In this document: piece by piece, positions 1 to 64,000 of the stretch
How positions within the stretch are numbered: position 1 is the stretch's first letter
Layout of the letters: every line of letters starts with the position of its first letter
DNA from: Geosiphon pyriformis uo1
Taxonomy: Eukaryota; Fungi; Glomeromycota
Assembly (NCBI GenBank): GCA_016748015.1
Contig: JAAOMT010000134.1
Coordinates: 130,757-194,756 of the forward strand
Direction of reading: 5' to 3'
Length of the DNA stretch: 64,000 nucleotides
The notes under the pieces: model-generated
Seen by the model: only the letters and a program-made list of their open reading frames with translations
Databases searched by the model: none
Told to the model about the DNA's origin: nothing
Program-made: the position numbers and the translations under genes

Positions 1-702
1 TATCATCCACAAACAAATGAACTAGTCAAAAGATTTAACAGAACACTGTGTGAAGCAATTGCCAAAATTAGTCAAAAAAACCAAGATGAATGGAATTTGT
101 TTATACCATTAGTATTATTTGCTTATTGGATAATGAGACAAGATACTACACAAACAACATCATTTGAATTGATATATGGTAGGACAGCAACATTACCAGT
201 TGAGAGAAAGGTCAGCACATATTCAACAGAACCAATAACAGAAGCTAATTTCCAAGAAACATTGTTGAGAAGAACATATGACCTAATGAAAACACTAGAA
301 AACAGATGACAAAAAGCAGCTAATAATATTCAAAAGCCTCAAGAAAAGCAAAAAAAACAACACAATAACCAATTACCAGATAAACCAGTTGAATTCAAGA
401 TTGGAGACAAAGTACTTCTACATCATACCAAAGCAAAAAAACAATGGAGTAAAAAATTTGATCCCAAATAGGACAGATCATTTTACATAAAAGAAATTCT
501 TAGAAATAGAGCTTATAAACTAAAATAGGACAACAAAATCTTAGCCAAAGCAGCACATAGTGATCGACTGAAACCATATTACCAAATAGCATTATTATCT
601 ACCAATAACATTCTACAATTAGGAGTATAATGAATACTGGTTCAACCAAATAAGATTCCATGAGATCTGGAACCAATCATAATCATTGGACCAAACACGT
701 AA
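1..702 (+). pseudogene. Integrase C-terminal half (element A), many in-frame stops
   Basis: YHPQTNELVKRFNRTLCEAI..., FKIGDKVLLH, AHSDRLKPYY; collinear with 33770-34473. Confidence 0.9.
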
Positions 703-762
703 AATCAAACAATAAAAGAGTATATAAAGACACAGTATATGTGACAAAGGCAACCAAAAAAA

Positions 763-1398
763 ATGGAAATACCAGATCATATTCATGCCATAGCTCAACA
801 ATTATTTCAGGCCTTAAGTCAACAATTTTTTGACATGAAAATTATCATTAACAACCAAACAATTTGCTATCAAAACACCAAAAAAAAGACAAAAAATACA
901 CCATATTAGCAGTTACCAAAGAATGATAAAAACTGGTCAGACAATATAATAGAAAAAATAAAGAACACTTTTGGAAAAATACCTATTATGACGCCAACAA
1001 AAGAACTTACAAAAGAGAATTGGAAGCAATGAACAGAACAACTTCCAATATCATACTTTTACTATCAGTTAGATTAAAAGTTGAATATTCAGGAGTTGTA
1101 TATCAACAAATTCAAGAGAATATTCAACCAAAACATAATACAACAAATTAAAGAATTTATCAGAAAGAAAACAAATTCAACACTACATGTTAAAACAATG
1201 TACTGACTACACAACATATTTTGGAACAACCCAGAAATACTGTTACACTCTGAAATGGAAACCATAACCATTAACCAATAGGGAAGAATGAACAATACAC
1301 AAGTAGAAGGTGTGAGAAACAGAGTTGAACAAACAATACTTGAAAAAAAAGTATTAGAATTAATTCAAAATGAAGATTTCAACAGAGCTTAATATTAA
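763..1398 (+). pseudogene. ORF3 variant a (unknown function), element A
   Basis: Starts MEIPDHIHAIAQQLFQALSQQ, ends at the PPT; collinear with 12982-13617(-). Confidence 0.75.
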
Positions 1399-1411
1399 AA
1401 GAAGAAGATAA

Positions 1412-2293
1412 TATTACTCATAAAAAGAAAACAGATATAGAAAATAGTAGACCAATAAGAGAATAGTATTTAGTACATGAGCACATTGCTTAGCAATGTA
1501 GAGCAATATTAGAAATCATGGCACATTGCTCAGCAATGTGGAGCAATGTCAGAAAGCATAGCACATTACTTAGCAATATGAAACAATGTTAAAAAATTAG
1601 GGCACATTGTTCAGCAATGTGAGCATTGCTCAAGAAATCATAGCACATTGCTCAGGAATGTAAGCAATCTCATAGAACATCAATTATGTATATATAGTGG
1701 TAGCATTAGAAGTAAAAAGAGGAGAATCTCTAGTTAGAAATTTTCCATCCACAAATATTAAATAAATAAATCATCTACTATCCAAATTCACTTTCCATTA
1801 TCAACACTTTATGTTGATAGTAATTGATACTTAACTATGCTAGAACAATAGCTCTTGATCACAGCTATTGATGAGATATTAACTTGCACATTATCTTGGC
1901 TTATTTCTTTATTTTCTTTTATTTCTTTCTTTTTTTAATTTTTCTTGTTGAATACTAACTAATTAATGATTAAAATGCTGAGTAATTGACGTCATGGATA
2001 GCCTGGTAAAAGACCCAGAAATAAGAGTAAAATTATATATATATTAATGGATAGCTTACTAGAAGGGCATGAATGCCAGAATAAACTGGCCACTAAGCTG
2101 AAGACAGAAATTGGAAACACAACTTACCAACCAACTATTTCATCATTGAATCTCTGTTCATTATACAAAGAATTCCACTCTAAAAACCTTCAAATACAAC
2201 CAAAGTGCCAGTAATATTAGTATTGTCAAAATATTGAGCACCAAGTTACAGATTTGTTATTTGATTTGAGACTCCAAATAATTATCTGTAACA
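1412..2293 (+). repeat. 3' LTR of element A
   Basis: T(A)TTAC...GTAACA termini, TATA-like tatatata near 1689, R/U5 core shared with other family-1 LTRs. Confidence 0.9.
1481..1670 (+). repeat. U3 array of palindromes CACATTGCT-n-AGCAATGTG, five units at 40-41 bp spacing
   Basis: Units start at 1481, 1521, 1561, 1602, 1643; 1522-1540 has perfect 9-bp arms. Confidence 0.85.
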
Positions 2294-2434
2294 ATATACT
2301 TTTACAGTACACTATAAAAAGAGAAAAAAAAATGGAAATGCTGACAGTTTGTTGCAAATAAAACAAATTTGAACATTTCAACCCAAAAATATAACAAAAT
2401 TTAAACAGTTGAAAACAAAAATATATAACAAAAG

Positions 2435-3816
2435 ATGAACACACAAAAATATCAACAACTTTAGTATTATATAAATACTCAACAGTTCAAGGAAAAATTA
2501 TCTCCAAAAAAATGAAGCCATATCAAACAACAATTCAAATACTTTATTACTTACTAAGATATACTTTATCGGAAAAACAGAAAGAATCTAGATCAACCAA
2601 CCAGAGTAATCACAGAACCAAAAAAAGAAACAATATTATTTAACATGCATTCAGATCCAACAACAAGACATTTTTATAAAGAAGCAACTATAAAAAGAAC
2701 CAAAAAAAGATACTATTGGCCATTAATATATCCAAACATCATCAAATATGTTCAAAATTGTGATGTTTGTTAGAGAAGAAAAGAAACAAGGCCAAATGAG
2801 TCATTAAAACCAATCAAAATAGGACAACTATTTAATCACATTAGAATTAACTTAGTCAGACCATTGACAATAATCAGCAGAAGAAACAGATATATTGCAA
2901 TAGCCATGGATTACCTTACAAAATAGCCAGAAGCAAAAGTCATTCAAAAAACAGATGCAAAATCCATTGCCAAATTTGTTTATTAAGATCTAATTTGTTA
3001 ACACAGATGTCCAAAAAAACTACTATCAAATCAAGAAACTTACTTTGTAAACAAAACACTAGCAGAATTAAGTCAAAGATTTGAAATCAAAAGACCATTA
3101 TTATTACTATACCATCCACAAACAAATAAGTTAGTTGAAAGATTTAACAGAATATTGTGTAAAACAATTGCCAAAATCAGCTAAAAAAACCAGGATGAAT
3201 GGAATTTGTTTATATCATCAGTATTATTTGCTTATTAGATAATAAAGCAAGATACTATACAAGCAACATTATTTAAATTAGTATATAGTAGAACAGCAAC
3301 ATTACCAGTTGAAATAGAAGTCAACACATATTCAACTGGACCAATAACAGAAAACAATTTCTAAAAAACATTGTTGAAAAGAACATATAACTTAATAGAA
3401 ACACTAGAAAACAAACAGCAAAAAGCAGCTGATAATATTTAAAAGTCACAAAAAAAACAAAAAAAAAACATGATAATTAACTACCAAATAAACCAGTTGA
3501 ATTCAAGATTGGAGACAAAGTACTTTTATATTATATCAAAGTAGAAAAACAATAAAGTGAAAAATTCGACTCCAAATGGGATGGACCATTTTACATAAAA
3601 AAAATTCTTGGAAATGAAGCTTATAAATTAAAGTTGAACAACAAAATTTTAACCAAAGCAGCACATAGTAATTGACTGAAACCATATTACCATATAGTGT
3701 TACCATCTACTAATAATATTCCACAATTAGGAGTACAAAGAATATTAGTCCAACCAGATGAAATTCTATGAAATCTAGAACCAATCATTATTATTGACAT
3801 CAACATGTCAAATTGA
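2435..3816 (+). pseudogene. Integrase (element B)
   Basis: MNTQKYQQL start, decayed HHCC region, AMDYLTK*PEA core, KWDGPF GPY/F motif. Confidence 0.88.
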
Positions 3817-3868
3817 ACAACTAAAAAAATATAAAAACATAGTAGACATAATAAAAAACAACAGAAAA

Positions 3869-4498
3869 ATAGAAATTACTGATAACATCTACTCACTAAC
3901 ACAACAATTCTTTTAATTAATTCAATAACAGAAGATGAAAATTACAATCAATTAACAAATCATCAAATACAAAAATACCAGAAAAAGACTATAAGATAAA
4001 GTACAGAAAAAAACAGAAAACATTATTGAAAAAATAATTACAAAAGTGAAATTGGTGATAGAAGCACAGCCAAAAATTATCCAATATCCAGAGTTGACAA
4101 TAGAAACATGAAATTGGTAAACACAACAATTTCCAAAAAACTTTTGCTATTTCTACTTGGAACAACATCTGAATATTCAGAACTTATATACAGATAAAAC
4201 AAAATGATTATTTGATACAACAATACTACAACAACTAGAGAAATTTGTGGAAAAGAACAATCTAACAACACAAGCAAAAGCCATTTATCAATTACATACT
4301 GAATTTCAAGACCAATTCGAAATCTTACTTAATCCAGCAATGGACATTATTACCATTAACTAAATAGAAAAAATAACCAATATCCAATTTGAAGAATTAC
4401 AAAACAAGATAACTCAAATAATTTTTGAAAAAGAAGTTCAAGAAATACTCAAAGATGAAGAACTAGAATTAGAAGATTTTAATAAAGCTCAATATTAA
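3869..4498 (+). pseudogene. ORF3 variant b, element B
   Basis: Collinear with 34535-35182; ATG mutated to ATA; ends ...DFNKAQY* at the PPT. Confidence 0.75.
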
Positions 4499-4512
4499 AA
4501 AAGAGAAAATAA

Positions 4513-5382
4513 TATTACTTATAGAATATAAAAAGTATATTAGCATATAAATTAGCCAATCAAAAGTAACCATAGTAAATGTGGAATTCCAGGATTCCTC
4601 TCAGAAGAATTGCAGAATTCTAGAAATTTTAAGATTCTTGTATAAGGAATCACAGGATTCCAGAATTCCAGAATTTCTCTTAAAGAAATTGCAGAATTCC
4701 TGAAATTTCAGAATTCCTGGTGTGAAAAATTGAGGAATTGAGGAATCTCAATTATGTATATATAGTGGTAGCATTAGAAAAAAAAAAGACAGACTTCTTA
4801 GTTTAAATTTGATCTAAGCAACCTTTCTATTCACAAATATCAATAAATAATTATTCATTATCTTAATTTATTCTTCATTATCAACACTTTATGTTGATAG
4901 TAACTAATACTTAATTACACTGGAACAATAACTCTTGATTATGGCTATTAACAGGATACTAACATTTATTGTCTTGGCTTATTTCTTTATTTTCTTTTAT
5001 TTTCTTTTATTTTCTTTTGTTATTTTTTTTTGTTTTACTAATTGATTAAGGATTAAAAAGCACTGAGTTACAAATGTCATAGAGACTGGTAAAAGACCTG
5101 TAAAACAAGAGTAGAACACTTATAATTGAGGATAGCTTACTAGAAGGATTATCAGCTACCACACTAAGAAATAAATTTGATAGAATTGCGATTCCAAGAG
5201 ACTACTGAAACAACAATTGAATCTCTGTCTATTATACAAAGAACTCAAACAAAAAAACTTTCAGATCATGAAAACTTTTAGACACCAACAACATACAAAC
5301 ATTACCAACATTATTAAATCAATTGAGCACCAAGTTATGGATTTGTTATTTGGTTTGAGACTCCAAATAATCACCTGTAATA
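4513..5382 (+). repeat. 3' LTR of element B, with U3 GGAATTCCAGGATT-type array (about 4583-4750)
   Basis: tattac...gtaata termini after a purine tract; similar to 35196-36053. Confidence 0.88.
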
Positions 5383-6314
5383 TTAGTAATGTGTGTTTTT
5401 GCATAATTTTATTGACTTAGTCTTGAATTTCAGTTTCTAAAGGTCTTATCTACTGGTTGTGAATTTATCTGTTAGGTTTTTTGGTTATAAAACACAGAGG
5501 TTTGGCTTTCACTGATTGCAACTTTTTATAAATATGAGCTATCTTCTTTAAGCTAATCAGTACAGTCATTAGAATCTGGTATTGTTTTTTTATCTTTCTG
5601 GTAAGCTACCAAGATAATATTAATATTCAAAACTTAGGGGAAGCTTTCTTCTTTTACCAGATTATCATGAAGTCTATTCTCAGACAGTCAATTTTTCTAT
5701 GTTGCTATTCCATAAAAGAAAATAAAAATAAAAAATAAAAAAAATAAAAATAAAAATAAAAAAATAAAGAAAATAAAATAAAAAATAAGTATCTTGTCAA
5801 TAGCTGTAATTAAGAGCTATTGTGTCAGCAGGTTAAGTAATAGATAATAACATGAATTTGAAAAATTGAAGAAATATTTTATTGATATAATTTTATTTTG
5901 GTTAATAGCAACTATTCTTAAAAAGAGGAGTATTTAATAATTATGACCTGTGAGTCTAATTAACTCTAAAATTTTAATTTTCTCTGAATGTCTTTTTAAT
6001 TTCTATAGCTATTTGTTTTTATACATTTTTTTTGTTCTATAGGATTGCTTCTAATTGCTTTGTTATTTCTGTTATTACTTTGTTTTTCTATGTTATTATT
6101 AGTTATACTATGTTATAATATGTTATTTTATGTTATTACTCATTATACTATGTTATAACATGTTATTACGGATTATACTATGTTATAACATGTTATCCTA
6201 TGTTATTATATGTTATTCTGTGTTTTTTCATATTATTCTGTGTTATTTTATGTTATCATATTTTTGGTCATGTTTTCTCTATAACTTTGAATTGGTTTTT
6301 CTACTTGGGTAATA
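5383..6314 (-). repeat. 3' LTR of C (cut by B); U3 with a 10-bp-period TGTTATAACA-type array at about 6061-6260
   Basis: Aligns to 7871-8793. Confidence 0.88.
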
Positions 6315-6329
6315 TTATTTCTTTCTTTT

Positions 6330-6830
6330 AAAATTGAGCTCTTGCAAAATCATAAATTTCTCTTTTTTGTATTAATATTGTTGCTGTAATTTTTATTGCT
6401 ATTTTTAAATCTAATTTTATACATAACTGGGGTTTTTTAACTATAGTGATCTGTTCAAAATATCCAAGTTTAAATCTTACATCTGTATGCTCTTATTATT
6501 ATCACTGAATTAAGTTAATTTCTGTTCTATTGTAAGATCTAGAAGCATGCTATATTGTTTGGTGTTTAAAGTGGAGTTTAAATTGTTGTTGACAGAGTTT
6601 GAATTGTTGTTGTCATTAGCAAAGTTTGAATTGTTGTTGTTATTAGTAAAGTTTGAATTGTTGCTGTTATTAGTGAAGTTTGAATTATTGTTGTTATTAA
6701 TGAAGTTTGAATTGTTATTGTCATTAGTGGAATTTGAATTAGAATTAAGTTCCAATTCAGATTTCCATTTGTTCTTGTTGATTGGCTCTTCTTCAAATAT
6801 ATAACATATTGGAGTGAATTGTGACTGCAT
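6330..6830 (-). pseudogene. Asn-rich linker plus 5' dUTPase fragment joined to the last codons of ORF3 (element C)
   Basis: KQYSMLLDLTIEQKLT*FSDN matches G EQYITLPDLFKEQELKWF; DLKIAIKITATI matches DLKIALEIPATT; ends DFARAQF*. Confidence 0.65.
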
Positions 6831-6899
6831 TCTAATATTCTGACTTAAAGCTGTCAGATAAGTTTTGCTGATTTTTTGGTACTGTGGGAATTAGATTTT

Positions 6900-7680
6900 A
6901 TTGGTAAGTTTTCTTGTATGATAGCAGGATTTGGAATTTATTAGACTTTAAATGTTTGGATTTTTGAATAATTCTCAGAGTTTGAATTGTTAGAGGTTTA
7001 ACAAGTTTTATTAATAGTAAGTTTTTTTGTATGATAGTGGAGTTGAAATTATCGGGTTTTAAAGGTTTGGGTTTTTGAATGATTAGGTCTTGAATAATCA
7101 GAGTTTTAACAAGTTTTAATGAGTTTATCAAAGGTAAAGTTTTGAATGTTTGGGGTTTTAATGATCAGGTCTTGAATAATTAGAGTTTTAATTTAATAAG
7201 TTTTTTTAATGAATTTATCAAAAGTAAATTTTCAGAGTTTTAACAATTGGGTTTTGAATAATTAGAGTTTTAATTTAATGAGTTTTAATGAGTTTATCAA
7301 TGGTAATTTTTGAATGTTTGGGGTTTTAACAATTGGGTTTTGAATAATCAGAGTTTTAATTTAACAAGTTTTTAACAAATTTATTAAAGATAAGTTTCAA
7401 ATGTTCAGGTTTTTAATGATCAGATTTTAATGGTAATTTTCGAATGTTTGGGGTTTTAATGATCAGGTCTTAAATAATCAAAGTTTTAATTTAATAAGTT
7501 TTTAACGAATTTATCAAAAATAAGTTTTGAATGTTTAGGGTTTTAATAATTAGGTTTTGAATAATCAGAGTTTTTTTAATTTAACAAGTTTTTGACAAAT
7601 TTATCAATGGTAATTTTCGAATGTTTAGAGTTTTAATGATCAGGTCTTGAATAATCAGTATTTTAATTTAATGAATTTTT
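6900..7680 (-). repeat. Degenerate tandem repeat, unit roughly 80-85 bp, inside C
   Basis: Recurrent ttgaataatcagagttttaatttaa...tttatcaa...gaatgtttggggttttaa blocks. Confidence 0.8.
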
Positions 7681-7814
7681 CAAAAAAAATGCTAAAATAA
7701 GGATTTCATAAATCCTAAGTGATTTTTTCTTTGTTTTTTCTTGGTTTGCCTCTTTTGTGAATTTCTGGAGTGTTCTGTCTCTGTAGATTTTATAATCTCA
7801 CAGAGAACACCAAA

Positions 7815-8793
7815 TGTTATGCATAAACTTGGTGCAATAGGGAAATAGTAATATTTGGTGCTCTTAATTATCAGTAATGCATGTTTTTACATAATTTTAT
7901 TAACTTAGTCTTGATTATCAATATCTGAAGATCTTATCTATTGGTTGTAAATTTATCCATTGAGTTTTTTGGTTATAAGACACAAAGGTTTGGCTTTTGC
8001 TAATTGCAACTTTTTATAAATGCGAACTATCTTTTTTAAGCTAACAAGCATAGTTGTTAAGATCTAACATTGTTTTTTTGCTCTTCTAGTAAGCTACCAA
8101 GATAATGTTAATATCCAAAACTTAAGAAAAGCTTTCCTTTTTTACCAGGCTATTACAAAGTCTATTTTTAGACAGTCAATTTTTTTATATTGCCACTCCA
8201 CAAGAGAAAATAAAAAAAATAAAAAAAATAAAAATAAAAAAAATAAAATAAGAAATAAGTGTTCTGTCAATAACTGTGATCAAGAGCTATTGTGCCAGCA
8301 GGTTAAATAATAGATAATAACATAGATTTGAAGAATTGAAGAGATATTTTATTGATATAATTCTATTTTGGTTGATAGCAATTATTTTTAAAAGAAGGAG
8401 TATTTAATAATTATAATTTGTAAGTCTAATTGACTCTGAAAGTCTAATTTTTTTAAATGTCTTTTTAATTTTTACAGTTACTTATTTTTATACATTCTTT
8501 TTGTTCTACAAAATTGCTTCTAATTGCTTTGTTATTTCTGTTATTACTTTGTTTTTCTATGTTATTGCTAATTATACTATATTATAACATATTATCTTAT
8601 ATTATTACTTATTATACTATGTTATAACATATTATTTTATGTTATTATGCATTATACTATATTATAATACGTTATTCTACATTATTATACATTATTCTGT
8701 GTTTTTTCACATTATTCTGTGTTATTTTATGTTATCACATTTTTAATCATGTTTTCTTCATAACTTTAGATTGGTTTTTCTACTTGGGTAATA
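7815..8793 (-). repeat. 5' LTR of C
   Basis: Minus strand tattacccaag...gcataaca followed by PBS tttggtgttctctgtgag. Confidence 0.88.
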
Positions 8794-11359
8794 TTAACAA
8801 AAACTTGGTATTGGATGGCTTCTATTACTAATACTTTGATGGATGTAGTAATATTGTTAACTTCAAAAGAAAAGTCATTGATTTTGCCAATTGGAGTTTT
8901 GGTGGCTCTATTAGCTGTGATAATTTTGGCACTGGCAGTACAATCAACTCAGTAACCTAATTGGTCTATGAGTTGTTAGATAATAATACTGTTTGCTGAT
9001 TCATTATCAAAAATTAGTTTAATGGATTAACTATTGACTTTAGCATTAGTATATATTGCCATAATGGATTTGGTATTAAGAATGGCTCTACTAAAAAGTA
9101 GTATTGTTAATTCCTTGAGTTCGAAAAAAAAAATGGCTGCAAGTGATTTGTTTTCAGTAATAGTTGCTGGAGATATATTACTGATAAGTGGCTTTTAGTT
9201 GGCTTTTAGGTTGTTAGATGTGGCATTTTCTAAAATAACCAAAAGACTTAAATAGTTCTGGGAATTCAGATTTAGAATATATCTGGTTTTTGAATTCCAC
9301 TGTTGTAATCCTGATAATTGGGTTGAGGAACTAGAAATTAATTGGTGTGTAACTATTACTAATCTCCAGTTTTGTTGAGTATAGATGACTCTTGATCTTT
9401 GGATTCTAGTGACTAATTAAGCTGAGTTTAATGGTGGTATTTGAATTTGTTGAGACTGATAGATTACTTGGGACTGTGGCTGATAGATAGATTGTGACTG
9501 TGGTTGATATATTACAAATGCTGAAGACTGATAAATTGGTAGTGAATATATTTGCTGTATTATTAGTGGGTAATAAGACTGATATTGATCTTGATTTGGG
9601 TGGTAATTCAAAATTTGGAATTAGCAATCAGAGTTTCAATATTAATTTTCTGATTATTAATTATTAATTCTAATATAGCAGTTAATCTTGATATGTTCTT
9701 GTTTATCACAATTGTGACAGATACATGTTTCTTGTTGCCACAATGGTTAAGTCAACAATAATGTGAGATGCAACTGATTTTGGTGCTAATTTTTAGGATT
9801 TTTATAATGTTGTGGCAATTAATATATTGCCTGATTGCTATTAACTAAGTACTCTTCTAATTTTTGGTTAATTAAATTACTGAATTGTTTTAATTTGGAA
9901 TCCAATTCAAATGATCTATTTATTACTAGATTTATGGCTTGAGTGTGATTAGCTTTGAATTCAGCTAATTCAAAGTCTTTGACATATGTAACTACTGCTT
10001 ACAAGTTAGCTGAATGTAATAAACATATATATTAAAGGATGCTACTGTGCAGGCCATAAATAAACTGGTTCAAGATTTGTGGCACTGTAAAATAATTGGT
10101 ATTAATTGCTTGGATCTGGCACAAATTTTTATAAAAGCATTTCAAGTAAGTGGTAACTGCTTTGGCATTTTCTTGTTTTATAATAGTGAATATATTAGCC
10201 AAGTGGTTGATGCTGTTATTGTTATTAAAATATCTTAGAAACTCAAGTTTAAAGGCATTAAAATCTTGGGATTTATTTGCCAAGCTCTGATATTATAAAT
10301 CAATGATGCTCTGAAGAAAATATAAGATAGCTTGTAATGCTCTGGTGTTATTTCATCCATTGATTGCAATGGCTTTTTCTATATTATTTAGTCATACTTA
10401 TGCATCATTTTTCTTACCAGTAAATTTCTCAATTTTGATGATTGGGATGTATACCATTAGTGCAATCAGTTGTTGGGACTGTTGAAGTTGTTGTGGTGGT
10501 TGTGATTGTGGCTGTTGAAGTGGTTCAGCAATTGGTTAAATTGGTAGTTGATTAATTATGATTACTGGAGGTAAGTGTTAATTAATAGTATCAGAGTTGG
10601 GATTGTTTTGATTTTCTGGATTTGAATATTCAAAGTTTTAATTTCTGGGTTTTCTACAATTGGGTTTTGATAATTAAATTTCTGATTATTGTTTTCCTCT
10701 TTTTCTGATTCTGTTACTTTCTAAGAACTCATGATTCTGAAGTCTGGTTAAGGTGGTAGTGATCAAAATTTTGATGGCATTGGTGATTGTGATTTGAATT
10801 TTTCAAAGTAATTGTCATAGGTTCTCAATAACTTTGCTTTCTTTTGTTTATTTTGGAATGAAAGTTGAGCCAATAATAATTTCACATTTAATGTTGATGT
10901 GTCTGTTAAGGAGATGTTGATGGCATTTTTGAGTGTATAATGATATAATAAATTGATTTGTAACTTGACTCTGGTTTTTTTTTAAGTAGGTGGTTGTATT
11001 CTTTTGAGTATTACTGCTAATATTTGTAGTTTTCCTTTGTCTTTATCTGTATAGATAATAAAAAATTGTCATTAAGTGTATCTTTCAATTTCTTAATTGA
11101 TCTCACAGATAATTGGTACAAAACTGTAATTTTATGATAAGCTAGTGTGTTGAATTAATTCTGTGTAGAAGTTTTCTTTTGCTGCTTTAATATCAATTGG
11201 TTCTCCTAGAAAATCTTTGATTTTTTTATTAACATAAAAGTTGAAAACTAATTCTGTTGGATAATAGTTGTGGTTTAATTCCAAGTTTTGGCTATAGTAT
11301 TAAAATAAGGATTTGGTGAATCCTAAATGGTTTGTTCCTATTATTTCTGATTCTGCCAC
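8794..11359 (-). pseudogene. Gag-aspartic protease (element D)
   Basis: KSQDFNAFKLEFLRYF capsid-like region, decayed CCHC knuckle near 9680-9725, LIFDNES (decayed LILDSGS) near 9010, IKVLVIEAIQYQ. Confidence 0.85.
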
Positions 11360-11422
11360 TTTTGATTGGTTGTGTATTGGTACTGGTTCTCTGTAGAATT
11401 ATACCTCACAGGAAGCACCAAA

Positions 11423-12146
11423 TGTTACAGGTAATTATTTGAAGTCTCAAATCAAATAACAAACCTGTAACTTAGTGCTTAATAGTGGGTCTTATTGATA
11501 AGTATCTGAAGATTTTGGTTGTCTAAAAGATTTTTGTTGAGTTTTTTGTATAATAGACAAAAAGTCAAGTATTGTTTTTTTTTAGTAATATTTCACATAT
11601 TAACTCTTAAGTTAGTGTGTTTTGTTGTCTATCACTTTCCAGAATTGCAATTCTATCAAATCTTTTCTTGGTATAGTGGCTGGCAATTTTCTGGTAAACT
11701 ATTCTTAAATCTAAGTGTCTACTCTTATTTCTGGTTCTTTTACCAGTATTATATTCTGATGTTAGTAACTCAGTACTTATTTCTTAATCAATTAATATAC
11801 AACAATAAAAAAGAAAATAAAATAAAAAAAATAAAATAAAAAAAATAAGCCAAGACAATGAAAAGTTAGTATCCCATTAATAGCCATGATCAAGAGCTAT
11901 TGTTTTAGCATAGTTAAGTATTGGCAGTTATTAACATGAAATAGTAATGGTTAGAGTTTGATGAATATTTTTTAATCAAATGATAACAACAGGAATTGAA
12001 TGTAGATAAATATTTTATTGATAATTTGATGATTTTATTTCAGCAAATATAAACTATTCTTAAAGTAATTATGAAATAGATAAGAAGAAAAGTTCAAACT
12101 AAGAGATTTGTCTTTTTTACTTCCAATTTTACTGCTATATATATAT
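11423..12146 (-). repeat. 5' LTR of D, R/U5 part only
   Basis: Ends ...cctgtaaca then PBS tttggtgcttcctgtgag (11405-11422); interrupted at the tatata run by the LTR of E. Confidence 0.85.
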
Positions 12147-12968
12147 TGTTACAGATGATTATTTGGGGTCTCAAGTCAAATAACAAATCTGTAACTTGGT
12201 GCTAGTTTGGTATTCTGGTGTTGATATCTGAAGATTTGGTGGATCTGAAAGTTTGTTGCAGAGTTTTTTGTATAATGAATAGAGATTTACTATGGTTGGT
12301 TTAAGTTGTTTTCCTTAAGTTGTTTTCCCAATTTCTGTCTTCAGCATAGTGGCTGGTTTAATCTGGCAGTTATGCTCTTCTAATAAGCTGTCCATTAATA
12401 TATATAATTTTACCCTTATTTCTGGGTCTTTTATCAGACTATTCATAATGTCAATAACTCAGCACTTTAATCTTCTTAATCAATTTAGTATACAACAATA
12501 AAATCAAAGAAAAGAAAATAAAGAAAAATAAAGAAAAATGAAGAAAAAAGCCAATGCAATTGCAAGTTAGTATCCTGTCAATAGCCATGATCAAAAGCTA
12601 TTGTTCTAGTATGGTTAAGTATCAATTGCTATCAACATGAAGTGTTAATAGTGGAGAGTGAATTAAGATAGTAAACAATTATTTATTGATATTTGTGAAT
12701 AGAAAAGTTGTTTAGATTAAATTTAAACTGGGAGATCTGTCTTTTCTACTTCTAATGCTATCACTATATATACATAATTTGGGTTCTATGAGATCACTCA
12801 CATTCTCAAGCAATGTGCTATAATTTCTCAAGCAATGCTCACATTGTTGAGCAATGTGTCATATTTCTGATATTGCTCTACATTGCTGAGCAATGTACTC
12901 ATGTGCTAACTACTACTTTCTTATTGGCCTACTATTTTTTTATATCTGTTTTCTTTTTATAAGTAATA
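12147..12968 (-). repeat. 3' LTR of E (same U3 palindrome type as A, fewer units, about 12795-12905)
   Basis: Termini tattac...gtaaca on the minus strand; PPT aaaaagaggagataa at 12969-12983. Confidence 0.9.
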
Positions 12969-12981
12969 TTATCTCCTCTTT

Positions 12982-13617
12982 TTAATATTGAGCTCTGTTG
13001 AAATCTTTATTTTGAATTAATTCCAGCACTTTTTTTTCAAGTATTGTTTGTTTGATTTTGTTTCTCATATCTTCTACTTATGTATTGTTTATTCTTCTTC
13101 ATTGGTTAATGGTTATGGTTTCCATGTCAAAGTATAACAGTATTTCTGGATAGTTCTGAAATATGTTGTGTAGTTAGTACATTGTTTTAACATGTAGTGT
13201 TAAATTTGTTTTCTTTTCAATAAATTCTTTAATTTGCTGTATTATGTCTTAGTTGAATATTCTTTTAGATTTGTTGATATATAACTCCTGAATATTCAAC
13301 TTTTGACCTAACTGGTAGTAGTAATATGATATTGGAAATTGTTTTGTCTATTGCTTCCAATTTTTTTTTGTAAGCTCTTCTGTTGGTGCCATAATAAGTA
13401 TTTTCCCAAAAGTGTTCTTTACTTTTTCTATTAAGTTATCTGTTCAATTTTTATTATTTTTTGGTGGCCACTAATATGGTGTATTCTTTGTTTTTCTTTG
13501 GATGTTTCAATAGCAAATTATTTGGTTATTAATAATAATTTCCATGTCTAACTGTTGTTAACTTAAGGCCTGGAACAATTGTTGGACTATAGTATGAATA
13601 TGATCTGGTATTTCCAT
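12982..13617 (-). pseudogene. ORF3 variant a, element E
   Basis: MEIPDHIHTIVQQLFQALSQQ ... DFNRAQY*; matches 763-1398. Confidence 0.75.
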
Positions 13618-13677
13618 TTTTCTTGGTTGTTTTCATTGCATGTACTGTGTCTTTATATACTTTTTGGTTGTTTAATT

Positions 13678-14172
13678 TAATGTGTTTGGTTCAATAACTA
13701 TGATTGGTTTCAGATTTTGTGGAATCTCATCTGGTTGAACTAGTATTTTTTGTACTCTCAGTTATGGAATGTTATTGGTAGATGATAATACTATCTGGTG
13801 ATATGGTTTCAGTCAATCATCATGTGCTGCTTTGGCTAAAATTTTGTTGTTCCATCTTAATTTATAAGCTCCATTTTCTAGAATTTCTTCTATGTAAAAT
13901 GGTTCATCCCATTTGGGGTCAAATTTTCTACTCCATTGTTTTTCTGCTTTGGTATGATGTAATAGTACTTTGTCTTCAATCTTGAATTCAACTGGTTTAT
14001 TTGGTAGTTGGTTATTGTGTCATTCTTTTTGTTTTTCTTGTAACTTTTGGATGTTATTAGCTGCTTTTCATTGTCTGTTTTCTAGTGTTTTTATTAAGTT
14101 ATATGTTCTTCTCAACAGTGTTTCATGAAAATTATCTTCTGTTATTGGTTCAGTTGGATATGTATTGACCTC
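13678..14172 (-). pseudogene. Integrase 3' part (element E)
   Basis: GPY/F region and ...EIPQNLKPIIVI tail. Confidence 0.85.
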
Positions 14173-15164
14173 TGTTACTGGAGGTTTTTGGTCTCTTTTC
14201 TTAAATGTTGTTGATGCCTGTTTGTTGTGAATTCACGTTTTCTGGATGTGATTGAACCTCTAATAACTGAATTTATCTTCAAATTATCTCCTATAATTTG
14301 AACTGCTGGGCTTATAAGTGGAATGGCCAATTCCTTGCCAGTTATTTTATGTAGTTACATTGTAGTAAACATCAACTCTTTCCCAAGAATTGCTTGTCTG
14401 GAAGCTTACTAAAATGTGTAGTTACTTTGCTGTGAAAGTCAACTCTTCTACAGGAATCTCATTTGTAGGCTACCTTAATGATTGTAATAAGAAAAGAAAA
14501 GAAAAATAAAAGAAATGTAAAAGAAATAGGATTTTATCAAGGGAAACGTTTTCTATTCAGGCCTGGAGTCACTAACAGTTTACTGAAATTGGTAGCTAAT
14601 CAATTTCGAAATGTTAGTTGGGTTTTGGGGATTTTTCAAGTACAATAATTAAATAATTTGGTTTTTTGAATTATTTGATATTTATTTCTTTTTGTGTGTA
14701 TAGGAATGGTTTTAAGAGATAAATCTAAAGTAAAATACATTTTCCAGAAGAGAAAAGCTCTTCTTTTATACAACTTGTTGTAGTACTAGTCTATAAACTT
14801 GCACTTTTTCTCTTTGCTCAAATTTCGGCAAAACTAAAGATACATTTTGATGAACTACAAGTTATTTTGCTGAACTATTGATTAATTTGGGTGAACTATT
14901 CATAATTTCGGCGAATTTCTTATAAATTTTGGCGAATTTCTGTAAATTTTGGCAAATTTTTGAATATTACAAAGTTCAGAGTATTGTGTAATTTGATCAT
15001 CCTACTTTCTCTTATATTAATTAAATTATTTTAATTGAATCGTGATATGTGATAATTGATTAAATAATAAATGATAATTTGAAATGATATTAATATATTA
15101 ATAAATTATAGGAATTATAAGGGTAATTTCATGCTAATTAATAGCTAAAATTCTACTGGTAACA
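14173..15164 (-). repeat. 3' LTR of F (992 bp)
   Basis: Direct repeat of 23078-24048. Confidence 0.95.
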
Positions 15165-15852
15165 TAATCTGCTCTTCAAGACTGAGCTCTGTCGAAGTCC
15201 AAGCACTATCTGTAATATTGAGATAGTGATCTAAAATAATTGAAGTAATCTGGTCTGAAAATTGTTGAAATTTCAGTTCTGTAAGTTTGCCAATGTATTG
15301 GACTTTCATTGGTTGCAGTATTGGATTTTGTAGAACATTTTCACAAGTATTAAACAAGTCATAGAGTCTAAGAGCTGCTCTAAGTTTGTAGCAAGTGTTT
15401 GTTGGTCCAGCTGCTATTTTGAATTCATTGTGGATTTGTTTTTGTATAACTTTAGGAGTGAGATTTGTTGCTTCAAGTTCCAGTTTTCATTCATAAAGTG
15501 TTTTTCCAATTTGAAAGTATTTATAAATAGGGGTGTGTTCATTGTTCTGTTTATTAAGAAGTAGTAGAAGTTTTTGTTGCATTGTAGCATTTGGTGGAAT
15601 GTCCATAGGGGCAATTAAAAGATTTTCTTCTAGTGCCTGTTTCAAAAGTCTTGGTAATCTATTCTCAGAGTAACTTCTTGTTTTTCTTTTATAGGGGTGA
15701 TAGTTCTGTAAATGATTTGCTACTAAGGCTGTGATTTCTTTCTGAATGTAATTAATTTGACTTCCATTAATCATTATAGATAAGTCAGGAAGTGTTTTCA
15801 AGGCTAACATTAATTTTTGGGATATTTGTTGAATATTTCGGGGAATAATCAT
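15145..15852 (-). pseudogene. ORF3 variant c, element F (interrupted)
   Basis: Track ORFs 15487-15852 and 15145-15357 match the open ORF 48327-49034; the stop lies inside the LTR. Confidence 0.8.
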
Positions 15853-15994
15853 GATAAAATTGACTAATTATGAAAAGAGAAAATAAAGAAAATTATTTTT
15901 GGATATGGGGTTTTTATTTGTTTTTGGGTCTGGGTGTTTTGTAATTATTTACTATTTTTGTCTTTGTGTTTTTATTAGAAAATTATTGTAAAAT

Positions 15995-17381
15995 TTAAGT
16001 GTTTAAGTTTGGTTGTTGTTCTATTATAATTATTGGTTCTAAATTTCAGAGAATATCTTTAGGATTAATTAAAGGGAAATGTGTACCAATTTGTAGAATT
16101 AATGGTTCAGGATTGTTTCTAGAATGATAATGTTTCAATCTGTCTCCATGTGCAACTTTTGCTAATATTTTGTCATCAAGTCTTAACTTATATGATCCAT
16201 TGCCTAGAATTTCGTGAATATAAAATGGTCCATCCCATTTGTTTTCAAATTTCTCACTCCATTGTTTTTCAGCCTTAGTTCTGTGTAAGAAAACTTTATT
16301 TCCAACTTTAAATTTGTTGGTAATAGGTGGTAATTTGTTGTTATGTCTTTCTTTTTGTTGATCTTGGGAATGTTCAATATGAGTTGCTACTATTCTTCTT
16401 TTTCCTTTCAGTATACTAAGAAGAGTGTAGGCTTTTCTTTGGAGTGTTTCTTGAAAGTTTTCTTCATTGATTGGTTGCACTGGGTATGTTTTCACTGTGA
16501 AATTAATTGGTAATGTTACTGTCCTTCCATAAGTAAGATCAAATGGTGTGTGTTTTGTAGTATCTTGTTTTAGTGTTCTGTATGCTAGTAACACTGATGG
16601 AATAAAAATATCTCATTCCTGCTCAAAGTCTGTTGAGACTTTGGCTAGAGATTTACACAATGTTCTGTTGAAATGTTCTACAAGTTCATTTGTTTGAGAG
16701 TGATAAGATGATGATAGAGGTCTTTTGACATTGAACCGTTCACAAATTTCTTGTATCAAGTTGTTCACAAAATGTGTTCCTTGATCAGATAAAAGTTCAA
16801 TTGGGCATTCATGTCTACAGATAATGTCTTCATAGATGAAATTTGCTACTGATTTTGCATTTGTTTTTTGGATGGCTCTAGTTTCAGGCCATTTGGTAAG
16901 ATAATCCACTACAACTGCAATATAACGATTTCCTTGGGTTGTGATAGGTAATGGTCCAACTAAATTAATTCCAACTCTGTTAAAAAGTTGTCCAACTTTG
17001 ATTGGATTTAAAGGTTTTGTGGGGCAAGTTTCTCCTTTTCTTTGACAATTATCACAAGATTCTACATATTGTCAAATGTCTTTTTTGCATGTGAAGCCAA
17101 AAATAATGTTCAAGAGTTCTTTGAATTATTTCCTCTTTTCCCAAGTGTGCTGAAGACGGATCTGTGTGCATGTTGTATAAAATTGTTTTTTTTTCATTCT
17201 CTTGTACTAATCTAAGTAGCTGGTTTGGTTTTCTGTGATTTTTATAATAGATTTTGTTCTGGTGTATGAAATATTGTTTTGATTGGTGTTGTAAGTGGTG
17301 TTTTTCACTTGGAAACCAGTTTTCTGGCATGGTAAGAGTCTCCAAATAATTTTTAAGATTGCTGTAGTTTCTGGGATCCAT
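15995..17381 (-). pseudogene. Integrase (element F), separate ORF
   Basis: MDPRNYSNLKNYL start, H..H zinc region, DYLTKWPE, SDQGTHF, KWDGPF; no chromodomain. Confidence 0.92.
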
Positions 17382-17438
17382 TCTTGTTTGGTTATTTTGT
17401 TGGTAAGTTGGTAAGTTGTGGTGGAATTGTTGTTGGTA

Positions 17439-20400
17439 TTAATCTTGTCTCATTCTTAAAAGGCTATCAACATTGGTATGTAGTTTTCCTGGTTTGTGGT
17501 GTACAATATATCTGTAGTCTGCTAGGAAGTTATTCCATCGAGACTGTTTGGCACTTTGTTCAGTTTTCTTTTTATTGAGCCATTTGAGGCCAATGTTGTC
17601 TATTATTATGTCAAATTCTTTTCCATTCTTCAGATATTGTTGAAAATGTTTAAGAACCCAAATAACTGCAGCAGCTTCTAATTCAGTTGAGCCATATTTG
17701 AGTTCTGTTGGCTTGAGTGTTCTGCTGGCATAGGCAATAACTTGTTCTTGGCCATTTTCATTCAATTGTGATAAGATAGCACCAAATGCTATGTGTGAGG
17801 CATCAGTGGCTAATTGGAATTGTTTGTTGAAGTCTGGGTAAGCAAGAACTGGAGCTGTTGTCAATTTTGTTTTGAGAATTTCAAAAGCTTTTTGTTGTTC
17901 TTCAGTCCATTTGTATGATACGTTTTTGTTGGTAAGATAATTGAGTGGTTTGGCAATTTCTGAGAATTTTTTTATGAATTTTCAATAGTAAGAGGCTAAT
18001 CCCACAAATTTTCTTAGTTCTGTAGTATTTCTGGGGGTTTGAAAGTTTTTGACAGCACTGATTGTTCCTGGATTTGGTTTGATTTCATTTTTACTAACTA
18101 TGTGTCCAAGAAAGATCAAGCTTGTTTTCCCAAAGTGACATTTCTCAATATTTAACTTTAATCCTGCTTTCCATAATTGTTGAAAAACTTTTTGCAGGTG
18201 AGTATACATTAGTATCATCAAGATAAACAACTACTAATTGCCACAAGAGCTCTTTATAGACAACATCCATGAGTCGCTAAAATGTTGCTGGTGCATTGCA
18301 GAGTTCAAAAGGCATAACATTAAACTCATAATTTTCTCCTTGAATGGTAAATGCTGTTTTGGGTCTATCTTTTGGGTCCATTTTGACTTGTCAGTATCCA
18401 CTTTCTAGGTCTAATTTGAAAAAAACTTGGCTTTTCCTAGAGCATCTAGCATGTCATCAATTCTTGGAAGAGGGTAGGCATCTCCAATTGTAACACTATT
18501 CAGTTGTCTATAATCAACACAGAATCTGATTTTTCCATTTTTCTTTTTAACTAAAACTACTGGTGAGGCCCAAGGACTTTTTGATGGTTGAATCAATCCA
18601 TTATTGAGCATTCTTTGGACCTCTTTTCTAATAAATTGGTGACTGGCAGATGGCACTCAATAAGCTTGTTGATATTTTGGTAGAGCATCTCCTGTATGGA
18701 TCTGATGTTAAACAATGTCTGTTTTTCCCAAGTCATTGTTGTCTTTTGCAAATATATCTGCAAATTCAGCTATCAATTGTTTCAATTGTCTTTGTTGTTG
18801 AGATTCTAAGGGACTCATATTGATTCGAGAGAGTTTTTCTTCCAACAAGTGGTAGTTTTCAGTAGTGGGAATGATATTTGGATTTGGGAGTAGAGTGTGC
18901 TTTACAATTTCGATGAAATTAGAGACAATTTGAGGGTTTTCATCTTAAAAGATATTGCTGTGTATGATTCCAATTTCTAATTTGTTTAATAAAACAATAG
19001 GGTAATTATTGGGGTTGTAGAATATAACTCAAAATTTTTTCATTCCTTTGGGAATATAAACGTTTGGAATTGATATTTCATGCTTCAAACAGATTTGTTC
19101 ATTGGATTTAAAGATTTGTTGTGTAGTGGTGGGTTTTGAGCAAGTGTAAATTTCGTGATGTTCTCCAAAAGGTGAAATGGTAATTGGCTGAGGAAGTTAA
19201 AGAATCTGGTGAGATTCATTTTGTGTATTAAGAACTATGTTTACTAGAACTGTAAATCATCCAGTTGAACCAAAACTTTGAGTTTCTCTTTCACTTTTTC
19301 CCAATTGTTCTCTGTTGTTTACTGATTGTAAACCTGAAATGTTGATTAAGGGTAAGTAAATTGCTTGAGCAATTTTTTCAGCATGTTCAATTTTGAATGG
19401 TTTGTCTGTCTCATTCTGTAACATGATGGTAATGTCTCCAGTGTATCCTGCATCTATAACTCCTTCTCTAATATTGATTCCTTTGCTTGCCAATGATGAT
19501 CTGAAGACAATTTGAACTATTGCTCCTGGTGAAATTTTAAGAGCAATTTTGAGATTGATTTTTGTCAAGGACTTTGGTTGGTGAATCAAAGTATCTTTTC
19601 CTGGGTATTTTAGGTCATATTCAGCATTAATTTCGTGTGCTTTTTCTGGTCTAATTCCTTGGCCATGGTTGTCAAAATATTTAAGTTGTAGAGGTGGTTG
19701 CTTTTCAAGAAGATAGATGGGAGTGATTGGTAGTTCTTTTACTAGTTCAGATACTCCAAATTCGATTTCATTTTCATCATTCTCATCTGGCAGAGGAATG
19801 CTAAGAGCATAACATTCTAAACACCATTGGTCATCACAAGGCATAACACATTCTTCACACAATTGAATGTTTATTTGCTCTAATCATTGAATTTGAGCTT
19901 CTTTGGTTGGATATGTGTGGCTTGCAATTTGGTGGTAGGTTTCTACTTTATCTTCATAATTAAATCCAGTTAATTCCATGATATACTCAATATATTCAGC
20001 TTTTTTTATTTGGCAGACATCTTCTTGGGTGGCTTCATTAATCAATGCCATTGTTAGATCAAAAATCATTTCAGCATCATGAGGGTAGTGGTAAAGTTTA
20101 TTGAGAGCACTGTTGTATGCTGCATCAAATGGTGTTCCTCATCTGACTTTTTCCGAAATTGATAGAGCATATTGACAGGTTTGATCACATACTCCTCCTT
20201 TCATTGCTACATCAATCCAATTGCATTCTTCTGGTAGTGTTTCTCCACATGTAAGGCAAGGTGTGTTGTTCCATTTTCCACTTCTTTTTGGAGATCCAAA
20301 TCGTTCTTTATAACATGCTTTACAAAAGTAACAGGTACGAGTTTCATATTCCTCTTCTGGAAAAATACATGCTCCCATTGATGAAAGTTTTTTGTTGCAA

Positions 20401-23032
20401 TCTTTGCATTTGAGTGGAATATAGGGTGGTTGTTTCTGTGATTCTGGTGCAAAATATCTAACTTTCTTTCATCCCCTTGATTCTTCAAAAATCTCTTGTT
20501 CGGTTTCTTTAGCCTAATTGAATGTTGATCCAAGAGCTATGTAGGTTTCAGTAAGTGGCATTTCTTTCTCTTCTTCAAATTCAAATACTGGAGCTTTTTC
20601 TGATCATTTGTTAAAGGTACCACAGGTTGCAGGTACTATGGTATATTGTCCTTGATATGAGATTTTAAGTTCTTGAGTTTCCCAGTTCAGGTTTGCATTG
20701 GCCTTGAGAAGCCAATTATTTCTGACTAGAGCTTGGTATTGGGGTGCATCCATAATAAGAACTTTAACTGGAATGGTGATTCCATCAATTGAAAAAGAGA
20801 AATTATCAATTTCTCCTACTGAAGTCTTCTTCATACTATTAGCTATGACAATAACTGTTTGAGCTGGTCTGTCTACGTTTTATTTGAGTTGTTGCATCAG
20901 CTGGTAAGTGATGATACTTCCAGTTGATCCACTATCTAAGATTAAGCAAATAGGTTTTCCTTTCACTGTAGCTTCTGTGTAGATAACAGTAATTGCTTTT
21001 TGTTTATTGACTGCTGTATTACTAAGCAGAAATGGTGATTCATTTGCTTCAAATTCAAATGGAAATATATCTGACAGATTAGCATTTTGGGCAATTTGAG
21101 CTGGTGGAATGGTGTGTTTGGAAGGGTTTGATCTTAGCATTGCAACTTCATCTTCAGAAGTGCAATTTGTTGAAAATCCGATTCCTCTGGTATTGTAAGA
21201 TAACTGGGTTGAGTGTGATAGTGATTGGGTCTTTGCTGACTCGAATTTTGGGGAACCAACTGGTTATTTGGATTGATTTTGTTGTGGTTATTCTGCAATT
21301 GATTTTGGGATGTGAATTGGTTATGTTGAACCAATTTTCTTGCTGGTACTTGATATTGTTGAGTGGGTGGTGTCTGATATGGCTGAATTGGTAAAGGTTG
21401 CTGATATTGTTGCTGCATTGATTGTGGAGCTGGTGGATAGTAGTTTTGATTTTGTGGTCTTGGTGAATAATAAGTTGGTGGTGGAGATTGGTAATAGAAT
21501 TGTTGTGGTGAAGAGTAACATTGATTACTCCTGTTTTGTTGGTCTCTTTGTAATTTCCTACAATCTCGTTTCCAGTGTCCTGGAATTCCACAATAATGAC
21601 AATTTTGAGATTGATTGTTGGATGATAATCCAAAATTGTTTTGGTTGTGTTGTTGTGGTAGTTGATATCTTTGTGGTTGTTGCTGTTGTTGTTGTTGGTT
21701 TGTAAAATAGCTTTCAACTTTTTTTGTGAGTTGGTCTATCTTTTCTTTAGCTGCTAAGCTGGTTTCTCCAATTGCAAGGTTTACAAGCTTGGTGTGATTT
21801 GCTTTTTCTATTGCCATTTCATAGCTCTTTGCATGTCTAATAGCAGTTGTTAAGTCTGCTGGAACATGTGGACGGACTTTTTTAATCAGTTTGTCTTTTA
21901 ACCCTGCTATAAACTGATCTAGAATTTGAGCATCAGAATAGTAGTCATTGGTTTCCAATTGTCAGATTTGTCTGAGAAGTTTGTTAAATCTTCCAAGATA
22001 GGTCATAACAGATTCAGATGTTTCTTGTTTGATATTGTGAAAGTGGTTTCTGAGAGTGATAGAGGTATTGTTGTCAGTGAATTGTTGTAGAAAAGCATCT
22101 TTGAATGCTTGTCAGTTTTCAAATGGTTCTTCTAAATTTTCAAACCATTCTTCTGCTGTTCCTTGGAGAAAGTAGGGAATTGCTTTGAGCATTCTTGCTG
22201 TGATCTAACCATTTGCATCTCCTGCTTTTTGAACTTTGTCAAGCCATTCTTGAGGACTGGTATCATTGTCTTCACCAGTGAATTCTGAGATTTTTGCAAT
22301 GTAAGCAGTTGCCATTTGTTCTTTATTTTCTGTAATTTTTTCTGGTTCTGATTTAGTTTCTTCACTCTTCAAGCTTTCTGAATGATTACTTTCGTTTTCC
22401 TGTAAGTAATCAATGATATTGGCACTTGTTGATATTGGTTCCTGTTGTTGAGTAGAGTTTCTAGGTAACTGAAAGTCTTCTGGTCTGGAGAAGTGGTTGA
22501 GTAGTGAATTTGGTGTTTGTGGTTGAACAAGTGAAATTGGAAATGGTGTAATAGAAAGTGGTAATTTGACACTAGTTCCTTGTTTAGGTGTTTGCAAGTG
22601 TTTGGCAGATGTCTTTTGTAGTGTTGAAGTGTTTGAAGTGGTTCTTGAGTATTGCTTCAATCTTTGTTTGCCTTTGTTGCTGGTTTCTGTCTCTGATTCA
22701 AAGTCAAAAGAGTATTTAGACTGTACTGGGTATTTTTCTTCACAATACTCAATAATGTTAAAATTAAGTTCTTGGAAGTAAGTAGCAAGTGTTTCACTGT
22801 TCAGGTTTTCTGTTCCCAATTGTGAATATTGCACCAAATTATTGTAGAGATTGTTTCTAACTTCTGAAATGTTGTAGTTTCCAAAAAGATAATTGTTGAT
22901 GTGGTTTTTAATGTATTGGTATACTGATTTCTTTACAACTTCAATTCCATCTGGAATGTTGAATCTTTGCTTGCAGTGGGTGTAAATTGACTGGTAATAC
23001 TCTAGAGTTGCTGTGTCTGGTGTGATCGCCAC
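17439..23032 (-). pseudogene. Gag-PR-Cys-rich-dUTPase-RT-RNase H polyprotein (element F)
   Basis: CHYCGIPGHWKRDC knuckle, LILDSGS protease, dUTPase motifs, [24 protein letters not shown]...YASR...ELEA RNase H. Confidence 0.93.
19257..19650 (-). pseudogene. dUTPase domain in the F polyprotein
   Basis: AEYDL (motif 1), RSSLASKG (2), GVIDAGYTGDI (3), EKIAQ (4), RETQSFGSTG (5). Confidence 0.9.
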
Positions 23033-23059
23033 TTTGAATTTGTTGTTGCTGTGTTATTT

Positions 23060-23077
23060 CCATGGGAGAGCACCAAA
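23060..23077 (-). promoter_or_regulatory. Primer-binding site of F
   Basis: tt-TGGTGCTCTCCCATGG directly after the 5' LTR. Confidence 0.8.
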
Positions 23078-24048
23078 TGTTACTAGAGATTTTTGGTCTC
23101 TTTTCTTAAATGTTGTTGATGCCTGTTTGTTGTGAATTCACGTTTTCTGGATGTGGTTGAACCTCCAATAACTGAATTTATCTTCAAATTATCTCCTATA
23201 ATTTGAACTGCTGGGCTTATAAGTGGAATGGCCAATTCTTTGCCAGTTACTTTATGTAGTTATGTTGTAGTAAATGTTAACTCTTTCCCAGGAATTGCTT
23301 GTCTGAAAGCTTACTAAAATGTGTAGTTACTTTGCTGTGAAAGTCAACTCTTCTACAGGAATCTTGTCTGTAGGCTACCTTAATGATTGTAATAAAAAAA
23401 GAAAAGAAAAATAAAAGAAATGTAAAAGAAATAGGATTTTATCAAGGGAAACGTTTTCTATCCAGGCCTGGAGTCACTAACAGTTTACTGAAATTGGTAG
23501 CTAATTAATTTCGAAATGTTAGTTGGGTTTTGGGGATTTTTCAAGTACAATAATTAAAGAATTTGGTTTTTTGAATTATTTGATATTTATTTCTTTTTGT
23601 GTGTATAGGAATGGTTTTAAGAGATAAATCTAAAGTAAGATATATTTTCCAGAAAAGAAAAGCTCTTCTTTTATACAACTTGTTGTAGTACTAGTCTATA
23701 AACTTGCACTTTTTCTCTTTGCTCAAATTTCGGCAAAACTAAAGATACATTTTGATGAACTACAAGTTATTTTGCTAAACTATTGATTAATTTGGGTGAA
23801 CTATTCATAATTTCGGCGAATTTCTGTAAATTTCGGCGAATTTTTGAATGTTACAAAGTTCAGGGTATTGTGTAATTTGATCATCCTACTTTCTGTTATA
23901 CTAATTAGATTATTTTAATTGAATCGTGATATGTGATAATTGATTAAATAATAAATGATAATTTGAAATGATATTAATATATTAATGAATTGTAGGAATT
24001 ATAAGGATAATTTCATGCTAATTAATAGCTAAAATTCTACTGGTAACA
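23078..24048 (-). repeat. 5' LTR of F (971 bp)
   Basis: Direct repeat of 14173-15164 lacking one 21-bp U3 unit. Confidence 0.95.
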
Positions 24049-24934
24049 CCTCTATTTCAACTGGTAATGTTGCTGTTCTACTGTATACCAATTCAAATGG
24101 TGTTGCTTGTGTAGTATTTTGCTTCATTGTCCGATAAGCAAATAATACTGATGGTATAAACAAATCCCATTTGTCCTGGTTTTCTTGGCTAATTTTGGCT
24201 ATTGTTTTACACAGTATTCTGTTGAACTTTTTAACTAACCTATTTGTTTGTGGATTGTATGGTGATGATAGTGGTTTTTTTATTCCAAATCTTTGGCTTA
24301 ATTCTGCTAATGTTCTATTTACAAAGTGAGTTCTTTGATCCAATAATAATTTTTTTGGACATCTATGTTAACAGATCAAATCTTGATAAATGAATTCAGC
24401 AATGGATTTTGCATCTGCTCTTTGAATGGCTTTTGCTTCTGGCCATTTAGTGAGATAGTCCATGGCTACTGCAATATATCTGTTGCCTTTGCTGGTAATT
24501 GTTAATGGTCTAACTAAGTCGATTCTAATATAGTCAAATAGTTGTCCCATTTTAATTGGTCTCAATAGTTCACTGGATTTTGTTCCACCTCTTCTTTGAC
24601 AAGCATCACAACTTTAAACATATTAGATAATGTCTGGATATATTGATGGCCAATAATATCTTTTTCTGGTTCTCTCTATGGTTGCTTCTTTATGAAAATG
24701 TCCTGCTATTGGATCTGAGTACATGTTGAATAATATTGTTTCTTTCTCTGGTTCTGTAATTACTCTGGTTGGTTGGTCTGAATTTCTTCTGTTTTTCTAA
24801 TAAAATATATTTTGATGGTTGATAAAGTATTTTGATTGTTGTTTTATGTTCCTTTGCTCTTTTTGAGATAATTTCTCCTTGAACAATTGGGTATTTATAT
24901 AATATTGGAGTTGTTGGTATTTTTGTATATTTAT
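24049..24934 (-). pseudogene. Integrase 5' part (element E)
   Basis: AMDYLTKWPEAKAI, DQRTHF, YNPQTN. Confidence 0.9.
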
Positions 24935-24964
24935 TTTTTGTTATATTTTTGGTTTGAAATGTTT

Positions 24965-25914
24965 TTAGATTTGTCTTATTCTCAACAGACCATTGGCATT
25001 TCTATAGTTTTTTCCCTTTTTATAATATACCATATAATTAAAGTGTGAAAGTTCTATTTTCTATCTGGCATGGCAATCATTTTCAAATTCTTGTTTCTGA
25101 ATTGAAGTCAATCCTTTGTGATCAGTGTATACATTAAACTTCTGACTCAAATATTCTTTCTATTTTATGACTGTCCAATAGATTGCTAAGTGTTTTAATG
25201 CTGGTGTTCTATAGTTTTTTTCCGCTGGACTTAAGCTTCTACTGGCATAAGCTATTGGATGTTCTCTTCCATCTGGTCCTTTCTGTAATAGTACTGCTCC
25301 CAATGCCTGACCTGATGCATTGGTGGTAATAATGAATGGTTTGTTGTAATTTGAATATATCAACACTGGAACTTGAATAAGCTTTCTTCTTAGTGTGTCG
25401 AATGCTTTTTGTTGAGCTTCTGTCCATTTATACTTCACATTCTTAATTTGTAAATGATGGAGTGGCTGGGCCAGTTTAGAAAAGTCTTTGATAAAGCAGC
25501 AATAGTATCCTGTGAATTTTAAAAATGCTCTTAGCTCTGTGAAATTGTTTGGTACTGGAAAGTTTTTAACAGCTTTAATCTTGTCTGGATCTGTTTTGAT
25601 GCTATCTTTACTCACAACATGTCCCAAAAATTTTAGTTTTGTTTTTCCAAAGAAGCATTTGTTGGTATTTAGTTTCAATTCTGCTTGTCTGAGTTTTTCA
25701 AATACTTATTGAAAATAGTACAGATAATCATCGAATGTTTTTAAGAACATATTTGTGTCATCTAAGTAAACAACTACTGATTTCCACAGTAATCCAGTAT
25801 AAACAATTTCCATAAACTGTTGAAATATTGCTGGGGCATTCATTAAGCCAAATGGCATAACTTCAAACTCATAATTTCCCTTTCTTGTAATAAATGCTGT
25901 TTTCTCTTTGTCAG
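24965..25914 (-). pseudogene. RT 3' half and RNase H (element E)
   Basis: KTAFIT, MPFGL, VVYLDD, FLGHVVS, IAYASRSL. Confidence 0.9.
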
Positions 25915-26747
25915 TATTACTTATAGAAATATAAGAAATATAGTAGCATGATTATTAGCCAATCAAAAGTAGACATAGTAAATGTGGAATTACAGAATTC
26001 TCACACAAGGAATTGCAGGATTCCAGAATTGCAGGATTCTTCTCAAAGGAATTGCAAGATTCCAGGAATTCCAAGATTCCTGTCATGAAAAATCGAGAAA
26101 TTAAGAAATCTCAATTATGTATATATAGTAGTAGTGTTAGAAGCTAAAAAGACAGATCTCTCAGTTTAGATTTGATCTAAGCAACCTTCCAGTTCCTAAT
26201 TATCAAATAAATAATTATTTTATATCTCAATCCACTTTCCACTATCAACACTTTATGTTAATAGTAATTAATACTTAACCACACTGAAACAATAGCTCTT
26301 GATCACAGCTATTGACGAGATACTAACTTACCAAATTGCCTTGGCTTATTTTCATCATTGTTATTTTCTTTATTTTATTTTCTTTCTTTCTTTGATTTTG
26401 TTGTGCATACTAATTGATTGAGGATTAAAAGCACTGAATTATTGACATTACGGATAGTCTGGTAAAAGACCCAGAAATAAGAGTGATTTATATATATTAT
26501 CAGTTAGCTTACCAGAAGGACATGACTGCCAGAATAAATCCAGACACCAAGCTAAAAAAGAAATTGGGAAAACAACTGACAACAAATGACGAATTGCTGC
26601 ATTATAGAATCTCTGTCCATTATATAAAAGACTCTATCAAAACCTTCAGATACAACACTTTCAGAATATCATCAACAGAAACAACTTTTGAGCACCAAGT
26701 TACAGGTTTGTTATTTGACTTGAGACTCCAAATATTCAATCATAACA
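25915..26747 (+). repeat. 5' LTR of G
   Basis: tattac...cataaca followed by tttggtgctctttgtaag. Confidence 0.9.
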
Positions 26748-26809
26748 TTTGGTGCTCTTTGTAAGGTATAATCCTACAGAGAACTAGCATCAACAACACC
26801 AAACCAAAA

Positions 26810-29800
26810 GTGGCAGAATCAGAAATAATAGGGACAAACCATTTAGGATTTGTGAAATTCTTATTTTAACAGTACAGCCAGCAGCTAGGCCTAAACAACA
26901 ACCATTACCTAGCAGAATCAGCTTTCAACTTCTACATCAATGAAAGAATCACAGATTTCCTAGGAAGACCAGTTGATATTGAATCAACAAGAGAAAATTT
27001 CTATTTGGAATTAATCCAACACACCAACTTACCAAGAAATCACAGCTTTGCACCTATCATCAGAGAAATCAACCAAGAAATTGAAAGATATACACAAAAG
27101 ACATTCCCTATTACTTACTAGGACAAAGGCAAAGGAAAACTACAGACACCAGCAGTAACACCTAAAGGAATACAAATTCCTAACTGGAAGAAACAAAGAA
27201 TTGAATCTTCAATATATTCATCATACTATCATATGTCTGGAAGTATCATCAACATCACATCAGCAGATGCATCTACCAATACAAAGACACCGCTAGCAAA
27301 AATCACGTTTTAGAGTAAACAAAAGAAAAACAAACTATTAGGAGCATATGGTAATTATTTTGAAGGATTTAAATCGAGATCACCAACACCATCAGGATTT
27401 TGATCACTGTTTCATCAGCCAGATTTTGGAACTGTCAGTCCTTGAGAAATTACTGAATCAGAAGAAAAAGAAAATGAAGATCAGGAATTTAATTACCAAA
27501 ACCCAATCCTAGAAAACCTGAACATTCAAACTCAGCAACATTTAGAAAATTTGGAAATCAAAACTCCGAATATTCAAACCCCGCCAAATCAAAGAAATCA
27601 AAACTCCGAGTTAATTCATCAGCAAAACCTACCTCCAGTTATTGTCATCGATTAATCATCAATTGAGCCGATTGGTGAGCCAATTTAACCACTTCAAGTA
27701 CTACTTCAACAACCATTACCTCTTTAACAACCACTTCAACAGCCACCACAACCACTCAACTTAGATCCAATGGTCTATGCACCAATTGCAAAACTTGACA
27801 ACTTTACCGGTGAAGAAAACAACACTCAAGTATGGCTGAATGATGTAGAAAAGGCCATCACAGCCAATGGATGGAATGACACCCGAGCAATGCAAGCCAT
27901 TTCCTACTTTCTCAAGAATACCGCCAATTTATGGTACCAGAGCTTGATTAATAAACCACAAAATTTCAATGCCTTCAAAGTGGAATTCCTAAGATATTTT
28001 AGCAACAATAACAGCATTAATCACCTAGTCAACATGTTCACTACCATAAAACAAGAAGAAACTGAAGCAGTCACCACTTACCTGGGACGCTTCCATCAAA
28101 ATCTGTGCCAAATTCAAGCAATTGACACCAACTATTTCACAGCACCACAGATCTTCAACCAGTTTATCCGTGGCCTGCACAGCAGCATCTTGCAACATGT
28201 ATATCCATTGCATTCAGACACACTTTAAGATGTAGTCACACATGCCAGAGATTTTGAATTTACTGAGTTAGAGGCCAACCACACCCAAGCCATTAATCTA
28301 GTAATAAATGGATCATCTGAATTAGATTCCAAATTGGAGAAGTTCAGTAAATCAATTAATAAGAGATTAGAAGGATACTTAGCTGACAATCACGCCATTT
28401 ATCAGTCTCACAACAATGCAATAATCAAGGAAACTCTAATTATGGCCAAAATCAACCATGTTTATCTTCATTGACCAATCAACAGTGACAACAGAAAACA
28501 TGTATCTGTCACTATTGTGATAAACAAAAACATATTCAACTTGACTGCCACCAGCATTTAAATAACCAACAATCAGAAAATTAATATTGAAACCCCGATC
28601 ACTGGTTCTCAACTCCAAATCATCAATCAAACTCAACACAATATCAAACCACTTACCTACCAATGATGCAGCAACCAATCTATCAACCACCAGTATATCA
28701 ACTTCTAGTTTATCAAAACCCAACAATTTATTCACTGCAGTCACAAGTAATCTATTAGCTGCCTTAAGTGATCTATCAACTCCAACCAATTCAAACACCA
28801 CCCCAAAAACTCAGCTACTATAACATTAGAAAACCTAAGACCTAGAATTACTCAAAACTGGAGATCGGCAATAGTAGTTCACCAACCAATCTCCAGTTTA
28901 TCAAACCAGCAAATAGGATTTTGGCAGCAGAATTTGGGTACCAGTACCACCCAAAACCCAAATTCTCAACACTATTTAAGTTTCCTGGTCACCCCAGAAG
29001 ACGCCACATCCAGCAACTTGGAATCCAACCAACAAACAACACTTACCAACAACATCCCACCAGCAACTGTCACCAATAATGAATCATTAGCAGCCATCTT
29101 TCCTTTTGAACTTGAAGAGCCATTCCAATTACCACTATTCAGTAGAGCCACCCTCAAAGAAAAACCCATCACAGTGATGTACACTGATGTGAAAGTAGAT
29201 AGACACCCTATTAAATTCATCCTTGATAGTGGTTCAGCAAGCAGCATTATCACCAAGCAACTCATGGATCAATTAAGTCGCCGAGTTGATCGAACTGTTA
29301 GTGCTAGAATCATTACTGCAGATGGCACCACAAGAATGCCTATTGGCAAAATTAATGACTTTCCAATTGAAGTTAATGGCATTGTCACCCCCATTAAGGT
29401 CTTGGTGATAAAAGCAACTCAGTACCAAGCACTAGTTGGTAATGATTGGCTAGTTAAAACCAATGCTGTGCTTGACTGGACCACACAAGAACTCCAGCTT
29501 AGTCAAAATGGACAACACACACGAGTACCAATCATGTGTGGTCACTTCAAGACCACCAACTTGTCAGCACCACTAATTGACTTTGAAGAACAGACAAAAC
29601 CTATTTGGGAAGCCTACCAAGTCTTATGGGCCAATCCAGACCACAATGAACTGCTGCCGATACTCTCATGGAATGACAACTCCAAGGAAAAGCAAAAAGA
29701 GGAACTGATCTGGGAGACAGATGATTTGACCAGGACCGACAATGAACAAAAAAAACCATCGAATTGGGAGTGGAAAGAAGAAAAGGGAAAAGGGAAAAAG

Positions 29801-32800
29801 AGGGAGGAAGAAAACACTCAAGCCAACAACACTTATATCCCATACACCTACGGTTAACAACAATCATCAACCTATCACCAACCCAAATTGATATGCATTG
29901 ATTGTGGCAAGAAATTGTCGTCAATGGGTGCATGCTGTGGCGATGACGAAGAATATCAGACAGCAACCAAGTTCTATTGCTGCGCATGCCTTGTCAAATG
30001 TTTTGAAAGACCAAAACAAGTGGGAAAATGGGATAATACACCATGTCTAATCTGTGGAGAAATTCTCTTTGATGAAGGAATGTGGAATAACATTCCTGGG
30101 AGAGGAGAAATGTGCAACGTTTTCTGCCAATACACGATCCTTATCAGCGACTGGGTCGAAAAAGGGACACCAATAGAAGCTGCCTAGAAAAGAACTGTAC
30201 AGTGATTGGACAGTTGTCTACACGACAACAATAAATTATGGCAAATGACAATCGCCAAAATTGAAGGCACATCGTCAGAAGAAATCAAGACAATTAAAAA
30301 CAACCCACCAGAACCCATCAAGCTTGACTGGGACATAGAGCCAGTTATAAATTTTCTGGAACCAGAAGAGTTCCATGAGCACTACCAAAACTTGGCATCC
30401 ACTAGAGAGGAGCAAAAACAATGGTTAGCACAGTTGAATACAAGACTGTGTTGCCATTGTTTAATTCCCAGTGACTTTGAATATTGTGACAATTGTGACC
30501 TTATTTACAATCCATTACCATGCATGATCTACACAATCCCCGAAAAGGAAGAACCAATCAGCAGCTGCACATTGGAGTCAGAATCACCGTTCAATCCCAA
30601 TTCAAACTCTGACAATGATGACGACAAGAATAACAGTTTTAGCTTCGTTCAAAATGGCAATGACTCCAACTCAGATTCAAACCCCAATTCAAACCGCGAA
30701 CAATATATTACACTTCCTGACCTCTTCAAAGAACAAGAGCTCAAATGGTTTAATCATAATGGTAAAGGTATCATGCCAGAACGCGTGCATGATATGAATG
30801 CAGGATTTGATCTAAGATATTCAGAAAAAGATGCCATCAAATTGGAACCAAACGTGTGAGTATGCATTGATTTGAAAATAGCTCTAGAGATTCCAGCAAC
30901 AACCATAGTTCTTTTAGCATCTAGGAATAGTTTAGCAAAGAAGGGGATTAATATTAGAGAGGGAATAGTAGATGCAGGATATACAGGAAATATCAGCACT
31001 ATGCTACAAAATAACTCAGAAAAGGCCTATACAATTGAGCCAAATAAAAAGATAGTACAGGCTATATTCCTGTCATTAGTCAAAATAGCCAGCTTAGTAG
31101 AAGTGGGAACAAAGGAAGAATTGGAAATAACAGCAAGAGGGATACAGGGATTTGGGTCAACGGGTAAAATAGAAGTACTAGTTAATATGGCAGAGGAAGA
31201 AATTGTTGGCCAAGAAGAAATTATTTCAACCAGTCAAGCTATTTCTATTCCACCATATAGCCAGTACATGGTAGCAATAGAAAGAAAGGAAAAAGAGCAA
31301 GAACAGATTTTTGAAGCTGAAGCAAACCTTTGTAAATTAGGAGAAATTGGACTGATCAATCTCCATATACCAGCCAAGAACTATAGCTGCATAAAAATTC
31401 CCATCTACAATCACACTGGCAAAGTCATCAACATACCAAAAAAAACCACCATTGGATATTTAACCACCGAAGTTGAAAATCAACTACCAAACCACATTCC
31501 AGATTTTCCACAGCTTTGCAGATATGTGGATATTACATCACAAATCATCTATGAAAGAAGTAAATGTTATCTGCTCCAACCAGAACAATTAGAACAAATG
31601 AACATGGGAAATCTAGATCCACTTCAACAAATGCAACTCAAGATGTTGCTTAACAATTTTAATGACATCTTTGCCAGCGAAAATGAATTTGGCTGAACCA
31701 ATATCATCCAGCATCAGATCAAAACTGGAGATGCAATGCCAATAAAACAAAAAGCATACAGAGTACCACCAGCTAGCCATGAGATCATTCATCAAGAAAT
31801 TAACCGAATGCTTGACAATGGGCTAATTCAGCCATCAATGAGTCCATGGTCATCACCAGTGGTACTGGTCTGTAAGAAAAATAGGAAAATTCGTTTTTGT
31901 GTAGACTACTGAAAACTGAATGGAGTAACAAAAAGTGATAACTATCTAACTCCAAAAATCCAAGAACTATTTGATGCTTTTGGAGGAAATAAATGGTTCT
32001 CAATACTAGACTTAGATAATAGTTACTGGCAAATAACCATAGATCCAGCCAACAAAGAAAAAACAGCATATATCATAAGAAAAGAAAATTTTGAGTTTGA
32101 AGTCATGCTATTTGGCTTAATGAATGCTCCAGCAACATTCCAACAGCTTATGGAAATTGTCTATACTGGATTACTATGAAAATCAGTAGTTGTATACTTG
32201 GATGACACCAATATGTTCTCAAAAACATTTGATGATTATTTGCATCATCTCTAACAAATATTTGAAAGGTTAAGAAAAGCTGGATTGAAGCTAAATGCAA
32301 CTAAATACTTCTTTGGAAAAACTGAACTCAAGTTTTTGGAACATGTGGTGAGCAAAAATGAAATCAAAACAGATTCAGACAAGATTGAAGTAGTTAAGAA
32401 CTTTCCAGTACCAACCAATTTGTCAGAACTAAGGGCATTTTTGGGATTTGCAGGTTACTATTGCCACTTCATCAAGGACTTTTTTAAATTAGCTCAGCCA
32501 CTTCACCATCTACAAACCAAGAATGTGAAGTATGAATAGACTGAAGCTCAACAAAAAGCATTTGACACATTGAGAAGAAAGCTTATTCAAGCTCCAGTAT
32601 TGATGTATCCAGATTACAACAAACCATTCATCATTACTACTGATGCATCAGGTCAAACATTGGGAACAGTACTATTACAGAAAGAACCTGATGGAAGAGA
32701 GCATTCAGTAGCTTATGTCAATAGAAGTTTAAGCCCAGCAAAAAAGAACTATAGAACTCCAGCACTAAAACACTTAGCAATCTATTGGGCTGTTATCAAA

Positions 32801-32999
32801 TAGAGAAAATACTTGAGCCAAAAAATTTGAAATATATACGGATTACAAAGGATTGACTTTAATTCAGAAACAAAAATTTGCAGACAATTGCCATGCCAGA
32901 TGGAAAATAGAACTTTTACCATTTAACTATACAGTACATTACAAAAAAAGAAAAAACAATGAAAATGTTGATGGTTTGTCGTGAATAAGACAAATATAA
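26810..32999 (+). pseudogene. Gag-PR-Cys-rich-dUTPase-RT-RNase H polyprotein (element G)
   Basis: MVYAPIAKLDNFTGEE capsid region, CHYC..H..C knuckle near 28507, FILDSGS, dUTPase, SPWSSPVV, VVYLDD, TDASG. Confidence 0.92.
30775..31165 (+). pseudogene. dUTPase domain in the G polyprotein
   Basis: AGFDL, SRNSLAKKG, GIVDAGYTGNI, KIVQ, RGIQGFGSTG. Confidence 0.9.
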
Positions 33000-33096
33000 A
33001 AACATTTCAACCCAAAAATATAACAAAACAAAACCAAACCAAAACCAATAAAAATATAACAAAACCAAACCAAAACCAATGAAAATATAACAAAAA

Positions 33097-34473
33097 ATGA
33101 ACACACAAAAATACCAACAGCTTCAACACTATATAAATACCCAACAGTTCAAGGAGAAGTTATCTCAAAAGGAATGAAATAACATCAAACAACAATCAAA
33201 ATATTTTATCAATCATCAAAATATACTTTACTGAAAGAATAGACAAAATCCAGATCAACTAACCAGGGTAATTACAGAACCAGAAAAAGAAACAATACTG
33301 TTCAACATGCATTCAGATTCAATAGCAGGACATTTCCACAAAGAAGCAATCATGAAAAAAACCAGAAAAAGATACTATTGGCCATCAATATATCCAGATA
33401 TCATCTAATATGTTCAAAATTGTAATGCTTGTCAAAGAAGAGGAGGAAAAAAACCCAGTGAGTCTTTAAAACCAATCAAAGTGGGACAACCATTTGATTA
33501 CATTGGAATTGATTTAGTCAGACCATTAACAATTACCAGCAGAAGAAATAGATATATTGCAGTAGCCATGGACTATCTCACTAAATGGCCAGAAGCAAAA
33601 CCAATTCAAAGAGCAGATACAGAATTCATTGCCGAATTCATTCATCAAGACTTGATTTGTCGACATAGATGTCCAAAAGAATTATTATCAGACCAAGAAA
33701 CTCACTTTGTGAACAGAACACTAGCAGAATTGAGCCAAAAATTCGAAATTAAAAAACCACTATCATTACTATATCATTCACAAACAAACGGTTTAGTTGA
33801 AAGATTTAATAGAACATTGTATGAAGCAATCACCAAACTCAGCCAAGAAAACCAGGACAAATGGGATTTGTTCATACTATCAGTACTATTTGCTTATTGA
33901 ACAATGAAACAAGATACTATACAAGCAACACTATTTGAATTAGTATATAGTAAAACAGCAACAATACCAGTTGAGATAGAAGTTAACACATATCTAACTG
34001 AACCAATAACAAAAGAGAATTTCCAGGAAACACTGTTGAGAAGGACATATGACTTAATAGAAACACTGGAAAACAAACAAAGAAGAGCAGCTGATAACAT
34101 TCAAAAATCACAAAAGAAACAGAAAGAAAGACATGATAGTCAACTATCAGACAAACCAGTTGAATTCAAGATCAGAGACAAAGTACTTTTACATCATACC
34201 AAAGCAAAAAAACAATGGAGTGGAAAATTTGACTTCAAATGGAACGGACCATTTCACATAGAAGAAATTCTAGAAAATGGAGCTTATAAATTAAGATTGA
34301 ACAGCAAAATCTTAACAAAAGCAGCACATGGAAATTGACTGAAACTATATTACAATATAGTATTACCATCTACTAGTAACATTCCACAATTGGGAGTACA
34401 GAGACTATTAGTCAAACCAGACAAGATTCCACGAGATTTAGAACCAATTGTCATTATCAACACAAACATGTAA
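33097..34473 (+). pseudogene. Integrase (element G), separate ORF
   Basis: MNTQKYQQLQHY start; GIDLV, DYLTKWPEA, NGLVERFNRTL, KWNGPF. Confidence 0.92.
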
Positions 34474-34534
34474 AAGTGATCGACCAAAAAGAATATATAA
34501 AGACATGATAGATGCAACAAAAGATATCAGAAAA

Positions 34535-35182
34535 ATGGAGATTACTAATAACATCTACTTACTAGCACAACAACTATTCAAACTGATTCAACAACAGAAT
34601 ATAGAAATTACTATCAATCAACAAACCTTTCAATACCGAAATACCAGAAAGATACCCAAATATGAAAATAAAAAGAAAACAGAAAACACCATTGACAAAA
34701 TGGTTCTAAAAATAAAATTAGCAATTAAGGAACCAACAAGTGTCACCACATATCAAGAGTTGACCAAAGAAACATGGAAATGGTGGATACACGAATTTCC
34801 AAAAAACTTCTGTTACTTCCACTTGGGATGACACTTGAACATTCAAAACTTATATATAGATAAAACAAAACAATTATTCAACACAGCAATACTGCAACAA
34901 CTAGAACAATTTATGGGAAAGAACAATTTGACCACACAAGCAAGAGCCATCTATTGGCTACATATGGGATTTCAAGACAGACTGGAAATCTTACTCAATT
35001 TGGAATTGGACTCCATTACAATTAACCAAATGGGAAAAATAACCAACACCCAATTTGAAGAATTGCAGAATCAGATAGCTCAAATAATTCTTGAAAGAGA
35101 AGTTCAAGAAATACTCAACGACAAAAAATTAGAGTTAAGAAATTTAAGAGATTTGAGAGATCTTGATGGAGCTCAATATTAA
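34535..35182 (+). pseudogene. ORF3 variant b, element G (one internal TGA)
   Basis: Track ORFs 34448-34831 and 34835-35182 are in one frame; MEITNNIYLLAQQLF...DLDGAQY*. Confidence 0.8.
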
Positions 35183-35195
35183 AAGGAGGGAATAA

Positions 35196-36053
35196 TGTTA
35201 CTCATAGAATATAGAAAATATATTAGCACATGAAATAGCCAATCAGAGGTAGCTATAATAAATGTGGAATTCCAGGATTCCTCTCAAGAGGAATTTCAGG
35301 ATTCTCCGGGTGAGGAATCACAGGATTCCAGAATTCCAGGATTTCTCTCAAAAAAAATTGCAGAATTCCAGGAATTCCAGGATTTCTGAGGTGAAGAATT
35401 GAGGAATTAAGGAATCTCAATTATGTATATATAGCAGTAGTGTTAGAAGTAGAAAAGGCAAAATCTTTAGTTAGAAAATCTCTCCGTTTAGATTTTATCT
35501 AAGCAACTTTCCAAATCACAAATATTAATAAATAATTATTCACTATCTCAATCCACTCTCTACTATCAACACTTCATGTTGATAGTAATTGATACTTAAC
35601 CACACTAGAACAATAGCTCTTGATCACAGCTATTGACAGGATACTAACTTGCAATTGCTTTTTGTTAATTTCTTTATCTTCTTTTATTTTCTATATTTTT
35701 TTTGTTATTTCTTTGGTTTTACTAAAATTGATTAAAGATTAAGCGCTGAGATACAGACATTATAGGAACTAGTAAAAAACCTGTGAAACAAGGATAGAAC
35801 ACTCATAGATTTGAAGATAGCTTACCAGAAAGATTACCGGCCACCATGCTGAGAAAGAAATTTGACAAAACTGTGGTTTCAGAAAGCTATGAATAAAACC
35901 ATCAATTAAATCTCTGTCTATTATACAAAGGACTCAACTCTAAAAATCTTCGGATACAACCAACGTACTAGTGTCACCATTCTTGTCAAGATATTGAGCA
36001 CCAAGTTATGGATTTGTTATTTGATTTAAGACTCCAAATAATCATCTGTAACA
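35196..36053 (+). repeat. 3' LTR of G
   Basis: tgttac...gtaaca; GGAATTCCAGG array at about 35265-35415. Confidence 0.92.
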
Positions 36054-39000
36054 GTGGCTATCTTCAAGACTCTCTTGTTACTTAGTTCTCACAAGAAACT
36101 GATACTGGTGCTTACCAAAGAATCATTAGATGGACACCAACAAATGCTGGAGAAAAAAACACCTCTTTCACAACCCAGTTTGAAACTAAATTTAAAACTC
36201 TCATTTTAATCTCAAAATGGCATATGAAATTAGAAAAAAAAACTCAAGACTCTGGTGAAGTTGTGACTGAATATGCCAAAGCCATTAGAAAACTAATTAA
36301 ACAAGTAGACTCTAAAAAAAACTGGACAGAAAAACAGAAAATTCATTCCTTTACAAAAAGATTGAAAACTGATCTCTCATATGCTTTTTGGCTCTGAAAA
36401 ACAATCTCACAATAAATATGGCCATTGAACTAACCCAACAAATTGAAAACAATTAAAGAATGCATCTGAGATCCACACTTCTAGTTTTTGCTCCTGCTTC
36501 TGTTATGGCCTCTGCTCCTCAAATGGCTGCTACCTTTTTTGCTGCCTAAATTCAAAACCCAAATAAACAATTGATAGACAGACTTACAGTTAATTTTGTC
36601 TGGTTACTGGAATCTTTAATCTAAGCAGTCAGAGATAATTAGCAACCACAAAGAACCAGATTTGAGTTCTATTTTAATCAGCCTTAGCAACCCCCTTATC
36701 AAAGACAGCAAAATCATGGCCCACTTGTATGCTATTGCTGTGAATTGACTGGACACTTTTTTAGAGATTGCAACAATCTTCCATTGCCTCTTTCAGTTCC
36801 TAAAAACAATAACAATTAAAACAACAGAACTATCAACAACAATATTCCCAATCAAAGATCCAATTATGCCAACATCAATTTCTTTGGAAAAAATTCCCTA
36901 GTTGAAGCTACTGTTTATCAGTTTTTAAACTGATAGGCACACCTCCAAAGGGTGAAAGTGCAAGCCAACCAGAAAAAAACCCTTTTTATGCCTTTAACCT
37001 AACTAATAATGACCATGATATGGATAAACTGGCAATTAACACTTCTGACTTAACAAAAAAAAAGAAAAAAACCAAAGTTAATTTCATTTTAGATCCCAAC
37101 AAAGCCTCAACTTTTACTGCTAATAACAATAAGCCACCAAAGATTAAAGTTTTTAAGAATTCTCCAAAGTTGGAACCACTAAAAATTGTACAAAAATCTG
37201 GACCCTATTCTGTTGTTAAAGATCTCATAGAAACCCCAGCATATATTACATTTGGCCAACTAATGACTCATCTACAGTTTAGAAAAGATTTTTACAAATT
37301 ATTGATACCAAAAAAAAAACACCAAAGACTAACAAATGCCTCTGCCAAGCTGGACTTGCTAACAACAGCAATATTACTTCTTTAATTTGCAAAGCCCAAG
37401 TAGCTGGTTACTTTATTGATCTAATTTTAGACAGTAGATCATTTATTAGCATCATAGCCAAACATTTTTTTGAAGCAATTGGCAGAAAAATTAATGAATT
37501 TTCAACTAGACCAATAATTAATATACATAATAACAAAAAAAAAGATCTAAACATAGCCAAAGCTGTTTCTGTTTACATCAATGGTATCAGCATTGAAACT
37601 GACATAGAAGTATCTAAAGCAAAAAAGTACACCATAATTGTTGGCAATAAGTGGCTCAAGAAAGCCAAAGTATTACTTGACTATAAACTTTGTAAGCTAA
37701 CCATTAGATGTGGTAAAAAGCCTATTGTGATTAAGTACCATCATTGGACAACTCCCCCAGTATTCAAGCAAAACCAAGAAGAAAAACAATCAGATGAATC
37801 AAATAATAATGAGAGTAATGATGAAGAAGATCAAAAAGAACAAAAAGAAACTACTGAACTCACCTATACTATTTTCACCAGCAATAACAAGCCACTGAAC
37901 AATATTAAAGCTGATAAAGAAAAAATCATGGTAAATGGCAAGTTGATCTGCTGGCCCTATTATGATATTCTTAGAAGAATCTTTAATGAAAAACCTGGCA
38001 AGAAAGCCAAATACAGTTATTGATAATATAGTTCTTGTGCCAGATGCTGGTGCAATAAACTTTTGTATTCTTCTAATGATAAATGCAAGTCCTGTCTAAT
38101 TTATTACAAAGATTGGAAGTCAATTAGTTTGATACCCAGAAAAGAACTAAAAAAAATACAGAAGTCCTTTGAGAATGAACCACCTGAAATCCAATCACTA
38201 GTTGTAGAACAAAAAAAATCTTCTTCTAAAGAAAAAAAAATGGACATTGAAAACTTGTTGGCTAGAAATAGCCCAGTTATTTCAAAAAAAGGTGACACTC
38301 CTGGATGAACTCATGTGATACAACACACTATTACCACAAAAGAAACTCATTCTATCTATTTAAAGCCTTATCAATTCAATTAACAAAATGATGAATTCAT
38401 CAAGAAAGAGATAAACTGAATGAAAAATCTTAGATTTATACAAGAAACCAATAGTAAATAGGCTTTTCCAGTTGTAGTGATATCCAAGAAAGATAGAACT
38501 CTATGCTTCTGTGTTAATTACTGCCAATTAAATGCCATCACTATAAGAGACATATATTCACTCTCCAAATTGATGCAATGCTAAATAAATTCAATAATGC
38601 TGCTTTCTTCTTAACTATTAACTTAATTGCTGAATTCTGACAAGTAGAAATGGATCTAGAAAGCAGAAAAAAAACTGTTTTCATTACCAAGTATGGCACT
38701 TATGAATTTACAGTTATGCCTTTTGGTCTTATCAATACCCTTCTCATCTTTCAATGCCTAATGGACAAAGTGTTTGAATCAGTAAAAAAAAACTTTATTC
38801 TGGTTTACTTAGACAATATAATAATATATTCAAAAACCTGAGATAAACATTTTGAACACTTGCAAAAAGTTTTTGACCTGCTCAGAAATGCTGGCCTCAA
38901 AATCAACCCAATTAAATCTTTCTTTGAACATTAATTTATTCAGTTTCTTGGTTATCTTATTACAAAAGATAGAATCTTTTCTGATCCAGCTAAAATTGAA

Positions 39001-39612
39001 AAAGTCCAGAACATTAGACAACCAATGAATGTTTCTGAACTATATTCTTTCCTTGGTTTGGCTTCTTACTATCACAAATTTATTAAAGATTTCTCCAAAA
39101 TTGCCTTCCCTCTTAATCAGCTACTCAGGAAAAATGTCAAATACCATTGGGGCACTTATCAACAAAAAGCTTTCAAAATTTTAAAAGAAAAACTTGTTAC
39201 TGAACCAATCCTTAAGCAACCTAATTTGGACCAACTTTTTATCCTTTACACTGATATATCTGACTATGGACTTGGTACTGTTTTCTCACAAAAAAATGAA
39301 AATAGCAGGGAACATGCTATAGCATATGCCAATAGATCCTTTACACCAGCAAAAAAGAACTATTCAATAACTAAACAAGAATGCTTAGTAGTAGTTTGGA
39401 CTACTAATTACTGGAATCAATATCTTTTTGGTGTGAAATTCTTAGTGTTAACAGATCATTAAGTCTTGGTTTGGCTGTACAATAAAAAAAAGCTGGAACA
39501 CAAACAAATAACTCACTAGATACTTCATTTGAATAAATTTGACTATAATATTCAATACTACAAAAGAGCAAATCATCAAAATGTTGATGTTCTTTTTAGA
39601 TTTACTATTTAG
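36054..39612 (+). pseudogene. Gag-PR-RT-RNase H (element H), heavily decayed
   Basis: VMPFGL, LVYLDN, FLGLASYY, LYTDISDYGLG, KQECL, LTDH. Confidence 0.85.
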
Positions 39613-39680
39613 TAATAGTACAAGCTTCTTCAACCAACCCACCTTAATTATTAGTAACTCTCCTTTTGACAAACATAATA

Positions 39681-40129
39681 ATAGACTTGGACAACTACTC
39701 TGTCTTAATAGAATTTTTAGGTAAAAGACAATACTTACCAGAATACACTTAACAACAAAGAGAACATTTGTGTAAACAATCAAATTTCTATTTAATCCAC
39801 CAGAACTAATTATATAAAAGAAACAAAAAAGATTCTGACTGTCTTCAGAGAGTCATCAAATTTAAAAAAAGAAAAATTGTAATATACAACATATACACTA
39901 ACCCATTAGCTAGACACTTTGAAAAAACAAAAACAATTCAAAAAACTTTAGCTCACTATTATTGGCCTACCTTAAGAAAGAACATTGCTAAATACATCAA
40001 AACCTGTAACATCTGCCAAAAAAGAGGCAAACCCAATTGCAAAAAAGATATTCATTCAATTTCTGTTGGTTAATTATTTAACAGAATTGGTATAGATATT
40101 GTTAAATCTTTAACAATAATTCTTGATGG
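39681..40129 (+). pseudogene. Integrase 5' part (element H)
   Basis: YYWPTL, TCNICQ, RIGIDIV. Confidence 0.8.
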
Positions 40130-41100
40130 TGTTACCAGTAGAATTTTAGCTATTAATTAGCATGAAATCACCCTTATAATTTCTATAATTAATTAATATA
40201 TTAATATCATTTCAAATTATCATTTATTATTTAATCAATTATCACATATCACAATTCAATTAAAATAATTTAATTAGTATAACAGAAAGTAAGATGATCA
40301 AATTATACAATACTCTGAACTTTGTAATATTCAAAAATTCGTCGAAATTTACAGAAATTCGCCGAAATTATGAATAGTTCACCCAAATTAATCAATAGTT
40401 CAGTGAAATAACTTGTAGTTTATCAAAATATATCTTTAATTTGCTGAAATTTGAGCAAAGAAAAAAAGTGCAAGTTCATAGACTAGTACTACAACAAGTT
40501 GTATAAAAGAAGAGCTTTTCTCTTCAAAAAAATGTATCTTACTTTAGATTTATCACTTAAAACCATTCCTACATACACAAAAAGAAATAAATATCAAATA
40601 ATTCGAAAAACCAAATTCTTTAATTATTGCACTTGGAAAATCCTCAAAACCCAACTAACATTTTGAAATTGATTAGCTACCAATTTCAGTAAACTGTTAG
40701 TGACTTCAGGCCTGAATAGAAAACGCTTCCCTTGATAAAATCCTATTTCTTTTACATTTTTTTTATTTTTCTTTTCTTTTCTTATTACAATCATTAGAGT
40801 AGCCTACAGACAAGATTTCTGTAGAAGAGTTGACTTTTACAGCAAAGTAACTACACATTTTTAATGAGCTTTCAGACAAGCAATTCCTGGGAAAGAGTTG
40901 ACATTTACTACAACATAATTACATAAAGTAACTGGCAAGGAATTGGCCATTCTACTTATAAGCCCAGCAGTTCAAATTATAGGAGATAATTTGAAAATAA
41001 ATTCAGTTACTGGAGGTTCAACTACTTCCTGAAAACGTGAATTCACAGCAAATCAACATTACCAACATTTAAGAAAAGAGACCAAAAACCTCTAGTAACA
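40130..41100 (+). repeat. 5' LTR of I (971 bp)
   Basis: tgttacc...gtaaca followed by PBS tttggtgctctcccatgg (41101-41118). Confidence 0.95.
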
Positions 41101-41145
41101 TTTGGTGCTCTCCCATGGAAATAACACAGCAACAACAAATTCAAA

Positions 41146-44100
41146 ATGGTGACCACACCAGACACAGCAACTCTAGAGTATTACCAGTCAATTTACACCC
41201 ACTGCAAGCAAAGATTCAACATTCCAGAAGGAATTGAAGTTGTTAAGAAATCAGTATATTAATACATTAAAAACTGCATCAACAATTATCTTTTTGGAAA
41301 CTACAACATTTCAGAAGTTAGAAGCAATCTCTACAATAATTTGGTGCAATATTCACAATTGGGAACAGAAGACCTGAACAGTGAAACACTTGCTACTTAC
41401 TTCCAAGAACTTAATTTTAACATTATTGAGTATTGTTAAGAAAAATATCCAGTACAGTCTAAATACTCTTTTGACTTTGAATCAGAGACAGAAACAAGCA
41501 ACAAAGGCAAACAAAGATTGAAACAATACTCAAAAACCACTCCAAACACTTCAACACTACAAAAGACACTTGCCAAACACTTGCAAACACCTGAACAAGG
41601 AACTAGTGTCAAATTACTACTTTCTATTACACCATTTCCAATTTCACTTGTTTAACCACAAACACCAAATTCATCACTCAACCACTTCTCCAGACCAGAA
41701 GACTTTCAGTTACCTAGAAACTCTACTCAACAGCAGGAACCAATATCAACAAGTGCCAATATCATTAATTACTTACAGGAAAACGAAAGTAATCATTCAG
41801 AAAGCTTGAAAAGTGAAGAAATTGAATTAAAACCAGAAAAAATTACAGAAAATGAAAAAGAAATGGCAACTGCTTACATTGCAAAAATCCCAGAATTCAC
41901 TGGTGAAGACAATGATACCAGTCCTCAAGAATGGCTTGACAAAGTTCAAAAAGCAGGAAATGCAAATGGTTAGATCACAGCAAGAATGCTCAAAGCAATT
42001 CCCTACTTTTTCCAAGGAACAGCAGAAAAATGGTTTGAAAATTTAGAAGAACCATTTGAAAACTGGCAAGCATTCAAAGATGCTTTTCTACAACAATTCA
42101 CTGACAACAATATCTCTATCACTCTCAGAAACCACTTTTGCAATATTAAACAAGAAACATCTGAAACTGTTATAACCTATCTTGGAAGATTTAACAAACT
42201 TCTCAGACGAATCCAACAATTGGAAACCAATGACTATTATTCTGATGCTCAAGTTCTGGATCAGTTTATAGCAGGGTTAAAAGACAAACTGATTAAAAAA
42301 GTCCGTTCACATGCTCCAGCAGACTTAACAACTGCTATTAGACATGCAAAGAGCTATGAAATGGCAATGAAAGAAGTAAATCACACCAAGCTTGTAAACC
42401 TTGCAATTGGAGAAACCAGCTCAGCAGCTGAAGAGAAGATAGACCAACTCACAAAAAAAGTTGAAAGCTACTTTACAAACCAACAACAACAGCAACAACA
42501 ACCACAAAAATATCAACCTCCACAATAATGCAACCAAAACAATTTTGGATCACCATCCAACAACCAATCTCAAAATTGTCATTATTGTGGAATTCCAGGA
42601 CACTGAAAACGAGATTGTAGAAAATTACAAAGAGACCAACAAAACAGGAGTAATCAACGTTAATCTTCACCATAACAATCCTATTATCAATCTCTATCAC
42701 CAACCTATTATTCACCAAGACCAGCTCCACAACCAATGCAGCAACAATATCAGCAACCTTTACCAATTCAGCCATATCAGACACCACCTACTCAACAATA
42801 TCAAGTACCAGCAAGAAGATTGGTTCAACATAACCAATTCACACCCCAAAATCAATTGCAGAGTAACCACAACAGAATCAATCTAAATAACCAGTTGGTT
42901 CCCCAAAATTCTGGTCAGCAAAGACCCAATTACTATTATACTCAATCCAGTTATCTTACAATACCAGAGGAATCAGATTTTCAACAAACTGCACTTTCTG
43001 AAGGTGAAGTTGTAGCACCAAAATCAAACTCTTCCAACCACACCATTCCACCAGCTCAAATTGCCCAAAATACCAATCTGTCAGATATATTTCCATTTGA
43101 ATTTGAAGCAAATAAATCACTATTTCTGCTTAGTAATGCAGCAGTCAATGAACAGAAAGCAATTACTGTTATGTACACAGAAGCTACAGTAGAAAAAAAA
43201 CCCATTCGCTTAATCTTAAATAGTAGATCAGCTGAAAGTATCATCACTTACCAGCTAATGCAACAACTCAAACGAAATGTAGACAGACCAGCTCAAACAG
43301 TTATTGTTATAGCTGATGGTATGAAGAAGACTCCAGTAGAAAAAATTGATGATTTCCCCTTTACAATTGATGGAATTACCATTTCAGTTAAAGTTCTTAT
43401 TATGGATGCACCCCAATATCAAGCTCTAGTTAGAAATAATTGGCTTTTCAAGGCCAATGCAAACCTGAACTGGGAAACTCAAGAACTTAAAATCTTATAC
43501 CAAGGACAATATATCATAGTACCTGCAACTTGTGGTACCTTTAACAAATGATCAGAAAAAGCTTCAGTATTTGAATTTAAAGAAGAGAAAGAAATACCAC
43601 TCACTGAAACCTACATGGCTTTTGGATTACCATCCAATTAGGCTGAGGAAACAGAACAAAAGATTTTTGAAGAATTAAGGAGATAGAAGAAAGTTAGATA
43701 TTTCACACCAGAACCATGAAAAGAACCACCATACATTCCACTAAAATGCAAAGATTGCAAAAAGAAGCTTTCATCTATGGGAGCCTGTATTTCCCCAGAA
43801 GAGGAATACAAAACTCACACTTGTTACTTCTGCAAGGCATGCCATAGAGAACGATTTGGATCTCCAAAGAGAAATGGAAAATGAGACAAAACTCTTTGCC
43901 TCACATATGGAGAAATGCTACCAGAAGAATGCAATTGGATTAATGTAGCAATGAGATGAAGAGTATATAATCAAACCTGTCAATATGCTCTATCAATTTC
44001 GGAAAAAGTCAGATGAGGAACACTATTTGATGTAACATACAACAGTGCTCTCAATAAACTTTACCACTACTCTCATGATGCTGAAATGATTTTTGACCTA

Positions 44101-46743
44101 GCAATGGCATTGATCAATAGAGCCACCCAAGAAGATGTCTGCCAAATGAAAGAAGCTGAATATATTGAGTATACTATGGAATTAGCTGGATTTGATTATG
44201 AAGATGAAATAGAAACCTACCACCAAATTGCAAGCCACACATATCCAACCAAAAAAGCTCAAATTCAACGATTAGAGCAAATAAACATTCAATTGTGTAA
44301 AGAATGTATTATGCCTTGTGATGACCAATGGTGTTTAGAATGTTATGCTCTTAGCATTCCTCTGCCAGATGAGAATGATGAAAATAAAATCGAATTTGGA
44401 GTATTTGAACTAGTAAAAAAACTACCAACTGCTCCTATCTATCTTCTTGAAAAGCAACCACCTCTACAACTTAAATATTTTGACAACCATGGCCAAGGAA
44501 TTAGACCAGAAAAAGCACACGAAATTGATGCTGGATATGACCTAAGATACCCAGGAAAAGATACTTTGATTCACCAACCAAAGTCCTTGACAAAAATCAA
44601 TCTCAAAATTGCTCTTGAAATTCCACCAGGAGCAATGGTTCAAATTGCCTTCAGATCATTATTGGCAAGCAAAGGAATCAATATTAGAGAAGGAGTTATA
44701 GATGCAGGATATACTGGAGACATTACCATCATGTTACAGAACAAGACAGACAAACCATTCAAAATTGAACATGCTGAAAAAATTGCTCAAGCAATTTACT
44801 TACTCTTAATCAACATTTCGGGATTACAATCAGTAAACAACAGAGAACAATTGGGAAAAAATAAAAGAAGAACTCAAAGTTTTGGTTCAACTGGACGATT
44901 TACAGTTCCAGTAAACATAGCTCTTAATACACAAAATGAATCTCACCAGATTCTTCAACTTCCTCAGCCAATTACCATTTCACCTTTTGGAGAACATTAC
45001 GAAATTTATATTTGCTCAAAACCCACCACTACACAACAAATTTTTGAATCCAATAAACAAATCTGTTTGAAGCATAAAATCTCAATTCCAAACGTTTATA
45101 TTCCCAAAGGAATGAAAAAATGTCAAGTTACATTCTACAACCTCAATAATTATCCTATTGTTTTATTAAACAAACTAAAGATTGGAATCATACACAGTAA
45201 TATTTTTCAAGATGAAAACCCTCAAATTGTCTCTAATTTCATCGAAATTGTAAAGCACACTCTACTCCCAAATCCAAATATCATTCCCACTACTGAAAAC
45301 TACTACTTTTTGGAAGAAAAACTCTCTCAAATCAACATGGGTCTCTTAGAACCTCAACAACAAAGACAATTGAAACAATTGATAGCTGAATTTGCAGATA
45401 TATTTGCAAAAAACAACAATGACTTGGGAAAAACAGACATTGTTTAACATCAGATCCATACAGGAAATGCTCCACCAAAATGTCAACAAGCCTATCGAGT
45501 GCCACCTGCCAGCCACCAATTCATCAGAGAAGAGGTCCAAAGAATGCTCAATAATGGATTGATTCAACCATCAAGAAGTTCTTGGGCCTCACCAGTAGTT
45601 TTAGTTAAAAAGAAAAACGGAAAAATCAGATTCTGTGTTGATTATAGACAACTGAATAGTGTTACAATTGGAGATGCCTATCCTCTTTCAAAAATTGATG
45701 ACATGCTAGATGCTCTAGGAAAAGCCAAGTTCTTCTCAACTTTAGACTTGGAAAGTGGATACTGGCAAGTCGAAATGAACCCAAAAAACCAATCCAAAAC
45801 AGCATTCACCACCCAAGGAGGAAACTATGAGTTCAATGTTATGTCTTTTGAACTCTGCAATGTACCAGCAACATTCCAACAACTCATGGATGTTGTATAT
45901 AAAGAACTCTTATGGCAATCAGTAGTTGTTTACCTTGATGACACTGATGTATACTCACCAAGCTTTGAAGCCTATCTTATTTATCTGCAAGAAGTTTTTC
46001 AATGATTACAGAAAGCAAGATTGAAGTTGAATATTAAAAAATATCACTTTGAAAAAACAAGCTTAATCTTTCTTGAACACATTGTTAGCAAAAATGGAGT
46101 CAAACCAAACCTTGGAACAATTAGTGCTGTTAAAAACTTCTAAACCCCAAAAAATACCACAGAGCTATGAGAATTTGTAGGATTAGCCTTCTATTATCAA
46201 AAATTCATCAAAGGATTCTTAGAAATTGCCAAACCACTCAATTATCTCACCAATAAAAATGTGCCATACAAATAGACTGAAAAACAACAAAAAGCATTTG
46301 AAACTCTTAAAACAAAGCTGACAACAGCCCCAGTTCTTGCTTACTCAGACTTCAACAAATGATTTCAACTAGCCACTGATGTTTCACACATAGTATTTGG
46401 TACCATCTTATCACAAGTAGATGAAAATAGGCAAGAACAATTTATTGCTTATGCTAGTAGAACACTCAAACCAACAGAACTAAAATATGGCTCAACTGAA
46501 TTAGAAGCTGCCACAGTTATTTGGGCTCTTAAACATTTTCAACAATATCTGAAGAATAGAAAAGAATTTGACATAATAACAGACAACATTGGCCTCAAAT
46601 GGCTCAATAAAAAGAAAACTGAACAAAATGCCAAACAGTCTTAATGGAATGACTTCCTAGCAGACTACAGATATATTGTACACTACAAACCAGGAAAACT
46701 ACATACCAATGTTAATAGCCTCTCAAGAATAAGACAAGATTAA
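41146..46743 (+). pseudogene. Gag-PR-Cys-rich-dUTPase-RT-RNase H polyprotein (element I), single frame
   Basis: Track ORFs at 41986, 42736, 44086 and 45499 share one frame; AGYDL/GVIDAGYTG dUTPase; VVYLDD. Confidence 0.93.
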
Positions 46744-46800
46744 TACCAACAACAATTTTATCACAACTTACCAATCTACCAACAAAATAACCAAACAAAA

Positions 46801-48182
46801 ATGGATCCCAGAAATTACAGCAATCTTAAAAATTATTTGGAGACTCTTACCATACCAGAAAACTGGTCTCCAAGTGAAAAACATCATTTACAACACCAAT
46901 CAAAACAATATTTCATACACCAGAACAAAATCTATTATAAAAATCACAAAAACTCAAACCAACCACTCAGATTAGTACAAAAGAATGAAAAAGAAACAAT
47001 TTTATACAACATGTACACAGATCCGTCTTCAGCACACTTGGGAAGAGATGGAACAATTCAAAGAATTCTTGAACATTATTTTTGGCCTCACATGTAAAAA
47101 GACATTCGACAATATGTAGAATTTTGTAATAGTTGTCAAAAAAGAAGAGGAACTTGTCCCACAGAACCTTTAAATCTAATCAAAGTTGGACAATCTTTTG
47201 ACAGAGTTGGAATTGATTTAGTCGGACCATTACCTATCACAACCCAAGGAAATTGTTATATTGCAGTTGTAGTGGATTATTTTACCAAATGGCCTGAAGC
47301 TAGAGCCATCCAAAGAGCAGATGCAAAATCAGCAAATTTTATCTATGAAGACATTATCTGTAGACATAGATGCCCAATTGAACTCTTATCTGATCAAGAA
47401 ACACATTTTGTGAACAACTTGATATAAGAAATTTGTGAACAATTCAATGTCAAAAGACCTCTATCATCACCTTATCACTCTCAAATAAATAGACTTGTAG
47501 AACGTTTCAACAGAACATTGTGTAAATCTCTAGCCAAAGTCTCAACAGACTTTGAGCAGGAATAGAATATCTTTATTCCATCAATGTTACTAACATACAG
47601 AACACTAAAACAAGATACTACGAAACACACACCATTTGATCTTACTTATGGAAGAACAACAACATTACCAATTAATTTCATAGTAGAAACATACCCAGTA
47701 CAACCAATTAATGAAGAAAACTTTCAAGAAACACTCCAAAGAAAAGCCTACACTCTTCTTAGTACACTGAAAGAAAAAAAAAGAATAGCAGCAACTCATA
47801 TTGAACATTCCCAAGCTCAACAAAAAGAAAGACATGACAACAAATTACCAACTATTACCAATGAATTTAAAGTTGGAAATAAAGTTTTCTTACACAGAAC
47901 TAAGGCTGAAAAACAATGGAGTGGGAAATTTGAAAACAAATGGGATGGACCATTTTATATTTACGAAATTCTAGGCAATAAATCATACAAGTTAAGACTT
48001 GATAACAAAATATTAGCAAAAGTTGCACATGGAGACAGATTGAAACACTATCATTTCAGAAACAATCCTGAACTATTAATTCCACAAATTGGTACACATT
48101 CCCTTTAATTAATCCTGAAGATATTCCCCGAAATTTAGAACCAATAATTATAATAGAACAACAACCAAATTTGAATACTTAA
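46801..48182 (+). pseudogene. Integrase (element I)
   Basis: Same as F; frameshift near 48103 in the tail. Confidence 0.92.
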
Positions 48183-48326
48183 ATTTTACAATAATTCTCC
48201 AATAAAAACACAAAGACAAAAATAGTAAATAAATTACAAAAACACCCAAACCCAAAAACAAATAAAAACCCCATATCCCAAAAATAATTTTCTTATTCTC
48301 TCTTTTCATAATTAGTCAATTTTATC

Positions 48327-49034
48327 ATGATTATTCCTCAAAATATTCAACAAATATCCCAAAAGTTAATGTTAGCCTTAAAAACACTTCTTGACTTATC
48401 TATAACGATTAATGAAAGTCAAATTAATTACATTCAGAAAGAAACCACAGCCCTAGTAGCAAATCATTCACAGAACTATCACTTCTATAGAAAAAAAACA
48501 AGAAGTCACTCTGAAAATAGGTTACCAAGACTTTTGAAGCAAGCACTAGAAGAAAATCTTTTAATTGCCCCTATTGACATTCTATCAAATGCTACAATGC
48601 AACAAAAACTTCTACTATTTCTCAATGAACAGAACAATGAACACATCCTTATCTATAAATACTTTCACATTGGAAAGACACTTTATAAACGAAAACTAAA
48701 ACTTGAAGCAACAAATCTCACTCCTAAAGTTATACAAAAACAAATCCACAATGAATTCAAAACAGCAGCTGGACCAACAAACACTCACTACAAACTTAAA
48801 ACAGCTTTTAAACTCTATGATTTGTTTAATACTTGTGAAAATGTTCTACAAAATTCAATACTGCAACCAATGAAAGTCCAATACATTGGCAAACTCACAA
48901 AACTGAAATTTCAACAATTTTCAGACCAGATTACTTCAATTATTTTAGATCACTATCTCAATATTACAGATAGTGCTTGGACTTCAACAGAGCTCAGTTT
49001 TGAGGAGAAGATTATATTACCAGTAGAATTTTAG
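48327..49034 (+). CDS. ORF3 variant c, 235 aa, open; unknown function
   Basis: Uninterrupted ORF between integrase and LTR, conserved in F, motif-level similarity to ORF3 of families 1 and 3. Confidence 0.75.
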   Translation: MIIPQNIQQISQKLMLALKTLLDLSITINESQINYIQKETTALVANHSQNYHFYRKKTRSHSENRLPRLLKQALEENLLIAPIDILSNATMQQKLLLFLNEQNNEHILIYKYFHIGKTLYKRKLKLEATNLTPKVIQKQIHNEFKTAAGPTNTHYKLKTAFKLYDLFNTCENVLQNSILQPMKVQYIGKLTKLKFQQFSDQITSIILDHYLNITDSAWTSTELSFEEKIILPVEF

Positions 49035-50006
49035 CTATTAATTAGCATGAAATTACCCTTATAATTTCTATAATTAATTAGTATATTAATATCATTTCAA
49101 ATTATCATTTATTATTTAATCAATTATCACATATTATAATTCAATCAAAATAATTTAATTAGTATAACAGAAAGTAGGATGATCAAATTATACAATACTC
49201 TGAACTTTGTAATATTCAAAAATTTGCCAAAATTTACAGAAATTCGCCAAAATTTATAAGAAATTCGCCGAAATTATGAATAGTTCACCCAAATTAATCA
49301 ATAGTTCAGCGAAATAACTTGTAATTCATCAAAATGTATCTTTAATTCGCTGAAATTTGAGCAAAGAAAAAAAGTGCAAGTTCATAGACTAGTACTACAA
49401 CAAGTTGTATAAAAGAAGAGCTTTTTTCTTCAAGAAAATGTATCTTACTTTAGATTTATTACTTAGAACCATTCCTACATACACAAAAAGAAATAAATAT
49501 CAAATAATTTGAAAAACCAAATTCTTTAATTATTGCACTTAGAAAATTCTCAAAACCCAACTAACGTTTTGAAATTGATTAGCTACTAATTTCAGTAAAC
49601 TGTTAGTGATTCCAGGTCTGGATAGAAAATGCTTCCCTTGATAAAATCCTATTTCTTTTACATTTTTTTTATTTTTCTTTTCTTTTCTTATTACAATCAT
49701 TAGAGTAGTCTACAGACAAGATTTCTGTAGAAAAGTTGACTTTCACAGCAAAGTAACTACATATTTTTAGTGAGCTTCTAGATAAGCAATTCCTGGGAAA
49801 GAGTTGATGTTTACTACAATGTAATTACATAAAGTAACTGGCAAGGAATTGGCCATTCTACTTATAAGCCCAGCAGTTCAAATTATAGAAGATAATTTGA
49901 AGATAAATTCAGTTACTGGTGGTTCAACTACTTCCTGAGAACGTGAATTTACAGCAAATCAACATTACTAACATTTAAGAAAAGAGACCAAAAACCTCTA
50001 GTAAAA
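49015..50006 (+). repeat. 3' LTR of I (992 bp)
   Basis: Direct repeat of 40130-41100 plus one extra 21-bp unit. Confidence 0.95.
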
Positions 50007-50860
50007 ATGGCAATAGATACATTATCACAGTTATCAACTATCTTACAAAGTAAGTAAAAGCAAGAGCCACCCCAAACCAAACAGCAGTCTCAATAGCCAA
50101 TTTTATTTATAAAGATATTATTTGTTATTATAACTGCTCCAAAGAACTTTTATTTGATAAAGAAAGAGCTTTTCTCAGTACACTGATTGAAAAACTTTGT
50201 AAAAAAATGGGAATACATCACAAACTTTTCTTTCCTTACCACCTTCAAACAAATGGTCTAGTGGAATATTTTAATAAAACACTATGTGAAACCTTAGCCA
50301 AAACCAGTAAAGAAACAAACTTATAAAACAAAGTGCTGTCTTTAGCTTTGTTTACTTATAGAACTGTGAATTATAACATAACAAGTTATGAATTTTTTTA
50401 TCTGCTTTATAGACACATAGCAATACTACCAATAAAAACTAACATTAAGACAATACATTTTAAAAAGATCACAATAGGAAATTACAAAGACATTTTGCAA
50501 AAAAAACTTGGTATTATTCTTGACTTCTTGGTAGAAGCATAAATAATTGCTTTTGAAAAGATAAAACAGTTCCAAAAAAAGCTTAAAAAAAAAACTTATA
50601 AAACACTTTTTTTAAGTATTGATGACTTGGTATTGGAATATTGTTCAGACAGAGACAATGTCTATAGTAATAAATTTTCTAGTTAGTGAAAAAAATCTTT
50701 TATAGTCAACAAAGTTTTGAATAATAGTTTTTATATTCTTTAAGATCAATTTAAAACAATCTTTAATGATCATTTTGTTCATAATACACGATTCAAGAAA
50801 TATTATAAACAACCTAATTGGTTGTTTGTTATAATAATACTGATCTAAATGATCAGCAAA
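50007..50860 (+). pseudogene. Integrase 3' part (element H)
   Basis: GNRYIITVINYLTK, YHLQTNGLVEYFNKTLC. Confidence 0.8.
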
Positions 50861-51000
50861 AATCAAGTATAAATAAATGCACCATTCCCAAAACAGAGGT
50901 ATCTTCAATCAACATGAATAATTATTTTCTAAATCAAAACATTTAAAACATCTTTTATACTTTCAATGAATATTGGATCAAAAACTATTCAAATGCTACT

Positions 51001-51570
51001 TTGACTATTGAAAAACAAACCACTATAACTGATAACAATAAAATACATACTGTTATTAAACCAAAAAAAACCACTACCAAAAGAGAAAAAATTGGTAGCA
51101 AAATAGATAAATATCTATTAGAAAGTATAATAGCAGCTATACTTTCATCTTCTAACACAATTGAAAAAACAATTCAAAAAATCTTGCCCATAAACAAAAA
51201 TTTGTTATATGGAAGGCAATTAGAACTCTATGATTGTCTTGGAGAAATTATAAAGGATATGAAATTCATGAAGAAAACAACTTCAGAGATACAGACAGAA
51301 ATTTTGGGCATTATACAGTTAGATGTCCCAAGAGTTTTAACTATTGCTAAAAGAACCAAAACTCTAATACAAAAATTTGGTCTCTTGAATACAAAACTCA
51401 TTTCACTTCAAGTATTATATACCCTATCCACAAAAAACTTCAACAAACTAATTAGTTTTGAGTTAGATAAAACTTTTCAAATAGATTATATCATGAATAG
51501 CTTGATTTTGCTGAAGCTCAATCTCTTTGAAGAGAATGATATTATGGTTGAAACCTATACTTCTTATTAA
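51001..51570 (+). pseudogene. ORF3 variant d, element H (true start probably upstream, about 50877)
   Basis: 189-aa open frame between integrase and LTR with YDCLG, AKRTKTL and ISLQVLYTLSTKNFNKL blocks. Confidence 0.6.
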
Positions 51571-52246
51571 TTATTACATGTATTAGCCACTCTATTTTTA
51601 GATAGTAATTATTAACCTAATTAATGATCTGACCATTAACTTGATTATTGATCTGATTATTGACCTGAACAATAACCTAATCATTAATTTAGTCATTGAT
51701 TTGATTATTGACTACTTTTGATAACTATATAAGTAACAAATTTCTTAGCTATAAAAAAACATGTAAGAATTAAAAGAAAGAAAATAAATAAAATAACAAC
51801 TTTTATTTTAATCATTCTCTTATTGCTAATTTTTTTTTCTCTACCTTTAAGTATCTAAACATCTTAAGATAAAAAATTACTTGTTGATTATTCCTTACTT
51901 TTTTTCTGAAATGTGTAATTACAGTATTTAAAGATTATTAAATAAAGTGTGACTAAAGAGTACATCTAATACTTAATATTGAATTCTAAGAGCACCAACA
52001 TGAAGCATAGAATTATACCAGTGTGTGATTATTTGTTGACAGTATTAATTATCTTTTTACCTTCAGATTCTCTGGTTATCTTTTGAAAAGTATAGCAACT
52101 AAGATATTTTATAAGACTGATTTTACATATTAAATCCATACTCATTTAATTCACTCTTTAAAGTTGAAACCTCTTTGATTCCTTTTATTATTTTACAATC
52201 CTGTTCTCTTTTGCTATCTGTTAGTTTGTTACTCTAATCCATAACA
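51540..52246 (+). repeat. 3' LTR of H
   Basis: Purine tract gaagagaatga then tattatgg...ccataaca inverted termini; about 12-bp tgattattgacc array at 51608-51714; tatataa at 51726. No partner LTR in the window. Confidence 0.7.
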
Positions 52247-52494
52247 GTATAATCAAGTTGTTTAATATTGTTGAATCTTTTGCTGTTAGTTTTGGTCATC
52301 ACAAATTGTGTTTTTTTTTAGAGTTAGGTAGTAATGTATATGTTCATATAGGTGTGTAGTATTGCTTTGTCTAATCTAAATGGCTTACCATATATAATAA
52401 GTATATAAGTTGTATTTAGTTTAACTCACTTAGTTTAAGTCTATATATTAAATAGCAGTTGAGTTTTACTTAATAAATATATAATAATAATAAT
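52247..52494 (+). mobile_element. 3' end of a LINE (ORF2 C-terminus, 3' UTR, (TAA)n tail), the host of element H
   Basis: ESFAVSFGH...VHIGV* matches EFFAVSFGY...VNIGV* at 57538; the UTR matches 57420-57537(-). Confidence 0.8.
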
Positions 52495-53049
52495 GTTTAG
52501 ATTAAAAATTAATTAAGCAATTTACTAAAATTGATTATTAATTAATTTCAAAATATTAATTAATATCTATAAATTTTAAACAATAATAATTATAAAAAAG
52601 TTTGGTTTTTAAAATAAAAATTTATTTTATTAATTTTTAATAATTAATTAATTATTAAAAAAATAATTCTAAGTTAAAATATTTTGAAAAAAATAATTTT
52701 AAATAAGATATATTTTTTCAAAAAAAAAGTTTTTTTTTTATATAATTTATTGTAATATTATGTTAATTTTTTGGTAAATTACAAATTATTTTTACAAATT
52801 ATTAATTATTTTAGTAAATTATTATTTTAATAAATTTATGAATTTTTTGGTAAATTTTTAAATATTATAAAGTTTAAAATATTACATAATCTGATTGCTA
52901 TATTTAATTATATTTATGTAATATATAAATTAAATAATAATAAAAAACTTCTTTTTTTTCATTACAAATTTTCAAAAAAAGTTAACATTTCTAAAAAAAG
53001 TTTTTTTTTTCTGTTTTTACTGCAATATTTCTTATTATTTTTCAAGAAA

Positions 53050-56000
53050 CAAATCTTTTTATTGTTAAGTTAGCTGCTACTATAAATAATTCTGTATCTA
53101 AAAAAAAATAACAAGAATTTTAGTATTAAGTTTAATAAGTAAAAGTTTTGTTTAATAACAAAAAATACTTTTAAATAATATAAAATATTTAAAAAATGAA
53201 ACAAACTTGAAATTTGGAGAAGTCAAACAAATAGTTAAAGTATTTAATAGAATAAATACTAATAATAAAATGCTAATAGTTTTTTTGTTAATAATAGTGC
53301 TAAATATAAAGCTGGCAGTAAGATTAAAAGTTATTTTAACTTGAACATAAATACTCTTAAAGCAAAAAAAATTAATACTAATGGAATAGTTGGTTCTTTT
53401 ATTGAGATTTTGGAATACAGCTTGAATAATAATAAAGTTTTGCTTTTTTTTTGCCTTTTAATATTTTTGAACAAAAAATAAATTGACTCTAAAATTACCA
53501 AAACTCAAGTAGAAATATTTGTCAAGAAATTATTTGTATTGAATATTAATTTTTCAACTATAAAAAAAAATCAATAATAGTAAAAACCCAGTTTATTAAA
53601 AAAAATTTTTTATTAATCAATAATTTTAGGGAGGCCACTATTTTCTCAAAATTTGAAAGAATTATTTGATTAATATTTATATTAAAAAAAAATATGAAAA
53701 GAATCATGTTATTGGCTAAGAATAAAAGAATTATCATAAACAATAATATTAAAAAACAAGAAATTTGTTCAGATTAGACCATAGTTATTAAGGAAATTTT
53801 CATAAATACACCAAAAAAAATAATTGTTGTAGCTCTTTCTGAGTTTGGTCAAATAGTATTAATCTAATTACAATTAATTGGACTGTGACAAAAGACTATA
53901 ATAAAATTTGCCAAATCAAATTAAGCTAATTAATTGGTGGCAAAATAATTATTTCTTATTAGGAAAAATTTAGTACAGATAGTAAAAACAGTAAAAAATT
54001 GTGAAATCTAGATGCTAAGAGATTAGTTTAAAGTGCTTCTGTTTACTTTGTCTGTAAAAACAACTGTTTATAATCTTAGTACTCTATTAAAAAAGATTGA
54101 TAAAAAAACTTGTGTCATAAATTAATTATTTAAAACTGGTAACAGAGTTTCCTATACTGTGGTTGGTTTTGAATTGGATAAAAAACTAGAATTTGTCTTT
54201 CATATAAAACTGATTTTTAGTAATATAAAACTCTTTTGGATTAGAATAAATTTGGTTTAATGTAAAAAATATAGACATTTTAATTATTTTGCTTTGGAAT
54301 GTAATTTATTTTTAAAAGTATTTAAAAAATTTGTTTTAAATAAAAATTGCCTTTAGCTGGTCAAGTTGTATGCCAAAAAAAACGTTTCTATTTCTCATTC
54401 TGCTGTTTTTGATGACAAGTCATGAATTTAAATAGTCTTAACAGCTTTTGTTTTTAACAATTTATGCTCTGGTTTTGGCTCTTTTTTTTGGTGCTTTGAA
54501 TTCTAAAAAAATAATTCCTTTCACCTCAACAGATAATTCTTTTTTAAATATTTGTTTAGCTTTTTTGGAATGCTTTTTAAAGCTTTTGGCAGATTAAGTG
54601 TCTAGTATTATGCAAAATTTAAGCTTTGTAAATTTGGTATCTTTGGCACTTACTTTTTAATTCTCTTTTTTTACTGTATCTGTACTATTAAATTCGAATT
54701 TAGATTTGGATATGGTTTTGAATAACTCACTTGTATTATCTGTTTCTTTTTTTTCAGTTGTAAATAATAAGATTTTGAATTTGAATTTAAGTAGATCAAA
54801 AATTTTGATCACCAAAATAGGCAGTTTGAAAATAAAAATAATGGCTCTTAAAGTTTTAGTTAATTTGGTTTTGGCAAGATTAAATTAATTGTGCTTTGGC
54901 TTAAGCTTTTTAATATCTTTATTGTTTTAATAACTGATTTGGTATAAAAGCTTACTATATGTAATATTTGAAATATTAATGTTTTTGCAAAGCAAAAAAA
55001 TGTTTTTTATTGATATAAGTATTTAAATAATATGATTTTTATTATTACAAAAACAAAGTTAAGATCTAGTGCTAAGTTATGAATTATAAATAAGTTTGAT
55101 AAAGTGCAAATTTTTATATCTGGTTTAGAAAAGAGTTTTTTTAACACTGAAATGGCTATTATTATAAACAATTCTTTGGCTCAGCATGTTTTTAAAGTAG
55201 AAAAAATTCTTAATCAAATTATTTTAGTATGGCTTCTCTTTAAAGACAAGCTTTCAGTTATAATTTTGGATTTATATATTGGTATTTCTACTGAAACAAA
55301 GTTAGATCAAACTGTGAAAATCAATTTTATTATTATTAAAGCAGTCAACTCTAGCATTTTTGTAGTATTGAGTAAAGATTTTAATGAAAATAAGTCCAAA
55401 AAAAGTGTAAGTTTTTAGTTTTGTTTGGATTTAAATTTGGTCAATTTATTTGGCAAACATTTATTGGTCAAAATTTATACTTAAAACAACTTAAAAAGTG
55501 TTAAAATAATCATAAATTACATTTTTATTAACAAAAATTTATTATCTATGATTGCTAATCATGGAATTAACTCTGTATTTAACTTCTTTAATATTAATTA
55601 CAAAACAATTTTAGTTTTAATTAAATTAAGTAGTCTTTTGAATATTCACTTAAATAATATATGTAAGCAGACCAACAAAAATAAATAAAAATTTAAGATT
55701 AAAAATGTTAATACTGCCAAGTAATTACAGTTTAAAGAATGTTTTTTGGAAAAATTTTTGTTAAATATGGTAGGTTTTAATAATACAAAAAGCCATGATG
55801 ATCTAAATATAATATAAAAATTTTTGAAGAAAGTAGTAGTGAATTTTATTAATAAGGTTTTTTCTAAACATTGGTTTAATAAGTATAAATGTTTAAAGAA
55901 CAAACAATTATTTAAGTTTTTTAAACTTAAATGATTAGTGGCTAATATTATAAAAAATTTATGTTTAAACTGTTCTAAAAAAACTGATTGCCTTTTTGGT

Positions 56001-57395
56001 GTTTGGACTATTATGGATAAAATAAAAGCTTTCAAAATGAAAACCATAATTAGCAGTAATAAAATAACAGATAAGATTTTATATTACTTGTCAAGCATTA
56101 AAAAAAAGTACTGCAAATCTAAGTATTATAAATTCAGAGTTATTAAAAATGATCTTATTAGAAAAGCAATAAAAAAGCATATAGAAAATTTTTGTTTTAA
56201 CAAAAACATATGATTAAGAGCATTTTAGAACTTCTAATTTGAAAAATAGTGCTTAACTATTTGATAATAAATAACAATCTGGTTTTAAAGTCTTGTGAAG
56301 TTAAATTTAATATTGACATAATTATAGAAAAATAGACAAAGAAATATATAGTGTTTAATATTTTATCAGATTAATTGTTCAACCAATATGTTTTCTAAAC
56401 TATGTTGATGATGTTACTTATAAAAAAAACGTATAAAGAGAAATAATAGAAAAACAGATAAACTAATAGGAAAGTAGTAGTTAGTATATGAGCATATTGC
56501 TCAAAAAATTATAGCACATCACTCAAAAATGTAAAGTGATTTCATAGAACCTAAATTATGTATACATAGCAAGAGCATTAGAAGCAGAAAAGACAGAATT
56601 ATTACCAAAACCTTCCTATTATTACATCTTTATTAGAATTATCAAAATCAATAAATAATTATTCACCATTTAAATTACTTTCTAATTATCAACACTTTAT
56701 GTTGATAGTATCAAATACTTGATTATACTGAAACAATAGCTCTTGATTATGGCTATTGATGGGATACTAACTTGCATTTGCCTTAACTTATTTTTTTTCT
56801 TTTATTATTTCTTTTTTTTATTATTTTTGTTTTTTGTTGTTTACTAATTGATTAAAAATCAAATGTGAAATAATTGATATTAAGGATAGCCTGATAAAAG
56901 ACTCTAAAGAAAAAATATAAAAGTTTGAAAATTTAAGGATAGCTTACCAAAAGAGCATCTCTGCCAGATTACTGACTACCATGCTAAGAAAAAAATTTGA
57001 TGGAATTGTAATTCTGAGAGTTACTGAAACACTATTAAATCTCTGTCTATTATACAAAGAACTTAACCAAAATCTTTAAATAATATAGATTATATTAATT
57101 ATTAAGCACCAAGTTACAGATTTGTTATTTGATTTGAAATTCCAAATAATCTTCTATAATAATAATAATGTTTTTTTGAAGGTAATATGTAATATTAATA
57201 TTAATAAGTTTTTACAAATAATTAAAGATCTGTTTAATAAAAAAGCTGCTAGTTTTTTTGGTATTTCTAATGAGCTTTAGAAACATAGTAATATGCAAGT
57301 ATTGAGTAGTCTATTAAATATTTTTAATATGTATTTAGAGTCAAATGCAGTTTTTATACAGTAAAAAAAAATTTAGGTCTTTATAATATTAAAAC
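53050..57395 (+). mobile_element. Highly decayed LINE (ORF1, APE endonuclease, start of RT), split by a solo LTR and cut by the minus-strand LINE
   Basis: QIFISGLEKSFFNTEMAIIINNSLAQHV matches KVFTSGLDVGFLGAGVTLIMNENLAKHV; LFNKKAASFFGISNEL matches LPDGKAAGLSGILNEL. Left edge approximate. Confidence 0.8.
56412..57161 (+). mobile_element. Solo LTR, family 1
   Basis: tgttac...tataata; flanks ATGA (56408-56411) and ATAA (57162-57165); host frame YVDD|NVF rejoins. Confidence 0.85.
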
Positions 57396-57537
57396 TATTT
57401 TTTTATTTTATTAAAGCATTTTAACAAATATAGCCCAATCACTATCTAATACATAGAACCAAACTAAGTGGTTCAAACTAAATGCAATTTACACATTTTC
57501 TACATATGGCTAGCCACTTAGGCCAGACAAGGCAACA

Positions 57538-60500
57538 CTACACACCTATATTAACACGGGGACTACCATCTAAACCAGAAAAAAAAAGACAAGGCCTGCG
57601 ATAGCCAAAGCTAACAGCAAAAAATTCTAGCACACCAAAAAACCTGACCACACTATCTGACAGTACAGAATCCGTACAACAAGAAAGACCTGACAGCACA
57701 CTATCATCACCAACCAAACCAGTCTTCTCTATACATGCCCTGAATTCAGATCTTAACAACCACACTTTGGAATGATGTGACTTGACCAACCTCCCAACCA
57801 AATTGACAAAATTAACAGCTCTTTTCTTCCTATCAAAAACCTCCATAGCTTCCTCACACCACTCTTTCAGCACAAAACCCTTGCATATTATTGAATACAG
57901 GCCAACATCTGAATGGCAAAAATCAAGCACCCGAAAGACAGCAGACAAAGGCAAGCAATAAGCACCAACTGAAGAAGCCCAAAAAACAGAAGTCTCAAAC
58001 AGAACCACCTTCTGAATATCCACATCCTGGACACAAGTAAAAGCATGATTTGGCAATTCCACCTCACCACACAACAACCAAAACACACTAGAATACTTCT
58101 TATCATAAAGCCTTTTATGAACAGCAACAGGCAATCTGTGATGCACAGCTTTTATTATATACATATACAAAGCAGCCGACTTCTAACTAGTAAATCCTGC
58201 AAGCATGTGTAAATCAGGGTGCTACACCCTTGAGGTAGAGACCCAATTCACATCACCCACCAACACTCTTGAAATTATGCCGCAACCAGGACCCACTTCC
58301 CAACAAGTCCTGCAAACAGACCTAAACACATTTCGAACAAAGTAACAAGTATTGCCAGACACAGCCAAGCCCTCAGCCATCAGAAAATGTTTCTGCACTC
58401 TCACAAACAAAGAAACCAGATAACCTGCTGCTTCGCCAGCCAATGTATTAGCCTTGACATTGTCAGCCACTTCAGAATAATCTTTAACCTTGATCCAATG
58501 CACAGTAAAATCTTTAACCTGGACTAAATTGTAAATATGCCTTCTTTCCATCCAGCAATAATTACAGAAGTTGGGAGAGGCTAAGACCATCTCAGACACA
58601 CATGCATCAATAGCAGCTTAACTATCAAGATACACATTCATACCACAGAAGGATGGAACACACTCCAAAGCCAAGGCAACTGCCTGTAATTCAGCCATTG
58701 TAGAAGAAAGAAGGCCCCGAACCCCAATGCCAATGCCCATGTCCAAAGCCAGAAAATATGTAGCAGCCCCACACATGACCCCAGCAGAACCAGCATTCTT
58801 TGAAGAACCATCAGTATAGACTTCAAAACCATTAGACCAGACTTCATGCAAGCTATTCCAAATATCCATAAATTCTTTGGAATCTGAAATGCACAAACCA
58901 GGCAAAGGTAACAAAGAACCCACCATGACAGATTCTAAGGACCTCTTATCATTCAAGAATCTAGAAGTAATCACAAACCAATAAGACACAGAACCCTTAG
59001 GATCTAATCTTTTTCAGCAGCAAAAAGTTTTCCAGTCCATTATTCTCCTTTTTTTATCATATAGTTGGTCATCAAAGGTGACCCCAAAATGCTTTAAAGA
59101 ATGAACACAGACTTCCCCAAGACCAAGGACATTGGAAAAACACCAGGATTATGGAAGACACTGGATAGCACACTTGACAGAGATAACTTATTGTCCAAAA
59201 AAATCCTAACCACACCAGCCAAAAAATTGTTTACTGGGCTAACATGTAACCTCACAGGAAACTGCAAAGAGTCCAAAAGAACCCAACCTAAAACTTGTAA
59301 ATCTAGGAATCAGTGATGAAACAGACGACCAAGAATTCCATGATCATTAGAGAATAAGATAACAGCAGCCAATTTACTCTTAGTCTGGACTTGTTCAAAA
59401 GACTTTAATCTATACAAAAAAAGATGATACAAAGCTTCACTAGGGAAATCACATGGCAAATCTGCTTTAGACTTGATGCCCTTCCTAATCATAACATCCC
59501 ATTTGTGACAAACATTCAATGAAACAAAACTAAACTGAGTCCAGTAGGCAACAATAGACTGCAAGACAGCTGAGACCAAGTATAAAAATTGTTTATCTGT
59601 AACAGCCTTTCTGAGCAAGACATTGGCGAAAAAACAAACATCAGAATGAGCTTTAGTGACACTGAGCTTGGACAATCCCTCCGTGGATAAAAATATACCC
59701 AAGTAATAATATGTTTCATCTTTTTTGGCTATTGAAATTGGCTGTCCACATATACTCAACAAAGCTGTCATAACACCTTGATTGATGGGGATAGCTACTG
59801 TTTTTTTACTGTTGATAAAAATATCATTGATCACAAAAAATTCACTGGCCATGTCCAAAACATACTGAGTAGAGGTCTGACAATTCCCAACCCAAATAGT
59901 ATCATCAACAAATGCACCAGCTGCAAAATAAGATGTCATTCCACCACCACTCTCAATTTGACCTGTTTTTGAAACAAATTTAGTATTGATCCTGTACCCA
60001 CACAATTGTTTATGTCATTTGACTTTACACAAGAGTGGATCATAAAAGATCCTTCACAAAAAGGGTGAGAAAACTTCACCTTGATCCAACCCATTATGAA
60101 CCCTGTAGCTATTTAACAGACCAAAATCAGTCATCACCCTGTTGAATTTATTCTCATGTATATTTCCAAAAAACTCAATAAATCTGCTATACATTTTGAT
60201 ATGATGTAAGCTAGCTTTCAGGTAGTGTCATCCAATAGAATTATATGCTTTTCTCATGTTTTGCAGAACCAACCAAATTTCCCTATTTTTCTCAAGAGCA
60301 TCTTCAATTATTGACCCAACAGCAAACACTGGAGACTGTGTTGATATGCTTTTTAGTACTAAAAAGTTGTCACCTCAGAGAACATTAAACTTGCTATATG
60401 CTAACAAGATACGATCAGATAAAACCTTAGACAGAATTTTTCTAGCAGTCTCAATCAGTGCTATTGGTCGAGTGTTTGTAAGAATGTCATTCCAGTTATA

Positions 60501-62214
60501 TGGCTTAGGAATCATTGAAACCCAAGCTCTTTTCCACAGAGTGGGCATCTTACCAACAATCAAACATGTATTCAACAGCACCAACAGGTATTTTAATACC
60601 TTTTCACCATTATGTTTTTATAATTCATTGAGAATGCCTGACAAACCAGCTGCTTTGCCATCAGGCAGACTATTAATAACCAGGACCAATTTACTTATGT
60701 TAATTGCACACATCACACCAAAGAAGGCATCATCTCTAACATAGCCCAATAGTACATACTGGCTTGTCCATCGATCAGACAGCGCCAGAAGCACCAAACA
60801 TTTTCTCATCCAGCCTTTCATGATTTTATTCACACCTAACTTTACCTTCTCCAGTTCCAAAATCAAACCATCATCTATCACCAAGTAGTCCAATACCATC
60901 TTGTGAAACAGATGATCCAAAACACTCCTAATTATGCCATTCTTGTCCAGACAGAACCTCTTTATGCGCTTTTTGATCACATTCCTAATTGATATCTCCT
61001 CAGCCAACTTTGATTCATACATCTTGGATTTCCTATATTTGCCCTTGACAAGAGACAAATGCTTGAGAATGTCCATCTGTTTCTTATCAGTCTGAACCAT
61101 GCAAGTAACAACAAGAGCCTTATTAGCATCCAACACTGACCATTTTTTTATAAGAAAATTGAAGCCAAAGATGTCAGCCAAACCCAATTTTTTGACAATT
61201 TTTGCAACCAGCAACTCAAGCCCCAAAAATTTAGAGGACTGTTCATTTTTCAAACACTGAAAATTGCTGAACCAATGTTTAGAAAAAATTTTATTTGCAG
61301 ATTCTACCACCATCCCTTCTAAAACTGACTACATCAAGTCTAGATTATTATTCACAGTAGTCACAAAAAACCTATTCTTTGTTTCCAAAAGTCTGGCAGA
61401 AAAACAATCTCTATAATATAACCACTTGGCATTATCTGCATCCTTGATTTTAAACTTCCAATGGTTCCTGTTAACCTGTTTCCACAAGCTATTTAACTAA
61501 ACGTCTAAGAGCCCACTTAACCCAATAGACACCATAATAGAATTATGATTAGTATTAAGAAATCCGAAACAGAAGTGATCTTGTGACCAGCCACTGCTGA
61601 CAACAGACACCCACTCACAAAGATATAATCAATAACTTTCATGACTCCCCTTGAGTTGTCCCAAGTGGGAGCATTGACTAATGAATGTCCCCCAAAATTG
61701 TAGAGACTATTAACTAATGCATTAACTAAGCCAAAATCCACACATTTATTAAAGCTAGAGCTATGTTTGTTCTCATCCTCATTAAAATTACCACTTAATA
61801 TAACAAAAGTACTCTTATTACAAGCCCTGGCTATAAAAGAGTTAACGAGACCAGCCTAAATTGTACGTACAAACCCAACACAAAGACGGATTACTTGTTT
61901 TTGAATAGTAAACAAACCATTAAGAGCCTACCCGGAATCTCAGAAATTTTTGAAACATGCTTGGCTAAATTTTCATTCATAATTAAAGTGACACCTGCAC
62001 CTAAAAACCCAACATCCAGACCTGAAGTAAACACTTTTACACCAGAAAACTTATTCGCAATCCAAGACTTGATACTGGAGCAAAGCTTAATCTCAGTAAC
62101 TATTGAAATATCATTATTTGAAACCATATACCACCTAATAATGTTATCCTGTTTAGCAAAAACATTCATACCTCTAATGTTACAAGTAGCAATCTTCCAG
62201 ACTAAACTACTTAT
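57538..62214 (-). pseudogene. LINE ORF2: APE endonuclease-RT-RNase H-CCHC finger
   Basis: IATCNIRG, GNFN, IDYIF; RPIALIET, QGEVFSP, AFVDDT; VYTDGS...AELQAV...YLDS; (W)LLCGEVELPNHAFTC. Confidence 0.92.
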
Positions 62215-64000
62215 TGGAGAAGAGAATGAATTATCACACCACTGCTAGAATCAAAAGAGTCCAACTTATTCATTATTGTTTTAATTAAATTCTCTAGAAC
62301 CAACAGGCTAGCCTCCAGGCCATCTACTTTCGCAGTTAAAACTCAGGAACCACTTGGAGAAATGTCATGGGTGACAGTAGTGACCACACTAGGCACAGGA
62401 AGAATGAATAACAGATTGTCAACAGTTATATCCAGCACAGGTTTATGCTCGGAAGTGGGTGAAACAACAAAAATTGCTGACAAAACTGCCAACAACCTGT
62501 TCAGCTTACATGAAATGTCAGCTATCTGGTCAGACATATTCTCAAATGAATGCTCAAGGACACTAACATGCGAAGCTAGAATTGCAATCTTGGACATCAA
62601 ACTGCTGGCCAGTCCTATGCCCGTATTGGTTTCAATGAATGGTATAGAAGACAAATTTTTAAGAGAGCCACTTACTACAGAAGCCCAAGTCGCACTACCA
62701 AAAGAGACAAAATGAGACACGGAAGCTTGTTTTTTGGCATAGATGAGCACAAGGTGCCTTTTATCCAAATTGGAACAAAGAAATTTTTTTTTGAAATCCA
62801 GTCCAAAGGTTTTCTCATCATTGCTACATCCAGAGGAAACATGACTAAAGTTGTCACATGTGGCACACTTAGGAGATGACAAATCAGCCCAGATGAAGTT
62901 GATACTCTTAAACACTAGCATAAAGTGAATAGCAGTCTCTCTGGCTTCTTTAGAATCAAAACATATGACAGCACATCAGACTTATGCATAAGATACTGAA
63001 TTCCTAGAAATACAGCAAGTCTTTCCACTATATAACTGGACCAGATTCGAGAAATCATGAACAGTTGTGCCCATCAGCAGAGTGTATAGGAGAGCACAAT
63101 AGCTGTCCCTTAAATTCTACATTTGTTTGTTGGCGTTGGCTTTGGCAACCTGCACCAAGTCCTTACCCAGCAAGATTGACCATTTGGATGCAACCAGGTC
63201 AGTGTTCTAAGAACTCTCAAACTTCACAAGTGCTTTCTGCCAGAGACCAATCAGCTGCATTTTGATTGAAAAAATTTTCCCATACTTGACCAAAGCTGAC
63301 TCAATTGCCAATTTGGACAGATCAATCGGAATTTTCTTGATAATGATTTCCCAATCTGATCATATGCTGATCTTCTTTAGATCAGCATTGACAACAAGAT
63401 TCTCAGACACAGCCAACTGTTTAGCCAAAGTGAGACTGGATTCAAACATGAAAGATGCCCTAACAATGCCTGGAAATTTTGATGGAGTTGACACACCTCC
63501 AAAACTGTTAACTTTGTAGAACAGCTTTTTGACACTCTTGAGTTTGTCATGCAGAGTATTTCCAGGAATGGCTGACAAACCAATGTTGAGTGCAAAGGAT
63601 TTGGTTGGTTTGAAGCAGAATCTCTCTTTAACAGAAGTGACCGAACGAGAAGGGGATTCCAAAAGAACAGAGGAAGATAAGTCTATGTTGACGTCATCAA
63701 CAGTAGAGCCAAAGTCACAGGGCCCCAAAGATGGAACCTTTATCATACCAGAGTTGAAGTGTTTAGTCTTTGGGGTGTTAGTATGAGAGTCCAACAGCTT
63801 ATCACTTTTACTGCCAGCACTGTAGCCTAAGTTTTTGCCCAACTCGCGTCCCAGCTTTTTTTCAGAAGAGATATCTATGTTTTTGTACCAATTGGGCTTG
63901 CTTATAGGTAATTTGAAAGATAAATCAGCTTTGTCTCCCAAGTGTTTGACTTTACCAAGTGAAACCTTTGATTTTTGCCTCAGACTACTATTCACAGAAC
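62211..64000 (-). pseudogene. LINE ORF1 (partial) with CCHC knuckle
   Basis: KCATCDNFSHVSSGC knuckle, coiled-coil-like C-terminal segment, upstream of ORF2. Confidence 0.75.

Follow-up and report, generated by a model that had tools for sequence, protein, structure and literature searches.

A conserved, selected non-Env third open reading frame in two divergent groups of Geosiphon pyriformis Ty3/Gypsy elements and its pairing with type-specific U3 repeat arrays

Non-Env third open reading frames (ORF3s) have been described in the bdelloid rotifer elements Juno, Vesta and TelKA, in which, as in the Geosiphon pyriformis elements considered here, ORF3 is a separate frame and a dUTPase is encoded between the protease and the reverse transcriptase (RT); in the account of these elements, the ORF3s are GDSL esterases, DEDDy exonucleases, coiled-coil or transmembrane proteins, and they show a family-specific variety as in Geosiphon, some being 210–230 aa long (PMC5408684). 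The Geosiphon ORF3, however, has no Pfam match to the bdelloid ORF3 families and is without a membrane segment. Plant aORFs (env-like in Athila and Bagy2; Grande gene23, Retand) also lie between pol and the 3′ LTR and are kept in most copies, and a regulatory nuclear role has been proposed for some; the sense aORFs are env-like with membrane segments, whereas the nuclear ones are antisense (PMC7264820). The Geosiphon ORF3, in contrast, is a fungal sense frame with a predicted soluble product; no sequence link to plant aORFs emerged from the general searches.

Two further systems may be analogous in the way they work. Foamy-virus Tas is described as an element-encoded transactivator whose targets are response elements within the promoters of its own element (PMC3798896). 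For ORF3, such binding is a proposal. The Tas gene adjoins the 3′ LTR; foamy virus, however, is a retrovirus with env, and no sequence or fold match between ORF3 and Tas was found. VANC of Arabidopsis VANDAL would be the anti-silencing analogue: as reported, its targets are tandem repeats differing between related transposons, and related VANC proteins act on different TE spectra (PMC5735166). VANDAL elements, however, are plant DNA transposons, and homology between VANC and ORF3 was not found.

The window, i.e., the whole 64-kb stretch of G. pyriformis DNA that was analysed, contains seven Ty3/Gypsy copies with a third frame of 209–235 codons between integrase and the 3′ LTR, three of them inside 34535..51570 and four outside. 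The copies are labelled A, B, C, E, F, H and I in coordinate order, and these letters may differ from those of the initial annotation, whose count of seven frames between integrase and the polypurine tract agrees with ours, although only one of the seven is intact; the peptides it quoted are present in the program translations. The features are as follows:

763..1398, plus strand: A-type ORF3, several stops
1457..1679, plus strand: A/C-type U3 array with ACATTGC-N3-GCAATGT palindromes, CCAAT-to-TATA interval
3869..4498, plus strand: F-type ORF3, copy B, several stops
12982..13617, minus strand: A-type ORF3, copy C, several stops
15145..15852, minus strand: H-type ORF3, copy E, one internal stop, 86% identity to P0001
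34535..35182, plus strand: F-type ORF3, 215 codons, internal TGA at 34829, extra in-frame ATG at 34505
35183..35195, plus strand: element F polypurine tract, directly 3′ of the ORF3 stop
35196..36051, plus strand: element F 3′ LTR, CCAAT at ~35239, TATA block from ~35417
35244..35416, plus strand: F/B-type U3 repeat array, GAATTCCAGGA-like, partly palindromic
37283..40129, plus strand: 5′ pol of the I-type owner (protease, RT, RNase H, N-half of integrase)
40130..41100, plus strand: element H 5′ LTR, H/E-type palindromes at 40335–40369
41974..48108, plus strand: element H decayed gag, protease, dUTPase (44506–44895), RT, RNase H, integrase
48327..49034, plus strand: H-type ORF3, intact, 235 aa (P0001), crossing the purine tract into the 3′ LTR
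49015..50006, plus strand: element H 3′ LTR, 4-bp target duplication ATGG
50007..50780, plus strand: integrase C-half, continuation of 39696–40129 beyond the H insertion
50914..51570, plus strand: I-type ORF3, 218 codons, stop at codon 11, entering the LTR that starts at ~51540

The host elements are Ty3/Gypsy, with gag, protease, RT, RNase H and integrase in that order; TG...CA LTR ends, a purine tract and a target duplication were all found. The LTRs of element H are 93% identical, one end having decayed to AA, and the target duplication of element E is GAGG. A search for a dUTPase in the element owning the I-type ORF3 found none. The metagenome contig L001 has the same element layout with an intact ORF3. 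Among the seven copies in the window, an ATG-to-stop open frame was found only in H; F and E are each interrupted by a single internal stop, and in I the stop at codon 11 is followed by 207 open codons. The chance of such an open frame at the local composition is ~2e-8 for 235 codons and ~9e-9 for 207 codons, and the two alternative frames of these ORF3s contain 15–22 stops. The frame stops immediately 5′ of the purine tract in A, B, C and F and crosses into the LTR in E, H, I and L001, as had been annotated. Searches returned 193 homologues of the H-type ORF3 and 100 of the F-type (34535..35182).

The H-type and F-type ORF3s in the window match each other in tblastn (E 2.5e-4 to 6e-4), and hhalign aligned the H-type with the F/A-type over 183 columns (E 1.7e-5); the metagenomic protein P0377 is matched by both alike (E ≤5e-15). 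Judged from these sequence comparisons, the H-, F- and A-type and metagenomic ORF3s are homologous. The integrases of the H/E and F/B/A/C groups are 51–58% identical, while that of I is 30–37% identical to the others. The I-type ORF3 gave non-significant hhalign results in 6/6 comparisons with the remaining types (E 0.17–0.62), its global score was equalled by 4/30 shuffles, and a broad profile scored 6.0 bits on average, below the 6.4 bits at the 99th percentile of block shuffles; 18/22 near-identical I-type copies exceeded the shuffle p95 with the broad HMM, but the reverse test gave 0/8, and an HMM of H and F gave no signal on the I-type. The sequence link of the I-type to the other ORF3s is thus suggestive at most, and the proposal of the initial annotation that the frame is common to three divergent Gypsy families holds for H/E and F/B/A/C but is unproven for I. 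The likeness of the C-terminal tails was rejected as evidence of protein homology, since it goes back to a shared DNA motif next to the purine tract that is translated in differing frames. Amino acid identity of ORF3 is 24–26% between H and F and ~30% between H and L001, against 51% and 58%, respectively, for integrase; ORF3 evolves about twice as fast.

AlphaFold2 modelling based on a 23-sequence alignment (mean pLDDT 73; 80–94 across residues 81–210) predicted with confidence an all-helical core (residues ~85–210), including helices 108–127, 133–148 and 153–167, with conserved N152 and K/R at positions 158 and 162. Geosiphon ORF3 proteins are basic, with a median pI of 9.1–9.3; that of their metagenomic relatives is acidic, at 5.6. 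Searches of Pfam, PHROG, the PDB and viral folds gave no significant match, and the frame still belongs to no named family; Foldseek found no match at E ≤0.001 among PDB and viral models, and none to a DNA-binding or coat-protein fold. A weak local resemblance to the YhcG N-terminal domain DUF1016_N (PF17761), over ~45–115 residues from the Y-x-I-G motif, appeared in one register in 2/10 proteins (E 0.05 and 0.12; hhalign E 0.064); it remained far below the Pfam cut-off (12.9–14.1 bits vs 32.8), and global profile alignment failed. DUF1016_N is prokaryotic and is joined to a PD-(D/E)XK nuclease domain, which is missing from ORF3; DUF1016_N itself may contain a helix-turn-helix. Language-model features gave DUF1016_N, DUF3102 and DUF6192 at 0.83–0.86, and the best match bearing a family name was to closterovirus coat protein rather than to a family of DNA-binding proteins.

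What is new here is that each ORF3 type is accompanied by its own repeat array, often palindromic in make-up, which lies on the upstream side of the TATA box in the LTR. In a comparison of one split, A/C vs B/F, over five LTRs (the F 5′ LTR counted as F-type), the CCAAT-to-TATA segment is 76–84% identical within a type (4/4 pairs) and 52–61% between types (6/6), whereas the next 200 LTR bases are 72–84% identical in 10/10 pairs irrespective of type. The top 8-mer of A/C, ACATTGCT, occurs 15 times in A, 7 times in C and never in the other nine LTR starts; that of B/F, GAATTCCA, occurs 8, 8 and 8 times in the B/F LTRs and 0–2 times elsewhere. In 5/11 LTR starts, the observed palindrome count is reached by at most one of 100 shuffles (A3, B3, F3 and H5, 0/100; E5, 1/100), and E3 follows at 2/100, the palindrome windows overlapping and the shuffle control being crude; for the F/B-type array of element F, 14 such windows fall within the initial 488 bases of the LTR (0/100). 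The excess is marginal in C3 (6/100) and H3 (9/100) and absent from the F 5′ LTR (78/100), the I LTR (66/100) and L001 (29/100). Between A and F, nucleotide identity is 79–82% in integrase, 54–64% in ORF3 and 43–60% in early U3, climbing to 83% in two blocks farther along the LTR; ORF3 divergence follows U3, not integrase. U3 repeat arrays are commonly host-factor enhancers.

That ORF3 is a captured or chance sequence devoid of function is extremely improbable, although six of the seven copies are broken and dN/dS of the H–E pair (0.55, CI 0.30–1.04) is indistinguishable from the LTR control (0.45–0.78). Between subfamilies, dN/dS is 0.17–0.27, against 0.58–1.43 in alternative frames; the length of 18/19 alignment gaps is divisible by three, compared with 2/12 in the LTR control, and L001 has an intact orthologous frame at the equivalent place. 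Purifying selection thus acts on ORF3 in the F/A lineage, for which the chance reading is refuted, as it is by L001. A degenerate Env or another membrane or infectivity protein is very improbable too: ORF3 occupies the env position in the sense orientation, and the Kyte-Doolittle maximum (19-residue window, mark 1.6) reaches 1.6–1.79 in 4/23 I-type proteins, but it stays below 1.6 in all 68 others (45/45 H-type, 19/19 F-type, 4/4 metagenomic), median cysteines number 0–2, the N-terminus is not hydrophobic, and no Env or fusion-glycoprotein match was found in Pfam, the PDB (sequence, Foldseek) or viral folds. The Env reading is therefore largely refuted for the H- and F-types, and the earlier view that ORF3 is no errantivirus-type Env is borne out; the reported absence of a signal peptide and a membrane stretch agrees with the hydropathy scan, in which the four I-type proteins are borderline.

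An RNA-binding or particle-associated protein, acting on element RNA in the cytoplasm in packaging, as a chaperone or in translational control, is unlikely. The Geosiphon proteins are basic and helical, and two divergent queries gave language-model matches to closterovirus coat protein (0.92, 0.91) and, at 0.88, to a translation repressor of the RegA type; these matches are weak, since with 150 and 138 of 256 features in common they fall short of the mark of 170 and recognition scores are <2300, and the Foldseek result and the U3 pairing, which this role leaves unexplained save by adjacency, speak against it. A role as integrase partner or occasional C-terminal extension, in cDNA nuclear entry or target choice as a chromodomain substitute, is quite unlikely. 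In A and C, the integrase tail and the ORF3 ATG share a frame, the codon 63 nt upstream of this ATG being a stop in A and sense in C, the remaining stops between the two genes are not the same in both copies and resemble CpG decay, and Pfam reports no chromodomain at the H integrase end; in F and B, however, ORF3 is out of the integrase frame, spacers with stops separate the two genes (~220 nt in H/E, 316 nt in L001), junctions in fused gene models vary like spliced predictions, and ORF3 divergence parallels U3. It is just as improbable that ORF3 works against the defences of the host by contacting proteins, e.g., as a suppressor of RNAi or methylation, and without sequence-specific DNA binding. 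Its rapid evolution, CpG depletion across the window (o/e 0.14) and the 47/50 H–E differences that are transitions count in favour, as do the TE methylation and small RNAs reported for another AM fungus (10.1101/2021.03.30.436303); but similarity to known suppressors was not found, rapid change is typical of accessory genes, and type-specific arrays are unaccounted for.

Our tentative proposal is that ORF3 is a separate, selected third gene whose soluble, helical product would bind the array in its own LTR and activate or de-silence its own family; the best guess, offered with equal reserve and by analogy, is a family-specific DNA-binding transactivator or anti-silencer resembling Tas or VANC. 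Each ORF3 version adjoins its own promoter repeats, and the protein would therefore be expected to activate its own family. It would be expressed from a spliced or internal-promoter RNA, enter the nucleus and bind the family-specific repeat array in its LTR promoter, with activation, anti-silencing or repression as the possible outcome. Besides the U3 pairing and the two precedents, the helical core, the basic charge of the Geosiphon proteins and the faint DUF1016_N resemblance favour this proposal. Against it stand the missing DNA-binding fold match, the acidic metagenomic relatives, the common use of U3 arrays as host-factor enhancers and the confinement of the type comparison to one split and five LTRs; moreover, the pairing could be explained by simple adjacency, since ORF3 and U3 adjoin on genomic RNA and one template switch would move both with no need for binding. 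It is rather doubtful, though possible, that ORF3 represents a new helical DNA-binding family that co-evolved with family-specific palindromic U3 operators and is common to lineages with integrases ~35% identical.

The analysis supports a conserved, selected non-Env third ORF of no named family in two divergent groups and their metagenomic relatives, i.e., whatever the mechanism, an unnamed selected protein family without a close solved fold. In the annotation of G. pyriformis, hundreds of entries named "hypothetical protein" (340 among the matches listed) are copies or chimeras of transposon ORF3, not host genes. If the proposed role is true, Tas- or VANC-like self-activation would occur in LTR retrotransposons, and the arrays would provide a compact natural set of protein–operator pairs with differing specificities. 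LTR sequence is reported to make up 41.2% of the genome in G. pyriformis (PMC11952901); an activator or anti-silencer specific to its own family, if encoded by the main LTR families of this genome, would be a candidate driver of, and a testable reason for, the LTR expansion.

The window (31% GC) contains nested decayed Ty3/Gypsy elements with seven copies of ORF3, the third frame between the integrase and the 3' LTR; they belong to the H-type (elements H and E), F-type (F and B), A-type (A and C) and I-type, and only the H copy is intact. Reference integrase residues 14-164 map to 39696-40154 and residues 151-306 to 49988-50452, either side of H; since this integrase is split by the H insertion, the pol region 37283-40129 and the I-type ORF3 at 50914-51570 were assigned to one element.

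Element H, complete: LTR 40130-41100, gag, protease, dUTPase, RT, RNase H, integrase, ORF3 48327-49034, LTR 49015-50006; 4 bp target duplication ATGG
Element E, 24048-14173, minus strand: 92% identical to H, inserted in C; 4 bp target duplication GAGG
Element split by H, owner of the I-type ORF3: 37283-40129 and 50007-51570
dUTPase between protease and RT: 19260-19649 (minus strand) in E, 30776-31165 in F, 44506-44895 in H

No dUTPase was found in the I-type element; a dUTPase in this position is known in fungal elements (available part of PMC2864245) and in rotifer elements. ORF3 ends just ahead of the purine tract in A, B, C and F and runs on into the LTR in E, H and I, as the initial annotation had described. 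A GAGCTCA-containing DNA motif immediately 5' of the purine tract is common to all lineages (3' ends of all ORF3 copies; 3092-3120 in the metagenome contig L001), in differing frames. The ORF3 start shares its frame with the integrase tail in A (window about 700-765) and C (13680-13617, minus strand), and a primer-binding-site-like sequence starting TTTGGTGCTCTCCC (41101-41118 in H) directly follows the 5' LTR in H and E. The LTRs of element F (25915-26738 and 35196-36051) are only 71% identical, so that F probably is either chimeric or very old. The window also contains an approximately 86-nt tandem unit in six degenerate copies (7137-7735) and a GC-richer decayed element (57500-64000, minus strand), which by eye looks like a non-LTR retroelement and whose RNase H match is weak (E 2.3e-5).

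Searches with three ORF3 queries returned as named homologues Geosiphon pyriformis hypothetical proteins only (120/120 among the matches listed, 193 in total; 100/100; and 120/120 among the matches listed, 128 in total). One of them, P0123, is the F copy of the window, save for a 16-residue gap around the stop of F and one residue at the gap. Together these matches make G. pyriformis the very likely source of the DNA. An integrase piece is present in 56 of the 431 retrieved proteins and lies N-terminal to ORF3 in 54 of these, mostly with matching family, which favours the two being linked in this way at other sites of the genome too. The models P0344, P0345, P0359, P0361, P0367 and P0381 are chimeric, with pieces of ORF3 joined to frames of gag, protease or other retroelement parts; many G. 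pyriformis models are of this kind, and the annotation thus overcounts host genes.

Profile alignment of the H-type and F-type extended over 183 columns (E 1.7e-5), and the H+F profile, run against 1.84 billion representatives, gave 111 matches. Ten were looked up: seven are further Geosiphon models, including two further ORF3 types, and three are metagenomic proteins, P0376 (E 1.8e-21), P0377 (E 1.9e-20) and P0426 (E 2.4e-4). In a small blastp set P0377 matched the H-type (E 2e-15 to 4.5e-17) and the F-type (E 5e-15); its contig, L001, encodes RT-RNase H-integrase, a 316-nt gap and an intact ORF3, followed by the same purine tract and LTR start. The L001 integrase shares 49-58% identity with the integrases of A-H and 35% with that of the I element. 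These matches and this layout indicate that the ORF3 family spans more than one element lineage; it probably occurs in more than one host as well. The I-type is a different matter: six local profile comparisons with the other types gave E 0.17-0.62, the global alignment, colinear over 199 columns, was equalled by 4 of 30 block shuffles, none of 39 I-type proteins showed a signal with the H+F profile, and the reverse profile test succeeded in 0/8 cases. A broad profile scored the I-type at 6.0 bits on average (maximum 14.8; shuffle p95 2.9, p99 6.4), with 18 of 22 copies, near-identical to each other, exceeding p95. Homology of the I-type is unproven, and we judge it somewhat more likely than not. 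Of the proposal that the frame is shared by three divergent Gypsy families, two divergent groups and outside relatives thus stand, while the third family, I, is only suggested.

Nei-Gojobori comparison of the window copies F/B vs A/C gave an ORF3 dN/dS of 0.17-0.27 (upper bootstrap bounds 0.37-0.44), compared with 0.58-1.43 in the other frames, in agreement with the conservation claimed initially; these values are rough because dS (1.5-2.4) is near saturation, and the four pairs, having ancestry in common, do not count as independent comparisons. Within types, ORF3 gave 0.30 (F-B) and 0.31 (A-C), with integrase controls at 0.26-0.63 and non-coding LTR controls at 0.45-0.78, a ratio lowered by transition bias; the H-E pair (0.55) is indistinguishable from the latter. 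Of 19 gaps between subfamilies, 18 had a length divisible by three, compared with 2 of the 12 gaps of the LTR control.

None of the 23 aligned members had a significant Pfam family (best E 0.0073), PHROGs gave nothing beyond E 0.0012, the PDB sequence search found no significant match, and Foldseek with the ORF3 model returned 0 matches at E ≤0.001 among PDB and viral models, which bears out the earlier statement that ORF3 could not be assigned to a named family. Weak leads went in two directions, to DUF1016_N and two other DUFs and to a closterovirus coat protein and RegA, and were not accepted. AlphaFold2 modelling with a diverse alignment (pLDDT 73, pTM 0.62) predicted, with confidence, a helical core; ahead of it lie a low-confidence N-terminal helix and beta-hairpin and a basic linker (39-62) that is disordered.

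DNA identity between A and F falls from 79-82% in the integrase to 54-64% in ORF3 and 43-60% in early U3; for the B-F pair it is 70-87% throughout. The A/C and B/F LTRs have the CCAAT box, TATA block and downstream sequence in common (72-84%); LTR inspection attributes the low early-U3 identity to the CCAAT-TATA repeats, which differ by type, with ACATTGC-N3-GCAATGT palindromes in A/C and GAATTCCAGGA-type repeats in B/F (76-84% identity within types, 52-61% between). The H/E LTRs carry a third palindrome, AAATTCGCCGAAATT; in I and L001 the LTR repeats are different again and short, with the top 8-mer present 4x each and no palindrome excess. Of 11 LTR starts, 5 or 6 were clearly enriched in palindromes, 2 were marginally so and 3 were not.

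The simplest single account, offered tentatively, is that ORF3 is a nuclear binder of the U3 array of its own family, the short repeats between CCAAT and TATA: a subgenomic RNA would yield the protein, which would enter the nucleus and bind the array, transcription would be raised or protected, and protein and array would drift in concert. The pairing of ORF3 type and array rests on one well-sampled split only, and the main weakness of the account is that ORF3 adjoins U3, so that one recombination event moves both. An RNA or particle protein seems unlikely; an integrase partner, with which the shared frame agrees in A and C only, and a defence suppressor are each somewhat less likely still. 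Hydropathy upholds the non-Env reading of the initial annotation and argues against an Env, which is highly improbable, and junk is the least credible reading. VANC and Tas, from the available parts of PMC5735166 and PMC3798896, are functional analogues only.

Non-Env third ORFs exist in rotifer (PMC5408684) and plant elements (PMC7264820), as the accessible parts of these sources indicate. None of the papers listed by the literature search describes this ORF3, and the available portions of PMC11952901 and 10.1101/2021.03.30.436303 do not mention it. ORF3 is a real, selected, unnamed accessory gene.
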